A DNA stretch of 38,441 nt from a virus: IMG/VR virus record IMGVR_UViG_3300045988_109852, positions 1 through 38,441 of that record; one strand, given 5' to 3'. Positions within the stretch are counted from its first letter, which is position 1. Every line of letters begins with the position of its first letter. The position numbers and the translations under genes were made by a program. Positions 1 through 38,441 of the stretch are shown here, piece after piece. Below the pieces are notes generated by a model. That model did no database searches and was not told the DNA's origin. It worked only from the letters and a program-made list of their open reading frames with translations.

Positions 1-50
1 GGCTCCCTTGTGCAAAGGGAGCTGTCGGCGCAGCCGACTGAGGGATTGTC
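1..50 (+). repeat. Structured repeat, family A (copy A1)
   Basis: GGCTCCCTTGTGCAAAGGGAGCTGTCGGCGCAGCCGACTGAGGGATTGTC. Hairpin 1 is GCTCCCTT/AAGGGAGC, hairpin 2 is GTCGGC/GCCGAC, followed by a purine tail. It lies 9 nt downstream of the capsid gene stop on the mRNA strand. Confidence 0.9.
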
Positions 51-59
51 GTCCCGGCA

Positions 60-1019
60 TTAGCCGGGGTCACCAAAAATAATCTGTCTTGCGTCGCCCC
101 AGCCCACGCCGAAGTCGGCATACGCGGTGTAAAGATCGATCAGCGGGTTGTCCTGCGGGGACTGCAGCACCGTCGGGCGCGTGTTGTAGACGATGTTCAC
201 GAGCTCCTTCATCAGCCGGCGGTCGCACACCGCCCACTGCTTGCTCGTGAAGCCGTCCGCGCCGCCGCCCATGACGATGTAGCGCATACCGTACACGGGG
301 TTCGCGGCGTTCGTGTTGTCGTCGGGGTTCTGCATCGGCATCAGACGGGAGTTCTCGCCGAACATCTTCTTCGCCTTCTCCTCCAGCTCCGGCGCGATGA
401 GAACGGTGTCGAAGTCGCACAGGAACGGCAGGCCGTCCGGCGTCACGAAGCGGTTGGCGCGCGCCTGCGCCGCGGTGATAGCGGAAACGGAGAAGGCGTC
501 CGTGGAGATGTTGGAGTACGTGCCGGCGTCCGTGTCCGCCTCGAAGCGGCGGCCCTTCGAGCCGCGGGAGGCGACAGGGTGCGCGGCGTTGGCCCAGCTC
601 ACGCCGTCGCCGCCGTTGTGGCGGCCGTCGGTGTTCCAGGCGTTGGCGAACATGCGCATCACGTGCAGATACACCGTCATTGCCATGGTGTCGCCGAGCT
701 TCGTGCCGACCTTCTTCGTCTCGCCCGCCTTGTCGATCTTCGCTTCCTTGTAGCCGACGGGGATGGAGAGCGAAAACTCCTCCGGCGTGATGATGGTCTT
801 GAAGCCGCGGCGCAGCGATCCGGTGTTCAGGTTGTTGCCGTCATAAAGCGGCGCCTCGCCGTAGCCGCCGGAGCCGGTCAGCTCGTAGTCGATGCTCTTG
901 GCGTTCACCTCGCCCACGACGGGCAAGAGCTTATTGAGGCGGTCGGCATACGCAAAGTCGAACGCCTTGCCGACAAACTTGTAGTTGTCGGTTGCCCAGT
1001 TTCCAAAATTAGCAGGCAT
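60..1019 (-). CDS. Major capsid protein (HK97-fold type, assigned by position and composition)
   Basis: 319-aa ORF with high GC3 and an AGGAGG-type RBS. It is the last gene of the scaffold/decoration/capsid block downstream of terL. Confidence 0.75.
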   Translation of the reverse strand: MPANFGNWATDNYKFVGKAFDFAYADRLNKLLPVVGEVNAKSIDYELTGSGGYGEAPLYDGNNLNTGSLRRGFKTIITPEEFSLSIPVGYKEAKIDKAGETKKVGTKLGDTMAMTVYLHVMRMFANAWNTDGRHNGGDGVSWANAAHPVASRGSKGRRFEADTDAGTYSNISTDAFSVSAITAAQARANRFVTPDGLPFLCDFDTVLIAPELEEKAKKMFGENSRLMPMQNPDDNTNAANPVYGMRYIVMGGGADGFTSKQWAVCDRRLMKELVNIVYNTRPTVLQSPQDNPLIDLYTAYADFGVGWGDARQIIFGDPG

Positions 1020-1035
1020 TTCCTTTTCCTCCTTC

Positions 1036-1707
1036 TCAGGTCAGCGCATGGCCGATCGCCATGAGCTTAATGGTGCCGCGCTCGTAGTCGTGGCCGATGC
1101 AGCGCAGCTTCGTCGCGCCCACGGTCTTGAGCGTGATGCCGAGGCGCTTGTCGCCGAGACTCGCAACGCCGCCGATGGCAGCGCCGATCACGGGATAGAC
1201 CTCGTACACGTCGCCCGCGCTCGGCGCGCCGCCGCTGGCCTTGGTCATCACCGTTCCGGTCTTGGCGTAGTCGGTAACGACGATCTGCGTGCCGACAGCG
1301 TCGGTGTTCGTGCTGGACGCAGCCTTGCTTTTGAGCACAAGGACCGCGTTGTTGAAAGCGTCGTCCGCGGCACTCGCGTCCACGTCGCCGGTCTCCGGCA
1401 CAATGGTCGTAGCGCTGCCGGAGGCGGCCTTGATCGTCGGCGCGGCGCACTCAAAGATGAGCGTCGGGTTGTCGCACACGAGGATCTTCGTACCGTTCGC
1501 GCGCAGATTGAGCGCGTCCTCCGTGCCGGAGTGGAACTCCGCGGCAATGCCGAGGATACCTCCGGTCTCCGCAGCGGCAGCCAGAACGACCTTGCCGCCG
1601 GAGAGCTTCACCACGGCGCCCGCGTCGATCACGGTCGCCGCGTCGATGGGATAGTTGCGGGCGGTCTGCAGTACGCTGCCGCCGTCCGCATTCTGTACAG
1701 GATGCAT
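1036..1707 (-). CDS. Putative head decoration or capsid accessory protein
   Basis: 223-aa Ala/Gly/Thr-rich ORF between the scaffold and capsid genes. Function is assigned by position only. Confidence 0.4.
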   Translation of the reverse strand: MHPVQNADGGSVLQTARNYPIDAATVIDAGAVVKLSGGKVVLAAAAETGGILGIAAEFHSGTEDALNLRANGTKILVCDNPTLIFECAAPTIKAASGSATTIVPETGDVDASAADDAFNNAVLVLKSKAASSTNTDAVGTQIVVTDYAKTGTVMTKASGGAPSAGDVYEVYPVIGAAIGGVASLGDKRLGITLKTVGATKLRCIGHDYERGTIKLMAIGHALT

Positions 1708-1720
1708 GATTCTTCTCCTT

Positions 1721-2512
1721 TCAGCGTTCCAAAAAGTCTTTGGCGGTCATTTTCAGGTGCGGGAACTCGCGGTTCCATTCGTCAAGCTCCCTCTGCTGGG
1801 CGGCCGTCAGCCCAGCCGATACGCCGCCTCCGCCCGCTCCCGTGGAGCGTTCGGCTTTCTTGGCGGACTTCTCCACCGCCTTCGCGGCGGCCTCCTCTCC
1901 CACAAGCTCCTGCCAGTCGGCATAGAGCTCGCTCAGCGGCTCCTTCCCGTACCGGCTGCCGCAGAACCTGCGGAACTTCGCGTTTCCGTCGAGCTTGGAG
2001 ATATCCACGTCCGGATGCTCCCGGACGAATGCCGCGGCGTCCTGGGCGATCCAGTCCTTCTGCCGCTCTGCCTCGGCGTCGGCCTTCTCCCGCTCGGCCC
2101 GCTCGCGCTTCTGTTTTCGGACGACCTCTTTTGCGTCCTCTTCCTCTTCCAGATCCTGCACGGTGCGCCCGCTCTCCGCCGCGGCCTTCTTGAGCCGCGC
2201 CGCGCGCGCCTTGTCGGCGTAGCTCTCCAGCACGTCCAGCGAGTCGATCGCCCCGCCGCCGTCCGGATCGCTAAGTCCGAGCTTGGCAAGCGCGCTTTGG
2301 TAGCGCTCCTCTGCTCGGCGGAATCCGGCGGATTCCCCGGCTTTTCGCGCCGCCTGGTATCTGGCGTTCTCTTCCCGGCTCTGTCTGGCAGGTTCGGCGG
2401 CCTCCTGCTTCTTTTCGCCTGCGGTTTCCTCCGCTTCAGCGCCGGTCTCTGCGGTCACGACTCCGCCCTCCGAGCCCTCCTCCGGAGTTACGACTTCCAT
2501 GTTCTCATCCAT
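1721..2512 (-). CDS. Phage scaffolding protein (DUF4355-like)
   Basis: 263 aa, highly acidic with a coiled-coil style (EEEEDAKEVVRKQKRERAEREKADAEAERQ). It sits immediately upstream of the capsid genes. Confidence 0.7.
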   Translation of the reverse strand: MDENMEVVTPEEGSEGGVVTAETGAEAEETAGEKKQEAAEPARQSREENARYQAARKAGESAGFRRAEERYQSALAKLGLSDPDGGGAIDSLDVLESYADKARAARLKKAAAESGRTVQDLEEEEDAKEVVRKQKRERAEREKADAEAERQKDWIAQDAAAFVREHPDVDISKLDGNAKFRRFCGSRYGKEPLSELYADWQELVGEEAAAKAVEKSAKKAERSTGAGGGGVSAGLTAAQQRELDEWNREFPHLKMTAKDFLER

Positions 2513-2663
2513 GTGGGTCCTTTCTGCGACTGTGCTGCCGTCGCCGCGATGTATTTTTCCTGCTGATTAAAGGCTAACCCGAAATATCTGTCCGTGCTCG
2601 GCGACTTTTTTGTGAACTTTTCACGAATCGTCAAACCCATTGATACGACAGGAGGTTCCGGCC

Positions 2664-2701
2664 TTGAAAAAAGCAAAACCGGAGCAGTTTCCCGCTCCGG
2701 T
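2664..2701 (-). terminator. Rho-independent terminator after terL
   Basis: On the minus strand, stem ACCGGAGC/GCTCCGGT (2678-2685 and 2694-2701) is followed by TTTGCTTTTTT. Confidence 0.6.
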
Positions 2702-2772
2702 CGAAAAATTTCTGTGAAATATTACTCGTAGTATAATAGCTGATCGCAGCGCACTCTCTCCCGCCTCGGTAA

Positions 2773-2822
2773 GGCTCCCTTGTGCAAAGGGAGCTGTCGG
2801 CGGAGCCGACTGAGGGATTGTC
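2773..2822 (+). repeat. Structured repeat, family A (copy A2)
   Basis: Same 50-nt element as A1, with the hairpin-2 loop changed to GGA. The terL stop codon (2824-2826) lies 1 nt from the element. Confidence 0.9.
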
Positions 2823-2823
2823 A

Positions 2824-4449
2824 TCACCACGCCTTTCTCGCTCTCTTCTGCCGCTTCATCTGCTCGATGAGCTTCTCCCGCGGCTTTTCCGGCTCCGTGA
2901 GCACCGTCATCCGCTGCTGATGCCGCACCGCGTAGGTGATCGCCGCGCCCATCACAAGGTCGTCGTGCTTCCCGGCGAGCGCCTCCGGCCGGTGGTCCTC
3001 GTTGTAGCAGAACGTCAGCATTTCTTCGAGCAGCTCCCGGTCGGTAAACCACTCCGGATGCGAGGAAAACACCTCCACCAGATTCGCAATGGCCCGCGGA
3101 CGGCTCTGCCGGTCGGTGCGAAAGCCGTAGCTCTTTTTCATCTGCCGGGTGTAGGTGTCCTCCCGCTCGCGGCTGTATTGATTCGGATACTCCGTCTCCT
3201 GCAGCTTCATCACCGGGTAGGTAGAGAAGTTCGTCTCGATGGCAACGAGCGCATCGTTGTAGAACCTCCCGAGTGCAAAGATCTGCCGGACGTATTCCGG
3301 CTCGCTGTATTTCTGCCGGAGCTTCGCCACGATCCTCCCGCTCACGTTGTCGATGACGATCGCCGTGAAGTAGTCCGAGCCCTCGCCCGCCGTGTCGCCG
3401 CCGAGCACATACGGAACGCCCTCCTCCGGCAGCTCGTAGAGCGTGATCGCGCCGGTCTCGCTCTCCGTCCACTCGCCGTCCGCAAACTCTCCGCGCCCGG
3501 CAGGGGATGGGAGCCGTTCCAGCCGGAGCACGATCTGCTCGTTGTCGAATACGCCCGTGCCGCTGTGGAGAAACGCCTCGCCGGGAGAGGCGGGATACTC
3601 CTGCCGGAACATGTCCAGGCTCCCGCCGCAGTTGTTCGCAATGCACCAGCGCCGCCATTGGAGCTGCTCTTCCGTCAGCTGATAGGCGGCCTTGAGATCC
3701 CGCTCCTCCGGCGTCCATTCCGTCCCCGGAACTACCGGCATCGAGTAGTCCGGGTTTTCAAACCACGCGAAGAACACCGGCTCAAAGTCGTTCTCCCCCG
3801 CAACGGCGGCGTCCCAGCGCTCCTTGAAGTCCTCAAAGCCGTTCGCCGTGCTCTCGATGACGACCATCGTGCCCGGCAGACTCGGCACGGCCTGTAAAAT
3901 GCCGGCAAGCGTGGAGGCTTTCCCGTCCGCGCCGTCCGGCCAGAAGGCGTACTCCGAAAGATGCACGCATTGCAGCGTGTCGCTTCGGCCGATGCCCCTG
4001 CCTCCCGCCGTCGCGCATCGGATCCGGGAGCGCAGTCCCGGCCTTGCCTCCCGCTCGCTGCGGAGCTTGGAGGGGTTCTCGAATACCAGCTCCTGCGCGT
4101 TCGAGGCGCGCAGCATCGGCTTCACCGGCGCGGGCAGCTCGTCGTAGAACAGCTTGCTCATCCGAAAAAGGTTCGCCGTCGCGTCCTCGCGGTGCGCAAC
4201 GATCAGCGCGTTTACGTTCTTTCGCGTCGCGCAGGCATGGAAGATGAGGCCCTCCGTCAGTGTGGAAAAGCCGAGCTGCCTGGCCTTGAGAATGATGAGC
4301 CGCACGGGCTTCCCCGCGTCCTGCTGCCGCTTCGCCACGGCGTAGAGCTTTCGCTGCGCGTCGTTCAGCCGGAACGGCACGACCGTCCCGCTCTTCGTCT
4401 TGATCTTGAGACAGCTCTCGATGTAGTCCATTGCTATGCACGGGTTCAT
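2824..4449 (-). CDS. terL: Terminase large subunit
   Basis: 541 aa. It has a Walker-A-like KARQLGFST motif and the nuclease-domain style typical of phage TerL. It overlaps terS by 4 nt. Confidence 0.9.
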   Translation of the reverse strand: MNPCIAMDYIESCLKIKTKSGTVVPFRLNDAQRKLYAVAKRQQDAGKPVRLIILKARQLGFSTLTEGLIFHACATRKNVNALIVAHREDATANLFRMSKLFYDELPAPVKPMLRASNAQELVFENPSKLRSEREARPGLRSRIRCATAGGRGIGRSDTLQCVHLSEYAFWPDGADGKASTLAGILQAVPSLPGTMVVIESTANGFEDFKERWDAAVAGENDFEPVFFAWFENPDYSMPVVPGTEWTPEERDLKAAYQLTEEQLQWRRWCIANNCGGSLDMFRQEYPASPGEAFLHSGTGVFDNEQIVLRLERLPSPAGRGEFADGEWTESETGAITLYELPEEGVPYVLGGDTAGEGSDYFTAIVIDNVSGRIVAKLRQKYSEPEYVRQIFALGRFYNDALVAIETNFSTYPVMKLQETEYPNQYSREREDTYTRQMKKSYGFRTDRQSRPRAIANLVEVFSSHPEWFTDRELLEEMLTFCYNEDHRPEALAGKHDDLVMGAAITYAVRHQQRMTVLTEPEKPREKLIEQMKRQKRARKAW

Positions 4450-4889
4450 AGCATCGAGCCCTCCTGCCTTGCGAGCCAGTCCTCAATGCTCTCGGCGGCG
4501 CTCTGCTCACCCTCGGCAAAGTTCATGTGCTCCGTCAGCTCATGCAGCGCCCGGATCGCGCTGTTGGCGTCGAGCAGCTTCTCGCCGCAGCGCTCGTCCT
4601 TGCGTGTCTCGGGGTTCCATCGGTAGGCAGGCACTTTCTCCATGCAGCTCTCCACGACCTCCACGAGCCGCCGCCCGATCCACTCCTTGGAGATCCCCAT
4701 CTCGTCAAAGAGCTTCTTTTCCAGCTTCCGCCGGTACTCGATCACTCCCTGCGTCTCCAACAGCTTCGACGCCCGCGAAGCGGCGCTCCTCGCGCTGTAC
4801 CCCGCGGCGATGGCGGCGTCCGTAGCGTCGCCGGAGCGCAGATACTCCTGCACGAACTTCTTCTGCCGCGGTGTGATATCTCTTGCCAT
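4446..4889 (-). CDS. terS: Terminase small subunit
   Basis: The N-terminus MARDITPRQKKFVQEYLRSGDATDAAIAAGYS is the classic Terminase_2 HTH. The gene lies directly upstream of terL. Confidence 0.85.
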   Translation of the reverse strand: MARDITPRQKKFVQEYLRSGDATDAAIAAGYSARSAASRASKLLETQGVIEYRRKLEKKLFDEMGISKEWIGRRLVEVVESCMEKVPAYRWNPETRKDERCGEKLLDANSAIRALHELTEHMNFAEGEQSAAESIEDWLARQEGSML

Positions 4890-4901
4890 GTCTCTCCCTC
4901 C

Positions 4902-5177
4902 TCACATCGGCCAGTACGCCGCGTAGAAATTCCGGCGCAGCTCGTATATCCGGCCCACCGGCACGCTCGTCTCGCGGCTCACCGTCTCCGGCGATTTGTT
5001 TTTCAAGAGAACGGCGATGAGGGCACGCCCCTCGGCCTGCCCCTTCGCTGTGCTCTCTATCGTTTTCCGGATCTCGTCCTGCGCCGGCGGCGGCAGATTC
5101 CGGTACGCCTCCAAGAAAGCATGTACGATCCGCTGCTGCCATACCGCCCCGCAGCCCTTCATCGGCCGGAATTTCAA
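4902..5177 (-). CDS. Putative late-gene transcriptional regulator (small HTH, sigma region-4/ArpU-RinA-like position)
   Basis: 91 aa with an HTH-like segment ETVSRETSVPVGRIYELRRNF. It sits immediately upstream of terS. Confidence 0.45.
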   Translation of the reverse strand: MKFRPMKGCGAVWQQRIVHAFLEAYRNLPPPAQDEIRKTIESTAKGQAEGRALIAVLLKNKSPETVSRETSVPVGRIYELRRNFYAAYWPM

Positions 5178-6046
5178 TTCTTCGCCTCCTTTTTAGCCTC
5201 CCTTGTGCAAAGGGAGGTGGCGGCATCGCCGCCTTCCTCCCCCTTGCCTCCCCTGACAGGGGAGGTGGCAGCCGGAGGCTGACGGAGGGGTTTTCCGCCG
5301 ACATTTGTTTTATCAGAACGCGCAGAGACGCGCGCGCCGTTGCCTTTTCTTTCCTTCTCCTTTCGGACGTAGCGGACGTAGGCGGAATAAAACCCGCTCT
5401 CCTCGTCCCGCGTCTCGGTCTGCTCTCGGATGGATGCGTCCTTCGGGAGCTTCATCCTGCTGTGCGCGTAAACCGGCACCGGCTCGGTGTATACCGGCTT
5501 TTCCAGCCCGCGGCTCGGATGGAATTTCTTTTTGCCTTCCTCGCCCTTGGCGTTGGAGATCATGTACCGGGCAACGCCGGTATAGTCCCCGCTCCCGTCC
5601 AGCCGGCGGTAGGTAACGCCCTGCTCCGGCCAAAGCGTGCATATGCTCTCATAGTCCATCGCCGGGAGGACGATGTGGAAATGCGGCCGAGCGTTCCCGA
5701 TCTCATTTTTCCGGCCATGCGAGTAGACGTACTTGAGATTCGCTCCTTGTTCCTTCCGATACAACGCGCGGAGCTTGCGCAAAAACCGGTCGAACACCGC
5801 TTGAGCGTCATCCCAGGATATTTCTCCCTCCCCGAAGGAGAGCGTGAGCCATACGTCGCCCGTGCCGAAATTGCAGTTGAGCGTGCGGGCAAGACTCTTC
5901 ACGGCGTTGATCTCGTTTCGCATGATCTTTCGGATGCTGGACTTCTTGGCTCTCGTTCCCCGCCGAACGCGCTGGCCGCCTCTCTTTGTCGGCATCCAGA
6001 CGCGGCGGATCTCCTCGGTCCTGCCGGAGATGATCTTGTATTCCAT
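5174..6046 (-). CDS. HUH rolling-circle replication initiator-like protein
   Basis: Three motifs occur in order: VWLTLSF (motif 1), RPHFHIVLP (HUH motif 2) and GVARYMISNAKG (catalytic Tyr motif 3). The preferred start is the ATG at 6046, with AAGGAG 11 nt upstream; the ORF track starts at a GTG at 6058. The last ~35 codons are translations of repeats B1 and A7. Confidence 0.7.
   Translation of the reverse strand: MEYKIISGRTEEIRRVWMPTKRGGQRVRRGTRAKKSSIRKIMRNEINAVKSLARTLNCNFGTGDVWLTLSFGEGEISWDDAQAVFDRFLRKLRALYRKEQGANLKYVYSHGRKNEIGNARPHFHIVLPAMDYESICTLWPEQGVTYRRLDGSGDYTGVARYMISNAKGEEGKKKFHPSRGLEKPVYTEPVPVYAHSRMKLPKDASIREQTETRDEESGFYSAYVRYVRKEKERKGNGARVSARSDKTNVGGKPLRQPPAATSPVRGGKGEEGGDAATSLCTREAKKEAKN
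5196..5233 (+). repeat. Structured repeat, family A variant (copy A7, lacks purine tail)
   Basis: GCCTCCCTTGTGCAAAGGGAGGTGGCGGCATCGCCGCC. Both stems carry compensatory changes relative to A1: CCTCCCTT/AAGGGAGG and GGCGGC/GCCGCC. Confidence 0.8.
5243..5292 (+). repeat. Structured repeat, family B (copy B1)
   Basis: CTTGCCTCCCCTGACAGGGGAGGTGGCAGCCGGAGGCTGACGGAGGGGTT. It lies inside the 3' end of the HUH gene. Confidence 0.85.
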
Positions 6047-6156
6047 GATGGCAAACACTCCTTTTTCCTCCCTGGTCGTAAAGTTATCCTTTTAACAAGT
6101 CCGTAAAAATTCGCGCACGCGCACGCGAATTATATAAAGTATCGCCGGTCTTTTCT

Positions 6157-6208
6157 CCTGCCTCCCTCCCCGAGGGGAGGTGTCAGCCAAAGGCTGACGG
6201 AGGGAGTC
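6157..6208 (+). repeat. Structured repeat, family B (copy B2)
   Basis: CCTGCCTCCCTCCCCGAGGGGAGGTGTCAGCCAAAGGCTGACGGAGGGAGTC, upstream of the HUH gene. It shares the extended flank TTTCCGCC..CATTT with B1. Confidence 0.85.
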
Positions 6209-6278
6209 TTTCCGCCCTCATTTCCGCCGCCGTGCTTAGGCAGCAGAAATCAAACCGGAAATTTCCTCGATTTTCCTC

Positions 6279-6307
6279 TTGCAAATGTCACGGTATCGTG
6301 ATATAAT
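6279..6307 (+). promoter_or_regulatory. Near-consensus sigma-70-type promoter for the DUF4160/DUF2442 cassette
   Basis: TTGCAA (6279-6284), a 17-nt spacer ending in TG-A, then TATAAT (6302-6307). The RBS AAAGGAGG is at 6321-6328. Confidence 0.7.
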
Positions 6308-6335
6308 ATAGTCAGAAACGAAAGGAGGCAATATC

Positions 6336-6590
6336 ATGCCGGTAATCGCCCGATTTTATGGGATCATCGTGAAGATGTATCTTCTCGGCGGGGAGCATAA
6401 TCCCCCGCACGTCCACGTTCTCTATGGGGAAAAGAACGGTGTCCTTGATCTCAATACGCTCACGTTCAAAGAATGCGACCTCCCCGCAAAGGCCCGCGCG
6501 CTCGTCCTCGAATGGGCTTCCGCGTACCAGCAGGAGCTTCTCACCATGTGGAAAACGCAGTCGTTCCGCGTGCTCCCGCCTCTGGAATGA
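6336..6590 (+). CDS. DUF4160 family protein
   Basis: MPVIARFYGIIVKMYLLGGEHNPPHVHVLYGE matches the DUF4160 signature (F.GI.I.MY....H.PPH.H). It follows a strong RBS and promoter. Confidence 0.75.
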   Translation: MPVIARFYGIIVKMYLLGGEHNPPHVHVLYGEKNGVLDLNTLTFKECDLPAKARALVLEWASAYQQELLTMWKTQSFRVLPPLE

Positions 6591-6621
6591 GGCCGGGAGC
6601 TTTCCGTAAAGGAGGTATCTC

Positions 6622-7056
6622 ATGTTTCACAAGCTCAAATCCGTCACGCCGCTTCCGGACTATACGCTCCTCGCCAATTTCTCGGACGGCTCCGTGAAAT
6701 CCTACGACTTCCGCCCGCTCCTCGACCGCATGGAGGTCTACGCCCCGCTGCGGGAGTCTCCCGCGTTCTGGGCGTCCGCCGCCGTCGATCCCGGCGGCTA
6801 CGGCGTTTCGTGGTCAGACGAGATCGACATCTCTGCCGAGGAGCTGTGGGAGCACGGCGTCGCCGCCGAAAGCCCGTTCTCCGGTCTTCTCTCGTTCGCC
6901 GACGCCACCGGCCTATGGGGTCTCAGCGAAAGCGCCCTGCGCAAAGCCGTGGAATACCGCAAGCTCACCGTCGGCGTCGATGTCCAGAAATTCGGCAAGC
7001 AATGGGTCGTCACCCGCTCCGCCATGGAACGCGAGTACGGCCGTCCCTCTCATTAA
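6622..7056 (+). CDS. DUF2442 domain protein with C-terminal HTH-like extension
   Basis: The N-terminus VTPLPDYTLLANFSDGSVKSYDFRPLL..GGYGVSWSDEIDISAEELW is DUF2442-like. The C-terminal segment GLWGLSESALRKAVEYRKL..WVVTRSAMEREYG resembles an excisionase/MerR-type HTH. Confidence 0.65.
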   Translation: MFHKLKSVTPLPDYTLLANFSDGSVKSYDFRPLLDRMEVYAPLRESPAFWASAAVDPGGYGVSWSDEIDISAEELWEHGVAAESPFSGLLSFADATGLWGLSESALRKAVEYRKLTVGVDVQKFGKQWVVTRSAMEREYGRPSH

Positions 7057-7073
7057 CCCCCGTCATACGCCGC

Positions 7074-7101
7074 CGCCCGCCGGTCTCCCGGCGGGCTTTT
7101 T
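7074..7101. terminator. Bidirectional terminator between convergent genes
   Basis: GCCCGCCGG-TCTC-CCGGCGGGC followed by TTTTTT. Confidence 0.75.
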
Positions 7102-7108
7102 TCGCATT

Positions 7109-7483
7109 TCAGATGGTGTAGCAGATGTTCTCGGCGTGCTTGTAGGCGTCCAGATAGATCTCGTTCTTCGCCTTGTTGTATGTAACTTCGTAATACATAC
7201 CATCCGGCAGCGTCGTCGAGAGAAGCGCCTTCATGTTTCCGAGAATGAAGGCGTTCCATACCACAAACACCTCAAAGGCCGGCGTTTCGTCCGCTTTGTC
7301 CAGGTGATCAGTGGTGTACTCCCGCACGAGTTTCTTTGCCTTTTCCGTAAATTCCGTGTTGCCCATGTCCTTCTGTTCCTCCTTCCTTTGAAAATAGTTC
7401 ATCGGCGTGTCCGGATAGCAGAAACAGCAGGGTTTCCCGCTCATAGCGCTCGGCGGCCAATGTACGCACTCTTCGCACCTCAT
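7109..7483 (-). CDS. Hypothetical early protein (Cys-rich N-terminus; possible internal start at 7366)
   Basis: 124-aa ORF. An internal ATG at 7366 has GGAAGGAGG upstream and would give an 85-aa acidic protein. Confidence 0.5.
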   Translation of the reverse strand: MRCEECVHWPPSAMSGKPCCFCYPDTPMNYFQRKEEQKDMGNTEFTEKAKKLVREYTTDHLDKADETPAFEVFVVWNAFILGNMKALLSTTLPDGMYYEVTYNKAKNEIYLDAYKHAENICYTI

Positions 7484-7977
7484 TCGCAGAACATCCAGTC
7501 TTCCGCCAGCATGTCCGCCTGACTCGCCAGCCAGCCGATCTGTTCTCCCCGCGTCCCGCAGAACACGATGGCCTTGCTGCCTATGTCCTCATGATACGCA
7601 TTGCGCGGCTGCGCGTCCGTGGCGCTGTAGTAACGGATGTCTATCGCCAATTCGATGTGCTGATCTCGTCCGTTCCACCCGGCCCGGCGTACTTTCATCC
7701 CGCGCTTGACAAACTTTATCGCCTCGCTGAAGGAGAAGCGCGCTATGCCGCCGAGCGCCGGGCAGTTTTCAAGCCCGGCAATCACCCACTCGTCCGACAG
7801 GACGTTCAGCAGCGTGTATTCCACGACCTGCGTCTCGCGGATGTCCATTTCCTTTCCTTCTTTGGTGTGCATGATGATGGTCCGCTTCTCGGCATCCCAT
7901 CGCCAGAAGCCGCCCCACGACGGCAGCTTCACCGCCTCCCCGTGTTTCATTGCCTCGAGTGCATTTTTGAAATCCAT
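7480..7977 (-). CDS. Tandem DUF2829 (Tad2-like, Thoeris anti-defence family) protein
   Basis: There are two repeats of the DUF2829 pattern. The first is MDFKNALEAMKHGEAVKLPSWGG...LSDEWVI. The second is FSEAIKFVKRGMKVRRAGWNGRDQHI...GWLASQADMLAEDWMF. The start at 7977 has AAGGAGG 8 nt upstream. Confidence 0.65.
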   Translation of the reverse strand: MDFKNALEAMKHGEAVKLPSWGGFWRWDAEKRTIIMHTKEGKEMDIRETQVVEYTLLNVLSDEWVIAGLENCPALGGIARFSFSEAIKFVKRGMKVRRAGWNGRDQHIELAIDIRYYSATDAQPRNAYHEDIGSKAIVFCGTRGEQIGWLASQADMLAEDWMFCE

Positions 7978-7997
7978 GTTTTTATCCTCCTTGTTTT

Positions 7998-8582
7998 TTA
8001 TTCCTCCGGCGCGTCCCAATCGCACCAGCTCATTGCCTCCAGATGCCGCCACTTTCGGAGCGTCGCCTCGCTGTCCGTGTCCTCTCTCGGGCGATAGCCG
8101 CGGCGGTACAGCCGCTCGCCGGTGTCGCCGTCCTCCTGCCGGACGATCCCGTTCGGCGTAATTGAGTACCGGCGCACGCCCAGACTTGCGCCCCGCTGTG
8201 TCACTCCGACGATCTCTCCGGTTTTCTTCTGCATCAGGAAGTCCAACCCCAGCCGCAGTCCGGTCGGGCGGATCTCCTCCTCGTCTTCTTCTACTATGTA
8301 CCCGGCGATCTCCTCACCCACGACCTCCGGCAGCACGGTATTAACGACAAATGCTCCCTTGCTCCGCATGATCTGCACCGTCTCCATGCCCGGGATATAC
8401 CCCAGCATCTCCACCAGCGCGCCGAGCGTCCCGCGCAGACGGTCTCGCAGCTCAATTTCCGGGATGACCGCCATCCACCCGCAGCCGATCACCGTCAGCT
8501 CGCTCACACCGCCGCATAGCGTCAGCCCGCCCTTCGTCTCCGCCCTGAGCGCCCGCTCCAGCGCCGCATCGTCAAACGCCAT
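7998..8582 (-). CDS. Hypothetical early protein
   Basis: 194-aa ORF with genome-typical codon usage. No motif recognised. Confidence 0.5.
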   Translation of the reverse strand: MAFDDAALERALRAETKGGLTLCGGVSELTVIGCGWMAVIPEIELRDRLRGTLGALVEMLGYIPGMETVQIMRSKGAFVVNTVLPEVVGEEIAGYIVEEDEEEIRPTGLRLGLDFLMQKKTGEIVGVTQRGASLGVRRYSITPNGIVRQEDGDTGERLYRRGYRPREDTDSEATLRKWRHLEAMSWCDWDAPEE

Positions 8583-8607
8583 ATGTATTTACCTCCATTT
8601 TCATGTT

Positions 8608-10230
8608 TTATTTATTGTTGGATTCTTCAAAATGGTGTTTTGTAACAGCGATTGGAAATTCTTCAATCTCCGAAGCCCATCTTGCGGTTCCCGCTCCGTG
8701 GATGCTTTCCCAGCAGAGTGGGAAGCCGCCGATCCCATCAAACAGGCTGCCGAGCGTCGCGCCATCCGGAAGATACGACGCCATTCTCCCGAACATCCAG
8801 CGCCAGAACGGGAGCGCGATGGAGTTGCCGAGCGCCTTGTACTTCGGCGCGTCCGCTTCCTTGTGTACGCGGCCTTTCTCGTCCGTCCAGTCGCCGATGC
8901 CGACCCATCCGTCCGGATACCCTTGAAGCCGTGTACATTCCAATGGGGTAAGCCGACGAACGACCATGCGCTCCATAACGTGCTGTTGTGTCCCGCCGCT
9001 CGCATGAGCTTTCAACGTGCCGAATTGGTCTATGTAAGCGTTTTTCTCGTCGTCGATGCTTATTACAAGATCCGTAGCGTCTTTGGAATCTCGCTGTTTG
9101 CAGGAAGAAACGATTTCCGACTCTTTATAGTCTCCAAACCCCTGCATCGAAAACGTACAGGGTACCTGGTTTCCGCCGGTCCCCATTCTCGCTTGCAATG
9201 ATGGGGACGACACATCTCTGCTCTCGCGTATCACGTCATTTGCGTGGCTCATGTCCAGGATGCACACACCGCCTTGATTTTTGCTTGGGTCTGGCGGAGA
9301 TGTATCAAGCGTTTTTGCTACGTCAACCGATCTGCACCCGCTGTTCGGGTTTTTACTTTTCATCGAATTTGACGCAAGGGAATCGAAACTAAAAGCCATG
9401 ACCGCCGGTCGGTCAATCGTATTGAGGGTGTAGCTTATATCCTCTTTCCATCCCTTGCCATTGCATCCGGCCGTATCGGCACGGTCTATTCCGTTGCCCT
9501 GTAAGCAGAAGATTTGAGCTCCAGAACAGTTTTCAGCACCTCCGGCAGTTTCTTCCCGCGCTGTTCCGCCCTCCGGAGGATCCCGGCGCACGCTTTCGGC
9601 GTCAGGTTGTACTTCGGGTCGGGACGCTCTTCCAGAATCTGCGATAACTTCGTGGGCACCGGGATCTTCGGCTCCTCCGAAACGTTCAAAGAGGATATCC
9701 CCTGCAGTGGATCCGTTAAAATCGACCACCATGCTGATACGCCGTCTGCGCTGGGGAACTCCCCAGTATTGTGCGTCGTGCGTTCTCCATGCGACACTCC
9801 ATCCGTCGCCGAGCATTCCTCCGGCTTTCGTCCACTTCTGCTTGTCCGGCAGTCGAGGAAGAGAAAACCCCGGTTCTGCGATGCGTACAGCTTCTTCCAG
9901 CACGGCTCCGAAATCTCCGAATCCGTCCTTGAAGTTGCTGCTGAATGCGCCTGGCACATTTTCCCAGACCATATACCGAGGTCGAACAAGCTCACCTGTC
10001 CGTCCAATGCTTCTGTCATGCTCTCTCATCTCCTTGACGATCCGTATCTGTTCCATGTACAAGCCGGAACGAGCACCGGCAAGTCCTGCACGTTTCCCTG
10101 CGATGCTCAAGTCCTGGCAAGGACTCCCGCCGGTGATGCACCAGACGGGCTCAACTTCTGCGCCATTGATCTTTGTGATGTCTCCTAAATGCTTCAAGGT
10201 CTTTTTCTCCGGCCTGCCATCTTCAGGCAT
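8608..10230 (-). CDS. DNA (cytosine-5) methyltransferase with circularly permuted motif order
   Basis: Motifs occur in this order: GDITKI (III), GGSPCQDLS (IV), WENVPGAF (VI), QYWGVPQRRRR (VIII), a variable region, RRLTPLECTRLQGYPDGW (IX), ALGNSIALP (X). Motifs LGSLFDGIGGF (I) and WASEIEEFP (II) follow only at the C-terminus. Confidence 0.85.
   Translation of the reverse strand: MPEDGRPEKKTLKHLGDITKINGAEVEPVWCITGGSPCQDLSIAGKRAGLAGARSGLYMEQIRIVKEMREHDRSIGRTGELVRPRYMVWENVPGAFSSNFKDGFGDFGAVLEEAVRIAEPGFSLPRLPDKQKWTKAGGMLGDGWSVAWRTHDAQYWGVPQRRRRISMVVDFNGSTAGDILFERFGGAEDPGAHEVIADSGRASRPEVQPDAESVRRDPPEGGTAREETAGGAENCSGAQIFCLQGNGIDRADTAGCNGKGWKEDISYTLNTIDRPAVMAFSFDSLASNSMKSKNPNSGCRSVDVAKTLDTSPPDPSKNQGGVCILDMSHANDVIRESRDVSSPSLQARMGTGGNQVPCTFSMQGFGDYKESEIVSSCKQRDSKDATDLVISIDDEKNAYIDQFGTLKAHASGGTQQHVMERMVVRRLTPLECTRLQGYPDGWVGIGDWTDEKGRVHKEADAPKYKALGNSIALPFWRWMFGRMASYLPDGATLGSLFDGIGGFPLCWESIHGAGTARWASEIEEFPIAVTKHHFEESNNK
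9486..10019 (-). CDS. Nested alternative-frame ORF inside the methyltransferase gene (candidate overlapping gene)
   Basis: 177 codons open, with AAGGAG 10 nt upstream of the ATG. Composition is protein-like, including the helical motif KLSQILEERPDPKYNLTPKACAGILRRAEQRGKKLPEVLKTVLE. Third-position G+C is much higher in this frame than in the MTase frame across 9522-9675. Confidence 0.35.
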   Translation of the reverse strand: MTEALDGQVSLFDLGIWSGKMCQAHSAATSRTDSEISEPCWKKLYASQNRGFLFLDCRTSRSGRKPEECSATDGVSHGERTTHNTGEFPSADGVSAWWSILTDPLQGISSLNVSEEPKIPVPTKLSQILEERPDPKYNLTPKACAGILRRAEQRGKKLPEVLKTVLELKSSAYRATE

Positions 10231-10271
10231 GGGCGGCCATCCCCATACGACGGGCCTTCCGCCCGTTTCGG

Positions 10272-10427
10272 CTAATCGATAATTTTTTCACTGTACAACC
10301 GGGCAATGTTCTCCCAGTCGTCGGCGTTCACATTGCCCTGATATCCAATCAGGAAGCACACAACATCCATCCTGTCCCAGCTGCGCTTTGTGCTCTCTAC
10401 ATACTTTGCGATCTCGTCGTAGCTCAT
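10272..10427 (-). CDS. Hypothetical small protein
   Basis: The internal Met of the 74-aa ORF gives a 51-aa product, MSYDEIAKYVESTKRSW... The RBS is weak. Confidence 0.35.
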   Translation of the reverse strand: MSYDEIAKYVESTKRSWDRMDVVCFLIGYQGNVNADDWENIARLYSEKIID

Positions 10428-10515
10428 TCGCTTCTTCTTCAAAAGATCACCCCCAGCACCGCGAGCAGCGCCGCCGCAGCGGCACACGCCCCGCAAGCCA
10501 ACAAAACCCGCTCCT

Positions 10516-10839
10516 TCATTCCTCGATCACCTCAAGGCCGTAGGCCTCCGCCACGTCATGCTCAATGCGGCAGCCCCGTGCATCCTGCCACCCTCGGCAG
10601 AAGTAGACAGCGTGGCAAAAGCTCATCTTTTCCAATGACTTTGCAAGGAAGTGAAGAGAGATTTGGACAACGCCCTGACCCTCCAATTTCTCCTTGCCGT
10701 GCCATGCGCCTGTAAAAAACGTGTTCACAACGTAATACCCGCGCTGTTCCAGCTCGGTGATAGCTCGATTTCGTGTATCGTCAATTTCCCATGTTGATCT
10801 CCCCGCCATAGGTTGGGAAATCATCGCCAGCTTTTTCAT
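10516..10839 (-). CDS. DUF4406 / nucleoside 2-deoxyribosyltransferase-like protein
   Basis: MKKLAMISQPMAG...VVNTFF...CHAVYFCRGWQDARGCRIEHDVAEAYGLEV fits my recollection of the DUF4406 pattern. The start at 10839 has GAAGGAGG 7 nt upstream. Confidence 0.5.
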   Translation of the reverse strand: MKKLAMISQPMAGRSTWEIDDTRNRAITELEQRGYYVVNTFFTGAWHGKEKLEGQGVVQISLHFLAKSLEKMSFCHAVYFCRGWQDARGCRIEHDVAEAYGLEVIEE

Positions 10840-10982
10840 CTCATTTCCTCCTTCATCTCCACGATCCGCTCCGCAAGCCTCACGCACTTCGTCTGTCCGG
10901 GGCAGGCCGTAAACGGACACGCCCGGCAAAGCTCGTTCACCGCCCGCACCCAGAGGTCATGCTCCATCCGGTTCATTTGCAT
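10836..10982 (-). CDS. Hypothetical small Cys-containing protein
   Basis: The start at 10982 has GGAAGGAG 10 nt upstream. There is an ATGA-type overlap with the next gene. Confidence 0.4.
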   Translation of the reverse strand: MQMNRMEHDLWVRAVNELCRACPFTACPGQTKCVRLAERIVEMKEEMR

Positions 10983-11403
10983 CTGTCCGGTACTCCTTCC
11001 ACTTGCAAAATGGACACAGCCCATCACCCCACATGAAGCACATTTCGCACATGTCTTTCAGCAGCTTGTCAAAAAGTTCTCGCGGAACGGCGTCAACGGT
11101 CGGCTCAGCATTTATGATTTGCCGCATCCATATCTTGTTGGCATAAGACAAAGCAATGTTGTGTTCGTCCGAAAAATGGTTCTTTATCAATGCGTCAGCA
11201 GAAATCAGTCGGCCCATTGATTTCCTTCTATCGTTTTGTTCTTCCCCTTCGGCAATCCGCTGCCCCTGTTGTACAGGCGCAACGTCGGCGGCAGGAATCC
11301 CTTCAACAAAGCACTTCAATGCGACAATTTCAGGCTTCCATATCGTATCCATGCAAGCGTCCAGATGGTTAATCACCGTATCGCGCTTTATGTATTCATC
11401 CAT
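10957..11403 (-). CDS. Hypothetical early protein
   Basis: The start at 11403 (MDEYIKRDTV...) has an AGGAGG RBS. The C-terminus has a Cys cluster, MCEMCFMWGDGLCPFCKW. Confidence 0.5.
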   Translation of the reverse strand: MDEYIKRDTVINHLDACMDTIWKPEIVALKCFVEGIPAADVAPVQQGQRIAEGEEQNDRRKSMGRLISADALIKNHFSDEHNIALSYANKIWMRQIINAEPTVDAVPRELFDKLLKDMCEMCFMWGDGLCPFCKWKEYRTDANEPDGA

Positions 11404-11617
11404 TCCCACACCTCCTGTTCCACCGTCTCTCGATTTCAAGCCTTGCCTGCCGCACGGGGTCCTTCGTCCACGGCGGCGCCGGATACAGCGTGTGCATCTC
11501 CGCGCCGCAGTGCGGATTTCCGCAGCGGATCGTGGCGATGTAGGTCCCCATCGGATGCCCCTTCGCCGGTGCTATGGAGCGCCGCGCCTCCGCGCCGCAG
11601 AACGGGCAGTCCTTCAT
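11396..11617 (-). CDS. lar: Lar family restriction-alleviation protein
   Basis: MKDCPFCGAEA...IRCGNPHCGAEM...LEIERRWNRR carries two CxxC pairs and the terminal WNRR signature. Its start forms an ATGA overlap with the upstream gene. Confidence 0.65.
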   Translation of the reverse strand: MKDCPFCGAEARRSIAPAKGHPMGTYIATIRCGNPHCGAEMHTLYPAPPWTKDPVRQARLEIERRWNRRCGNG

Positions 11618-11823
11618 CCGTGCCGCCCGCCTCTCTGGAGGATCGCCGCGTCCGGCAGGCGCATCCACCGGCAGATGTCGGCGGCGAAGGAGGCGTAGCC
11701 GTATAGCGCGAACAGCGCTTCGATGATCCCGAACCCACGCCCGTAGCGCCATACGAAGTAAATTACCGCCGCCAGAAGCGCCATCACCAGCGTCGTGATA
11801 AACATTGCCTTGCTCCTGCTCAT
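11614..11823 (-). CDS. Small membrane protein
   Basis: MSRSKAMFITTLVMALLAAVIYFVWRY contains a transmembrane helix. Start overlaps the upstream stop (ATGA). Confidence 0.5.
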   Translation of the reverse strand: MSRSKAMFITTLVMALLAAVIYFVWRYGRGFGIIEALFALYGYASFAADICRWMRLPDAAILQRGGRHG

Positions 11824-12083
11824 TTCGTTTTCCTCTCTCTCTTCTTGTTCGGGCAGAAATGGAACTTGTGCGCCGCCCCGCACATTTCGTCCTCCTCGCA
11901 CTCGATCACCGGCAGCGGCGTGCCGCTATTGGTGTAGAGCGTCACCATGTCGTCGCTGCTCTCCGACGCTCGGCGGAAGCGGTACGGCGTCAGCGACGCC
12001 TCCACGCACAAAAGTCCCCGCGGCCCCGGCACGAACAGAACCGGCCGCCCGCAGTACCTGCACTTCGTCTCTTTCGGAATCAT
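11820..12083 (-). CDS. Hypothetical Cys-containing protein
   Basis: 87-aa ORF (KCRYCGRPV...). It is the first gene after the B3-A3 repeat pair. Confidence 0.5.
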   Translation of the reverse strand: MIPKETKCRYCGRPVLFVPGPRGLLCVEASLTPYRFRRASESSDDMVTLYTNSGTPLPVIECEEDEMCGAAHKFHFCPNKKRERKTK

Positions 12084-12415
12084 TGAATTTCTCCTTTCTT
12101 TCTAAGGCTCCCGCCCACGCTCTTGCCTCCCCTAACAGGGGAGGTGTCAGCGCAGCTGACGGAGGGGTTCGGCTCCCTTGTGCAAAGGGAGCTGTCGGCG
12201 CAGCCGACTGAGGGATTGTCGTCCCCGCCGCAGCGCTCGTCCTTCCTGCACCACTCCGGCGTCCTCACGCTGTCCGGATGCGGATTCCCGTCCCGCACAA
12301 CGTGCAGCACCCGCCCGAACCTGTCGCCGTTCCCGGTGTACAGGCAGCGCACCGCCTGCTTCCCCTGCGGCCACTGGTCCAGCGCGATGTGCGGACATCC
12401 CCTGCACGTTTTCAT
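12080..12415 (-). CDS. Hypothetical Cys-rich protein whose 3' end reads through repeats A3 and B3
   Basis: The start at 12415 overlaps the upstream stop (ATGA). The body is MKTCRGCPHIALDQW... The last ~45 codons (DDNPSVGCADSSLCTREPNPSVSCADTSPVRGGKSVGG...) are repeat-derived. Confidence 0.5.
   Translation of the reverse strand: MKTCRGCPHIALDQWPQGKQAVRCLYTGNGDRFGRVLHVVRDGNPHPDSVRTPEWCRKDERCGGDDNPSVGCADSSLCTREPNPSVSCADTSPVRGGKSVGGSLRKKGEIQ
12122..12170 (+). repeat. Structured repeat, family B (copy B3)
   Basis: CTTGCCTCCCCTAACAGGGGAGGTGTCAGCGCAGCTGACGGAGGGGTTC. It directly abuts A3. Confidence 0.9.
12171..12220 (+). repeat. Structured repeat, family A (copy A3)
   Basis: Identical to A1 over 50 nt. 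Confidence 0.9.
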
Positions 12416-12941
12416 TCCTTCGCCCTCTCTTTCTGCGTCGGGAGTCCCATCCCGTTTCGCGCCCGCCATGCGGACATCGTCGAAACGCCGAGCTCCTTCG
12501 CAATGTGCGGATCGTCCATCCCGGCCTCCCACAGCTCCTTCAGCCGCACTCGGTCGATCTCCTGCCGGTATCTCGGCGGGAGTCCCGCGCCGTGCCGCCA
12601 CTTCTGCACCGTGTCCGGGTTGCATCCGATCACGCGCGCAATCTCCCGGTCGTTCTTGCCCTCATCCCAGAGCGCCCGGAACTGCTTCCAGTCGTAAAGC
12701 CGCCCCGCTCGCTGTTTCGGTTCCCTCCTCGGAGAGCTCCCGCGCAGCACGACCGGCTGCGCCCGTACCCGCGGCGCCGTCCCCGGCTTATAAAGCACGC
12801 ATTTCCTCGTGATGTCCGCCTCGCCCCGGCTCGTCTTGGTCTCGCCGGTGATAAAGAAGTAGTTGCAGCTCCCGTCAGACCCGCTCACATTGCCGGAATG
12901 ATACCTGCACTGCGTGCGGTAGCATATGTATTCGTCTTTCA
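12412..12941 (-). CDS. Cys-cluster plus tandem HTH DNA-binding protein
   Basis: The only in-frame start is a TTG overlapping the upstream TGA (TTGA coupling). Two HTH-like segments are present: DREIARVIGCNPDTVQKWR and DPHIAKELGVSTMSAWRARNG. Confidence 0.5.
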
Positions 12942-13298
12942 AAACGGCAGCACCGCCCCTTCCTCCACAAGCTGAAAGGCACTCTCGTTGTCCCAGCAGT
13001 CGTCCGGGTGCTCGATCCCCCAGATCTGCGCATTGTCGAGATAGTTCTTCCCGAAGTGCGCGATGAACTCCTCCCGGCTCCACCCCTGCTCGGTCATCGC
13101 CTTGTGCTGTCCGTACTGGTGCAGTAGCTCCGCGGTCTTGCCGGAGCGGTGCGCGCTGTCCGCGTCGATCCGGTGGCACCACGGGCAGAGATGTACGGTC
13201 AGCCCGTACTTCGTAGAGATAGACCGCCGGGCCCCGCCGAAAATGTGGTGCTCCTCAAGCGTTTCGTAGTTCCCGCACAGAAAACAAATGCCCTTCAT
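12939..13298 (-). CDS. His-Me finger (HNH-like) phage protein
   Basis: MKGICFLCGNYETLEEHHIFGGARRSISTKYGLTVHLCPWCHR has CxxC...HH...CxxCH spacing. Confidence 0.5.
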   Translation of the reverse strand: MKGICFLCGNYETLEEHHIFGGARRSISTKYGLTVHLCPWCHRIDADSAHRSGKTAELLHQYGQHKAMTEQGWSREEFIAHFGKNYLDNAQIWGIEHPDDCWDNESAFQLVEEGAVLPF

Positions 13299-13322
13299 CG
13301 TTCTTAGTCCTTTCTGATTTAA

Positions 13323-13375
13323 GGCTCCCTTGTGCAAAGGGAGCTGTCAGCCGTCAGGCTGACTGAGGGATTGTC
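13323..13375 (+). repeat. Structured repeat, family A (copy A4)
   Basis: Hairpin 2 is replaced by GTCAGCC-GTCA-GGCTGAC, a compensated change. It lies 7 nt from the stop of the 13383-13622 gene. Confidence 0.9.
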
Positions 13376-13382
13376 CTCTCCC

Positions 13383-13622
13383 CTATTTCGTCGCTTCCAA
13401 AATCCGCGCCGCCAGATCGTCCACGCGCCACTTCTTCTTTGTGCCGCGTTGGAAGCACGGCAGCCCGTCCAGAAACTCCGCGACGATCCTCCGGTTCTCA
13501 ATTCCGAGATACCGCCCGATCTGCGTCATGTCGGCGTATCGCGCGCCGCCCGTGCAGTGCTCCGTGAGATCTGCCTCGATCTTCCTCTGCTCCGCCGGAA
13601 CGGCCAGCCGTACTCTCGGCAT
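13383..13622 (-). CDS. Hypothetical DNA-binding-like protein
   Basis: 79-aa ORF. Its start is coupled to the upstream small gene (TAAATG). Confidence 0.5.
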   Translation of the reverse strand: MPRVRLAVPAEQRKIEADLTEHCTGGARYADMTQIGRYLGIENRRIVAEFLDGLPCFQRGTKKKWRVDDLAARILEATK

Positions 13623-13769
13623 TTACCCCGCCTCCTTCTCGTCCTTTTGCTTGCTCTGCATATACTCAACAGCCAGAGCCGCACCGTCGATCTGCTGCAC
13701 AAACTTCTCCTGCAGCTCCGGCGGCAGCGCGCACACCTTCTCTGCCAGCGCCTTTTCCTTTTCGCTCAT
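13623..13769 (-). CDS. Small acidic protein (48 aa, below the ORF-track cutoff)
   Basis: ATG at 13769 with TAAGGAGGTGAGGAC upstream. Translation is MSEKEKALAEKVCALPPELQEKFVQQIDGAALAVEYMQSKQKDEKEAG. Confidence 0.55.
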   Translation of the reverse strand: MSEKEKALAEKVCALPPELQEKFVQQIDGAALAVEYMQSKQKDEKEAG

Positions 13770-13781
13770 GTCCTCACCTCC

Positions 13782-13973
13782 TTACATGCACACCAGCAGC
13801 ACCGCCGCCACCGCCGCGGCTGCTGCCGCTATTGCCCAGACGAGAAGGACGATCTCCTTCTCCAGCGCCGCCGTGCGCTTCTCCAGGGCGTCCGTGCGCC
13901 GTTTCAGCTCCTCTATCTCCGGGTTCTGAAACAGCCGCATCGAAATTCCCAACGCCGAATTACCATCGCCCAT
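13782..13973 (-). CDS. Small coiled-coil protein with C-terminal TM anchor
   Basis: ATG at 13973 with TAGGAGG 7 nt upstream. The C-terminus is IVLLVWAIAAAAAAVAAVLLVCM. Confidence 0.5.
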   Translation of the reverse strand: MGDGNSALGISMRLFQNPEIEELKRRTDALEKRTAALEKEIVLLVWAIAAAAAAVAAVLLVCM

Positions 13974-13984
13974 CGTTTTTCCTC

Positions 13985-14266
13985 CTAAAACAGTTTGATT
14001 ATCAACCCGACCACCAGCGTCGCAACGACTCCGAGGGTCACATACAGAACCATTACCGAGGTTTTGAGTTTTTCCACAGCCTTGATCGCATCGAGCGTCT
14101 TTCTCTGGTAGTAATACGCTGTCGGATCCCACCCCTTCGGGAAGTCCTTCAGCTTGTCCGCGATGCCGGTACAGCCTCCGGCAAGCTTGCCGGACGTGAT
14201 GCCGTCTTTCCGTATCTTCGCGTCCGCCTGAAGGATCCGCCACGCGAGGTTTGTCAATATCTTCAT
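13985..14266 (-). CDS. Hypothetical protein with C-terminal TM helix; first gene of the long minus-strand operon
   Basis: 93-aa ORF. The C-terminal segment VMVLYVTLGVVATLVVGLIIKLF is a predicted transmembrane helix. Confidence 0.5.
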   Translation of the reverse strand: MKILTNLAWRILQADAKIRKDGITSGKLAGGCTGIADKLKDFPKGWDPTAYYYQRKTLDAIKAVEKLKTSVMVLYVTLGVVATLVVGLIIKLF

Positions 14267-14334
14267 TCACATTGCCTCCTATCTTGAAATCTGATATTCT
14301 GTTTCCGGTATTCCCGCCGAAAGGAGGTGATACC

Positions 14335-14598
14335 GTGACCGAGCAGGAAAAGAAAGGCATCGTGCTTCAATTCTTCCGTGCCACCTCTCCCGACACTTCC
14401 GCGTTTGAGAGCTTCCTCAAGGACGCCGGCTGCTCTACCCAGCAGCTTGCCGCGTGGATTGAGGGGAAAGAGGATATCCCGGAAGAAATACTCACCGAAG
14501 CATTGAAAAAGTTGGAAGAGGATCGTGATACCTACGATTTTCTTGTCAAGAATCTCGAAGAGTTCACCGCGCCGGGTCATCACGTTCTCCGTCCGTAG
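14335..14598 (+). CDS. Hypothetical protein (GTG start)
   Basis: GTG at 14335 preceded by AAAGGAGGTGATACC. Acidic 87-aa product. Confidence 0.45.
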   Translation: MTEQEKKGIVLQFFRATSPDTSAFESFLKDAGCSTQQLAAWIEGKEDIPEEILTEALKKLEEDRDTYDFLVKNLEEFTAPGHHVLRP

Positions 14599-14631
14599 CC
14601 TTTCTTCCCGCTTGCCGCGGACGCGGGCATT

Positions 14632-14874
14632 TTATTGCCCGTGTCCGTTGTCGCACGAAACGTACTTCGGATTGAATGTTTTCAAATCCTTCTTCGGAAA
14701 CAGCTGCGCGATCAGCGACAGCATCGGCGCGATCCGGATGCAGAGCTCTACGAAGCGGGCCGCCTGCGCTTCCGTCATGTTTTCGGCATAAAGCGCCGAC
14801 CGGTATTTTCGGCTGTTCGGATGAGAACATCCTTTTTCCGCGTCCGTGCTCACGCGCACCCAGCAGCTTGTCAT
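14632..14874 (-). CDS. Hypothetical 80-aa protein
   Basis: MTSCWVRVSTDAEKGCSHPNSRKY... This is the in-frame tail of a longer ORF that is spurious upstream of this Met. Confidence 0.4.
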   Translation of the reverse strand: MTSCWVRVSTDAEKGCSHPNSRKYRSALYAENMTEAQAARFVELCIRIAPMLSLIAQLFPKKDLKTFNPKYVSCDNGHGQ

Positions 14875-14919
14875 GTAGTCCTTATTCACTCTTGTCCCTC
14901 CTTTCTCCGCCCCCCGCGA

Positions 14920-14949
14920 GGGGCGGCTCGTTGCATCGCTTTGTGTTGC
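14920..14949 (+). repeat. Direct repeat DR1 (duplicated promoter/operator block)
   Basis: GGGGCGGCTCGTTGCATCGCTTTGTGTTGC is identical to 15312-15341. Looser similarity continues about 15 nt further. Confidence 0.85.
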
Positions 14950-14974
14950 GCTTTTCCCGCTCCTGCGGTACGAT
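14946..14974 (+). promoter_or_regulatory. Putative promoter P1 for the small HTH gene
   Basis: TTGCGC (14946-14951), 17 nt, TACGAT (14969-14974). The -35 lies in DR1 and the -10 lies in the left inverted repeat. Confidence 0.4.
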
Positions 14975-14988
14975 GAAAAATGCCACGG
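14966..14988 (+). repeat. Inverted repeat, left arm
   Basis: CGGTACGATGAAAAATGCCACGG matches the reverse complement of 15286-15308 at 22 of 23 positions. Confidence 0.85.
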
Positions 14989-15019
14989 CTGTGTGCTGCT
15001 TTGTATCTCCATCTCGGAG

Positions 15020-15250
15020 ATGAAAGGTGGTGGTACATTGCCGCACCCGGAAAAAGAGGGTCTCGTGCTGTTCTTCCTGAACAAGCAGGATAACGCCGTC
15101 TTTGCCCGCCGTCTCGGTGTCTCCGTTCGGACGCTTTGCCGTCTGTACCGCGGAACTGAGAGAATGAGCCGTTCTGTTCGCAGGAAAGCTCTTTCGATTC
15201 TCGGCGTGTCTGAAGACGAGTTTTCTTTCCTTGTCTCGAATGTCGCCTGA
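15020..15250 (+). CDS. Small XRE/Cro-like HTH protein
   Basis: AVFARRLGVSVRTLCRLYRGTERMSRSVRRKALSILGVSEDEF is HTH-like. The start is uncertain (ATG at 15020 or GTG at 14993). Confidence 0.45.
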   Translation: MKGGGTLPHPEKEGLVLFFLNKQDNAVFARRLGVSVRTLCRLYRGTERMSRSVRRKALSILGVSEDEFSFLVSNVA

Positions 15251-15258
15251 TTCCCGGA

Positions 15259-15285
15259 GGGAGGCCGCCCACCGGTCTCCCTTTT
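15259..15285 (+). terminator. Rho-independent terminator of the small HTH gene
   Basis: GGGAGGCCG-CCCAC-CGGTCTCCC (one G-U pair) followed by TTTT. Confidence 0.55.
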
Positions 15286-15308
15286 CCGTGGCATTTTTCA
15301 TCGTGCCG
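15286..15308 (+). repeat. Inverted repeat, right arm
   Basis: CCGTGGCATTTTTCATCGTGCCG. Confidence 0.85.
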
Positions 15309-15311
15309 CTC

Positions 15312-15341
15312 GGGGCGGCTCGTTGCATCGCTTTGTGTTGC
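15312..15341 (+). repeat. Direct repeat DR2
   Basis: Identical 30-mer to DR1. Confidence 0.85.
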
Positions 15342-15367
15342 TTTCCGCCTCCGCTTTCTGATATACT
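15338..15367 (+). promoter_or_regulatory. Putative promoter P2 for the 15389 gene
   Basis: TTGCTT (15338-15343), 18 nt, TATACT (15362-15367). The -35 lies in DR2, in the same place as in P1. Confidence 0.4.
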
Positions 15368-15388
15368 GTCTTTGGCGGTGATAGATAT

Positions 15389-15919
15389 ATGAAAAAGCTC
15401 CTCTGCTTCTTCCTCGTGATCCTTGTCCTCGTGTCCCCGGCGCTGGCCGCGGACGGCTCCACGCTCGTGTACACCACGCGCACTGGCGAGTGTTACCATC
15501 GGTACTCGTGCTCGTCTCTCAGCAAGAGCTGCTATGAGACGACGCTCTCTCAGGCCGTCGCCGACGGCTACCGTCCCTGCGGCCGCTGCCACCCTCCGAC
15601 GCTGGATTCCGGCTCGTCATCGGCAAAGCCCTCGCTTTCCGACCGCATCGCAGCGAACAACTCCTCCGGCAGCTCGTCCGGCTCGTCGTACTCCGGCTAC
15701 TCCTCGGGCAGCTCGTCGTATTCGTCCGGGTATTCCTCTGGCCAGTCCTCGTCCAGAGCATCGGCCAGTTCGTCCCGCGCGGAAAAAGATAAGGGTCTGA
15801 TCGTCCGGATTCTCGAAAAGATCGTTGCCGGTCTGGCTCTTATCTTCATCGTTCCGCCATTCTCATTCATTACATGGAGCATCATCAGCGTGCTTCGAGA
15901 TAAAAGACGTGGTCGCTAA
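15389..15919 (+). CDS. Secreted/anchored protein: signal peptide, Cys-motif domain, Ser-rich linker, C-terminal TM
   Basis: MKKLLCFFLVILVLVSPALAA is the signal peptide. TRTGECYHRYSCSSL...GYRPCGRCHPP is a C..H...C...C..C motif. It is followed by SSGSSSGSSYSGYSSGSSSYSSGYSSGQSSS and the hydrophobic segment LALIFIVPPFSFITWSIISVL. Confidence 0.6.
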   Translation: MKKLLCFFLVILVLVSPALAADGSTLVYTTRTGECYHRYSCSSLSKSCYETTLSQAVADGYRPCGRCHPPTLDSGSSSAKPSLSDRIAANNSSGSSSGSSYSGYSSGSSSYSSGYSSGQSSSRASASSSRAEKDKGLIVRILEKIVAGLALIFIVPPFSFITWSIISVLRDKRRGR

Positions 15920-16037
15920 GGCGAGCCTCACACATTGCTTTGCTCTTTTCGGAGCACCGCTCCGCTCTTATGGTGCAATCATATGCTCTATTAGTGCATT
16001 TGTCAAGCCCCTTTTTGCTCTATTGGAACATTTTTTC

Positions 16038-16066
16038 TTGACTTTCTGTTCTAAGGCTGTTAAAGT
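16038..16066 (+). promoter_or_regulatory. Putative repressor promoter
   Basis: TTGACT (16038-16043), 17 nt, TAAAGT (16061-16066). Confidence 0.5.
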
Positions 16067-16089
16067 GTCCTCGAAAGGAGGTGCTGCCT

Positions 16090-16479
16090 ATGTCCGTTGG
16101 CAGTCGTATCAAAGAGCTGCGCAATTCTCTTGACCTCACGCAGCAGAAATTCGCCGACCGTCTCGGCATCCAGCGCGGAATTATCGGAAAATATGAAGTT
16201 GATGTTTCCGCCCCATCCGATGCGGTGATCTCGCTGATCTGCCGCGTATTCAATGTGCGGGAAGCCTGGCTCCGCGATGGCACCGGCGAGATGCTCGAGG
16301 TAAAGCCCCGTGCCGAGGAGCTCGGCGAGCTTGTCCGTAAGCTTCTGGCCGACCGGCCGGAGTCCTTCCGCTCCCGCCTCATCACCAGTCTCCTGCGCTT
16401 CGAGCCCGATTCCCCCGAATGGCAGATCCTTGAGAACATCTATAATTCCATCGCAGCCGAAAAAGAGAGCAGGGAATAA
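16090..16479 (+). CDS. CI-like XRE-family repressor
   Basis: MSVGSRIKELRNSLDLTQQKFADRLGIQRGIIGKYEVDVSAPSDAVISLICRVFNVREAWL is a classic XRE HTH. AAAGGAGG lies 8 nt upstream of the ATG at 16090. Confidence 0.8.
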   Translation: MSVGSRIKELRNSLDLTQQKFADRLGIQRGIIGKYEVDVSAPSDAVISLICRVFNVREAWLRDGTGEMLEVKPRAEELGELVRKLLADRPESFRSRLITSLLRFEPDSPEWQILENIYNSIAAEKESRE

Positions 16480-16496
16480 TCCCCGCTCTCTTTTTT
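16465..16496 (+). terminator. Terminator after the repressor gene
   Basis: GAGAGCAGGG-AATAAT-CCCCGCTCTC (one mismatch) followed by TTTTTT. Confidence 0.6.
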
Positions 16497-16499
16497 GTG

Positions 16500-16528
16500 T
16501 TGACAACGTGTATATTATGTAATACAAT
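16500..16528 (+). promoter_or_regulatory. Consensus-like promoter with overlapping palindromes (TA operator)
   Basis: TTGACA (16500-16505), 17 nt, TACAAT (16523-16528). The spacer and -10 region contain the TGTA-A-TACA and GTATAT/ATATAC symmetries. Confidence 0.7.
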
Positions 16529-16560
16529 GTATATACAAATAATGAAAGGAGCTGATAGTA

Positions 16561-16832
16561 TGGCAACCGCAGTTATGAATATCCGTATGGACAGCGAGCT
16601 CAAGAAGCAGTTCGAGGCGTTCTGCGCCGACATGGGGCTTTCCGTCACCGCCGCCGTCACCGTCTTTGCGAAAAAAGCCGTCCGCGAATACCGCATCCCC
16701 TTTGAGATCGGCGCGGAGATCCCGAACGCCGAAACGAGGAAGGCGATCGAGGACGCCGAGGCCGGCATCGGCTTGAGCGCTCCGTTCCATTCCGTCGCGG
16801 ATCTGATGGAGGCGCTCAATGCTGACGATTAA
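16561..16832 (+). CDS. RelB/DinJ family antitoxin
   Basis: MATAVMNIRMDSELKKQFEAFCADMGLSVTAAVTVFAKKAVREYRIPFEI matches the DinJ/RelB ribbon-helix-helix pattern. It overlaps the toxin gene by 14 nt. Confidence 0.8.
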
Positions 16833-17094
16833 GTACCAGGCAGCCTTCCGCCGGGACTATAAGCGCATCGTCCGCCGCGGCTATGACGTGCGCCTGTTGG
16901 AAACCGTCGTGCAGCTTCTCGCCGAGGAAAAGCCGCTCCCGGAAAAGAACCGCGACCATGCGCTCTCCGGCGACTATATCGGCTTCCGTGAGTGCCACAT
17001 CACGCCGGACTGGCTGCTGATCTACGAGATATCCCATGGCGAGCTGACGCTCTGTCTCACCCGCACCGGCACACACAGCGATTTGTTTGACTGA
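16819..17094 (+). CDS. YafQ/RelE family mRNA interferase toxin
   Basis: MLTIKYQAAFRRDYKRIVRRGYD...LSGDYIGFRECHITPDWLLIYEI...LTLCLTRTGTHSDLF is a YafQ-type signature. Confidence 0.8.
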   Translation: MLTIKYQAAFRRDYKRIVRRGYDVRLLETVVQLLAEEKPLPEKNRDHALSGDYIGFRECHITPDWLLIYEISHGELTLCLTRTGTHSDLFD

Positions 17095-17095
17095 C

Positions 17096-17132
17096 AGAAG
17101 GAACCCGTCGGAATTTCCGACGGGTTCCTTCT
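17096..17132. terminator. Long perfect hairpin (bidirectional terminator candidate)
   Basis: A 17-bp perfect stem, AGAAGGAACCCGTCGGA-ATT-TCCGACGGGTTCCTTCT, between convergent genes. Confidence 0.6.
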
Positions 17133-17137
17133 GCCTT

Positions 17138-17239
17138 CTACGCCGCTTTCAGAAAGCTCCGGATAAACCGCAGCGCCTCCTCGTCCGCATTCTTCAGCAG
17201 CTCCGTGATCTCCGCTATGATCTTCGCCCTCTCTTCCAT
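17138..17239 (-). CDS. 33-aa helical peptide gene (below the ORF-track cutoff)
   Basis: ATG at 17239 with AAGGGGGAAGAA upstream. Translation is MEERAKIIAEITELLKNADEEALRFIRSFLKAA. Confidence 0.35.
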   Translation of the reverse strand: MEERAKIIAEITELLKNADEEALRFIRSFLKAA

Positions 17240-17541
17240 TTCTTCCCCCTTGTCATTTTGTTACATTTCTTGTTATTCTCTTGTATATTCTTACAAATTT
17301 ATATATTTTCCATGCCGTTCTGCCGCGGATCGTGGTATAGTGTAGGTGAACGCCCGGGGTAGCCGTGCCACAGGCCCGCCCCGGACGCATGCCTCAGGGC
17401 GTCCCGCTCGCCCTGCTGTGACTGTATCGTAACAGACCGGTGCAAGATCCGAAACCGAACGCTTTGCGGGCGAGCCGGAGTTCAGCTTTTTCGACACGAA
17501 TATATCCCGCTCACCTCGAAAATAACGAAAGGACGGAGAAC

Positions 17542-18060
17542 ATGAACGAAATGGACGCGTTGAAAAACCGCTGGAGAGAGGCGAAGAGCACGCGCACGTT
17601 CCCGGATATTGCCGAAGCCGCCGATCTGTCGCCGAGCACCGTGGAGTACGCCTTTTCCCCAAAATCCACGAACCCCTGCATTGATACGGTCGTGCGCATC
17701 TCCCGGGAGCTGCACGTCTCGCTCGACGATACCTTCGGCATCCTCTCGCCGAGCAATCGTTCGGAGACGGAGCTTGCCCGGCAGGACGCCTCCCACTGGA
17801 AGGCGCGGTATGAAGCAGCCGTCCGGGATATCGAATATCTCCGCACCGTCATTCTGATGCTCGGCGTGTTCTTCTTTGTCGTTGTCATCTGGTGTGTTAC
17901 GCTGGATCTTCGGTGCGCGGATATCGGCTTCTTCCGCGGCGAGTGGAGCTTCGGCGCCGTGTTCTCAATTGCCTGTATTTCGATCGCCGCGCTTATGGTC
18001 GTCCTCGTCATCGTCCGCGTCTGCCGCCGCCACCGGCAGCGCAAAGGAGAAAATGAATGA
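17542..18060 (+). CDS. Membrane-anchored HTH protein
   Basis: The start at 17542 has GAAAGGACGGAG upstream. The N-terminal XRE-like segment is TFPDIAEAADLSPSTVEYAFSPKSTNPCIDTVVRISRELHVSLDDTFG. Two C-terminal TM helices follow. The stop overlaps the int start (ATGA). Confidence 0.6.
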   Translation: MNEMDALKNRWREAKSTRTFPDIAEAADLSPSTVEYAFSPKSTNPCIDTVVRISRELHVSLDDTFGILSPSNRSETELARQDASHWKARYEAAVRDIEYLRTVILMLGVFFFVVVIWCVTLDLRCADIGFFRGEWSFGAVFSIACISIAALMVVLVIVRVCRRHRQRKGENE

Positions 18061-19205
18061 AGTGCTGCAACTGCTCTCGCGAGATCCCGGAAAACTCGCT
18101 GTACTGCAACTGGTGCGGAAAGAAGCAGCTCCGCGAAAAGGAAAAGAAGCTCAAGATCCCCGCTCCCCGGCAGCTCCCCTCCGGCAGCTGGACGGTGCAG
18201 CTCCGCCGCGAGGGCGTGAACGTCACCGAACCCACGGAGGAAGCATGCCGCACCAAGGCCCTCGCCATCCGCGCCGGGTTTCTGGAAGCGGAGAAGGCGC
18301 TCCCCCGGCTCACGCTCGGGCAGCTCCTTGATAAGTATCTGGAAGACCGTCCCATGCTTTCGCCGTCTACCAGGCGAAGCTATCAATGCATCCGCAACAG
18401 CGCTTTTCCCGGCTGCATGGATAAGGATATCCGCTCTATAAACTGGCCGCGCGCCGTTGCGTCAGAATCACAGCGCGTCGCAAAGAAAACCCTGAAAAAT
18501 GAGCTCGGCTTTGTTGCCGCCGCCTACAAGGAGCAGAAGATACCGTTTGACCCCGTGGATCTCGGCGTCGTCCCAAAGGCCGATACTCCGTGGCTGGACT
18601 ATGCGCAGATACTAACCTTCGTGGACGCGATCCGCGACACTCCCGTCGAGCTTCCCGCGCTCCTTGCGCTGCACTCTCTCCGCCGCTCGGAGATCTTCGC
18701 GCTCCGCCCGGAGGACATCGATCTCAAAGCCGAGACGATCTCCGTCTCCGGCGCTACGGTCTATACATCCTCCGCCGAATGGATACGCCGGGAAGAGAAC
18801 AAGAGCGCCCGCTCGCAGCGCGTCGTCCCCATCGTGATACCCCGGCTTCTGGAAATCCTGCAAGACCACAACGGTGATATATGCCCGCTCGGCGACGGCG
18901 TGCGGCGGCAGATCAACCGGATCTGTGCCGCAAACGATCTCCCGGAGGTCGGCCTGCACGGTCTGCGCCGCAGCTTCGCTTCCCTCGCCTATCATCTCGG
19001 ATGGTCGGAGGAAGAAACCATGCGGCACGGCGGCTGGAGCGACTGGAAAACCGTCCATGATTTTTATCTTCGTCTTTCGGTAAAAGATCTTTCCAAGGCC
19101 GCGAAGAAAATGCGCCGGTTCTATTCCGTTAGTAAATCCGTTAGTAAAAAAGGGTCAAAAAACGCTCCAAAACGTACATCTGCCATACCATCCAGCGCAG
19201 AATAA
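18057..19205 (+). CDS. int: Tyrosine integrase with N-terminal zinc ribbon
   Basis: MKCCNCSREIPENSLYCNWCGKK is the zinc ribbon. The catalytic region is LHSLRRSEIFAL...HGLRRSFASLAYHLGWSEEETMRHGGWSDWKTVHDFYLR (R...HxxR...Y). Confidence 0.9.
   Translation: MKCCNCSREIPENSLYCNWCGKKQLREKEKKLKIPAPRQLPSGSWTVQLRREGVNVTEPTEEACRTKALAIRAGFLEAEKALPRLTLGQLLDKYLEDRPMLSPSTRRSYQCIRNSAFPGCMDKDIRSINWPRAVASESQRVAKKTLKNELGFVAAAYKEQKIPFDPVDLGVVPKADTPWLDYAQILTFVDAIRDTPVELPALLALHSLRRSEIFALRPEDIDLKAETISVSGATVYTSSAEWIRREENKSARSQRVVPIVIPRLLEILQDHNGDICPLGDGVRRQINRICAANDLPEVGLHGLRRSFASLAYHLGWSEEETMRHGGWSDWKTVHDFYLRLSVKDLSKAAKKMRRFYSVSKSVSKKGSKNAPKRTSAIPSSAE
19127..19148 (+). repeat. Tandem CCGTTAGTAAA repeats (candidate integrase arm-type sites)
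   Basis: CCGTTAGTAAA occurs twice, at 19127-19137 region and 19138-19148, inside the int 3' end. A third copy, CGTTAGTAAAA, is at 19347-19357 on the other side of the tRNA-like core. Confidence 0.5.
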
Positions 19206-19222
19206 CAGCACGGCAAAACGCC

Positions 19223-19270
19223 GAAAACCCCTTGAAATTGCTCATTTTTCGAGCATTTCAAGGGGTTTTC
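19223..19270 (-). terminator. 20-bp hairpin abutting the tRNA 3' fragment (tRNA terminator carried by the phage; may also stop int)
   Basis: GAAAACCCCTTGAAATTGCTC-ATTTTTC-GAGCATTTCAAGGGGTTTTC (one bulge). On the minus strand it is followed by GGCGTTTTGCC. Confidence 0.55.
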
Positions 19271-19273
19271 CCA

Positions 19274-19310
19274 TGGAGCGGATAATGGGAATCGAACCCA
19301 TCAGTTACCG
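19274..19310 (-). other. attP core: 3' portion of a tRNA gene (T arm, acceptor 3' strand, CCA); not a complete tRNA
   Basis: The minus strand reads ...ATGGGTTCGATTCCCATTATCCGCTCCA, with a GGTTCGATTCC T-loop and a terminal CCA. No matching 5' acceptor (GCGGATA) or D or anticodon arms lie upstream. Confidence 0.7.
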
Positions 19311-19346
19311 CATAAAAGTATTGAAATTACAAGCTTTTCTTGAATT

Positions 19347-19357
19347 CGTTAGTAAAA
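19347..19357 (+). repeat. Third copy of the CGTTAGTAAA motif
   Basis: CGTTAGTAAAA, on the opposite side of the core from the tandem pair. Confidence 0.45.
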
Positions 19358-19396
19358 TCATAAGCAAAACAGCTCCGTTATAAGCGGCTCTGTTTT

Positions 19397-19699
19397 TTAT
19401 CTCCCGTCATAGAGGTTGAGCATCACGCGGATCTTCGCGTCCCGCTCCATGATCCTGTCATGCTCATATTCCCATATGGCGCGCATGCTCTCCGGCGGCT
19501 CTTTGGCATAGTCGCGGATGAGCCGGACGGCCTGCGCGTGGAACATCTCGCAGTGGTCGAGCTCCTGCCGAGCGACGCGCTCGTAAACGTCGCCGAGCTC
19601 CTTGTCCTCGTCCTTGTTTCGCAGGGCGTGCTTTGCGTAGTGCTCGGCTGCGTCCAGCTCGTAGCACATATCTTTGATAAGGCGCTGGATCTTCTTCAT
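19397..19699 (-). CDS. Hypothetical helical protein
   Basis: 100-aa ORF. It is the last gene of the minus-strand operon before attP. Confidence 0.5.
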   Translation of the reverse strand: MKKIQRLIKDMCYELDAAEHYAKHALRNKDEDKELGDVYERVARQELDHCEMFHAQAVRLIRDYAKEPPESMRAIWEYEHDRIMERDAKIRVMLNLYDGR

Positions 19700-19700
19700 C

Positions 19701-20042
19701 TCACAATTCTCCTTTCAGATAGCGGTACAGCTTCTCAAAGTCGCTCCGGTCCAGCCGGAAGTCACCGACGACGGGAAGCGATAGCGTCACCGGCTCATTG
19801 ATGTACGGGCTTACAGCGGAAAAGAGCGCGTCCACGTCCACGCCCTCCGCGCTCACCGCGCCGGTCATCGCAACGAGCGGCTTGTCCTTCGCCGCTTGTA
19901 ACATCCCGGCAGCGTTCTTTGTGGCCAGCGCCGCGTATCCGCCGAGCAGGATCCGCTTCCCGCCGGTCATGTGTGGCAGCATCTCCGCATCGACAAACCG
20001 CGCAAGCCTCGTCTGTAATTCTGTATATGAAACCATAGTCAT
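19701..20042 (-). CDS. Hypothetical protein
   Basis: 113-aa ORF, tightly packed with its neighbour. Confidence 0.5.
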   Translation of the reverse strand: MTMVSYTELQTRLARFVDAEMLPHMTGGKRILLGGYAALATKNAAGMLQAAKDKPLVAMTGAVSAEGVDVDALFSAVSPYINEPVTLSLPVVGDFRLDRSDFEKLYRYLKGEL

Positions 20043-20099
20043 ATCCTCCTTATAGATCAGGCAGGGGAGGGAATGTCACCTCCCCTGCCCGGCGATGTG

Positions 20100-20639
20100 T
20101 CAGGTGCCCGCGGTCGTGGTCGCCGGTTTGACGGTCACTTCGCCCCAGCCCGGGCAGCAGGAGCTGTTCGGAACAATGAGCTTCGTGAGGCTCTGGAGCT
20201 GCGCGATCTGCCCCTGGATGCAGCCGACAGCGGCGGTGTTCGTGCCGTTGTAGACGGCCTGCTGGAGATTCAGAGCGGCCTGCTCTTCCTTGTTCGCGCG
20301 CACCTCGCCGGCAAGGCCGAGAATGCGATTCTCAAGCTTGGTGTAGGCGTCCGTGATCTTGCGGTTCGTCTCGTCCTGGCCTCGCCAGTAGGCGATCTCC
20401 ATGTCCTTCTGCGCGATGGTCTGGGTCTGGTTGAGCTCATAGCGGGAGACGTTGGCGTCGTCGCCGCACTTATGGCTCGCCATGCCCGCGGCGAGACCGG
20501 CGACGGCGGGAGCTACCACGCCGTTACCGCCGAGACCGCCGAAGAGATTGCCGAGACCGCCGTTGAGCAGCCAGCCGGCAGTACCGGCGATGCCGAGACC
20601 GAGGGCGGTCCCGCCCGTAGCTTTGGATGCGTATTCCAT
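20100..20639 (-). CDS. Gly-rich N-terminus / coiled-coil / Cys-containing C-terminus protein
   Basis: 179 aa: GGTALGLGIAGTAGWLLNGGLGNLFGGLGGNG, then a heptad-like region, then NSSCCPGW. The RBS AAGGAGG is upstream. Confidence 0.55.
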   Translation of the reverse strand: MEYASKATGGTALGLGIAGTAGWLLNGGLGNLFGGLGGNGVVAPAVAGLAAGMASHKCGDDANVSRYELNQTQTIAQKDMEIAYWRGQDETNRKITDAYTKLENRILGLAGEVRANKEEQAALNLQQAVYNGTNTAAVGCIQGQIAQLQSLTKLIVPNSSCCPGWGEVTVKPATTTAGT

Positions 20640-20700
20640 GATGATTCCTCCTTAAAAATTTTCCACCGTAGCGCTCCGGTGTCTAAAGAAATCATCGCAT

Positions 20701-20731
20701 AAAAAAGGAGAGCCTCCCTGTCGGGAAGCTC
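20701..20731 (-). terminator. Rho-independent terminator after the 20757 gene
   Basis: On the minus strand, GAGCTTCCC-GACA-GGGAGGCTC (one G-U pair) is followed by TCCTTTTTT. Confidence 0.6.
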
Positions 20732-20756
20732 CCTCTTTCGCTGCGGGAAACTGTCG

Positions 20757-20954
20757 CTAAACTCTCGCCATTTTGGCCTTGATGCACCGGATCTTCCGGT
20801 TCACCGCCGATTCGGACAGGCTCAACGCCATGCACACCTCGACGATGCTTTTGTCCGATACCCGGAGATCAAAGACCCTGCGCTCTGTCGGCGTGAAATT
20901 GCATTCCTTCCGGAAGTATTCCGCCTCCGGCCGCGTAAGATCGCTTAACTGCAT
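20757..20954 (-). CDS. Sigma-70 region-4 / LuxR-type small HTH regulator
   Basis: MQLSDLTRPEAEYFRKECNFTPTERRVFDLRVSDKSIVEVCMALSLSESAVNRKIRCIKAKM. The start at 20954 has AAAGGAG upstream. Confidence 0.6.
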   Translation of the reverse strand: MQLSDLTRPEAEYFRKECNFTPTERRVFDLRVSDKSIVEVCMALSLSESAVNRKIRCIKAKMARV

Positions 20955-21031
20955 AGCCGCTCCTTTCTTTCGGAGCGCCCGTGGTGGCACACGCTGCAAG
21001 CGTCACAAGGCGCGTTTTCTGCGCTTTGTCC

Positions 21032-21057
21032 GGCTCCCCTTTCGGGGAGCCTTTTTT
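21032..21057. terminator. Hairpin at the end of the giant gene
   Basis: GGCTCCCC-TTTC-GGGGAGCC with TTTTTT on the plus side. It overlaps the stop codon of the giant ORF. Confidence 0.45.
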
Positions 21058-24000
21058 ACTTCAAGCTCGGCAGCTTCCCGTACTTCAGGAAGTAATCGAT
21101 CGGGCTGCCCTCCTCGACGTACACCGTCCGGTTCCCTGCCTTGAGCGCCTTCCTCTTTGCCTGCGTCACGGCTTTCTGAATGTCCGTCCCGCTCGCCGTC
21201 TTCGTGAAGTCCGCGATCACGTTCCCGCTCACTTTCGGCGTTTTGGACGTTCCGCCCGCCTTCGCGGAGGATGCCGTGCCGGACCTCGGGATGATGATCT
21301 CCGGCGCTTTCGGCGTCGGGGCCTTGAGCGCCGTCCTCTTTCCTCTCCCGCGCCGGCCTCCGGAGCCGCCCGAACCTCCGTTCCACTTCTGATTCCTCGC
21401 GCTCTTCGCTGTGTACCCTGCGGCAACGTAAAGGGCGTCCTTCTGCTCCGGCGGAATGTCCAGGCTGTTGATGTACTCCACAACTTTTGCCTTCTTCGAT
21501 CCGGAAATGCTCTTGCCGTTCTCGTCCTTGTCGGCGTGCATCTCCTTTGTGGCAAAGTAGTAGTCGTAGTACGTCTCGTAGGAAACTCCCTTGGCGTACG
21601 CGGTGCGGGCCTTGTCGTAGACGTCCGCGTTGTAGGTGCGCAGTGCATACTCTGCGCCGAATACCTCGCGGTTTGCTTCGCGGTATACGATGGCGTCCAT
21701 GCGGCTCTCCGCCTGGTCCTCGGTGATGCCGTACAGCTCGGCGTACTCGGCGATGGCCGCGTCGTTGTCGGTCGAGAGCTCCGGGTGCGCCTTGAGATAG
21801 TCGTTCACCGCCTCACGGTACGGCTCGGCCTGCGCGAGGATCTCCTTCTGCCGCTCGATGAGCTGCGCCTTCAGCGCCCGGACGAGCCGGTTCTTCTCGC
21901 CATCCGAAAGGCTCTTGTCGTTCTGGATCGCGCGGATCTGCTGGTAGTAGTCGTTCACCTCGTCGCCGGCATGAGAAACGTATTTCCGCGTGATGCCAGC
22001 TCCGATGTCGCCGTCGTTCGCGTCGTACTTGAGATCGTCCAGAAGATCGTAGTACTCGCCCGTGGTCTTGTTGGTGCTCGTGGTGTCGATGGTGAACGCC
22101 GCCTGCGGCGCCGCGAGCAGCCAGTGGCTCGACTTCGTTGCCGGAGTAATCAGTGGGAGCAGAAGGTCTCCTATTACGCCGGTGTACTGGTCGAGAAGGT
22201 AGTTGACCTTTTTCGGCGACACCTTGAACAGCTTTCCGATAGCCTTGGAGAGCTCGTCCGTTTTCTCGTCGTACCGGTCCTCCGGTCGGTAGTTTTGCAG
22301 ACGGTCGCTCTCGATGTTCCCGCCGTACCATGTCGTGCCGGGGTTGTCCGGGTTCGTGAGCTTTGCCTGCGTCCACGCGGTAGCGATGTTCTGGTTGAAA
22401 ATGTCCGTGGGAGCAATGTTGCTCTTGATGACCTCGAACACGTCGGAGAACTTCACGTCCTCGCCCTTCTGTTTTTCCTGCGTGTACACAGCGGCAGTGC
22501 TCAGTACAGCGATAGCGCGCCCCTTTGGTATCTTGATCCAGTACCCGTTGCCGAACATTTTCCCGGCGTTGATAAGATAATAGTTTGCCTTCGTGCTGGC
22601 CGGAATATCGTCCCAGTCGTCATCATCGCCATGCATCAGGCCGTTTAGCAGCAGCGGCGGCAGATTGATGAGCGCCGCCTTTAGGATGAGAGACGCCGCG
22701 GCTTTCACGCTGCGGGTCTCCGTAGCGTTCCGGATGAACTTATCAAAGCCCTGTACGGACGGGTTGAGGAACGGCACGAGATACCGGTTGAGTGCCTTGG
22801 TGACGCTGCCGCCGCGGGCAAAGTTCGTCGTGATATCCGCCGCGCCGAGCATCGCCTCCATGAGGTCGCTCTGCGTGAATTTTCCGGTTTTCACTCCGTC
22901 CACCGTCTTGCTCCCGCCCTTGTTGGCAAGGATGGTCATAAACTCCGCAAGGCGGGGCGCCGCTTCGATGGCCTGTCCAAAGCTCTCATACCGTGCCGCA
23001 GCTTTGCCCAGCGCGTTCTTCGGCTCCTTCACCATGCCGGTCGTATAGTCCAGCATGGAGGCGTAGGAGCCGCCCAGCGCCTTGTACTGCTGCCAGATCT
23101 CGCCGTTTTTTCGGATTTGGTTCCATGCGCTCCAGTACATCTTTTCCCACGTCTTCCAGTCCGTGGAGTAGAACCCTGCGTCCTGCCAGTCTCGCACGCC
23201 GTTGCGAATCATGAAGAACGGATTGTACCCGGTGCATAGCGCCTTGAAGAGGTCGTTCAGCTTCTTCATAGCCTTTGCCGCGCCGTAGCTTGCGAACTTG
23301 TCCGGCTCAAAGGCTTTCATGGCCGCTGTCAGCCCCTCGTCCATCGTGATGTCGTAGGCCCTGCCGTTATCCTTCACCGAGAACACATTCTCGAATACCG
23401 GCTTGTAGTCCTCGTCGCTTTCAATGGCGGCCTCCGTCGGCGTGTACTCGCTCTCTGCAACGTTCCAGATGTACTTCTCCGCCGCTTTCGCGTTCCCGTC
23501 GTACTCGCGTACCAGCGCAAGGCCGAACTGGTTTAGGCCGGCGTTCCGCATCGTGGATACCGTCTTTCGGGAGAGCGCCGTGTGCAGCGGCAAGAGCACG
23601 CCGTCGCTGCCGACGGCCCGCCCGATGGCGTTCGATACGACGATGCCGCCGTTTCGCCGGGCGCTTCTGGCTCTCTTGCTGTTCGTACCCTCCTCGCGGA
23701 AGGTGGGGATGTAGTGCGGATACCGCTTTTTCAGCGCATTGGCAAACTCCGGCGTGATGAGTCCCGCCTCCACGCGGTAGCGGATGAGATCGTCCGAATA
23801 CTTATAGACCTCCTTCGCCCATTCCTTGAACTCCGGGTTCTTTGCCTCGAGAAGCTGCGCCGCCGTCTGGGAATCGTCCGCCGTCACGTCGTATCCGAAT
23901 ACCGGCTTCAAGCCCTGCTTTTCCACAATAGCCCGCTGCCGTTCCAGCTCCAGCGCGTAGGCCGCGCCCTCCGCTACGGACGTAAGGCTCGGCGCCTCGC

Positions 24001-27000
24001 CGTTGTGCGCCGCAAGATAGATCTCGTGCGCCGCCTGGCGCACGACCGGTGAATCGCTGTCGCTGTTTGCGATCCGGCGCAGCTCTTCATTCGACAGCTC
24101 CCGGAGCTCCGGGTATTTCTCCTTTACCCAGCGGAGATTTTCCTTGATCCGCTCCAGCTCGCCGCTGTTGTCGTACTTCATGCGGTCCACGTTGTGCATG
24201 TGCAGAAGATAGAGCTGAAAATCGCGGTACTTTGTCTCATTCTTCCGCATCGGGGCGAGGGTATCCGCAAGGCTCGCGCCGATCCTGTGGCCGTCGATGT
24301 CGGTACGCGCGCCGCCCTTGGCGATCCAGTTTCCCGCGCGCTGGGAGTAAGCCCCGGCATTGAAGTAGTACCCCTCAAGGCTCTTGCTTCCCGTAGCCTT
24401 GGCGATCCGGCGCACCGTGTCCCCGGCATTCACGAACATCCGCATAGCCCCGCTCGTGATTTTCTCAAAGTCCTCGCGGAAATTCCGCTCGGCCTTTATG
24501 ACCTCGGACGTGACCTTTTCCGTCGTGGCGGCGATCGTCGTCCCGGCAGCCGTGTTTTCCGTCTCCGCAGCCTCGCTGCTTTTCGGTGACGGCTCCGTGC
24601 TGTCAAGCTGTTCGGGATCTCCGAACAGCTCGGCGATCCGCGCGTCCTCGTCCGCGGTTTTCTCGGCCTCGAATTTCTTGGCGCGCTGGTAGTTCTCCTC
24701 CGAGAAATTCTTGTTGGCCATCGTGATAACTTCCTCTGCCGCATCTCTCGCCGCCGTCTCCTTCAGCGCCCGGACAAGTGTGTCTGCCTTGTGTCCGTCG
24801 TGGAAGATCGTCGCCTCGAAGTAGCCGCCGATCGGCGTCGGCTTCACCTCAATTTTGAATGTAGAATCCCTCGGCGTCCCCTTGAGGAAACCGGTCATCT
24901 GCACCTTCACCTCGGACTTGCCCTTGCCCATAAGCTCCCGGTAGACCTCGCCGGAGCTTTTGTTCGGCACGAATCGCTGTCCCGCTCCGAGATTTTCCCG
25001 CGCGCGGAGCCGTTCCGTCTCCCGCCGGTCGTTCTCCTGCGATTCTCTCATCTTATCTTTCCGTGCATTTCTGGCCGCAGCGCTTTCTTCCGCGTCATCC
25101 AGTGCTTCCGCGACGATCTCGTTGTTCCACGCCCGGCTCTCGTAGTCTCCCTCCACGGCATAAAGCGTTGTGTTGGCAGCGGTAACGACCGTTCCGGTTC
25201 CGTCGCCTCCAAACGGAAACCACGCGCGCACAGCTCCGTTTATGTCCTGCCCGACAACGAGCCCGTAATGTCCGGATTTGTCCTTCACCCATGTCCAGAA
25301 CGGCACGGTCTGCACCTCTGTCCCGCTCTCGGTTTTGAACACAGGATACTCCTTGTTTTCCGCTCTTTTCAGATCGCTTTGATAGTTGCCGCGGAGCTTC
25401 GTGTCCGGGTTGTAGAGGATGCGCGACGCGATCTCCGCCCGCATCCGGTCTCCCGCCCATCGGATCGCTTCCATTTTGGCCTTCGACTTATGCTTGGCGA
25501 CAACGTTTTTCCCGTCGCTGATATAGGCGTAGTACTCTCCGTTTTCCTCGCGGATGTTCACACGGTAGAAATTGCCTCCGCCCTCGTTCAGCGTCGCCTG
25601 GCCGCCGGTTTCCAGCCGTTTTTCCATGCCGGATATCTGCTTTTCATACTCTGCCACGTTCCGGACGGTGCGATTTTCCGCCATTTTGGGAGTCGTATTC
25701 TGGTACTTCTCGGCCTCGGAGAGCTTTTTTCTTCCCTGTTTTTTGTTGTCAGAATCCCGGTTTTCCACCTCCACACTCGCTTTGCCGGAAGAATTTTCTT
25801 GACTATTCCCCTCCGTCTGGCGTATAGTAACCGTAGAAGAAGACTTTCCCCTACGAGCGCCAGTTTCGTCAACGGAATTGGAAGAGCCATTAAAACTGGG
25901 AGGGCTTCTTCTTTCTATTTGTCCGACGTTGTACACAACTACCCCGTTTATGCCGTCGGGAGTTGAGATTGTCACCTGATAATACGTCCCATCGAAGTCA
26001 CAGAACCATGCGCGCCGGTAGTACCATCCATTTTTTGCGAAGTCACCGTGTATCGGCGTCCCCGTTCTTCCGATTTCGTCCGGTTTAGCCCTGTCGGATG
26101 TTTTTTCAGATATCTTCACCAGCTCGTCAATGTGTGCTTCCGCGTTCAGCTTGGTTTCATATTCGGCGTCTGTAAGCGGTCGAAGTCTCCCATTCGCGTC
26201 TCGCACATAGTTCCGGAAGCTCGCTTTCCCGGCGGTGTCCTCCGTGATCTTCAGCACGTCGCCGGAATCCGTCGTAAGGATCACGTCCTCGCCGTTGCGG
26301 ATCTTCCGGTTGATGTAGCCCTCGATCTGGTCGGCCCAGCTGTCCGGGTCATCCCCGAAGATCACCTGCCGGTCAGCCTGCACGTACTTTTTCCCGTCCG
26401 GAAGAACCACGATGCTCGCCCTTCCGGAAGATTTTTCTTGACTATCCCCGGTATCAGAGTGTACAATAGCATCAGACGAAGCCTTCGGCCCTCTGGTGAC
26501 CCCGTCTTGAACGGTAACCCCAGTTTTTGTGTTGCCGGGGGCTTCGTTCTTTATGTTTATGTAGTTTCCGTCCTGATCAACAACTTCGTCCAGATAGAAC
26601 TTGTTTGTTCCCTGATCTCGGTTTACTACAGCGGCTACATAAACGGTTGCGTCTCCCAATCCTACCGGAGCAGCAATCATGTAGCTGTCGTACCCTCGTC
26701 CTTTCCAATTCAGATTCGTCTTGATGATGTAGCCTTTTTCGATTACTTCCTTTATCGCTGCAACGCCCAGCACCTTTGACCGGTTCGGTTTGTGGTTTAT
26801 AATTCCGTCAACTCCGTAGCGGTTCAGCTCCACTTCGCCGAATCCTTCGCGGTGCGCGACGTTCCCCACAGACGCGAACAAATCAGAAATTTGTTGATCC
26901 AACGGTTTCGACGCATCATTCAATTCTTCCCCCGTAAGGTGCTTTACGACTTCCGAATTTTGCAGAAGCGGTATGCTGCTCGCCAGAACATAGGCGTTGC

Positions 27001-29650
27001 TGTTTGGATTTGATTCCAACGCCGACTTTGACTTTTCAATGTATACAGCGCCCTGTCCTTCCGGCGGTCCCGTCGTCTTCTGCTGCGCCTCTGCCCTCCG
27101 GGCCGGGGCGTTTCTTTCTGTCTCGGCGCGCACGGCTTCCTGCACCGGCGCGTCGCCGGAGAACCAGTTCAGCCCCGCGTAAGCGTCCGCCGCGATCTCC
27201 TCGGTGAGCAGCCGCTCGATCTCGTCCACGCTCATATTTGCGAAATCGTAGACCCCTGCGTAGTCCGCTTTATAGGCATCCCGCATGGCGTCGTATTCCT
27301 CGGCGGTCATGCTCTCGCGGATCACCTCGTCCGACGCCTGCAAAACCTCCTCGGAGATGTAGTTGTGGAACAGCTCGTGCCGCACCAGCGCCTCCGGGCT
27401 GATAACGTTGCCTCTGCTGTCCACGGCGTCCACGCGGAAGAACACCCTCCCGCTCTCGGTATAGGCGTTCGCGTAGCCGTCTCCCACCTGGATTGCCCCG
27501 CGCACCGCTACCGGCTCAAGCCCGTTCTCCAGTACGGCGTCGTAGGCGCTCTTCGCCTCGCCGCCGAGCCTCTGCGCATCCACGACGGTCACGGCCTCCG
27601 TGCCGCCGTTTCGGATGCCGAGCTGCGCCGGATTTACTTGCCGTAGATCCGCTTGCGCGTCCGTTCCCACGCCTCGTTGAACTTCCGTTCGGCCTCCGGT
27701 GAGAGCTTGTAGCCCTCCTTCGGCGCCTTCCGCAGCTTGTCCGCGGGAACCGACATAAACAGCCCCGCTTTCTTCCCGGTGATAAGCACTCTGTTCATTG
27801 TTCATTTCCTCCTGAATGTTGATCGCCGCCGCGGGCGTCGTGCTGATTCCTTCGTTCTGCGCCTTCTGCGCGCCCACAGGCGCGTTTTGCGTCCCGGCAG
27901 TATAAACACCTTCCTGCGTGCCGGAACGCCCGCCCGCCTCCATCTGCTGCGTCAGATACTCCGCCGCGCGCTTCATATCTTCCTTCGTGCCGATCTTCTG
28001 CCGGAGATCGTCGGCGTTCTCCGCGTCGGTCAGCTCGGCCAGCGCGTATATAACGCCGGGGTTTTCCGTCTGCGCGTCCTGCATCATCTGCACAACGTTC
28101 TTCGGCGTGGTGTTCAGCCGCTCGGCTGTCTGGTTGATGTTCGCGCGATTCGTTGTGTACTGCACGCCGCTCGACCCCAGTGTTGCCAGCGCGCCGCCGA
28201 GGAACGAAAGCCCCTCCTGTCCGAGAACGGCAAGCACGGTCGCAAGCTCCGCGTGCTTCTTCTGCCAATCCGTGCCGCTGGTCCGGTAGTATTCGAGCAT
28301 CTTCGGGATCCCGCTCTCTTCCGTGCCGAACGCCGCGTCGATCGCAAGGTTTACCACGCCGTTCGCCGCGTCCGACATGACCTCCTCCATGCCCTCGGGG
28401 ATCATCGTGAGCGCCATGCTCTTCACAAAGCTCAGCGGATTTGCCTTGATCTTTCGGATGACCCATTCGCCGCCGACCGCTTCTGAGGCGTACTCGATCG
28501 CGCCGCGCGTCAGACCGAGCGCCAGCGCTCCGGCGTTGGAGTATCCCTTTTCCTTGCTCTCGGCGATGGACAGGGAAGCCGCCTCCGAGCTCATCAGCGC
28601 CGAGCCGAGAATGTTCGTCGCCTTCATCAGCGTGTCGCCGGTAAGCCCCACGGCCTCGCCGATGCCCTTGGCGACAAGCGCGTTCATCGCGCTGTCCGCG
28701 GCGCTCATCGCCGTGTTGTAGACGAAGCTCCCGACCTTGCCGCCCATCCCCGGATTCGTTTCCTCGATGTGCTGCGAGGTGTCGGCGCGGAGATCCTGCG
28801 TGATGTTGCTCGCCTGCCGCCACTTGGAATAGGGGTTGATCTCCTGCCCCTTCGCCGTGCGCACCGCATCGTCCGCCATAGCGATCATGCTCGTGATCGT
28901 CCGGGTAGGCTGCGCCGCAACGGTCATGGCGCTTGCCAGCGTCCGCGTCGCCGCGTTCTTTCCGAGCGCCTCCGTCGTCGCCCGGTTCGTGCCGGTGTAC
29001 CACTGCTTATCCAGCTCCGGCTCAAGATCGCTCAGATAGGCATTCGCCGCTTTTTTCCCCTGCGTAGCGTACAGGTAGTTGTATACGCCGATCTCATCAT
29101 CGGTCATGAAGGCGTATTTCCCGTAGTCCTGTCCGCGTCCCTGCGCCTGCTGCACGTCGGACTGCGCGCGGAAGTTCCCGATGTTGTTGATGTAGTCATA
29201 CCGGGCGTCGCCGAAGAGCTTCCTCTTGCTCTCGCCGCTCTTGGAAAGCTCGGTATAGTCGCTCGCTTTGAGAATACCGGCATACTTCCCGGAGCCGGCC
29301 GAGCTCGCCCGGTCATCCGCCTTTCCGTACACGCTGTTGAAAACGACGCTCGTGCCCTTCGCCGCATTCCCGCTCTTCATCTGCGCCGCCGCCTGTGCGT
29401 AGAGACTCTGCGTCCCGCTCTGTTTTGTCTGCGCCGCAGCGTCCGCATAGGGCGTCTGCATGGTGCTCTGTCCCTGCGAGGCTTTCAGCGCCTCGGTGTA
29501 CAGATTCAGCGGGTTGGTGCGTACCGGTTTTCCCGCTTTCGCGAAGTACGCGTCCATATTGCTTGCCGGCTTCTCTCCGGATGCCGATACAGAGGAAGTC
29601 GTTTGACTTCCTCTGTTTGCCTTTGCGAAATATTCGTCGAGTCTGCTCAT
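21056..29650 (-). CDS. Giant (~2860 aa) multi-domain virion/ejection-type polyvalent protein with HExxH metallopeptidase motif
   Basis: One uninterrupted ORF. The likely start is the ATG at 29650, which overlaps the upstream stop (ATGA) and has GGAGGGAAG upstream. HELFH is at nt 27365-27379. The protein has a Gly/Ala-rich membrane-like N-terminal region, at least two internal modules bounded by a repeated linker, and a basic tail. Confidence 0.8.
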   Translation of the reverse strand: MSRLDEYFAKANRGSQTTSSVSASGEKPASNMDAYFAKAGKPVRTNPLNLYTEALKASQGQSTMQTPYADAAAQTKQSGTQSLYAQAAAQMKSGNAAKGTSVVFNSVYGKADDRASSAGSGKYAGILKASDYTELSKSGESKRKLFGDARYDYINNIGNFRAQSDVQQAQGRGQDYGKYAFMTDDEIGVYNYLYATQGKKAANAYLSDLEPELDKQWYTGTNRATTEALGKNAATRTLASAMTVAAQPTRTITSMIAMADDAVRTAKGQEINPYSKWRQASNITQDLRADTSQHIEETNPGMGGKVGSFVYNTAMSAADSAMNALVAKGIGEAVGLTGDTLMKATNILGSALMSSEAASLSIAESKEKGYSNAGALALGLTRGAIEYASEAVGGEWVIRKIKANPLSFVKSMALTMIPEGMEEVMSDAANGVVNLAIDAAFGTEESGIPKMLEYYRTSGTDWQKKHAELATVLAVLGQEGLSFLGGALATLGSSGVQYTTNRANINQTAERLNTTPKNVVQMMQDAQTENPGVIYALAELTDAENADDLRQKIGTKEDMKRAAEYLTQQMEAGGRSGTQEGVYTAGTQNAPVGAQKAQNEGISTTPAAAINIQEEMNNEQSAYHREESGAVYVGSRGQAAEGAEGGLQALTGGRTEVQRGVGTDAQADLRQVNPAQLGIRNGGTEAVTVVDAQRLGGEAKSAYDAVLENGLEPVAVRGAIQVGDGYANAYTESGRVFFRVDAVDSRGNVISPEALVRHELFHNYISEEVLQASDEVIRESMTAEEYDAMRDAYKADYAGVYDFANMSVDEIERLLTEEIAADAYAGLNWFSGDAPVQEAVRAETERNAPARRAEAQQKTTGPPEGQGAVYIEKSKSALESNPNSNAYVLASSIPLLQNSEVVKHLTGEELNDASKPLDQQISDLFASVGNVAHREGFGEVELNRYGVDGIINHKPNRSKVLGVAAIKEVIEKGYIIKTNLNWKGRGYDSYMIAAPVGLGDATVYVAAVVNRDQGTNKFYLDEVVDQDGNYINIKNEAPGNTKTGVTVQDGVTRGPKASSDAIVHSDTGDSQEKSSGRASIVVLPDGKKYVQADRQVIFGDDPDSWADQIEGYINRKIRNGEDVILTTDSGDVLKITEDTAGKASFRNYVRDANGRLRPLTDAEYETKLNAEAHIDELVKISEKTSDRAKPDEIGRTGTPIHGDFAKNGWYYRRAWFCDFDGTYYQVTISTPDGINGVVVYNVGQIERRSPPSFNGSSNSVDETGARRGKSSSTVTIRQTEGNSQENSSGKASVEVENRDSDNKKQGRKKLSEAEKYQNTTPKMAENRTVRNVAEYEKQISGMEKRLETGGQATLNEGGGNFYRVNIREENGEYYAYISDGKNVVAKHKSKAKMEAIRWAGDRMRAEIASRILYNPDTKLRGNYQSDLKRAENKEYPVFKTESGTEVQTVPFWTWVKDKSGHYGLVVGQDINGAVRAWFPFGGDGTGTVVTAANTTLYAVEGDYESRAWNNEIVAEALDDAEESAAARNARKDKMRESQENDRRETERLRARENLGAGQRFVPNKSSGEVYRELMGKGKSEVKVQMTGFLKGTPRDSTFKIEVKPTPIGGYFEATIFHDGHKADTLVRALKETAARDAAEEVITMANKNFSEENYQRAKKFEAEKTADEDARIAELFGDPEQLDSTEPSPKSSEAAETENTAAGTTIAATTEKVTSEVIKAERNFREDFEKITSGAMRMFVNAGDTVRRIAKATGSKSLEGYYFNAGAYSQRAGNWIAKGGARTDIDGHRIGASLADTLAPMRKNETKYRDFQLYLLHMHNVDRMKYDNSGELERIKENLRWVKEKYPELRELSNEELRRIANSDSDSPVVRQAAHEIYLAAHNGEAPSLTSVAEGAAYALELERQRAIVEKQGLKPVFGYDVTADDSQTAAQLLEAKNPEFKEWAKEVYKYSDDLIRYRVEAGLITPEFANALKKRYPHYIPTFREEGTNSKRARSARRNGGIVVSNAIGRAVGSDGVLLPLHTALSRKTVSTMRNAGLNQFGLALVREYDGNAKAAEKYIWNVAESEYTPTEAAIESDEDYKPVFENVFSVKDNGRAYDITMDEGLTAAMKAFEPDKFASYGAAKAMKKLNDLFKALCTGYNPFFMIRNGVRDWQDAGFYSTDWKTWEKMYWSAWNQIRKNGEIWQQYKALGGSYASMLDYTTGMVKEPKNALGKAAARYESFGQAIEAAPRLAEFMTILANKGGSKTVDGVKTGKFTQSDLMEAMLGAADITTNFARGGSVTKALNRYLVPFLNPSVQGFDKFIRNATETRSVKAAASLILKAALINLPPLLLNGLMHGDDDDWDDIPASTKANYYLINAGKMFGNGYWIKIPKGRAIAVLSTAAVYTQEKQKGEDVKFSDVFEVIKSNIAPTDIFNQNIATAWTQAKLTNPDNPGTTWYGGNIESDRLQNYRPEDRYDEKTDELSKAIGKLFKVSPKKVNYLLDQYTGVIGDLLLPLITPATKSSHWLLAAPQAAFTIDTTSTNKTTGEYYDLLDDLKYDANDGDIGAGITRKYVSHAGDEVNDYYQQIRAIQNDKSLSDGEKNRLVRALKAQLIERQKEILAQAEPYREAVNDYLKAHPELSTDNDAAIAEYAELYGITEDQAESRMDAIVYREANREVFGAEYALRTYNADVYDKARTAYAKGVSYETYYDYYFATKEMHADKDENGKSISGSKKAKVVEYINSLDIPPEQKDALYVAAGYTAKSARNQKWNGGSGGSGGRRGRGKRTALKAPTPKAPEIIIPRSGTASSAKAGGTSKTPKVSGNVIADFTKTASGTDIQKAVTQAKRKALKAGNRTVYVEEGSPIDYFLKYGKLPSLK

Positions 29651-31002
29651 TTTTTCTTCCCTCCGGGCCAAGTCTTATACCCCGCGCTCGTCGGCGTTTT
29701 GTTATACGCTTTGGCGGTTGCCGCGTAGTCGGTGTAGTGGATCGCGTCCCGGAACTGTTCTTCGGTGATATCCCCGGCTTTGTACCGCGCCGCCAGATCG
29801 TTCCAGATCGCCACCCGGTCTTTCCCGTCGTTCAGATCTCCGAGGATCGCATCCTGCAATCCTTCCGTAGAAACCGTAACACTCCCGCCGCCACCGCTTC
29901 CGCTGTAGTATCCGGAATACGACGGCGTCTTGACATACCCCAGCGTCTTCGCAAGCTCCGGGTTCGCCGCGATCCACGCCTTCTGCATCTGGTCAATCTC
30001 GCTCTGCGTGTAGCCGAGTCCGAGATAGCCGGAGAAGTCGCCGTACTGCGCCATGTTCTGTGCCTTCGTCGCGGCGTCCTGCTGCTGCTGAAGAATGAGA
30101 TTCATCATGTTCGCGTAGAGATTCTGCTGCGCCTGCGCGTTCGCCTGATCCCGCGCGGCGTTCGCCTGATACTCTGCGTCCGCGCCCTGCTGCCGCAGCT
30201 GCATAATGGCAGCGATACGCGCGGCTTCGTTCTCGTTCAGCCGCTCGCCGTAGGCCGTATCCAGCCCCAGCCTGGCCGATTCGCTCATGCCGCCGCTGTA
30301 GCCTCTCGCTGCCATCTCCTGCGGCAGCACGCGCAGTGATTCCATGTAGTCGCGGTAGAGCTGTTTGTTGAGACTGCCGTACTGGTCTCCAAGCTCGCCT
30401 ACGCCCTTCTCCGCCTGCGCGAGAGCCCGCTCGGCGGCGGCCTTCGCCGCGTCGTTGTTGGCCTTCACCGCGTCGTCGTACATTTTCTGGTACTGGTCGC
30501 GCAGCTCGTCCAGATACGTCCGCTGCGGCTCGCCCGGCGTTTCCTCCGGCGTTCCTTCCGTCGTGCCCTTCTGCGCGTCGCCGTTGGGGTCGATGTACGT
30601 CACCTTGCCGCCGCCGGACGTACCCGGCTGCGTCGGCGTCGTGGTCGGCTGCCGCGCTCCGTTCCGGTTCGGCAGTACGCCCGCTCCGGCCATAGCGCCG
30701 GTTATCGCTCCGCTTGCCGCATTCGCCGCCGTCGCGTCCATGCCCGTCTGGTCATAGAGCCCTTTTCGCGGCGGCGCCGCCGCTCCCGTCCGGTCGGGAT
30801 CGATGGTCCCCTGCAGAGACGAGCTGTTCGCGCCGTTTTTGATCGCCTCCGCATACAGATTCCCGCTCTGGTTGTTATTCGACCGCGGGCTCGAATAATC
30901 CGTTTTGCTGATCCCTACGCCTTTTCCAGTAGCGGCATCGGTGAAGCGATTTTCATACCGGTTGTTGGCCTGCTTGTTCACCCAATCCCAAAACTTAGCC
31001 AT
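29647..31002 (-). CDS. Hypothetical virion-associated protein (Gln/Ala-rich coiled region)
   Basis: 451-aa ORF with strong RBS GGGAGGAAGGAAG. It lies between the portal and the giant gene. Confidence 0.6.
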   Translation of the reverse strand: MAKFWDWVNKQANNRYENRFTDAATGKGVGISKTDYSSPRSNNNQSGNLYAEAIKNGANSSSLQGTIDPDRTGAAAPPRKGLYDQTGMDATAANAASGAITGAMAGAGVLPNRNGARQPTTTPTQPGTSGGGKVTYIDPNGDAQKGTTEGTPEETPGEPQRTYLDELRDQYQKMYDDAVKANNDAAKAAAERALAQAEKGVGELGDQYGSLNKQLYRDYMESLRVLPQEMAARGYSGGMSESARLGLDTAYGERLNENEAARIAAIMQLRQQGADAEYQANAARDQANAQAQQNLYANMMNLILQQQQDAATKAQNMAQYGDFSGYLGLGYTQSEIDQMQKAWIAANPELAKTLGYVKTPSYSGYYSGSGGGGSVTVSTEGLQDAILGDLNDGKDRVAIWNDLAARYKAGDITEEQFRDAIHYTDYAATAKAYNKTPTSAGYKTWPGGKKK

Positions 31003-31105
31003 CCTTCTTCCTTCCTCCCTGATACCGAACGCACTTCGGGTTGCGGCACTCCCATTCCGCCGCGTTCTTTTTCGTCATCTCAATGCCGCATTTCGGACAC
31101 TTCAT
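30995..31105 (-). CDS. Small zinc-ribbon protein (36 aa)
   Basis: MKCPKCGIEMTKKNAAEWECRNPKCVRYQGGRKKDG. Its ATG overlaps the portal stop (ATGA). Confidence 0.45.
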   Translation of the reverse strand: MKCPKCGIEMTKKNAAEWECRNPKCVRYQGGRKKDG

Positions 31106-32949
31106 GCCGTCGGCGCACCTCCCAGCAGCGGCAGCGTCTGCGCCCCCGGTATCGCTCCGCCGGCGGCCGCCTCGCCGAGAGCTCCCGCTCCGCCGCCTCC
31201 GGCGGATTCCGGCATAGCCGGTACGGCGAACCTCTGCTGCCATTCGTTGATGATCTCCTGCTTGCCCGGCAGATCGATGAGCTCAAGCTGCGCGGCAAAC
31301 AGCTTCCAGTTTTCCGCCGTGATCTGGCTCTGCGTGAGCGCCTGCAGCGCCTGCAGCGTCTGCGCCTTGCCGTGGGCGATGCTGTCGCCCGCCGTGATCG
31401 TCACGTCCACGCGCGGGAAGTACTGCCACTCCTCGCGCACAACGTTTCCGGCCCCGTCCAGCACCTTCGGCATGATCGCCGTGAAGCTGTCGGCGTTGAA
31501 CGGCATTGCCTGCGGCGCGCGGTCCTTCATCTCGTCCGCGCCGATGAACAGCATCCTGTCGTCGTCGAAGAACTCGAGCGCCAGCCAGTCGAGCAGCTCA
31601 TACAGCCGCTCGAACCCGGCGTCGCGGTCCGCGCCCTTGATGTCCGCCTGGCTCTGCGCGTCCTGCCGCATCATGGCAAGGCCGGTCGCCGTCGTGACCT
31701 TTGTCGTTTCCCTGCCCTGATTGATGTCGTAGTTTCGGCTGGCGCGCTCGATCTGGTTCTTGAAGAACTCCACGCCCATCGCGCCGTTCGCTATGCTCTG
31801 CAGTCCGCCGAGCCGCTGCACGCCGCCCATGCGGTTCTGCTTGAGATGGATCACCGCGCCCGGCTCGTTGGTGAACTCCTCGCCGTCGGCAAGCGCGCTG
31901 TCCTCCACGAGGATGATATCGTTTGCAAGGAACGTGTCGTTCAGAATGCTCATGGCGAGCTTCCGGTCGGCGGCGTCCACAAGCTCGAGGATCGGCATGA
32001 GCTCGCTTTTGTTCCAGAAGCGGTTCTCGTCCTGAATGCGCCAGTAATGCACGAACGGGAAGAGACTGTTCTGCTTGCATGTGCGCTTCCAGTAGTTCGG
32101 GATGTACCGCAGCTCGCGCCCTCCCGCGAGGATCGAGCACGCCACCGCTCCGGCAGGCACTCTCTCGCCGTCCTCCTCCGTGTCGCACGGCTGTCGGAAC
32201 CAGTGCTCGAGCACCTGCACCGTGTCGTCCAGATCGTTGATGGCCGTCGTGAGATCGAATACGCCGGTGCGGGAAACGTAGTCCTCCGTGAGAATGTCGT
32301 CCGCCGTCAGTCCCAGCTCCTCCAGCTCGCGGCGGAACACCTGGCAGAATTTCACCTTGTGCATCGTGTACACATAATCCACATACTGCCCGTCCTGCAA
32401 TCCGCCGTCGCGGATGGCCGGGTCGGGGAAGATGGCCTCCGTCGGTATGTCCCGGATGCGGATGTCGCCCTCGTTCACGCCGCAGCGCATATCCCGGTCC
32501 CAGTACGCCTTCCAGAACGCATCGCCGAGCTTCAGAAGCCGGCGCTCGTTGCGCGTATTCATATCGGAGAGCCGGTTGTTCTCGATGATGTAGCGCACGG
32601 CAAACTCCCGCTGCTTCGCCTTGGCGCTGTCGAGATCGTCGTCGCGCCCGCGAAACTCCGGCTCCGGCACGTTCGGGTTGATCTGCGTCTCCACGAGGAT
32701 GTACGGATCCGGCATGTTCGCCGGGATCCACGGAACATCGTTCGCCCGGCAGTACTCGACCATCTCCTTCGTCGCGTCGTGGATGCCGTTGTAGTAGTCG
32801 TTGCATCGCTCCCACTCGATCTCCACGGCGGTGCGGGCGTTTTTGGCGCGCCGGAAGAGCGCGTACGCCGTCCGCTCGCGCGCCGCGCGGTCGGAATAAT
32901 CGTAGCCGGAAATGACCTCCGGCTGCGGCTGTTTCTTTCGTAATTTCAT
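31102..32949 (-). CDS. Portal protein
   Basis: 615 aa with size and composition typical of portal proteins. The assignment rests on recognition and context, with no database check. Confidence 0.7.
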   Translation of the reverse strand: MKLRKKQPQPEVISGYDYSDRAARERTAYALFRRAKNARTAVEIEWERCNDYYNGIHDATKEMVEYCRANDVPWIPANMPDPYILVETQINPNVPEPEFRGRDDDLDSAKAKQREFAVRYIIENNRLSDMNTRNERRLLKLGDAFWKAYWDRDMRCGVNEGDIRIRDIPTEAIFPDPAIRDGGLQDGQYVDYVYTMHKVKFCQVFRRELEELGLTADDILTEDYVSRTGVFDLTTAINDLDDTVQVLEHWFRQPCDTEEDGERVPAGAVACSILAGGRELRYIPNYWKRTCKQNSLFPFVHYWRIQDENRFWNKSELMPILELVDAADRKLAMSILNDTFLANDIILVEDSALADGEEFTNEPGAVIHLKQNRMGGVQRLGGLQSIANGAMGVEFFKNQIERASRNYDINQGRETTKVTTATGLAMMRQDAQSQADIKGADRDAGFERLYELLDWLALEFFDDDRMLFIGADEMKDRAPQAMPFNADSFTAIMPKVLDGAGNVVREEWQYFPRVDVTITAGDSIAHGKAQTLQALQALTQSQITAENWKLFAAQLELIDLPGKQEIINEWQQRFAVPAMPESAGGGGAGALGEAAAGGAIPGAQTLPLLGGAPTA

Positions 32950-32950
32950 C

Positions 32951-33709
32951 TCACACCCCCAGCATCCGGTTCACTTCGCCCTGCACGAGATCGTAAAACC
33001 ACGCGCCGAGCTTCTGCTTTCGCTCCTCGCCGTTGCCCCACTTCCCGTCGAGCACCTCCTGCGCCATTGCCGGAATGTTCACGGTCATTCCTTCCTTTTC
33101 GTCAGGGCCGGGCTCTGCTCCGCCCGCCGCGCCGTCGTCAAAATACGAAAGCGGCACATACAAAATATCCAGATCCAGCGGGCTGCCCCGGTACTGCTGC
33201 ATGACGCACTGCCCGGAAAGGTCGGGATAATTCACGCCGTCGTTCGCGCCCCACGCGGCGATCCATTTATCATACCCCGTCTCGCCGATGTGCGTATCAA
33301 ACCAGCTCAAGCTGGCGTACACGCCGGTTTTGTTCCCGGCCTCTTCCATAGCCGCGCAGAACGCTTTGCACATGGCGGTGATCGTCTCGTCCAAGGGGAA
33401 GCCGTTCTTTGCCTTGTAGGCGTCCGCGTCCTCCATATCAAACCACACGCCGAGACGGGGCTTCCGTCCGGCAAGAAACTCGAGACAAGCCTCCGCCTCC
33501 TGCCGTGCCTGCGCCTCGCTGAGCGCGTAGGAATACCAGTAAAGCCCCCACGGAATGCCGAGCTTCTCGCACTTTGCGATGTTCCGCTCCGCCCACGGGT
33601 CCGCGCTCGTCCAGAACCCGCCGCGGATGATGACGAAGCCGTCTTTATAGGGCGTCAGGTCCATGTCGCCCTGCCACTGGGAAATGTCGATACCGTTCAT
33701 TTCCATATA
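32951..33709 (-). CDS. Endolysin: GH25 muramidase plus Cpl-7 (CW_7)-like cell-wall-binding repeat
   Basis: NGIDISQWQGDMD...GFVIIRGG...GLYWYSYA...WFDMED is GH25-like. The C-terminus VLDGKWGNGEERKQKLGAWFYDLVQGEVNRML is CW_7-like. The start is 33709 or 33703. Confidence 0.8.
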   Translation of the reverse strand, partial: YMEMNGIDISQWQGDMDLTPYKDGFVIIRGGFWTSADPWAERNIAKCEKLGIPWGLYWYSYALSEAQARQEAEACLEFLAGRKPRLGVWFDMEDADAYKAKNGFPLDETITAMCKAFCAAMEEAGNKTGVYASLSWFDTHIGETGYDKWIAAWGANDGVNYPDLSGQCVMQQYRGSPLDLDILYVPLSYFDDGAAGGAEPGPDEKEGMTVNIPAMAQEVLDGKWGNGEERKQKLGAWFYDLVQGEVNRMLGV

Positions 33710-34242
33710 CCTCCTGCTTTGAATTTTGCCGGCGCATTTTTCCAAGTACCGCCCTTGCGGTACAGCGCTGCCTGCTTCCACGTCCCGCCGGTCTTGAAGT
33801 ACAGCACATCGCCGACCGGCTCCGGTACGGCAAGAGTGGCCGGGCTGTTTGCCGTAGTCGGTCTGTGCCCGCTGGTCATTCCGGCAGTCACCGTCGCGCC
33901 GGTATACGTTGACGGAAGCGTGTAGTAATAAGTAGCGGCAAGATAATAGCCGCTGCCGTAATTGTACGCTTCACTCGGGCCGAACTCGTTTTCCGTGCCG
34001 TTGCTGCCCCAGGGGATGTACGCCGCTTTGTTTGCCGCTCCCCATCCCATGATTGCGTTGGAGTACATCTTTATCCGCACACAGATAGAGTTATCGGAAA
34101 GCCGCGTAACAGCGCATTTGGAATAGTAGGCATAGCCGTACTTCCCTTGGTTGTACATGCTGACAATTTCGCCGGATACTTCCTCGCTCCATCCCGCCAC
34201 ATTCGTTGGCTCTGCCGTGCTGAACGTTCCCATTCCGTTCAC
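33697..34242 (-). CDS. Putative distal fibre / receptor-binding protein
   Basis: 181 aa, rich in Tyr, Gly and Trp, with a C-terminal GGTWK/GGIWK triple repeat. It lies directly after the fibre gene. Confidence 0.4.
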   Translation of the reverse strand: MNGMGTFSTAEPTNVAGWSEEVSGEIVSMYNQGKYGYAYYSKCAVTRLSDNSICVRIKMYSNAIMGWGAANKAAYIPWGSNGTENEFGPSEAYNYGSGYYLAATYYYTLPSTYTGATVTAGMTSGHRPTTANSPATLAVPEPVGDVLYFKTGGTWKQAALYRKGGTWKNAPAKFKAGGIWK

Positions 34243-34243
34243 C

Positions 34244-35023
34244 TCACTCCAAATACATGAGATAGATATCCCCGTCGCTGCCGAGCTCGGCGCCAGGCTC
34301 CGTCGTTCCGGCGTAAACGTGCCGCACCTGATCGGCTACAAGACCGAACTTCGTATACGGGATATCGTTCGCGAGCTTCTCGGCAGTCACGGCGTTCGGC
34401 GCGAGCAGCGCCGTCGTGATGGCAAGCGCGGCGATCTTCTCCGCCGTCACCGAGCCCGGCGCGATCTTCTGCGCCGTTACCGCGCCCTGCGCGATGTGCG
34501 TTGCGAGCACCGAGAGCGCCGCGAGCTTCTCCGTCGTCACCGCCGCCGCGCCGAGCTGCGCCGTGCCGACGCTCCCCGCGCCGAGCTTCGTGCCGTCCAG
34601 CACCGGGATCCTCGCCGCGTCCAGAACGCCGGAATTTATATCTCCCGCGCCGTGCGTATGGCTCGCCGCCGCGCCGCCGAGAGCGATGGCCGTCACCTCC
34701 GCGGCGAGCTTTAATAGTGTGATGCTCCCGTCCGTAACGCTTCCCTGCGTCACGTCCTGCATCGCCTGTACGATCTGTTCAAGCGCCGTCTGTACGTTCC
34801 CCGCCGAAAAGCCGGGGATCGTCGTGATGCCGAGCTGCGCCGCGGCAGTCGTGCCGGTCAGCTCGTCGATCAGGGCGTTGAATTTTTCCCGCACCACCGC
34901 CGTCACGAGCGCGTCGAATACCTTCTTGTTCTGCGCCGCCGTGCCGGTCAGCTTGTCGGGCCGGCTCTGCACGCCGTTCGCGGCGATGGCGGCTTCCGTG
35001 ATCTTCTGTTCCTGTATGCTCAT
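34244..35023 (-). CDS. Tail fibre protein with internal repeats
   Basis: It contains a reiterated ~11-aa motif: GSVGTAQLGAAAVTTEKLAALSVLATHIAQGAVTAQKIAPGSVTAEKIAALAITTALLAPNAVTAEKLA. Confidence 0.65.
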   Translation of the reverse strand: MSIQEQKITEAAIAANGVQSRPDKLTGTAAQNKKVFDALVTAVVREKFNALIDELTGTTAAAQLGITTIPGFSAGNVQTALEQIVQAMQDVTQGSVTDGSITLLKLAAEVTAIALGGAAASHTHGAGDINSGVLDAARIPVLDGTKLGAGSVGTAQLGAAAVTTEKLAALSVLATHIAQGAVTAQKIAPGSVTAEKIAALAITTALLAPNAVTAEKLANDIPYTKFGLVADQVRHVYAGTTEPGAELGSDGDIYLMYLE

Positions 35024-35027
35024 GTCT

Positions 35028-36887
35028 TCACCTCTTCGCGTAATTGCCCGTCACATAATGCTTTGTGATCTGGAATATGCCGAAGCCCTCGTTCGGCTCC
35101 TGGTTCCGGACGATGATCTGCAATCTCTTGTAGTTCTTCACCTTGCGGTTGAGAAAGATCTCCTGCGGGCTCTCGTCCGTGTTGAACGTGATGCGCTCAA
35201 AGTCGATGTCGGAAAAGTCCAGAATGTCCATCGGCTTTCCGGCAACCTTCTTTTCGTGCCCGCCGGTGCGGTCGGCGCGGATATACACCTCGGCGCTCGA
35301 GCGCGCATACGGCTTGATGGTCACACAGCAGCCGCGCTTTAAAAGCGTCTTGAGCACGGCGGGCGTACCGTCATCGTCGTACTTCGTCGCCCACACCGCG
35401 GAGATGGCCGCGCCGTCGTCGCTGTATCGGCTCATGTCCTCGATGTCCGTGTTGAGCTTGCAGATCCGCCCGTCCGCCGTGCCGAAGTACAGCGATTCCT
35501 CCGCGCCCGCTCGCCGGTTGAGCCAGCAGGAGGCCGGGATGTTCTCGAAATAGTATCCCTCATACACATAGTCGCCGAGCGCCGCGCTTCGGTAGGTCTT
35601 GTTCTGCCGCCCGTCCAGCGCGTAGACGTGGCCGTTCGGGAGAGCGAGCATATACATGCCGTTCCATATCACCGCTTCGGCCTTTTCCCGCTCCGGTTCG
35701 TCGTTGAGCTTGTTGTTCACATAGAAGCTGCGGCCCTGCGTGATCTTCTCGCTCGTGTAGCTGTTCGTCGTTACGGCCATTACCCCGTTGCGGGATAGGA
35801 ACAGCGGATCGTCCAGCAGAGAAGCGAAGCTCCCCGGCGCGATGGAGCCGACGCCCGCCACGGCCTGCTGCTGCGGCTGCGCGATCTCGCTGTCCTGCAG
35901 CTCTGCGGTGCGCAGATAGATCGTGCTGTCCTGCCCGTTGTCCTCCTTCACGATGCCGAGCGACCTTCCGAGACGGCAGTACCCGAGGATCGCCGTGGCC
36001 TCGCTCCCGACCTCGTTGTACAGAAGATCGGGGAAGTACGTCGGATCGTTCATCCCGCTCGTCCAGTCCACGTTTGGGAGCTCCTCGTTCCCGCTCAGCA
36101 CCGCGCGGTCGTTCGTCCCGATGCCGTAGGTCGTGATGATCGTGCACTTGTCGATGCGGTCGGTGTACCCCGCCACCGTGTGCGGAAACTCCACCACCAG
36201 CCCGTCCTCCGAGCCGGCCGTCGGCTTTGCCGGAGCCGTGGTCATTTTGATGATGCCCTTCTCGCGGTCGAGCGTGAACGCCGTCGTCTCCTCGCCGAAC
36301 ACCCATGCGCGCACCGTGCCTGTCGCGTCTATGTCTCCGTCAAGCTGAAAGTCCGTCGCCGTGCCGTCCGTCTGAAAAGCGTTCTTCCGGTACGGCGTCA
36401 GCATGTTTACGTTCTCATAGCTCTGCCCGCCGCCCGTTGGACTGCGCGTGATAACGGTCGTGGGAACGTAGGCGTTCTGTGAGGCTCTGTGCGCCGCTGT
36501 GCCGTCGTATACGTAGAAACCGGCCCCTGTTACTATCCATAGCTTCCCGGCCAGATACGCGGCGCGTGAGCGCCTCTCCGGCAGCCCTGTGAGTATCTCC
36601 GTCGGCGCCGCCGCGTCGTCCCAGGCATAGAGCGCCGTGCCGATGTGCGCGAGCTTCTTTTCCGTGCCGTCGAACCTTCCGGCAAACAGGCCGTATACCG
36701 GCTTGTCCTTCTGCCAGAGCTTCCGCCAGCCGAGCCGCTTCTGCGGCATCCCGCCGCCGTCCGCCACGATGTTCGTGCAAAGCGGGCTGCGTGAATAATC
36801 CACGAGAGAGGGGTCTGTGGAAAAGTCCGCGCCGCGGAACGTCTTGTAGACGCTCTGCCGGATGCTTACCCCTGTTTTCTTCGCCAT
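35028..36887 (-). CDS. Large tail structural protein (nozzle, tail tubular or spike candidate)
   Basis: 619-aa ORF between the adaptor-like gene and the fibre genes. Function is assigned by position only. Confidence 0.4.
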   Translation of the reverse strand: MAKKTGVSIRQSVYKTFRGADFSTDPSLVDYSRSPLCTNIVADGGGMPQKRLGWRKLWQKDKPVYGLFAGRFDGTEKKLAHIGTALYAWDDAAAPTEILTGLPERRSRAAYLAGKLWIVTGAGFYVYDGTAAHRASQNAYVPTTVITRSPTGGGQSYENVNMLTPYRKNAFQTDGTATDFQLDGDIDATGTVRAWVFGEETTAFTLDREKGIIKMTTAPAKPTAGSEDGLVVEFPHTVAGYTDRIDKCTIITTYGIGTNDRAVLSGNEELPNVDWTSGMNDPTYFPDLLYNEVGSEATAILGYCRLGRSLGIVKEDNGQDSTIYLRTAELQDSEIAQPQQQAVAGVGSIAPGSFASLLDDPLFLSRNGVMAVTTNSYTSEKITQGRSFYVNNKLNDEPEREKAEAVIWNGMYMLALPNGHVYALDGRQNKTYRSAALGDYVYEGYYFENIPASCWLNRRAGAEESLYFGTADGRICKLNTDIEDMSRYSDDGAAISAVWATKYDDDGTPAVLKTLLKRGCCVTIKPYARSSAEVYIRADRTGGHEKKVAGKPMDILDFSDIDFERITFNTDESPQEIFLNRKVKNYKRLQIIVRNQEPNEGFGIFQITKHYVTGNYAKR

Positions 36888-36890
36888 GGC

Positions 36891-37445
36891 TTACCCCCGG
36901 AAAAGGCTCTGCGCGATGCGCCGGTTCTCGCCCGGCTGCGTCGTCCTGAGAAGCGATACCTGATAATTGTACATCTGCAGCATCGCCCCGTAGTCCATCA
37001 CGAGATCGGGGAGGAGCTGCTGCGCCGCCACATAGTACGGCATGCACTCGCAGGCGTCCGGCGCGATCTCAAATTCGTAGCTGTCCGGCGCATCCGTCGG
37101 GATCGTCTGCGGCATGGCGAAATATTCGACCGTCACCTCCGCGCACCCCTCCGGAATGACGAGCTTCCCGCCCATCCACCGGAAGCGCCGCGTCGCATTC
37201 TTCCCGTCCGCCCATATCCGGTACAGCGAGTAGAAATTCTCCGGCATGGCATAGACGGTTTTTCCCAACGTTGGGACAATGACCTCCTCCCGGAGGATCT
37301 TCCTGATCTGCGCGAGAGTCTTCTGCGCCATGTCGAAAAACGCCGTCATCTTCTTCTCGATGTCCTCGTCGTGCTCGATCTCTCCGCCCGCGCTGTGCTC
37401 GTCGAGGAGCATGTATACCTTGTTTTTCGCTTCTCCGAGCGTCAT
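36891..37445 (-). CDS. Putative head-tail adaptor/connector protein
   Basis: 184-aa ORF. Function is assigned by position only. Confidence 0.35.
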   Translation of the reverse strand: MTLGEAKNKVYMLLDEHSAGGEIEHDEDIEKKMTAFFDMAQKTLAQIRKILREEVIVPTLGKTVYAMPENFYSLYRIWADGKNATRRFRWMGGKLVIPEGCAEVTVEYFAMPQTIPTDAPDSYEFEIAPDACECMPYYVAAQQLLPDLVMDYGAMLQMYNYQVSLLRTTQPGENRRIAQSLFRG

Positions 37446-37469
37446 ATCGTTTCCTCCTTACCGCTCAAA

Positions 37470-37522
37470 GGCTCCCTTGTGCAAAGGGAGCTGTCAGCCG
37501 CAAGGCTGACTGAGGGATTGTC
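37470..37522 (+). repeat. Structured repeat, family A (copy A5)
   Basis: Hairpin 2 is GTCAGCC-GCAA-GGCTGAC. The rest is identical to A1. Confidence 0.9.
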
Positions 37523-37537
37523 GTCTTTTTTTACCGA

Positions 37538-37565
37538 AAACAGGGCGAGTCACCCCGCCCTGTTT
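37538..37565 (-). terminator. Hairpin after the holin gene
   Basis: AAACAGGGCG-8 nt-CGCCCTGTTT. The U tract lies partly within the stem. Confidence 0.4.
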
Positions 37566-37576
37566 CCCTCACATAA

Positions 37577-38035
37577 TCAGTTATCCGGCGGAGCTTCCTC
37601 AACCTCCGCCTTTTTCTCGGTGGTCTGCTTCAGGCGGTCCAGCAGCTTCATGAGGAAGTCCGGCATAGGTACGCCGATCTTCCCGCTGTTCTCCAGAATG
37701 GAGATGAGTTCGTTAATGATAAGCCACACGATCACCAGCAGACCTACAACAAAATTCACATCGAGCTGTACGCCGAGCTTGCCGCCGAGCATCGTGATGA
37801 GGTAGTCAACCCCCATACCCACGGCGACGATCATTAAGTAGAAAACCTTCTTGATCACGCCCTGAATGCCCTTGCGGCTCGAAAGCTCCTTGTTCATCCA
37901 CGCCGCCGTCATGCCGGTGACGTAATCGCAGATCATCACCGCGATGAGCACCGCCACCGGAACAACGAGCTGCTTGAAGTACGCCATCAGCGCCGCGGCC
38001 GCCGCGGTCACAATGGCCTTCCAGAAGTTGTCCAT
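37577..38035 (-). CDS. Holin (phage_holin_4_1 / TcdE-like family)
   Basis: 152 aa with 3-4 TM segments. It has the motifs ICDYVTGMTAAW...KGIQGVIKK...WLIINELISILENSGKIGVPMP typical of this holin family. Confidence 0.75.
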   Translation of the reverse strand: MDNFWKAIVTAAAAALMAYFKQLVVPVAVLIAVMICDYVTGMTAAWMNKELSSRKGIQGVIKKVFYLMIVAVGMGVDYLITMLGGKLGVQLDVNFVVGLLVIVWLIINELISILENSGKIGVPMPDFLMKLLDRLKQTTEKKAEVEEAPPDN

Positions 38036-38048
38036 ACCGTTTCTCCTT

Positions 38049-38312
38049 TCAGTCCAGCAGCAAAAAGCGCACGTCCGTGGATGCCGCCGAGGCTACGACC
38101 GCCAGCTCTCCGGCGGCGAACGGCACCTGCAGCACCGTGTTGGCCGGAATTGGGAAGCCCGCCGCGGCTGTCAGCGCCTTGTTCGGGTCATACGGCGCGA
38201 TGTACACGACGTTCGCGCTGTTGTTGGATACAACGACGGTCTGACAGTGGCAGTCCACCTTCGTCTCCTTCGTGCCCGCCGAAACGGCGAGCACGCGGTC
38301 AATCTTCATCAT
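38049..38312 (-). CDS. Hypothetical small structural-module protein
   Basis: 87-aa ORF. It is the first gene after the capsid gene once the window is circularised. Confidence 0.5.
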   Translation of the reverse strand: MMKIDRVLAVSAGTKETKVDCHCQTVVVSNNSANVVYIAPYDPNKALTAAAGFPIPANTVLQVPFAAGELAVVASAASTDVRFLLLD

Positions 38313-38351
38313 ATTCGTTTCCTTTCTCCCTCATATGCTCCCGCTCCCCCC

Positions 38352-38402
38352 CTTGCCTCCCCTAACAGGGGAGGTGTCAGCCGGAGGCTGACGGAGGGGT
38401 TC
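38352..38402 (+). repeat. Structured repeat, family B (copy B4)
   Basis: Same as B3 except hairpin 2 is GTCAGCC-GGA-GGCTGAC. Confidence 0.9.
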
Positions 38403-38441
38403 GGCTCCCTTGTGCAAAGGGAGCTGTCGGCGCAGCCGACT
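38403..38441 (+). repeat. Structured repeat, family A (copy A6, truncated by the window end; equals A1 on circularisation)
   Basis: 39 nt identical to nt 1-39. Confidence 0.9.

Follow-up and report, generated by a model that had tools for sequence, protein, structure and literature searches.

The closest described relatives of the Rep protein analysed here are the replication initiators of the PF23343 (REP_ORF2-G2P)/PHROG 3584 family, which are ~240-265 aa in length and are, like Rep, encoded where the early module of a tailed temperate phage ends; more distant relatives are Ff gpII, Spiroplasma SpV1 ORF2 and the microvirus gpA-type initiators. The gene A protein of P2 and 186 is an HUH initiator of rolling-circle-type replication in temperate double-stranded DNA phages, and in P2 it carries a Y-x3-Y tyrosine pair. 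HUH enzymes act on single-stranded hairpins, and in RAYT/REPIN systems and with IS200/IS605 TnpA the gene of an HUH enzyme is found beside dispersed short hairpin repeats, an arrangement shared by the locus described below.

CGTC-tagged REPs are defined by an unpaired CGTC tag, an 8-9-bp stem, a 4-5-nt loop and a CCA tail, and no transposase dedicated to them is known (Di Nocera et al. 2013; PMC3733652). Class II triplex motifs, with BoxC/TMECO as precedent, are described by Holder et al. 2015 (PMC4666352), and in vitro such motifs can act as a block to polymerases; their loci are reported to turn over fast in E. coli. PIT elements (Hoyne and Maher 2000) and BoxC/TMECO are built from the same three blocks as the repeats described here, the third block mirroring the purine block, and are likewise G/C-rich, intergenic, present in multiple copies and located at loci that are hypervariable between close relatives.

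The window analysed is a stretch of 38,441 nt comprising positions 1-38,441 of IMG/VR record IMGVR_UViG_3300045988_109852, a temperate tailed phage of ~38 kb of gut Oscillospirales (gut Clostridia) whose other genes include those for an integrase, a repressor, TerS, TerL and a methyltransferase. A near-identity search of INPHARED with 25 kb of the window returned no related cultured phage. In related loci rep occupies a constant slot between the early genes and terS; Rep homologues in L138-L141 lie in the same slot ahead of the terminase genes, and one of these loci is an integrated prophage in an Intestinimonas MAG. GC skew is negative throughout the window, a signal confounded by the coding strand, and did not locate the origin. 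Features of the rep gene and its downstream neighbour are as follows.

5174-6046, minus strand: rep, predicted 290-aa HUH replication initiator (Pfam, PHROG, alignment, AF2, BFVD)
5351-6046, minus strand: conserved core of Rep, ~aa 1-232 (alignment)
Within 5174-6046, minus strand: Rep tail, aa 233-290, unconserved and partly encoded by repeats
5834-5854, minus strand: motif I, VWLTLSF, aa 65-71 (44-sequence alignment)
5663-5689, minus strand: HUH motif, RPHFHIVLP, aa 120-128 (H122 and H124 invariant in the alignment)
5543-5578, minus strand: motif III, GVARYMISNAKG, aa 157-168 (Y161 invariant, N165 almost invariant)
4902-5177, minus strand: small downstream gene, its TTG start overlapping the rep stop (TTGA)

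A preliminary description of this DNA had reported an open reading frame at 5174-6046 carrying the three rolling-circle motifs in order and had proposed an HUH Rep-like product; the first claim was confirmed and the second supported. The frame encodes 290 aa, with a second possible start at a GTG at 6058, and the order motif I, HUH, Tyr is accompanied by a single conserved tyrosine. H122, H124 and Y161 were invariant across an alignment of 44 sequences (homologues 33-76% identical), and Y161 is the presumed catalytic tyrosine. In the profile searches that had been suggested, PF23343 matched aa 65-162 at 31.4 bits (cut-off 27.8) and was the sole Pfam match at E<=1, neither a Y1 transposase (PF01797) nor Phage_GPA being found at that threshold; PHROG 3584, "replication initiation protein", matched aa 1-239 with an E-value of 2.2e-46, and NCBIfam contained no model matching Rep. 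The AF2 model had an overall pLDDT of 81.7, with residues 235-290 below 50. A fold search of BFVD with Rep returned ORF2/G2P proteins, including some from Siphoviridae, at E-values of 1e-17 to 1e-8, and microvirus replication initiators at ~1e-5. In the PDB, the sequence search gave no match and the fold search gave nothing at an E-value of 0.001 or better; HUH Rep domains were weak fold matches (best E 0.013), several nanovirus, circovirus and AAV Rep entries having Foldseek probabilities of 0.82-0.87, and were intermixed with unrelated folds at similar E-values. Clostridium phages phiSM101 and PhiS63 and Butyrivibrio phage Arawn have genes of ~30% identity that carry the annotation replication initiation protein, and the family comprises 3,622 representatives at E<=1e-3.

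Profile match, motif order and predicted fold, all of which Rep has in common with PF23343/PHROG 3584, identify it as an HUH rolling-circle-type replication initiator of that family, with an HUH-type fold as predicted by the AF2 model and its BFVD matches; within this large family of phage Rep proteins it is ordinary. It differs from the PF23343 proteins of cultured phages in being only ~30% identical to any of them, and from its PF23343 relatives in carrying an additional C-terminal extension of 30-45 aa that is disordered and repeat-encoded. The preliminary description had offered a conventional, P2 A-like initiator with coincidental repeat insertions as one of three readings. That reading is the one favoured here, with the amendment that Rep, while probably working like the P2/186 A protein, does not belong to that family: Phage_GPA was absent at E<=1, and Rep has one conserved tyrosine rather than the pair.

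The repeats around rep were delimited by element scanning and folding. Their reported layout, with B2 upstream of the gene and B1 plus the A variant at its 3' end, all on the same strand, was upheld, the element cores being as listed.

5247-5291, plus strand: B1, complete triplex-type element (element scan, folding)
5247-5265, plus strand: B1 hairpin 1 (CCTCCCCT/AGGGGAGG)
5267-5283, plus strand: B1 spacer hairpin
5284-5291, plus strand: B1 mirror third segment, GGAGGGGT
5197-5246, plus strand: A variant, truncated (hairpin 1 at 5197-5217, spacer hairpin at 5219-5233)
6161-6206, plus strand: B2, element of a divergent subfamily (spacer hairpin at 6182-6198)
6199-6206, plus strand: B2 third segment, GGAGGGAG

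All repeat copies of the window lie on the plus strand, and eight are complete, while 20 shuffles each gave none. B1 shares 96% identity with the copy at 38348-38401 and only 70% with B2, a divergence that places B1 and B2 in different subfamilies. The A variant of the window has lost the third segment, which the alleles of L004 and L012-L017 retain intact (GGAGGGAT). In relatives the arms of B2 read CCTCCCTC/GAGGGAGG; compared with most of them, the window copy has 1 nt inserted. B1 and the A variant lie within the 3' end of the rep frame, where they encode aa 252-284 of the AF2-disordered tail; insertions at this site would be tolerated because the frame stays open to the same stop and gains only a disordered tail. 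The ribosome-binding site of the 4902-5177 gene (AAGGAGG) follows the A variant. Three of the four allele types keep the TTGA overlap and L002 does not; this in-frame retention was not read as selection, because of the L002 exception and because the independent events are too few. Such repeats contaminate protein predictions with peptides like ..PLTGEV.. and ..PFAQGSL...

In each element a pyrimidine/purine hairpin is followed by a second, variable hairpin and then by a segment mirroring the purine arm, and the order of pyrimidine, purine and reverse-Hoogsteen blocks on one strand was found in the eight complete window copies and in 230 others. The third block matches the purine block in antiparallel orientation (G.GC, A/T.AT). 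In a position-defined test on the 230 elements the mirror score was 0.892, compared with 0.680 +/- 0.008 for permuted tails, and 146 mirrors were perfect compared with 24.6 for permuted tails; at least 10 variant arms were accompanied by compensating mirror tails. Pairing of the third segment with the 5' arm in Watson-Crick fashion, as a direct repeat, was considered and rejected: perfect matches numbered 257 for the mirror and 19 for the direct relation, and the direct-repeat reading needs a register shift between subfamilies and leaves the S/K relation unexplained. ViennaRNA folding gives the two hairpins alone, with an unpaired tail. The covariation argues strongly that the repeats follow the rule of a purine-motif intrastrand triplex of the BoxC/TMECO kind with a hairpin as spacer, and they would be expected to form such a triplex in vivo.

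They depart from TMECO in the second loop, which is TG plus a variable stem-loop of 13-40 nt rather than 3 nt; the ITxF search covered loops of 1-6 nt only, so that these repeats would have been missed. They also differ in their hosts, which are gut Clostridia and their phages, those of PIT/TMECO being Enterobacteria or Cyanobacteria, and some Sphingomonas copies with a 3-nt loop resemble the classical triplex type. The spacer hairpin, read on the complementary strand, resembles the CGTC-REPs in having the form CGTC-stem-loop-stem-GCCA (in B1, CGTC AGCC TCC GGCT GCCA), and the two groups also share a location mostly 3' of genes, the frequency of inverted dimers in bacteria, the lack of a known dedicated transposase and Sphingomonas among their hosts. 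In contrast to the published CGTC-REPs, stems here range over 4-10 bp rather than 8-9 bp and the GTC of the "tag" is often paired; the CGTC-REP definition includes no flanking triplex arms, and Firmicutes are unreported among CGTC-REP hosts. Beyond general REP and triplex papers, no published description of these repeats in Firmicutes was found. An Rfam E-value scan of 5100-6350 gave sub-threshold matches only (ylbH at 24.6 bits, cut-off 50, and miRNA models), and the repeats are covered by no known RNA family in the Rfam scans. Over the whole window, the gathering-threshold Rfam scan returned only a hammerhead ribozyme, located elsewhere than the repeats.

Occupancy of the two sites beside rep was then compared among relatives, the co-occurrence check that had been called for, and the distributions of gene and repeats proved independent. 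The upstream site showed at least three alleles, the 3' site four. B1 is absent from L004, L005, L006, L010-L017, L275 and L280; upstream, no element is present in L014/L271, L275 and L280, and L010/L011 have one of A type. L275 and L280 thus keep rep with both sites empty, and gene order is unchanged in relatives with one repeat or none. No element was found within 6 kb of rep in 58 of 78 Rep loci, corresponding to nine of the 12 Rep lineages, and the cultured phages with a Rep homologue have no such repeats. Conversely, a survey of loci extending up to ~20 kb around each match found elements at more than 120 loci in viruses and more than 120 in bacteria among the matches listed, the bacterial ones from Oscillospiraceae (Clostridia) to Sphingomonas (Sphingomonadaceae), and a search of 818 kb around bacterial element loci found no Rep homologue. 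On the strength of the empty sites, the element-free Rep loci and the Rep-free bacterial copies, the repeats come and go independently of rep, and they represent a REP-like intergenic element that is widespread.

Most probably, Rep is a conventional rolling-circle-type initiator, and the nearby repeats are independent copies of a widespread triplex-type element. By analogy with the PF23343/PHROG 3584 family, Rep would nick one strand through Y161 at an origin beside its own gene, with H122 and H124 holding the metal, and the nick would start rolling-circle (sigma) synthesis after induction. The plus strand of the repeats would adopt a class II purine-motif intrastrand triplex, and the complementary strand, here the sense of the mRNA, would take the class IV pyrimidine-motif form. 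Elements would settle in permissive intergenic phage DNA, the two ends of rep among such places, with fast turnover, Rep neither requiring nor spreading them.

The preliminary description had also suggested that one of the repeats is the double-strand origin of the phage. That suggestion is not supported by the relatives, in which the upstream site is empty or holds an element of another type, and a different feature upstream of the gene is conserved together with rep instead.

6108-6131, unstranded: CG palindrome, AATTCGCGCACGCGCACGCGAATT, ~60-85 nt upstream of the rep ATG

This palindrome adjoins a TATAAT-like box and is identical in 17 of 17 close relatives. Blocks of ACGCGCGTGCGCGCGT and TTTCTT..GGAC..CTAAcTT lie upstream of rep even at 26-54% Rep identity. 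A CGCG-N1-4-CGCG motif at -160..-30 was present at 55 of 75 Rep loci and in 2.5% of background windows, its triple form occurring once in the window, and a CG palindrome precedes rep in 11 of the 12 Rep lineages. From this conservation the palindrome is a candidate for the origin (nick or binding region) or for a rep operator, and the origin or operator most likely comprises the palindrome with its TTTCTT/ACGG flank, at ~6060-6140, rather than a repeat.

The upstream element (B2 and its counterparts) may nevertheless serve as an accessory of the rolling-circle origin, in sso-like priming or in fork pausing or termination, with the other co-oriented copies serving the same role along the displaced strand; we consider this unlikely. 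In RCR plasmids the sso, which is functional in a single orientation, lies directly upstream of the dso, a position and orientation that the upstream element would match. The window cluster, L284, L328/L145, L149, L161 and L175/L177 have elements at 100-200 nt upstream of rep, on the opposite strand and just upstream of the palindrome, and the order element(s), CG palindrome, rep is found in lineages only 26-45% identical; in L284 and L328 the sole perfect element in 7-12.7 kb sits there. This recurrence exceeds random placement and could reflect a tie to the origin. Copies were co-oriented in 26 of 26 related and 20 of 24 unrelated phage contigs and at seven of 20 bacterial loci, and a reading of the elements as neutral passengers alone leaves the phage co-orientation unexplained. 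Orientation relative to genes, by crude gene calls, showed no consistent bias either in phages ('--' 30 vs '++' 24) or in bacteria ('++' 26 vs '--' 18). An element acting as an orientation-dependent single-stranded DNA signal of rolling-circle replication (sso-like priming, or pausing/termination), repeated along the displaced strand, would account for both the placement by the palindrome and the phage-only co-orientation, and the capacity of triplex motifs to block polymerases in vitro (PMC4666352) is compatible with it; as a general function of the elements it is, all the same, quite unlikely. Set against such a role are the nine element-free Rep lineages and the empty upstream sites of L275, L280 and L014/L271, whose origin regions are otherwise identical. 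A-type, B-type and hybrid elements are, moreover, interchangeable at the upstream site across relatives, and bacterial chromosomes carry elements in both orientations, often as inverted pairs. The region upstream of rep is also a rare long non-coding stretch, so that tolerance may explain the recurrence, and several of the supporting loci were found via the repeat itself.

A further proposal of the preliminary description, that Rep nicks the repeat hairpins as RAYT or IS200/IS605 TnpA enzymes do and thereby accounts for their dispersal and strand bias, is highly improbable. It was suggested by the action of HUH enzymes on single-stranded hairpins and by the one-strand repeats that flank the gene on either side, and no dedicated transposase is known for REPs of the CGTC type, to which the spacer hairpin is similar (PMC3733652). 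Rep, however, is not a Y1 transposase, PF23343 being its only Pfam match at E<=1, and the distributions of gene and repeat are largely disjoint: bacterial elements are widespread with no Rep in the 818 kb of sampled flanks, most Rep phages have no elements and relatives keep rep beside empty sites. Element ends show no conserved cleavage motif, and a GTAG tag was absent from them in 148 aligned copies. Co-orientation is also found in phage contigs unrelated to this one. B1 and B2, which belong to different subfamilies, had been linked through an extended flank thought to be shared by these two copies only.

5295-5306, minus strand: "shared flank" beside B1, AAATGTCGGCGG, native phage sequence
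6212-6223, minus strand: "shared flank" beside B2, AAATGAGGGCGG, native phage sequence
5300-5359, unstranded: 60-nt block with a GCGCGCGTCTCTGCGCG core, 100% conserved DNA, encoding disordered Rep tail

The privacy of this flank was borne out in part: exact matches to TTTCCGCC..CATTT (reverse complement AAATGNNGGCGG) occur only at 5295-5306 and 6212-6223, but GGCTGACGGAGGG is also present in the copy at 38386 and is not limited to B1 and B2. Its bases are kept at the empty 3' sites of L005, L275 and L280 and at the empty upstream sites of L014/L271, L275 and L280; because it is present at empty sites, the flank is native phage DNA lying outside the repeat. It was also considered as a target-site motif, and this weak, post hoc reading was rejected: AAATGNNGGCGG has six matches at <=1 mismatch where 4.6 would be expected, the other copies are without the motif, and the two flanks are 2 nt out of register with the repeat.

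Scarcely credible is a mobile 1-kb rep cassette delimited by B1 and B2 and moving between phages in an IS91/IS200-like or integron-like manner, for which the same-orientation repeats on both sides of the gene and a mosaic Rep core (69-97% identity between otherwise near-identical flanks) might be cited, since rep always has the same syntenic position, flanked by the early genes and terS, with no second context, the mosaic breakpoints fall inside the rep coding region, away from the repeats, and gene order is the same whether relatives carry one repeat or none. Loci whose Rep cores share only 69% identity still have an identical 5300-5359 block, L138 has a similar block that is non-coding, and no significant fold was found for 5300-5359; the block may act as a second element in cis or mark a boundary of recombination.

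For a RAYT-like link between the HUH protein and the repeats the outcome is mostly deflationary. The double-hairpin repeats themselves are very common in gut Clostridia and their phages and obey the mirror rule of purine-motif triplexes; with them the BoxC/TMECO class gains a phylum and a layout that are new to it, and they supply hundreds of natural examples of covariation. The CG palindrome provides a concrete, testable origin candidate for the PF23343/PHROG 3584 Rep family. Were the elements indeed origin-associated strand signals, this would be the first function for bacterial triplex repeats.

The open reading frame rep (5174-6046, minus strand; GTG at 6058 is an alternative start) encodes a 290-aa product, Rep, with three motifs in order:

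Rep residues 65-71, VWLTLSF, motif I
Rep residues 120-128, RPHFHIVLP, HUH motif
Rep residues 157-168, GVARYMISNAKG, third motif

The repeat copies around rep were found as the preliminary description had placed them, all on the plus strand, with B2 (6161-6206) about 110 nt upstream of the rep ATG and B1 (5247-5291) plus an A-type copy (5197-5246) within the final 100 nt of the ORF. Its reading of Rep as an HUH protein was also borne out, in the replication-type form. Rep is a new member of the large, already named phage Rep family PF23343, with putative function, because Pfam, PHROG, invariant residues, fold matches and annotated homologues agree. It scores 31.4 bits against PF23343 (REP_ORF2-G2P; gathering score 27.8) from motif I to motif III and matches PHROG 3584 'replication initiation protein' over residues 1-239 (E 2e-46); H122, H124 and Y161 do not vary among 44 aligned homologues (33-76% identity), and genes about 30% identical in Clostridium phages phiSM101 and PhiS63 and Butyrivibrio phage Arawn carry a replication initiation protein annotation. 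A profile search returned 3,622 cluster representatives at E <= 1e-3. AlphaFold2 modelled the core with confidence (pLDDT 81.7) and left the tail disordered from residue 235 onward; among predicted structures the model matched Siphoviridae 'Replication-associated protein ORF2/G2P' (E 1e-17 to 1e-8) and microvirus replication initiators (E about 1e-5). Solved structures were matched weakly, at E >= 0.013 and never at E <= 0.001. HUH Rep domains of nanovirus, geminivirus, circovirus and AAV recurred there, several with probabilities of 0.82-0.87, and unrelated folds reached like E-values in the same search. The PDB searched with the Rep sequence gave no match. Assignment to Y1 transposases or RAYTs, or to the P2 A family, was rejected because PF23343 was the sole Pfam match at E <= 1.

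The window is a temperate tailed phage encoding a 2871-aa tail protein and the following genes:

2824-4449, minus strand, TerL
4446-4889, minus strand, TerS
8608-10230, minus strand, methyltransferase
16081-16479, plus strand, repressor
18057-19205, plus strand, integrase

Here rep closes the early genes and is followed by a small ORF and the terminase genes, a slot also held by Rep homologues of 41-54% identity, including one in a prophage integrated in an Intestinimonas MAG. Adjoining rep is a divergently transcribed pair, 6336-6590(+), encoding a DhiT-like toxin (DUF4160; NCBIfam NF048015, 86 bits, under the cut-off of 100), and 6622-7056(+), encoding its partner, which matches PHROG 2655 'excisionase'; together they probably form a toxin-antitoxin module, and a strong sigma-70-like promoter lies at 6279-6307. 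A type II hammerhead ribozyme (Rfam RF02276, 10208-10273, minus strand; 45.9 bits, gathering score 37, E 2e-06) sits directly upstream of the methyltransferase gene. Bases 1-39 are identical to 38403-38441, within an A copy, so the contig is either circular or broken at a repeat.

It had been proposed that Rep recognises or nicks the repeats and thereby disperses them. Rep loci were fetched via Rep itself (78 loci, 12 clusters at 60% identity), and 58 of them, in 9 clusters, had no perfect element within 6 kb. No Rep homologue was found in the 818 kb searched around 162 bacterial element copies, and in INPHARED the 8 repeat-carrying and 12 Rep-homologue records did not overlap. Within these locus-sized samples the repeats are to a substantial degree abundant without a Rep homologue. 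Both rep-flanking sites are empty in two further relatives, L275 (76% identity) and L280 (73%). The layout first observed is real; the proposed link between the HUH protein and the repeats is unsupported. The alternative of a conventional initiator with coincidental repeat insertions held as to an initiator with independent repeats and failed as to P2-A-like membership.

Seventeen close relatives from IMG/VR were aligned with the window, and four alleles were found at the rep 3' site:

B plus A: window, L001, L003, L007-L009
A only, third segment intact: L004, L012-L017
B only: L002
None: L005, L006, L010, L011

The rep ORF reads through any insert at this site, so residues 252-284 in the window, within the disordered tail, are repeat-encoded; three of the four allele types share one TGA stop, and the TTG start of the downstream gene overlaps it. 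The upstream site holds a B2 subfamily copy in most relatives, an A-type copy in L010 and L011 and a hybrid in L006, and is empty in L014. The 'extended flank' earlier credited to B1 and B2 is phage DNA outside the repeat, because it is kept at empty sites (AAATGTCGGCGG at the 3' site, AAATGAGGGCGG upstream). B1 shares 96% identity with the copy at 38348-38401 and only 70% with B2.

All A and B copies in the window lie on the plus strand, most genes on the minus strand. A structure-aware scan of the window found 8 complete elements, against 0 in 20 shuffles. The layout conserved among copies is s-CTCCCy-TG-loop-A-rGGGAG-s', TG, stem-loop, k-GAGGGr-TTGT, the stem-loop differing in sequence in nearly every copy. 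Over 148 copies, the bases flanking the hairpin-1 arms (before the 5' arm, after the 3' arm) pair as C-G in 74 and G-C in 72, and y-r pairing within the arms is C-G in 85 and T-A in 59. The third segment is the mirror image of the purine arm, because it tracks the 3' arm by identity, not complementarity (r/r GG 86, AA 60; s'/k C-T 73, G-G 70). Variant arms come with matching third segments:

Arms GCCCCCTT..AAGGGGGC, third segment TGGGGGAT
Arms GCTCTCCC..GGGAGAGC, third segment TGAGAGGG
Arms CCTCTCCT..AGGAGAGG, third segment GGAGAGGT
Arms CCCTCCTT..AAGGAGGG, third segment GGGAGGAT
Arms CCTTCTCC..GGAGAAGG, third segment GGATGAGG
Sphingomonas arms CCCCTCCCT..AGGGAGGGG-cag-, third segment GGGGTGGGT

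When 230 elements were picked by hairpin 1 and adjacent hairpin 2 only and the next 8 nt scored, the mirror rule scored 0.892 with 146 perfect, against 0.680 +/- 0.008 and 24.6 perfect (maximum 37) for permuted tails. Purine-motif triplexes place G opposite G-C and A or T opposite A-T on an antiparallel third strand, and Hoyne and Maher, like Holder et al. (PMC4666352), class the block order pyrimidine-purine-third strand as 'class II'. The elements fit a predicted class II purine-motif intrastrand triplex with a hairpin as spacer; their complementary strand, which in this phage is the mRNA sense, is laid out as a class IV pyrimidine motif, a form that can occur in RNA too (PMC4666352). ViennaRNA with DNA parameters folded the two hairpins (z -3.4 to -5.2) and left the tail free, as expected of a program that cannot model triplexes. 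No Rfam family matched the repeats. The second loop is an entire hairpin here, whereas it is 3 nt in BoxC/TMECO and the ITxF search admits loops of 1-6 nt only; on its opposite strand the spacer hairpin looks like the CGTC-tagged REPs described in alpha-proteobacteria, repeats with no known transposase (PMC3733652). The repeats thus appear to be an intrastrand triplex motif of known kind, in which the hairpin spacer is what is new.

A hairpin-1 pattern search of one-genome-per-species bacterial contigs and IMG/VR viral contigs gave at least 120 matches in each collection. Bacterial carriers among the matches listed include Oscillospiraceae, Acutalibacteraceae, Ruminococcus, Faecalibacterium and many Clostridia MAGs, and, outside Clostridia, Sphingomonas, Sphingobium, Stakelama and Longimonas. 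One Clostridia MAG holds nine same-strand copies in 1.6 kb (L028, 4122-5713), another MAG seven on both strands in 0.8 kb (L051, 1718-2514). In Sphingomonas and other non-Clostridia (L060, L084, L117, L130, L137), classical short-loop triplex motifs such as CCCCTCCCT-GGA-AGGGAGGGG-cag-GGGGTGGGT lie beside the hairpin-spaced type, so both layouts coexist in some genomes. Spurious long ORFs cross repeats in the window (2621-3718(-), 4705-5304(-), 13332-13988(+) and others), with recurring peptides ..PFAQGSL.., ..PLTGEV.. and ..ELSAQPTEGL..; repeats translated in this way probably give rise to false 'hypothetical proteins' in high-GC Clostridia.

The suggestion that a repeat serves as the origin is less attractive than a second element upstream of rep:

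6108-6131, CG palindrome, AATTCGCGCACGCGCACGCGAATT

It is preceded by TATATAAT, followed by TTTTTACGGAC...TAACTTTACGAC, and identical across all close relatives. It is recognisable, as ACGCGCGTGCGCGCGT then TTTCTT..GGAC..CTAAcTT, upstream of rep genes only 26-54% identical (L276, L284, L286, L299, L310, L328, L161, L177). CGCG-N1-4-CGCG occurs at -160 to -30 in 55 of 75 Rep loci (11 of 12 clusters) and in 2.5% of control windows, and its triple form occurs once in the window. We infer a Rep-associated cis element, a candidate origin or operator, and a better origin candidate than the repeats for a Rep family with none mapped. A 60-nt block at 5300-5359, in the region coding for the disordered tail, stays 100% identical in DNA between phages whose Rep cores share only 69% identity; L138 has a similar GC-alternating block, non-coding, after rep.

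Elements in Rep phages tend to lie 100-200 nt upstream of rep, on the opposite strand and just outside the palindrome (window cluster, L284, L328/L145 with three in tandem, L149, L161, L175/L177), and in L284 and L328 this is the only perfect one in 7-12.7 kb. When viral (L142-L259) and bacterial (L018-L137) loci were compared, neighbours more than 200 nt apart shared an orientation in 20 of 24 cases among phage contigs not related to the window versus 7 of 20 in bacterial loci, where inverted pairs spaced about 90-100 nt are frequent (e.g. L070, L076, L087, L092). Judged from crude gene calls, the elements keep no fixed orientation to genes from phage to phage. Insertion tolerance in scarce long non-coding DNA, with selection against inverted repeats in small genomes, could produce this pattern; a replication-linked role of the elements we regard as improbable.

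The picture we hold to be quite probable is that Rep nicks near the palindrome and the A and B elements are passengers. By analogy with the family, the HUH histidines would hold metal, Y161 would make the nick, and the nick would prime rolling-circle synthesis. The elements would belong to a widespread triplex-capable REP-like family, inserting into, or being exchanged at, permissive sites with quick turnover, in agreement with E. coli, where triplex-motif loci are reported to be hypervariable. Of most interest are the architecture of the repeats and the placement of the elements, co-oriented and close to the candidate origin.

What the first reader, a model, noticed from the sequence alone, without database searches (positions are those of the whole stretch)
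9486..10019. 177-codon protein-like ORF nested in an alternative frame of the C5 methyltransferase gene (candidate overlapping gene)
A second frame is open for 534 nt entirely inside the MTase gene. Its ATG at 10019 is preceded at 10 nt by AAGGAG, which is the MTase codons for K-E in IVKEMRE. Most off-frame ORFs in this GC-rich genome are Arg/Pro/Ala-rich, but this product is not. It has a balanced composition and a convincing helical motif, KLSQILEERPDPKYNLTPKACAGILRRAEQRGKKLPEVLKTVLE. The nested ORF's first ~100 codons overlap the MTase frame's conserved motifs VI-VIII (WENVPGAF, QYWGVPQRRRR). The MTase frame there determines the nested peptide; for example, WENVPGAFSS is read as GKMCQAHSAA. 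Its C-terminal half overlaps a stretch where the MTase frame is only a low-complexity linker (GGAEDPGAHEVIADSGRASRPEVQPDAESVRRDPPEGGTAREETAGGAE). There, by my hand count, third-position G+C is 21/25 (9601-9675) and 17/20 (9541-9600) in the nested frame. The MTase frame gives 9/26 and 11/20. So the nested frame looks like the one matching host codon bias in this stretch. From memory and unverified, motifs of the form LSQILE..P.KY.LS.KAC.GIL.RA..RGK.LP occur in proteins annotated on Firmicutes mobile elements. If so, this frame may be conserved widely. The possible explanations are a true overprinted gene, programmed frameshifting into a helical domain, or two compensating indels in the assembly.
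Basis: partly seen in the sequence, partly recalled or inferred. Interest (0 to 1): 0.75.

Follow-up and report, generated by a model that had tools for sequence, protein, structure and literature searches.

The report
Conserved gene nested inside methyltransferase gene
A second protein-coding gene is hidden in another reading frame inside a phage DNA cytosine-methyltransferase gene; it is kept by selection in hundreds of phages and mobile elements (including phage P1), is not in the family libraries searched, and seems to encode a detached piece of the enzyme.

Summary
The 177-codon ORF (9486-10019, minus strand, +1 relative to the C5 methyltransferase gene 8608-10230) is real. Comparative evidence indicates a genuine nested gene, not chance or an assembly artefact.

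- Openness: all 76 distinct viral homologues carry a homologous +1 ORF, one of them cut short.
- Start signals: a Shine-Dalgarno (SD) motif and ATG are conserved, and the motif moves with the start codon.
- Host-gene constraint: synonymous diversity in the methyltransferase frame falls from 0.42 to 0.25 at the nested start and to 0.08 over its C-terminal module.
- Selection: the nested frame is the selected one there (pN/pS 0.14-0.39 against 1.3-1.75 for the methyltransferase frame).

The product has a disordered N-terminal ~120 residues, largely dictated by motifs VI-VIII. Its C-terminus is a conserved ~50-residue three-helix module (KLSQILE..KY.L..KAC.GILRRAE.RGK.LP).

This module matches 4223 protein clusters. 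It sits +1-nested in methyltransferase genes of phages of Firmicutes, Vibrio, Streptococcus and E. coli (P1 dmt). It lies in frame after motif VIII in one canonical relative. It is therefore probably the enzyme's own module, now made as a separate small protein. That trans-acting role is inferred.

No Pfam, PHROGs or NCBIfam family and no paper was found. The window's clade partly resolved the overlap by tandem duplication.

The parts
8608..10230 (-). Host gene: a 540-aa C5 DNA methyltransferase, circularly permuted. Motif order is III (HLGDITKI) - IV (GGSPCQDLS) - VI (WENVPGAF) - VIII (QYWGVPQRRRRI) - linker - target-recognition region - IX (RRLTPLECTRLQGYP) - X (YKALGNSIALP) - I (LFDGIGG) - II (WASEIEEF).
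   Evidence: ORF. PF00145 E=2.9e-29 in 4 stretches. TIGR00675 E=6e-25, below the curated cut-off. Motif coordinates. At least 250 viral loci encode relatives.
9486..10019 (-). Nested gene in the +1 frame: 177 codons, ATG to TAG.
   Evidence: ORF. A homologous +1 ORF is present in all 76 distinct viral homologues, truncated only in L037. 586 protein clusters match it over about its full length. Synonymous diversity of the host frame drops across exactly this span.
10030..10035 (-). Shine-Dalgarno motif AAGGAG of the nested gene. It is the K-E codons of IVKEMRE and lies 10 nt upstream of the ATG.
   Evidence: Both synonymous third positions are G in 37 of 39 distinct sequences, while neighbouring synonymous sites vary freely. 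The two sequences that lack it also lack the ATG. In another subfamily the motif is GAGGTG-N8-ATG, shifted along with the start. An SD match of at least 5 nt occurs in 46% of loci against 8% of control ATGs.
10017..10019 (-). Start codon of the nested gene, formed by caT GAc of the methyltransferase H-D codons.
   Evidence: The aligned column holds ATG in 57 and GTG in 6 of 66 sequences. Upstream of the module, it is the only alignment column with a start-capable codon in more than 77% of sequences.
9651..10016 (-). N-terminal extension of the nested protein (residues 2-123). It is read across methyltransferase motifs VI-VIII, is predicted disordered, and is weakly constrained.
   Evidence: Nested-frame pN/pS is 0.98-1.75 against 0.07-0.30 for the methyltransferase frame. 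Host-frame synonymous diversity is nevertheless 0.246 against 0.417 outside (p=4e-9). AlphaFold2 gives block-mean pLDDT 42-60 and no secondary structure.
9513..9650 (-). Conserved three-helix module (residues 124-169): KLSQILEERPDPKYNLTPKACAGILRRAEQRGKKLPEVLKTVLELK. The methyltransferase frame here is only a linker.
   Evidence: In the window's clade, nested-frame pN/pS is 0.14 and 0.39 against 1.34 and 1.71 for the methyltransferase frame. Many residues are invariant over variable third positions. AlphaFold2 block-mean pLDDT is 67-92 with helices at 124-128, 141-154 and 160-176. A profile of the module hits 4223 clusters.
9673..9738 (-). Copy 1 of a clade-specific tandem duplication. It keeps the methyltransferase reading (ISMVVDFNGSTAGDILFERFGG); the nested reading has decayed (SAWWSILTDPLQGISSLNVSEE).
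   Evidence: It aligns to the single-copy segment of L014 at 31/41 nt, and 0 of 500 shuffles reach that score. Methyltransferase-frame pN/pS is 0.18 against 1.75 for the nested frame.
9580..9651 (-). Copy 2 of the duplication. It keeps the nested reading (TKLSQILEERPDPKYNLTPKAC); the methyltransferase reading has decayed (EVIADSGRASRPEVQPDAESVRRD).
   Evidence: It aligns to the same L014 segment at 57/84 nt, and 0 of 500 shuffles reach that score. Nested-frame pN/pS is 0.14 against 1.34 for the methyltransferase frame.

Best explanation
9486-10019 (-) is a genuine same-strand nested gene in the +1 frame of a phage C5 DNA methyltransferase gene.

How it is made (shown from sequence comparison). 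Ribosomes start independently at its own SD and ATG (AAGGAG-N10-ATG, 10035-10017). These signals are built from the methyltransferase codons K-E...H-D. The product is a 177-aa protein.

What it consists of (shown).
- The first ~120 residues are a disordered, weakly constrained extension. Its sequence is largely dictated by methyltransferase motifs VI-VIII.
- The last ~50 residues are a strongly conserved three-helix basic module, KLSQILE..P.PKY.L..KAC.GILRRAE.RGK.LP..LK..L.

Where the module comes from (inferred). It is the enzyme's own ancestral segment between motif VIII and the target-recognition region. In this large family the methyltransferase polypeptide carries a free-evolving linker at that position, and the module is supplied as a separate small protein from the other frame.

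What it does (inferred, not tested). The small protein associates with the methyltransferase in trans, like a fragment of a split enzyme, and probably helps bind DNA. Encoding it inside the enzyme gene ties the two products together.

In the window's own clade an 84-nt tandem duplication separated the doubly constrained stretch. One copy now serves the methyltransferase frame and the other serves the nested frame (duplication and frame-specific selection shown; the interpretation as conflict resolution is inferred).
For: 1. Conserved ORF. A homologous +1 ORF is present in all 76 distinct viral homologues (47-83% methyltransferase identity) and is truncated only in L037. Outside the overlap the +1 frame has 3.8 stops per 100 codons.

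2. Start signals.
- ATG or GTG is in the aligned column in 63 of 66 sequences.
- The synonymous third positions of AAGGAG are fixed in 37 of 39 sequences while neighbouring ones vary.
- Motif and start are lost together.
- The motif shifts with the start in another subfamily.
- SD-like motifs are enriched over control ATGs.

3. Synonymous constraint in the host frame. Diversity is 0.417 outside the overlap, 0.246 over the extension (p=4e-9) and 0.082 over the module (p=1e-15). The drop begins at KEMREHD.

4. Frame-specific selection. Over the module, nested pN/pS is 0.14-0.39 against 1.2-1.75 for the methyltransferase frame. The reverse holds over motifs VI-VIII. In short-form relatives there is a doubly constrained zone in which all 18 nt of LSQILE/VADFG are invariant in 55 sequences.

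5. The module is a real protein element.
- It folds confidently in AlphaFold2.
- It matches 4223 clusters.
- It is in frame in a canonical 538-aa methyltransferase, L155.
- It is in frame with the target-recognition region and motifs IX-X in beta-type ORFs L108, L133 and L159.
- It is a stand-alone annotated 81-aa gene, gp104, in mycobacteriophage Thibault.

6. Tie to the methyltransferase. Of 80 genome loci found by the module alone, 76 have methyltransferase motifs IV-VIII in the -1 frame overlapping it. The other four still matched the methyltransferase N-terminal part, in other frames.

7. Breadth. The module is +1-nested in the annotated methyltransferase CDS of P1 (dmt), a Vibrio phage, a Streptococcus phage and a gut phage whose CDS is annotated as hypothetical.

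8. Duplication with frame-specific retention in the window's clade.
Against: - No direct evidence of translation (ribosome profiling, peptides) is available.
- Given the methyltransferase amino-acid sequence, each half of the +1 frame stays open about 35% of the time under synonymous shuffling. The 76 loci are also phylogenetically related, so openness alone is weaker than it looks.
- The N-terminal extension shows no amino-acid-level conservation of its own (pN/pS about 1 or more). It is not alignable to the extension of the non-overlapping L108 protein.
- The SD spacing of 10 nt, and 13 nt in some genome loci, is on the long side.
- The trans-acting role is untested. Sequence and fold searches of solved structures gave nothing. 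Similarity to the equivalent segment of E. coli Dcm falls in the right place but is weak (E 0.032, probability 1.6%).
- Whether the in-frame state in L155 is ancestral or a secondary re-fusion is not settled.
Confidence: 0.65

Rival explanations
1. The nested gene is real and translated, but its product now has a function of its own and is not needed for catalysis. Examples would be a small DNA-binding regulator of methyltransferase or phage gene expression, or a factor acting on host defence.
For: - The module is a small, basic helical unit that can exist as a stand-alone 81-aa gene. In mycobacteriophage Thibault the methyltransferase is broken up by HNH endonuclease genes.
- It stays intact and conserved in L001-L004, where the methyltransferase frame carries a 4-nt insertion and an in-frame stop.
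- The arrangement with a separate small protein is by far the commonest: 60 of 80 genome loci and all 76 viral loci. That could mean separation is advantageous for a distinct role.
Against: - In a module-first search the module was never found away from a C5 methyltransferase gene.
- It is covalently part of the enzyme in L155 and of beta-type subunits in L108, L133 and L159.
- It occupies the place of a segment present in canonical enzymes, although that similarity is weak.
- The methyltransferase in the L001-type lineages is still under purifying selection, with pN/pS 0.2-0.5 at saturated pS.
Confidence: 0.2
2. The module is reached by programmed +1 (or -2) ribosomal frameshifting from the methyltransferase frame. 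This would yield a trans-frame fusion of the N-terminal catalytic part with the helical module, rather than an independently initiated protein.
For: - Both frames are open and conserved, and the module directly follows motif VIII in most relatives.
- A few database proteins are frame-0-to-nested-frame fusions: P0068, P0099, P0102 and the first methyltransferase CDS of Faecalibacterium phage FP_Toutatis.
- In short-form relatives the overlap contains an invariant T-run followed by GGAGGAG.
Against: - The nested frame has its own conserved start codon and an SD motif that covaries with it.
- Synonymous constraint begins at that start, about 100 codons upstream of the module. The +1 frame is kept open over that whole stretch.
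- No slippery motif is shared by the window, L014, P1, Vibrio and Streptococcus phage sequences. The window's copy 2 has TTCT where the short forms have TTTT.
- The fusion proteins join the frames at different points, as expected of sporadic indels.
- A fusion would delete the core strand after motif VIII.
Confidence: 0.07
3. The nested frame is not translated. The ORF and its conservation would be by-products of G+C-rich composition, methyltransferase amino-acid constraints, nucleic-acid-level constraints or assembly errors.
For: - Long off-frame ORFs are common in this 57-64% G+C window.
- The methyltransferase sequence alone leaves the +1 frame open in a third of shuffles.
- The N-terminal part of the peptide is conserved only because the methyltransferase is.
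- Gene callers report the ORF mainly where the methyltransferase frame is interrupted.
Against: - Over the module, variation concentrates on nested-frame third positions and on Leu/Arg first positions, with invariant amino acids. Nested pN/pS is 0.14-0.39, while the methyltransferase frame behaves like the non-coding third frame.
- The same module is in frame or stand-alone elsewhere.
- After duplication each copy kept a different frame.
- The layout recurs in hundreds of independent assemblies and in isolate phages, so it is not an assembly artefact.
Confidence: 0.03

Closest known systems
M.AquI, the natural two-subunit C5 methyltransferase. Cited in PMC5944983 (refs 45, 46) as naturally bisected between motif VIII and the target-recognition domain. 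That its two ORFs overlap is from my own recollection.
   Same: Parts of one C5 methyltransferase are made as separate polypeptides from the same locus. The break lies after motif VIII. Relatives L133 and L159 (overlapping) and L108 (adjacent) have just such an alpha/beta layout, with the module at the start of beta.
   Different: In the window the large polypeptide keeps both halves (III-VIII and IX-X-I-II) joined by a linker. Only a ~50-residue module is detached. It is encoded entirely inside the enzyme gene in another frame, behind a ~120-residue extension that overlaps motifs VI-VIII. The window is therefore not an alpha/beta split enzyme.
Overprinted (overlapping) genes of viruses, as reviewed in PMC8227390 and PMC3494269
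   Same: A long same-strand overlap with two frames both under selection. The N-terminal part of the nested protein is disordered and dictated by the older frame. Synonymous variation in the host frame is reduced.
   Different: The conserved, folded part of the nested protein is probably not a de novo invention. It looks like an older part of the host protein itself, and the host-frame linker is the derived reading. The overlap sits in dsDNA phages and mobile elements of several bacterial phyla, not in a small compact virus.
Engineered split and complementing C5 methyltransferase fragments of M.SssI, M.MpeI and M.HhaI (PMC3404938, PMC5944983)
   Same: They show that C5 methyltransferases tolerate being cut into fragments that reassemble non-covalently, especially between motif VIII and the target-recognition domain. 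This is the working model proposed here.
   Different: Those are laboratory constructs with two large fragments. Here a natural small module would complement an otherwise complete enzyme. No complementation experiment exists for this family.
Natural circularly permuted C5 methyltransferases such as M.BssHII and M.Alw26I (PMC5944983)
   Same: The host gene is a circularly permuted C5 methyltransferase, plausibly made by duplication and truncation.
   Different: The known natural cases are all Type H (IX-X-I-VIII). The window's enzyme starts between motifs II and III (Type B). [quoted passage not shown]

Membership tests
Same-strand nested overlapping protein-coding gene | The alternative-frame ORF is kept open in homologues more than expected | tested here: met
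   A homologous +1 ORF is present in all 76 distinct viral loci, truncated only in L037, against 3.8 stops per 100 codons in the same frame outside. Synonymous shuffles give P(open) of about 0.35 for each half per sequence. The architecture is retained in 60 of 80 module-first genome loci.
Same-strand nested overlapping protein-coding gene | Purifying selection on the alternative frame and reduced synonymous variation in the host frame | tested here: met
   Nested pN/pS is 0.14-0.39 over the module against 1.2-1.75 for the host frame. Host-frame synonymous diversity is 0.417 outside, 0.246 over the extension and 0.082 over the module (p=4e-9 and 1e-15).
Same-strand nested overlapping protein-coding gene | Own translation-initiation signals | tested here: met
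   AAGGAG-N10-ATG is conserved. The SD motif's synonymous sites are fixed. Motif and start are lost or moved together. This is sequence-level evidence only.
Same-strand nested overlapping protein-coding gene | Direct evidence that the product is made (ribosome footprints, peptides) | not testable with these tools
   No expression data were available. No paper describing this ORF was found.
Split (alpha/beta) C5 methyltransferase of the M.AquI type | Motifs I-VIII and IX-X lie on two different polypeptides | tested here: not met
   In the window one 540-aa ORF carries III-VIII and IX-X-I-II. The feature is met only in relatives L108, L133 and L159, and in poly-G indel variants.
Split (alpha/beta) C5 methyltransferase of the M.AquI type | The separately made pieces assemble into an active enzyme | not testable with these tools
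Programmed ribosomal frameshift site | A conserved slippery sequence or stimulator at the frame junction, and no independent start for the second frame | tested here: not met
   No motif is shared upstream of the module across subfamilies. The second frame has its own conserved SD motif and ATG about 120 codons upstream.
C5 cytosine DNA methyltransferase (PF00145): membership of the nested product | Detectable similarity of the nested peptide to the family profile or to a solved methyltransferase | tested here: inconclusive
   No Pfam hit at E<=1. No significant hit among solved-structure sequences or folds. The only hhalign match to E. coli Dcm is at the equivalent place (Dcm 309-338) but is weak (E 0.032). 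The module is, however, in frame inside a bona fide PF00145 protein, L155 (E=7e-48).
Assembly artefact (two compensating indels) | The frame arrangement is peculiar to this assembly and absent from independent sequences | tested here: not met
   The same arrangement is found in IMG/VR contigs, GTDB genomes, ENA and Logan assemblies, and GenBank isolate phages.

The most novel reading that the evidence does not exclude
An ancient nested gene, not represented in the family libraries or the phage annotations examined, lies inside a very large family of phage and mobile-element C5 methyltransferase genes. The family spans Firmicutes, Actinobacteria and Proteobacteria and includes dmt of the model phage P1. 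The enzyme has outsourced one of its own structural modules to a small protein read from the +1 frame of its own gene. Both products would be needed for activity. Evolution has repeatedly changed the arrangement, through duplication that separates the frames and through poly-G tracts whose length converts a fused enzyme plus small protein into alpha/beta subunits.
Probability: 0.45. Interest if true: 0.9.

Novelty: new variant of a known kind. Interest (0 to 1): 0.85.

Why it matters
Long same-strand overlapping genes in dsDNA phages and bacteria are rare and often disputed. This case has unusually strong comparative support and very wide distribution, with thousands of protein clusters and hundreds of bacterial species.

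It occurs in phage P1, so it can be tested directly in a standard model system. If confirmed, it adds a missing gene to the annotation of a very common class of phage and mobile-element methyltransferases.

It would also show a new way for an enzyme to be split: a module moved to another frame of its own gene. The window's clade gives a clean natural example of an overlap conflict being resolved by duplication.

There is a practical side. These enzymes shape phage escape from restriction and the methylomes seen in gut metagenomes. Cloning or codon-optimising them without the hidden frame could silently remove a needed component.

Tried and rejected
Searches that gave nothing for the nested peptide or module:
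- Pfam, PHROGs and NCBIfam.
- Sequences of solved structures, by single sequence and by profile.
- Foldseek against PDB with the full model and the domain-only model (best E 2.2 and 1.6).
- Near-identity DNA search of GenBank phages, which found only two short matches.
- Source names for the database copies: none.
- Five literature searches and one review check found no description.

Ideas considered and rejected:
1. That the long database proteins with the nested N-terminus in frame with the target-recognition region and motifs IX-X (P0124, P0156, P0234 and others) represent the main architecture. Their frame junctions differ from one protein to the next. They often sit at poly-G tracts or follow stretches of off-frame reading, so most are indel variants of the window type. 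Only L133, L159 and L108 look like genuine alpha/beta forms.
2. An internal start just upstream of the module. No conserved start codon exists between the first column and the module. Residues just upstream (V, S, R) are themselves conserved over variable third positions. In the window a GGAGGAG-N12-GTG at about 9679-9655 remains a minor possibility.
3. A conserved slippery site for frameshifting. None is shared across subfamilies.
4. Homology between the extension of the non-overlapping L108 protein and the nested extension. hhalign aligns only the module, although the DNA retains a decayed motif-VIII remnant.
5. Stop-codon recoding (TAG read as Gln) as an explanation of the TAGA insertion in relatives. 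The frame after TAG is not methyltransferase-like.
Full report
**1. The observation**

The window holds a 540-aa ORF at 8608..10230 on the minus strand and, inside it, a 177-aa ORF at 9486..10019. The large ORF matches the C5 DNA methyltransferase family PF00145 (E=2.9e-29, four stretches).

The nested ORF is in the +1 frame. AAGGAG lies at 10035-10030, ten nucleotides before the ATG at 10019-10017, and the stop is TAG at 9488-9486.

Over 9489-9690 the nested frame has 50/67 and the methyltransferase frame 28/67.

On its own the ORF is not remarkable. The window is 57-64% G+C and has 73 ORFs of at least 150 aa across the six frames. If the methyltransferase's synonymous codons are shuffled, each half of the +1 frame stays open about 35% of the time. 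Everything that follows therefore rests on comparison with relatives.

**2. The ORF is conserved**

A search of 5.8 billion proteins with the 177-aa peptide returned 586 clusters. Most are stand-alone gene calls of 140-190 aa with no Pfam domain. They cover nearly the whole query, with identities down to about 41%.

A scan of viral contigs with the methyltransferase gave 250 relatives, and 80 loci were kept (47-83% identity). In every one the +1 frame gives a tblastn match to residues 1 to about 166-177 of the nested peptide. All 76 distinct loci carry a homologous +1 ORF. Only L037 is truncated. The same frame outside the overlap carries 1077 stops in 28305 codons.

**3. It has its own start signals**

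- The aligned first column is ATG in 57 and GTG in 6 of 66 sequences. No other column upstream of the module has a start-capable codon in more than 77% of sequences.
- The two synonymous third positions inside AAGGAG (codons K and E of VKEMRE) are G in 37 of 39 distinct sequences. Synonymous sites on either side vary freely.
- The two sequences without the ATG also lack the motif, reading AAAGAA or AAAAAA.
- In a non-permuted subfamily (a gut phage and Streptococcus phage Javan261) K-E is AAAGAA. There the start lies two codons downstream and is preceded by GAGGTG-N8, made from M-R-C codons.
- In 56 distinct genome loci, an SD match of at least 5 nt at 4-12 nt occurs in 46%, against 8% of control ATGs.

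**4. Selection acts on different frames in different zones**

On a codon alignment guided by the nested protein, diversity over nested codons 1-90 peaks at nested position 2, which is methyltransferase position 3 (0.15/0.32/0.17). Over the C-terminal module it peaks at nested position 3 (0.19/0.18/0.32). Many residues are invariant over variable third positions.

| Zone | Group | Nested frame pN/pS | Methyltransferase frame pN/pS |
|---|---|---|---|
| Motifs VI-VIII | all sequences | 1.3-5.6 | 0.07-0.21 |
| Module | all sequences | 0.35 | 1.22 (third frame 1.04) |
| Methyltransferase-only zone | 55 short-form | 1.46 | 0.18 |
| Doubly constrained zone | 55 short-form | 0.61 | 0.48 |
| Nested-only zone | 55 short-form | 0.32 | 1.75 |

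In the doubly constrained zone all 18 nucleotides encoding LSQILE (nested) and VADFG (methyltransferase) are invariant. The codons for K, Y, L and P of the nested frame are fixed alongside GDTAGEILFER.

A synplot-like scan looked at synonymous third positions in the methyltransferase frame, using conserved-residue columns of 53 sequences.
- Outside the overlap, diversity is 0.417.
- Across the N-terminal extension it is 0.246 (Mann-Whitney p=4e-9).
- Across the module it is 0.082 (p=1e-15).
- The drop begins at KEMREHD, where the SD motif and ATG lie. It ends after the nested stop.

It also argues that translation begins at the conserved ATG rather than just before the module.

**5. What the product looks like**

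AlphaFold2 with a 57-sequence alignment gives block-mean pLDDT of 42-60 and no secondary structure for residues 1-120. For 124-176 it predicts three helices, with block-mean pLDDT rising from 67 to 92. The domain alone gives the same helices. Foldseek finds nothing significant in the PDB.

In BFVD, a library of predicted viral protein structures, Foldseek finds two hits. One is a 521-aa 'cytosine specific methyltransferase'. The other is an 81-aa protein of mycobacteriophage Thibault.

No Pfam, PHROGs or NCBIfam model matches the peptide.

**6. The module belongs to the methyltransferase**

A profile of the module alone hits 4223 clusters (at 50% identity) at E<=1e-3, and 2916 at E<=1e-10.

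Of those best 80:
- 76 have methyltransferase motifs IV-VIII in the -1 frame overlapping the module;
- 60 have the window's layout;
- the other four still matched the methyltransferase N-terminal part, in other frames.

One locus, L155, is a canonical single-ORF 538-aa C5 methyltransferase (PF00145 E=7e-48). It has KLSDILERDADPKYILSAKACLGILRRAESRGKVLPAVLSQALRAQ in frame about 60 residues after motif VIII. There the -1 frame has stops.

Other layouts also exist.
- L108 has an alpha ORF (I-VIII) followed by an adjacent beta ORF: extension, module, target-recognition region.
- L133 and L159 have the same two ORFs overlapping.
- The L108 extension still carries a decayed motif-VIII remnant in its -1 frame. 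It therefore probably arose by duplication of an overlapping ancestor.

E. coli Dcm aligns to the module only at residues 309-338 ([30 protein letters not shown]). From my own knowledge of the conserved motifs, this is the equivalent position after motif VIII. The match is weak, however (E 0.032).

I therefore infer that the module is an old part of the enzyme and that the methyltransferase-frame 'linker' is the derived reading. Whether L155 is ancestral or a re-fusion is open.

**7. Breadth**

In GenBank phages the module matches 121 records. They include 25 Vibrio, 15 Mycobacterium and 13 Escherichia phages, as well as Pseudomonas, Aeromonas, Burkholderia, Akkermansia and Roseobacter phages.

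Where I checked, the match lies in the +1 frame inside the annotated methyltransferase CDS and is not annotated itself. The cases checked are Vibrio phage PS10B.1, Streptococcus phage Javan261 and gut phage NatCom_11578, whose CDS is annotated as hypothetical.

In phage P1 (AF234172.1) dmt spans 66412-68676. A +1 open stretch of 163 codons spans 66710-67201. It has GGAG-N7-ATG and ends ...LLSQVLEQTSIPQRYFLSSKACAGILRRGEKRRKSLPPLLQMALQSVAKA.

In mycobacteriophage Thibault the methyltransferase is fragmented by HNH endonuclease genes. There the module is an annotated stand-alone gene, gp104.

**8. The window's own clade**

The window and seven close relatives carry about 28 extra codons. Both window segments, 9738-9673 and 9651-9580, align to the same single-copy segment of L014. 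The identities are 31/41 and 57/84 nt, and no shuffle out of 500 reaches either score.

| Copy | Window coordinates | Methyltransferase frame pN/pS | Nested frame pN/pS |
|---|---|---|---|
| Copy 1 | 9738-9673 | 0.18 | 1.75 |
| Copy 2 | 9651-9580 | 1.34 | 0.14 |

A tandem duplication has thus separated the doubly constrained stretch, and each copy now serves one frame. This is hard to explain unless both readings matter.

**9. Mechanism and rivals**

Best supported: independent initiation yields a small protein whose functional part is the helical module. I infer that this protein works with the methyltransferase in trans. That step is untested.

- An independent role for the small protein cannot be excluded (about 0.2).
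- Programmed frameshifting is unlikely. The frame has its own start, the constraint begins at that start, no slippery site is shared, and sporadic fusion proteins join the frames at different points.
- Non-translation or artefact is very unlikely, given the frame-specific selection and the in-frame and stand-alone versions.

**10. Known or new**

Split C5 methyltransferases (M.AquI) and engineered complementing fragments are known (PMC5944983, PMC3404938). Overprinted viral genes are also known (PMC8227390).

I found no description of this nested gene in five literature searches and one review check. No curated family exists for it, and no name is attached to its database copies. I rate it a new variant of a known kind.

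**11. Side observations**

- The host enzyme is a natural Type B circular permutant. A 2018 study reported this topology as absent from natural C5 methyltransferases.
- Several relatives carry an identical TAGA insertion right after the catalytic cysteine codon, yet remain under purifying selection.
- Poly-G tracts of 7-11 nt occur in a target-recognition module. One extra G turns the window-type layout into an alpha/beta layout.

Noticed in passing
window 8608-10230 (-): The methyltransferase is circularly permuted with its N-terminus between motifs II and III, giving the order III-IV-VI-VIII-TRD-IX-X-I-II. Slaska-Kiss et al. 2018 (PMC5944983) found this 'Type B' topology the most active when engineered. 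[quoted passage not shown] Here it is natural and common: 250 viral loci encode relatives.
   Followed up: partly
L001-L004 3882-3896; L068, L069, L071 and L082 2576-2590; L081 2570-2584 (not in the window, where 10105-10131 is intact GGSPCQDLS): An identical 4-nt insertion reads CCT TGT TAG A CAG GA. It places a TAG stop directly after the catalytic cysteine codon and shifts the rest of the methyltransferase to +1. The lineages carrying it have saturated synonymous divergence (pS 0.5-0.8), yet the downstream frame is still under purifying selection (pN/pS 0.2-0.5). This is a candidate stop-stimulated +1 frameshift site, or a split at the catalytic loop.
   Followed up: partly
L014 ~3137-3143 (G7); L093 ~2706-2713 (G8); L091 ~1592-1600 (G9); L102 ~2697-2707 (G11): Homopolymeric G tracts lie inside a target-recognition module (YAVRIRGG / GGGKG). 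One extra G, as in L093 against L014, stops the methyltransferase frame. The nested ORF then runs on into the target-recognition region and motifs IX-X-I-II, turning the fused layout into an alpha/beta layout. This could be phase variation or homopolymer assembly error.
   Followed up: partly
L176 (phage P1, AF234172.1) 2180-2671 = record 66710-67201: The model phage P1 carries the same unannotated +1 nested ORF inside dmt. The open stretch is 163 codons, with GGAG-N7-ATG giving about 157 aa. This offers a tractable system to test the finding.
   Followed up: partly
L177 (Mycobacterium phage Thibault, NC_023738.1) 323-2453: The C5 methyltransferase is broken into pieces (gp102, gp105) by two HNH endonuclease genes (gp103, gp106). 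The helical module is annotated as a separate 81-aa gene, gp104. The methyltransferase-frame reading AEVLFERQGVSGD... is still visible in another frame.
   Followed up: partly
L173 (Faecalibacterium phage FP_Toutatis, MG711466.1) 1293-2704: The first annotated 'DNA-cytosine methyltransferase' CDS switches from the methyltransferase frame into the nested frame, apparently near a Gly run (PAGGGDG). It ends with the helical module, and a second CDS carries the rest. This isolate has a frame-fusion variant.
   Followed up: no
window 9514-10188 (+), 9707-10282 (+), 8122-9201 (+): Long antisense ORFs of 224, 191 and 359 aa lie opposite the methyltransferase gene and its neighbour. Such ORFs are expected in G+C-rich coding DNA. 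Their conservation was not examined.
   Followed up: no

Follow-up and report, generated by a model that had tools for sequence, protein, structure and literature searches.

The window analysed here is the whole of the IMG/VR virus record IMGVR_UViG_3300045988_109852, a stretch of 38,441 nucleotides with no close relative among the GenBank phages. Its minus strand carries an ORF at 60–1019, terL (stop codon at 2824–2826), a Rep gene (ORF 5174–6058; HUH motif HFHIV, phrog_3584) and an ORF at 13383–13622. The ORF at 60–1019, called the capsid gene in an earlier note on this DNA, had no family match in the present analysis. Next to these genes lie copies of a short repeat made of two hairpins and a purine-rich tail, of which the tandem pair at 12122–12220 is the focus here. 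A covariance model built from independent copies matches exactly 11 sites in the window (43–77 bits, E ≤ 7e-11), all of them on the plus strand as previously noted, and the runner-up within the 38 kb scores 15 bits. The model was trained on units with a 5-nt loop only, because MAFFT misaligned the 5' arm across mixed loop lengths. In shuffled sequence, either consensus gave 0 matches. The earlier note had counted eleven copies, and its coordinates and sequences hold; however, the contig is circular, with positions 38403–38441 identical to 1–39 and a single copy at this place in the relative L057, and therefore the distinct copies number 10. The two families A and B that it distinguished are both present, but they are merely two among at least 32 types of hairpin 1 and tail.

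The first member of the focal pair, a B unit at 12122–12170 (+), matches the covariance model with 45.9 bits. Its hairpin 1 consists of a pyrimidine arm at 12126–12133 (CCTCCCCT), a loop at 12134–12136 and a purine arm at 12137–12144 (AGGGGAGG), followed by a T at 12145, a bridging hairpin at 12146–12160 (GTCAGC-GCA-GCTGAC) and a candidate third strand at 12161–12168 (GGAGGGGT). The A unit that adjoins it at 12171–12220 (+; 71.8 bits) is arranged in the same way, with a pyrimidine arm at 12172–12179 (GCTCCCTT), a loop at 12180–12184, a purine arm at 12185–12192 (AAGGGAGC), a T at 12193, a bridging hairpin at 12194–12208 (GTCGGC-GCA-GCCGAC) and a candidate third strand at 12209–12216 (TGAGGGAT). 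Folding of the B unit as DNA yields both hairpins with the tail unpaired (z = -3.8), and the corresponding value for the A unit is z = -4.1; folding with ViennaRNA covers secondary structure only, and the tail comes out unpaired.

The other copies also lie on the plus strand. An A unit at 1–50, the same physical copy as 38403–38441, is 9 nt from the stop codon of ORF 60–1019; a second, at 2773–2822, is 1 nt from the terL stop codon, with a canonical terminator lying separately and farther downstream at 2702–2677 (minus strand); and a third, at 13323–13375, is 7 nt from the stop codon of ORF 13383–13622. A further A unit is found at 37470–37522. The B unit at 38352–38402 belongs to a tandem pair across the contig junction, the sequence at 38403–38441 being the assembly overlap that repeats the first 39 nt of unit 1–50. 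The Rep gene has units on either side, at 5196–5292 and 6157–6208. Within the 3' end of its ORF, a tail-less variant at 5196–5233, which keeps both hairpins and has lost the third strand, stands in tandem with a B unit at 5243–5292; the counterpart of the variant in relatives keeps an intact tail, GGAGGGAT. Upstream of the Rep gene is a B variant (6157–6208) with an arm of the CCTCCCTC type, the tail GGAGGGAG and one additional G in the purine arm compared with the version of the relative L021, which is a perfect 8/8 mirror. The distances of 9, 1 and 7 nt to minus-strand stop codons given in the earlier note are correct, and at these sites the placement that it described applies; at 5196–5292, in contrast, the minus-strand Rep ORF runs through the copies. 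Units of this kind lengthen ORFs, as in this read-through, and may mislead naive gene callers on strand.

Several known signals can be set aside. At the gathering threshold, the sole Rfam match of the window is Hammerhead_II, outside the units, and under permissive settings the best scores at the focal pair are 13–19 bits against thresholds of 37–99. No promoter-like site, terminator-like site (on either strand) or U tract overlaps any copy; the units are thus not simple terminators, as already proposed, and a terminator/promoter cassette was rejected on the same ground. Spacings of 0 to 24 kb, two unit types and the absence of a regular repeat-spacer array likewise do not fit CRISPR. The unit sequence strings gave chance matches only when sought in papers, and no earlier description of the present family was found in the literature on triplexes, covariation and phages.

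Both hairpins covary. Among 139 distinct bacterial-genome copies, 97.7% of cells pair in hairpins 1 and 2 versus 85.8% after shuffling, 9 of the 14 pairs are altered on both sides, and none of 500 shuffles matches the observed values, which confirms that the differences between copies are compensatory and supports the proposed selection on structure. Loop 1 is 3–5 nt long, and loop 2 clusters at 14–24 nt, a length that fits one T plus hairpin 2. The base of hairpin 2 is conserved in sequence across phyla (TG[T/G]C...GAC). A G.A mismatch recurs at its second pair (46/199 copies), and G.T mismatches exceed A.C mismatches by 8 to 2.

The purine tail is more than a passive purine stretch, a point that the earlier note had missed: the 8 nt that follow the second hairpin are a position-wise mirror of the purine arm in the first, as the third strand of a triple helix would be, with arm G facing tail G, arm A facing tail A or T, and arm C facing tail T. 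In a set of 345 unique double hairpins collected without any constraint on the tail, the fit in register is 7.34/8 versus 2.7–3.9 at slides of -3 to +4; the tail is perfect (8/8) in 213 units and fits at 7/8 or better in 311. The mean fit over 32 distinct arm types is 7.22, compared with 4.58 ± 0.23 for permuted tails, and 0 of 10,000 permutations reach 7.22. Examples of an arm and its tail are GGGAGAGG with GGAGAGGG, GAGGGAGG with GGAGGGAG, AAGGGGGC with TGGGGGAT and GGAGAAGG with GGATGTGG. At the closing pair, C is matched by T in 167 of 177 cases, and at the loop end A is matched by T in 253 cases. In the focal pair, the tail of the B unit agrees with the reversed purine arm at 8/8 triad-code positions, and that of the A unit is triad-compatible at 8/8, with C to T at the closing pair and A to T at the loop end. 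Since the arm-tail code is the antiparallel purine-motif triad code, each unit reads as a class II intrastrand DNA triplex bridged by hairpin 2.

All units show the PIT/ITxF order of domains, namely pyrimidine-rich, purine-rich and reverse-Hoogsteen, 5' to 3' on one strand. They also agree with its triad definition (PMC4666352), which asks for an antiparallel third domain with G.G-C plus A.A-T or T.A-T, a stem of at least 6–8 and at most one mismatch: 311 of the 345 double hairpins reach 7/8 or better. They depart from its short loops, loop 2 being 14–24 nt long and itself a covarying hairpin. Some observations run contrary to a triplex: in sizeable subfamilies an A faces a G-C pair in the middle of the triplex, as when the tail GAGAGG meets the arm GGGGAG (43 cases at position 5 and 20 each at positions 4 and 6), which would weaken it, and in composites of inverted pairs Watson-Crick pairing between the two complementary tails would be a competitor of the triplex. 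Two other structures were considered for the tail. Because the arms are nearly mirror-symmetric, a 5-bp helix between the tail and the 5' arm is possible, but Watson-Crick pairing of this kind fails to explain the covariation at the closing pair or the T opposite arm A. A G-quadruplex was rejected because G runs are too scarce in A-type units and the closing-pair rule would be left unexplained.

The repeat is widespread: 119 or more viral stretches and 120 or more genome stretches carry it, with 261 covariance-model matches in the viral and 206 in the genome loci among those listed. Gut viral contigs and the genomes of Oscillospiraceae and other Clostridia have it in abundance, it is also present in Sphingomonas and Bifidobacterium, and the same architecture recurs with other arm sequences in unrelated phyla. 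Among cultured phage records, only eight unannotated faecal contigs match, and plasmids gave no match. Phage units are mostly solo or in tandem and about 83–100% antisense to genes, according to gene calls from a codon model that was started from validated genes of the window. In some loci of high GC content (L059, L103), PHROG matches showed that a self-trained gene caller had settled on shadow ORFs of the antisense strand. Bacterial copies have no orientation preference relative to genes, and 98 of 221 genome-locus copies lie no more than 150 nt from an inverted partner, tail to tail for the most part, in a REPIN-like manner; arrays of units occur in L225. The window copies are all direct. 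The single orientation emphasized earlier is hence a property of this phage lineage and of most phages, but not of the family overall.

Which strand carries the signal bears on the role in mRNA processing or stabilisation that the earlier note had put forward and for which no direct support emerged. As DNA, the plus strand, antisense to genes, matches the triad code, and the transcript strand is matched less well: the purine-motif fit of 7.34/8 compares with 6.00/8 for a pyrimidine-motif code on the complementary strand. The recurrence of G.A and the excess of G.T over A.C in hairpin 2 also favour the plus strand. An alternative that we regard as unlikely is that the unit acts in mRNA, where its complementary form (pyrimidine leader, hairpin 2', hairpin 1') would act between cistrons to process or stabilise transcripts, perhaps by protecting a 3' end as an RNA triplex of the pyrimidine motif (class IV). 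Copies are antisense to genes in 10/10 cases here, 62/62 in relatives and 103/124 in unrelated viral loci, so that the transcript would always bear the same form of the unit; inverted pairs in bacteria would give this form to transcripts of both directions, and the phage bias of 83–100% is equally expected from a transcript-level function of the complementary strand. The units also stand between cistrons, 1–9 nt past stop codons, and the central six positions of the complementary strand satisfy U.A-U and C+.G-C triads as well. RNA can adopt intrastrand triplexes of the pyrimidine motif but none of the purine motif (PMC4666352). However, the C-to-T change at the closing pair and the A-to-T changes at the loop end and internally are canonical for the purine-motif strand only, the transcript having A.C-G and A.A-U instead, and the G.A mismatch of hairpin 2 turns into C.T. 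A run of 5 or 6 consecutive C+ triads is unfavourable at neutral pH, which also counts against an RNA triplex. Finally, the units lack a U tract, a terminator-like site and an Rfam match, and the element at 2773–2822 is followed by a separate canonical terminator. We take a selfish or structural DNA element to be the most probable identity of the repeat, ahead of an RNA signal.

A single-stranded DNA structure is favoured, in agreement with one half of the further suggestion that the hairpins are ssDNA substrates of the HUH protein encoded among them; a link to that protein found no support. Within the flanks covered, Rep homologues accompany 15 of the 119 viral loci listed and 1 of the 120 genome loci listed, and the 15 comprise 8 close relatives (71–97% Rep identity) and 7 distant ones (26–40%). 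That the units serve an HUH enzyme, either the phage rolling-circle Rep or a host RAYT/IS200-like transposase, as origins or mobilisable REP-like elements, appears rather improbable. It would suit the strand-specific structure with its best fit to ssDNA, the units bracketing the Rep gene of the window, the REPIN-like inverted pairs in bacteria and the hairpin-2 base, whose sequence conservation across phyla is expected for a protein site. Apart from the scarcity of Rep homologues, it has against it that no transposase-like family recurs beside the units in the flanks covered, the neighbours being ABC transporters and HTH proteins, that neither a conserved GTAG-type flank nor a uniform target site is present, and that the relative L043 retains Rep yet has no units at its 3' end. 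We consider it very improbable that the units are duplex-DNA sites for a phage or host regulator, stoperator-like, with incidental hairpins and mirror symmetry: they are intergenic, share one orientation within the phage and contain conserved sequence blocks, but compensatory changes preserve pairing and not sequence, a duplex-binding protein cannot read mirror symmetry as a repeat, and unrelated phyla share the architecture with different arm sequences.

Phages that share identical capsid proteins differ, through gain and loss, in the copies that they carry. The block 12102–12239, with the entire focal pair, is missing from L043, in which an unrelated 30-nt hairpin also takes the place of block 5178–5294. 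The presence of a 68-nt block at 37460–37527 varies among close relatives, being missing in L057, L098, L109, L240 and L243, and relatives have an additional B unit inserted immediately 5' of unit 13323–13375, in a case of tandem growth. Homology with L088 breaks at 2728/2840, around unit 2773–2822. Overall, 36% of internal homology breakpoints with relatives fall at most 60 nt from a copy, versus 5.8% expected over all covered positions rather than intergenic ones alone, an enrichment of about 6-fold that substantiates the reported location at module boundaries. When relatives were compared, no uniform target duplication was seen at insertion sites, the junctions showing one 7-nt GGCTCCC repeat and one TTACCG microhomology; clean transposition with target duplication was rejected on this basis. 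The 'empty' sites could reflect deletions.

With moderate confidence and judging from covariation, we propose that each copy is a unit of a dispersed REP-like DNA repeat defined by an intrastrand purine-motif (class II) triplex, and we infer that it functions as a structure-forming, recombinogenic or selfish DNA repeat. The plus strand would fold when single-stranded or extruded, its pyrimidine and purine arms pairing into hairpin 1. One T and the short, sequence-conserved hairpin 2 would then turn the strand as a bridging loop, and the next 8 nt would follow the major groove in antiparallel orientation to the purine arm, forming G.G-C, A.A-T or T.A-T triads plus a T over the C-G inversion of the closing pair. 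If this folded knot forms in vivo, it may, by analogy with BoxC and PIT, impede polymerases and provoke template switching or illegitimate recombination, which would copy units to new intergenic sites, often beside an existing unit, and shuffle phage modules. The orientation bias in phages would reflect either an insertion route specific to one strand or the purging of whichever orientation is harmful relative to transcription or replication. A more far-reaching reading, which we hold to be doubtful, is that selection maintains the DNA triplex as a tertiary-structure signal in phage ssDNA, with hairpin 2 as a protein or turn module. The signal would then serve an event confined to one strand, for example a polar barrier to the fork or the priming of the complementary strand following rolling-circle replication.

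The closest known elements are the BoxC/PIT/TMECO triplex repeats of E. coli and other bacteria (Holder 2015, PMC4666352). For these class II intrastrand triplex repeats, in vitro work has shown folding, by CD and NMR, and a block to DNA polymerase, and they mark loci that have been rearranged; in vivo effects of PIT elements were weak or absent, and TMECO was reported to be unassociated with phages, plasmids and transposons and to have no strand bias (PMC4666352). The present repeat shares their strand order of pyrimidine arm, loop, purine arm, loop and reverse-Hoogsteen strand, their triads of G.G-C and of A or T over A-T, and their G/C-rich, intergenic, multi-copy nature, with occasional inverted pairs and a link to rearranged loci. 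It differs in its sequence, in a stem of 8 rather than 9 triads, in a second loop consisting of a conserved 15–23-nt hairpin plus one T in place of 3 nt, and in the T that matches the C-G inversion at the closing pair. Its hosts are mainly gut Clostridia and their phages, and in phages it is abundant and strongly oriented, unlike TMECO. The TMECO/BoxC consensus CCCTCNCCC-N3-6-GGGNGAGGG-N3-GGGNGAGGG does not describe the units of the window, which have other arms and a hairpin in loop 2, and simple TMECO-like motifs were found in Sphingomonas loci only.

Other systems resemble the repeat in part. REP/BIME/REPIN elements and their RAYT enzymes (PMC3116915, PMC8266576) offer short, structured, intergenic, multi-copy repeats that are present or absent between strains and that, in bacterial chromosomes, likewise form clustered arrays and inverted doublets; the present flanks, in contrast, are A/T-GG and lack GTAG, no RAYT was found in them, and the third-strand module, the cross-phylum architecture and the solo, co-oriented units in phage genomes are distinct. 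PeSL cassettes of T4-type phages (PMC2839356, PMC4122927) are also repeated stem-loops at module borders and at junctions of insertion, deletion or replacement, but they form a transcription unit of an early promoter and a terminator-like stem-loop, whereas the present units have neither and carry the triplex code. H-DNA shares the mirror symmetry of a purine tract and the purine-motif triads. Here, however, the acceptor duplex is a hairpin from a same-strand inverted repeat, and therefore one strand suffices for the fold, with no half of the complementary strand left unpaired. T7 RNase III sites and intrinsic terminators are likewise hairpins between cistrons of a polycistronic phage transcript; the units differ in having no U tract and a covarying tail, and the strand evidence favours DNA antisense to the transcript.

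It has long been asked whether intramolecular DNA triplexes arise in living cells and are of consequence there. The bacterial triplex repeats known so far (BoxC/TMECO) hardly vary and therefore offer no evolutionary test, whereas the present family does vary, its third strand tracking the duplex over dozens of sequence types. Covariation, the type of evidence that established RNA structures, is thereby extended to a three-stranded DNA fold. If selection does maintain the structure, this would be the first natural DNA triplex backed by base-triple covariation, with a function that could be probed directly in gut phages. The proposed hairpin-bridged form is new among the little-studied bacterial triplex repeats and common in gut phages; triplex repeats now reach gut Clostridia and, against the earlier TMECO report, phages. 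Since the phage units are strongly oriented and located at mosaic junctions, they may contribute to module shuffling. Searches for such motifs have limited the second loop to 1–6 nt (ITxF) or 0–10 nt (Hoyne et al. 2000, as cited in PMC4666352), and tools restricted to short loops miss triplex motifs with a hairpin in the second loop. The units also break assemblies, and the present contig is cut inside one.

The focal stretch (12122-12220, +) consists of two adjoining units of ~50 nt, a type B copy (12122-12170) and a type A copy (12171-12220). Each unit contains a hairpin with a pyrimidine and a purine arm (hairpin 1), one T, a second hairpin (hairpin 2) and an 8-nt tail. These repeats belong to the class II intrastrand DNA triplex repeats, of which they form a new variant bridged by a hairpin, with the tail as the proposed third strand, antiparallel on the purine arm of hairpin 1. 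Searching for exact and near-exact matches, running a repeat finder and scanning without bias for neighbouring perfect hairpins recovered all copies given in the earlier note, on the + strand only. A covariance model trained on 28 copies from contigs other than the window, run unfiltered, gives 11 matches in the window, all on the + strand (43-77 bits; next best 15 bits). All eleven proposed sites are therefore real, but only 10 copies are distinct: the last 39 nt of the contig (38403-38441) equal the first 39 nt (1-39), with the overlap inside a repeat unit, and a relative of the window phage, L057, is continuous across the junction with a single copy there. Hence, the window covers a full circular genome, opened by the assembly inside a repeat unit. 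The tail is missing from the copy at 5196-5233, and the purine arm of the copy at 6157-6208 carries one extra G.

Selection on structure, as proposed earlier, is supported by the covariation of both helices in 139 distinct genome copies, where paired cells amount to 97.7% versus 85.8% after shuffling, with both partners changing in 9 of the 14 pairs and slid controls collapsing. In predicted DNA folds, both hairpins form (z = -3.8 to -5.7) and the tail stays unpaired. The first tail base tracks the hairpin-1 closing pair (G-C with T in 134 copies, C-G with G in 54, ~10 exceptions) and the seventh tracks pair 7 (C-G with G in 130, T-A with A in 61, ~8 exceptions). The code was tested on all 1.9 Mb of fetched DNA using a pyrimidine-armed 8-bp hairpin plus a second hairpin with the tail unconstrained, which yielded 345 unique double hairpins with a 1-nt spacer and 32 hairpin-1 arm types. 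In nearly all 345, the next 8 nt are the reversed purine arm, where G in the arm corresponds to G in the tail, A to A or T, and the closing-pair C to T; T over a C-G inversion agrees with purine-motif studies. The in-register fit is 7.34 of 8 positions, with 213 of the 345 units perfect, and slides of -3 to +4 give mean fits of 2.7-3.9 and zero perfect units. The arm-type mean fit is 7.22 versus 4.58 +/- 0.23 with tails permuted, a value reached in 0 of 10,000 permutations. The purine tail described earlier is thus present, but it is not merely a purine tail, since it mirrors the purine arm position by position. Watson-Crick pairing and copying were rejected as sources of the pattern, as neither yields a mirror relation. 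The base rules of the tail are those of the antiparallel purine-motif triad code (G.G-C with A.A-T/T.A-T) as defined in PMC4666352. The distance from purine arm to third strand clusters at 14-24 nt, which corresponds to one T plus hairpin 2.

Intrastrand triplex repeats occur in bacteria as BoxC/PIT/TMECO, CCCTCNCCC-N3-6-GGGNGAGGG-N3-GGGNGAGGG (Holder et al. 2015, PMC4666352, where Hoyne et al. 2000 is cited). These fold and block DNA polymerase in vitro, have neither promoter nor terminator activity, are intergenic without strand bias, at times form inverted pairs and mark rearranged loci (PMC4666352). The second loop of BoxC/TMECO is N3, whereas that of the window family is T plus hairpin 2 (14-24 nt). 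Also, BoxC/PIT/TMECO were reported without association to phages, plasmids or transposons (PMC4666352), in contrast to the window family, which is frequent in gut phages. Published triplex search tools, as far as these are described in PMC4666352 and by Hoyne et al. as cited there, allow a second loop of at most 6 or at most 10 nt and would therefore miss the hairpin-bridged family. The literature searched, coverage of which is incomplete, yielded reports neither of a triplex repeat bridged by a hairpin nor of a triplex repeat in phages. Short-loop class II motifs resembling BoxC/TMECO, for instance CCTCTCCCTTCAGGGGAGAGGGCAGGGTGAGGG, are present in two Sphingomonas loci (L130 694-726 and L209 5814-5846) and share Sphingomonas genomes with the hairpin-bridged form.

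The purine-motif code fits the + strand at 7.34/8. For the complementary strand, a pyrimidine-motif code reaches 6.00/8 and fails at the closing pair, the loop end and internal A->T positions. The second pair of hairpin 2 is recurrently G.A (46 of 199 copies), or C.T if read on the other strand, and G.T versus A.C mismatches in hairpin 2 number 8 versus 2. As RNA does not form purine-motif triplexes (PMC4666352), these patterns are best read as a probable fold of the + DNA strand, the template strand for nearly all genes of the window phage. The main rival is that the complementary strand acts at the transcript level, which is kept alive by, and may account for, the orientation bias in phages. 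With the gene caller corrected for shadow ORFs, antisense to sense counts relative to genes are 62:0 in relatives of the window phage, 103:21 in unrelated viral loci, and close to even (about 1:1) in genome loci. The single orientation noted earlier thus extends from the window to its relatives and most other viral loci, but not to bacterial genomes. In two high-GC viral contigs (L059 and L103), antisense shadow ORFs of 800-1500 codons, each across several real genes, led a self-trained caller astray, and PHROG matches (terminase, portal and major-head) showed which strand is coding.

The units had also been suggested as substrates of the rolling-circle HUH protein, Rep (5174-6058, -; HUH motif HFHIV), which they flank on both sides in the window. 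Among the matches listed, a Rep homologue accompanies units in 15 of 119 viral loci, 8 of them close relatives of the window phage (71-97% Rep identity), and in 1 of 120 genome loci; the link is not supported, though an enzyme acting in trans might still be involved. No recurrent transposase-like neighbour was found among the neighbouring genes in the fetched loci. The last ~45 codons of Rep run through two units, the Rep family profile stops at residue 243, before this unit-coded extension, and Rep is called at 275-290 aa in relatives. The minus strand of the units has no stop codon in any frame, so that upstream ORFs are extended.

The family is dispersed like REP elements. A single degenerate pattern for hairpin 1 and the first part of hairpin 2, with the tail left out, matches at least 119 IMG/VR stretches and at least 120 GTDB genome stretches. 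The GTDB matches listed are mostly Oscillospiraceae/Clostridia MAGs, the others being Sphingomonas/Sphingobium, Bifidobacterium, Bacteroidales, Megasphaera and one Deinococcus MAG, and the tail, though outside the pattern, is present in 97 of the 126 genome matches listed. By the covariance model, the fetched viral loci (0.86 Mb) contain 261 copies and the fetched genome loci (0.68 Mb) 206; the family was not found in the cultured phages and plasmids searched. Of the copies in bacterial loci, 44% lie within 150 nt of an inverted partner, usually tail to tail. Composites made of a forward unit, a spacer and a reverse unit (~135-165 nt) are single in Sphingomonas and, in a MAG, are arrayed in tandem between genes for ABC transporters. 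Viral copies are solo (60%) or have a direct (27%) or inverted (13%) partner. At 3900-6950 of the bacterial MAG locus L225, gaps between genes are filled by tandem ~150-165-nt composites, ordered as forward unit, ~45-nt spacer, reverse unit and T run, and the two tails within one composite are mutually complementary. Genes for ABC transporters are also recurrent neighbours of units elsewhere among the genome loci.

Unit number varies among phages with identical capsid protein. A 68-nt block (37460-37527) is missing from five relatives and block 12102-12239 from the relative L043, in which another hairpin also replaces the unit pair at the Rep 3' end. B units are seemingly inserted beside or within A units, in one case with a 7-nt GGCTCCC repeat. 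The junctions are not uniform, which precise transposition explains less well than illegitimate recombination or template switching, and gain and loss look alike. Of 151 internal homology breakpoints with relatives, 36% are found no more than 60 nt from a unit versus 5.8 +/- 1.9% expected, the null being all covered positions, intergenic and genic. Triplexes may form in vivo and could affect polymerases and recombination.

The window is the complete 38.4-kb genome of a temperate phage, with a G+C content of 60%. Nearly all genes are encoded on the minus strand, and those identified include terL, terS, Rep, a DNA methyltransferase, portal, integrase and a large polyvalent protein. Units are confined to short intergenic gaps in the arc 37470 -> 38441/1 -> 13375. 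Minus-strand stop codons precede three units by 1-9 nt, in agreement with the earlier note, as is its view that these are not simple terminators: no terminator-like or promoter-like site overlaps any unit in the window. A canonical terminator (2702-2677, -) is separate from, and downstream of, the unit at 2773-2822, and no Rfam family matches the units. A terminator-like hairpin, AAACAGGGCG...CGCCCTGTTTTC (37530-37570, -), lies between the holin-side gene and the unit at 37470-37522; in relatives without this unit, the next ribosome-binding site follows the hairpin immediately. A DUF4160 / DUF2442-HTH gene pair (6336-7056, +), encoded on the opposite strand and placed between Rep and the module that follows, is replaced by an HTH_3 pair in some relatives with identical capsid protein and is thus a swapped cassette; it adjoins the unit at 6157-6208. 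The large polyvalent protein, a 2871-aa ORF (21056-29671, -), contains an LPD38 domain; relatives' versions reach 3257 aa, and the domains in these versions include LPD23, LPD3 and MuF_C. A type II hammerhead ribozyme (10208-10273, -; 45.9 bits, gathering score 37) has the same orientation as the genes and either lies immediately upstream of the DNA methyltransferase ORF or overlaps its start. The surrounding 78 nt (10204-10281) retain 94-96% identity in relatives with differing flanks and thus behave like a conserved cassette.

Follow-up and report, generated by a model that had tools for sequence, protein, structure and literature searches.

Comparison of a short repeat from a phage genome with its relatives in bacteria and in other phages revealed that the repeat, located at positions 37470-37522 (+ strand) of the 38,441-nt stretch of viral DNA analysed here (the window), is probably a dispersed intergenic element organized like an intrastrand DNA triplex of class II with the purine motif. 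Based on sequence comparison and on analogy with characterized motifs, we read it as a previously unlisted, hairpin-carrying variant of the BoxC/PIT intrastrand triplex repeats, and infer that the triplex forms, and that it does so in DNA rather than in RNA. Whether DNA triplexes are under selection in bacteria has been an open question since BoxC/PIT, for which a triplex was observed in vitro while neither a function nor an in vivo structure was found. The third strand of the present element is kept matched to the purine arm, following the purine-motif code, in Firmicutes, Actinobacteria and Alphaproteobacteria, and this comparative evidence suggests selection on the three-stranded fold itself.

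The complete copy reads GGCTCCCTT gtgca AAGGGAGCT / GTCAGCC gcaa GGCTGAC / TGAGGGATT gtc on the + strand. Its first part, hairpin 1, is composed of a pyrimidine (Y) arm (GGCTCCCTT, 37470-37478), identified as the Watson-Crick partner of the purine arm in both DNA and RNA folds, a loop 1 recognized from sequence and fold (GTGCA, 37479-37483), and a purine (R) arm (AAGGGAGCT, 37484-37492), which is the proposed central strand of the triplex. Hairpin 2 (GTCAGCC gcaa GGCTGAC, 37493-37510) follows immediately and takes the place of loop 2 of the class II motif, and the purine tail TGAGGGATT (37511-37519) would act as the reverse-Hoogsteen third strand, running antiparallel to the R arm. The final T of the R arm faces the first G of the Y arm in a G.T wobble, and this basal G..T of hairpin 1 was found in 160/209 unique copies. 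Arm variants of hairpin 1 are compensatory across copies, and the same holds for hairpin 2, with variants such as GTCGGC/GCCGAC in other copies and a family-wide consensus of G(T/G)C-NNN-loop-NNN-GAC; a search with the hairpin 2 pattern returned 4 matches vs 0 expected. Folding with RNA as well as DNA parameters yielded two adjacent hairpins, the tail remaining unpaired in the DNA prediction, and the DNA fold was supported by a z-score of -4.6 with 0 shuffles equally stable. Copies of the same family (family A) gave z-scores of -3.7 to -5.1 with both hairpins formed and the tail free in DNA and RNA predictions, and the z-scores of families B and C were weaker. On one side of the copy is a terminator-like hairpin that follows the holin gene, and on the other side ORF 36891-37445 starts. 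The terminator-like hairpin itself (AAACAGGGCGAGTCACCCCGCCCTGTTT, 37538-37565), situated between the holin gene and the element, is flanked by T/A runs on both strands and showed a weak Rfam match to Termite-leu (22 bits, under the cut-off).

The window represents a temperate phage that encodes a portal protein, a holin, a GH25 endolysin, an integrase, a DNA methyltransferase and a replication initiator. Its ends, 1-39 and 38403-38441, are identical over 39 nt, from which we concluded that the genome is circularly permuted with a length of about 38.4 kb and that the copy cut at the window end (38403) is the copy found at position 1. A further feature is a 2871-aa ORF (21056-29671, - strand), whose only match is PHROG 22978 with no function assigned and which may encode a giant virion or tail protein. 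Nine distinct element copies were detected, more than the earlier note had known of, and 9/9 lie on the + strand, starting at 1 (= 38403), 2773, 5196, 6160, 12125, 12171, 13323, 37470 and 38355. Their general order is pyrimidine arm, loop, purine arm, GTC..GAC hairpin and purine tail, and the Y/R/tail blocks read CTCCCTT/AAGGGAG/GAGGGAT in family A and CCTCCCCT/AGGGGAGG/GGAGGGG in family B. Besides the copy described above, family A includes 1-47 (the same as 38403-38441; hairpin 2 GTCGGC gca GCCGAC), 2773-2819 (GTCGGC gga GCCGAC) and 13323-13372 (GTCAGCC gtca GGCTGAC), all three with the tail TGAGGGATT and on the + strand. A tandem pair at 12125-12217 (+) is composed of a family B copy with the tail GGAGGGGTT followed by a family A copy with the tail TGAGGGATT. 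A second family B copy, 38355-38401 (+; GCCTCCCCT aac AGGGGAGGT, hairpin 2 GTCAGCC gga GGCTGAC, tail GGAGGGGTT), directly precedes the A copy at 38403 and thereby forms a second tandem B-A pair. The family C copy, 6160-6206 (+), consists of GCCTCCCT ccccga GGGGAGGT, hairpin 2 GTCAGCC aaa GGCTGAC and the tail GGAGGGAG, and is located in the divergent region adjoining the replication-initiator gene. In the same region, between that gene (5174-6058, -) and the + strand genes, we observed a near-perfect palindrome, AATTCGCG CAC GCG CAC GCGAATT (6110-6137), which could be an operator or an origin. The remaining copy, 5196-5233 (+), lacks the tail, hairpins 1 and 2 being followed by TTCCTCCCC, and falls within the final codons, at the 3' end, of the called replication-initiator ORF.

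Relatives were gathered without using the tail as a criterion, namely by hairpin 2 only in viral contigs and by hairpin 1 only in genomes, which provided 239 loci. These were scanned with a structural descriptor (a hairpin with a purine 3' arm and a second hairpin immediately after it), which was used instead of a covariance model because the MAFFT alignment misplaced the variable loops. The descriptor gave 227 matches vs 22 in reversed-sequence controls; a mismatch-agnostic version afforded 201-209 unique copies, and the covariation set comprised 201 unique copies with 139 arm/tail haplotypes. The copies originate from phage contigs, Clostridia, Bifidobacterium and Alphaproteobacteria, the architecture being present in many Clostridia (including Oscillospiraceae, Acutalibacteraceae, Faecousia and Ruminococcus) and, among the Alphaproteobacteria, in Sphingomonas, Caulobacter and Brevundimonas. 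Three unannotated fecal phage records in the GenBank phage collection match the element, and the same collection contained no match to the 8.4-kb right end of the window. No Rfam family covered the element in a gathering scan of the window and 12 loci, a scan of 37420-37570 at E <= 10 returned nothing relevant, and a literature search with strings of the element sequence retrieved only unrelated primer and oligonucleotide matches.

Analysis of this collection bore out the central claim of the earlier note, namely that the tail is the purine arm read backwards and changes when the arm changes, well beyond the window: among the 201 unique copies, none of which was found through its tail, the relationship holds in a single register and along a single diagonal of mutual information. 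Mirror identity was 0.81 with tail position k set against arm base pair k+1, and 0.42-0.45 in registers 0, 2 and 3. The mean mirror identity amounted to 6.50/8 vs 5.29 +/- 0.06 when tails were shuffled among copies, and the mean contiguous run of allowed triads from the junction to 6.9 vs 2.6 +/- 0.18 with shuffled arms, both shuffle statistics and the z-scores being inflated because the copies are related to one another. The diagonal of mutual information and the slid-register control are independent of this kinship: at positions 1, 7 and 8, which are variable, arm and tail shared 0.80, 0.75 and 0.74 bits, with off-diagonal values <= 0.17, which is beyond what simple subfamily linkage would give. 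Joint changes of all three blocks were found in several lineages, as in CTCTCCC/GGGAGAG/GAGAGGG, CCCCC/GGGGG/GGGGG and CTTCC/GGAAG/GATGG, and a shortened arm, AAGGAG, goes with the tail GAGGA. Within the window, the arm and tail strings that had been given for families A and B and for the copy near 6157 are correct in sequence. The mirror claimed for the latter (6157-6208, here 6160-6206; arm GGGGAGG, tail GGAGGGAG) holds at 6/7 positions and fails at one, and since the arm of its relatives, GAGGGAGG, mirrors the tail perfectly, the arm of the window copy carries one extra G.

The identity of the paired positions follows a recognizable code. Antiparallel purine-motif (reverse-Hoogsteen) triads place G over a G-C pair and either A or T over an A-T pair, and T over a C-G pair of the arm was counted here as allowed as well. 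Within the stems, an arm G was found opposite a tail G in 703/763 cells, an arm A opposite a tail A in 187/258 and opposite a tail T in 58/258 cells, and an arm C opposite a tail T in 75/92 cells, while a tail T opposite an arm G occurred in 7 cells only. Over eight tail positions, the purine-motif code fits 92% of the positions. A recurrent mismatched triad, a tail A over an arm G, occurs in well-populated subfamilies with tails such as TGAGAGG and TGATGAGG and makes up 46/763 of the G cells; in addition, the tail is missing in window copy 5196 and in a few of the 201 unique copies, and an ortholog in locus L063 has an altered tail next to an unaltered arm.

The same covariation bears on a competing proposal of the earlier note, according to which the tail acts as a two-state switch that forms Watson-Crick pairs with the Y arm (AGGGA:TCCCT) and displaces hairpin 1. 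With it we considered a related alternative, in which the tail joins the 5' flank in a three-way junction. Five or six such pairs can be drawn, the minimum free energy folds of some window copies do pair the tail with the 5' flank, and the maximum helix length of tail with Y arm slightly exceeds that of shuffled controls (5.49 vs 5.27 +/- 0.04), an excess that does not count as evidence for a switch because the mirror of a low-complexity purine tract produces it anyway. The energies contradict this proposal: with RNA parameters, the switched state reaches -18.3 vs -29.0 kcal/mol and is thus about 10.7 kcal/mol less stable than hairpin 1, and with DNA parameters it reaches -5.4 vs -16.3, which is worse than hairpin 2 alone (-8.0). 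Complementarity between flank and tail (4.72) equals that of shuffled sequences (4.71), and over 8-9 positions the tail covaries with the Y arm in parallel register, a pattern that antiparallel pairing cannot yield. Thus, we abandoned the displacement of hairpin 1 and consider any switch of this kind highly improbable.

The purine-motif triplex, by comparison, accommodates the layout in most respects. Class II intrastrand triplexes, composed of a pyrimidine strand, a purine strand and a third strand, were defined by Hoyne and Maher and by Holder et al., as outlined in the text of the latter (PMC4666352). The corresponding block order (5' pyrimidine, purine, reverse-Hoogsteen 3') was observed in nearly all of the 201 unique copies, the Y and R arms pair over 8-9 bp as a Watson-Crick hairpin, and, where at least 6-8 triads with at most one mismatch are expected of the third strand, copy 37470 offers 7 canonical triads plus one T over C-G. 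Counted from the junction, its potential triads are T*C-G, G*G-C, A*A-T, three consecutive G*G-C, A*A-T and T*A-T, with the ninth tail base, a T, opposite the last A of the loop. The element departs from the class in its loops, of which loop 1 (3-8 nt) fits the short-loop rule while loop 2 is a hairpin of 15-25 nt (18 nt in this copy); the loop limit is a search parameter rather than a physical requirement.

In the proposed mechanism, the purine-rich + strand would be exposed as a single strand, for instance in the course of replication or repair or at any other stage involving single-stranded DNA, whereupon hairpin 1 (the Y:R duplex) and hairpin 2 would fold. The tail, leaving hairpin 2, could then return along hairpin 1 in its major groove, with a polarity opposite to that of the purine arm, and form reverse-Hoogsteen triads of the G*G-C, A*A-T and T*A-T types together with a T over one C-G pair, the basal G.T pair being skipped. 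Hairpin 2 would stand in for the 3-nt second loop of the BoxC/PIT/TM_ECO element of E. coli, into whose place it would presumably fit sterically; its role as a connecting loop, already suggested in the earlier note, is consistent with the data.

Which strand and which molecule would fold in this way was assessed by comparing the purine code with its counterpart on the complementary RNA. The alternative holds that the minus-strand transcript forms a pyrimidine-motif (class IV) triplex, in which a C/U-rich tail at the 5' side (UCCCUC in family A, CCCCUCC in family B) runs parallel to the purine arm, forms triples of the C+*G-C and U*A-U types and influences the stability, processing or translation of the mRNA of the gene just downstream. 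Several observations in phages would suit such a role. Nearly all genes neighbouring the phage copies are on the minus strand, so that the purine version is the template strand in this phage and all nine copies provide the mRNA with the pyrimidine version, and the copies occupy intergenic gaps shortly upstream of ribosome-binding sites. Viral loci mostly share this orientation relative to both flanking genes (39 opposite/opposite vs 10 same/same, the phage loci not being mutually independent), and the purine strand lies on the C-rich strand in 51/59 loci. In addition, pyrimidine-type intrastrand triplexes are possible in RNA, where purine-motif ones are not (PMC4666352), and the strong co-orientation in phages with the purine strand as template is not predicted by a purely DNA-structural role.

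The comparative data nevertheless favour the + strand folding as DNA over a minus-strand RNA. The purine code explains about 91-92% of the arm/tail cells, a count in which the 75 arm-C cells depend on the T*C-G assignment, taken from general triplex chemistry, vs about 79% for the pyrimidine code; the purine code fits better because a tail T over an arm A (58 cells) or an arm C (75 cells) turns into A*A-U and A*C-G on the complement, neither of which belongs to the pyrimidine motif. The non-canonical pairs that hairpin 2 accepts point the same way, since the purine strand shows 20 G.A pairs (always the second pair, GGC..GAC) and 10 G.T/T.G pairs, whereas mirror-type mismatches amount to 0 A.C and 1 T.C, a ratio of 30 to 1 that, together with the code fit, favours folding of the purine strand as DNA. 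Furthermore, the RNA triplex would require 4-5 consecutive C+*G-C triples, which depend on protonation and are weak at neutral pH according to established triplex chemistry, and the orientation to genes is mixed in bacterial genomes (20 same/same, 17 convergent, 16 opposite/opposite and 5 divergent). We therefore regard the RNA triplex as quite unlikely, and a put-like or nut-like antitermination RNA was set aside in view of the same mixed orientation. Of the triple-helix reading in the earlier note, a triplex on the + strand with purine (R*R-Y) triads is thus supported, in keeping with the class II order and the BoxC/PIT precedent, whereas the minus-strand RNA version it had preferred is disfavoured by the better fit of the purine code.

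The closest known system to this putative DNA triplex is BoxC/PIT/TM_ECO (Hoyne & Maher 2000, 2002, as cited in the text of Holder et al. 2015, NAR 43:10126, PMC4666352), with the consensus 5'-CCCTCNCCC N3-6 GGGNGAGGG N3 GGGNGAGGG. As single-stranded DNA, TM_ECO was seen by CD and NMR to adopt a stable triplex of class II, with 18 imino protons, a Tm of 70-82 C and a signature consisting of a CD minimum at 240, a maximum at 257 and a minimum at 280 nm, extra imino protons and N7 protection (PMC4666352). In vivo DMS footprinting detected no stable triplex, and the motif stays B-form as duplex DNA; no promoter or terminator activity was found for BoxC/PIT, which has been tied to local genomic instability (PMC4666352). 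The element shares with this system the succession of pyrimidine arm, purine arm and G-rich third strand on one strand, stems of 8-9 nt rich in G/C, a third strand with T*A-T substitutions, and an intergenic, multi-copy distribution; orientation to genes, unbiased in BoxC/PIT, is mixed in bacterial loci and strongly biased in the phage loci. In Caulobacter, the exact TM_ECO blocks even enclose such a hairpin as loop 2, GGGAGAGGG T [hairpin] GGGTGAGGG. Differences concern loop 2, which has 3 nt in TM_ECO and in the element corresponds to a hairpin of 15-25 nt, conserved as G(T/G)C...GAC, and the first triad, which in the element lies over a C-G or a G-C pair and covaries with it (T or G). The host range differs as well: TM_ECO was described from 262 proteobacterial genomes and not reported on phages, plasmids or transposons (PMC4666352), whereas the element occurs in Clostridia, Bifidobacterium, Alphaproteobacteria and phage genomes. 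The window copies do not match the BoxC/PIT/TM_ECO sequence consensus, block sequences being common to the Caulobacter copies only; because the window blocks differ and a hairpin occupies loop 2, the element is best described as a variant of the BoxC/PIT kind and not as a member of its sequence family.

Its absence from published catalogues can be attributed to loop 2, which exceeds the loop limits of both published searches, given in the text of PMC4666352 as 1-6 nt (ITxF) and 0-10 nt (Hoyne et al.). As the hairpin-looped form escaped these searches, intrastrand triplex motifs are probably more common than the catalogues show, also in gut Clostridia and the phages of these bacteria. Classic class II motifs with a 3-nt loop were also found in the same fetched loci (62 vs 2 in the reversed-sequence control), and Sphingomonas locus L124 contains both kinds. 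Such short-loop motifs, for example CCCCTCCCTgaaAGGGAGGGG ctg GGGGTGGG, were observed in alphaproteobacterial, cyanobacterial and Bacteroidota loci (L213, L122, L124, L170, L178, L185 and others). Compared with H-DNA, the element likewise features mirror-symmetric purine tracts and purine-motif triads, but its halves are only 7-9 nt long and about 18 nt apart with a palindrome between them, and its Watson-Crick pyrimidine partner is on the same strand. Because hairpin 1 supplies this partner in cis, the natural state would be a single strand folding twice and not a duplex unpairing one half. A G-quadruplex was rejected, since family A contains only two G tracts.

A second alternative dispenses with a triplex altogether and regards the repeat as a REP- or MITE-like double hairpin that might, for instance, protect mRNA 3' ends, work as an attenuator or be acted on by a single-stranded DNA transposase, with the tail as a recognition sequence. 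Arm and tail would then covary as one protein or guide reads both, comparable to the pairing of guide and cleavage site in IS200/IS605. The distribution of the repeat is in line with this idea: like REP/BIME elements and REPINs, which are mobilised by RAYTs, it is a short palindromic repeat dispersed in many intergenic copies per genome and depleted in divergent (promoter) regions, and the bacterial copies adjoin ordinary chromosomal genes (chloride channel, V-ATPase subunit D, TatD, melibiase). Where loci carry at least three copies (e.g. L055, L093, L192, L219), these are co-oriented in 18/22 cases, bacterial chromosomes included, which fits the double hairpin and could result from local duplication or from a replication-strand effect. 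Replacement of one copy at the same site in relatives points in the same direction: in the related phages L092, L101 and L110, at the site orthologous to window 38402/1-50, an unrelated hairpin, GCAAAGCCC gtcga GGGTTTGC, takes the place of the A copy that comes after the B copy. Since this hairpin occupies the orthologous site, the element alternates with another hairpin and not with an empty site.

Other observations speak against a mere double hairpin. By geometric reasoning, neither replication nor recombination generates mirror repeats, and a protein that binds as a symmetric dimer would need an inverted and not a mirror repeat. The preference for A or T opposite A and for T opposite C, together with the near absence of a tail T opposite an arm G, corresponds to triplex chemistry and has no obvious rationale in protein recognition. 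Incidental inspection showed no transposase, RAYTs included, in association with the copies. REPs, furthermore, consist of one imperfect palindrome tagged with GTAG or CGTC and lack a third covarying block, and the main text of the GTAG/CGTC REP paper (PMC3733652) makes no mention of Caulobacter, sphingomonads, clostridia, Faecalibacterium or bifidobacteria, so a REP/RAYT element with a CGTC tag was rejected. Taken together, we consider a triplex-free double hairpin unlikely. Translation-related use of the tail, as a Shine-Dalgarno sequence for a + strand gene, was discarded as well, since no start codon occurs at the right spacing in the window.

If the purine-motif triplex is adopted, the most likely consequence of the fold would be, by analogy with BoxC/PIT, that its structure acts as an obstacle or a signal on single-stranded DNA; according to published work, DNA polymerase is arrested by PIT elements in vitro. 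A more specific version, to which we assign a low probability, is that the fold serves as a functional single-stranded DNA signal read by a conserved enzyme such as a single-stranded DNA transposase, a primase, a helicase or a packaging factor. Should this be true, selection on the triad code across three phyla would be explained, and the strict co-orientation in phages would reflect a signal read on one particular strand during replication or packaging. With its nine co-oriented copies, the 38-kb phage provides a small and manipulable system for probing the role of the element.

Finally, a superficial resemblance to hammerhead ribozymes deserves mention. The hammerhead core consists of CUGANGA ... 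GAAA ... UH around three stems, and copies of the D subfamily, with the tail CUGAUGAGG, likewise combine two adjacent hairpins with a subsequent CUGAUGA-like string. This reading was rejected because the core is incomplete, the GAAA being absent and a G standing at cleavage position 17, because Rfam hammerhead models gave no match on the D-subfamily copies, and because the string fits the triad code. A genuine, canonical type II hammerhead ribozyme is present elsewhere in the window (10208-10273, - strand; 45.9 bits with Rfam RF02276, whose gathering score is 37), where the DNA methyltransferase ORF 8608-10230 has its 5' end, and a second type II hammerhead was found near an element copy in viral locus L107 (2887-2954, 49.9 bits).
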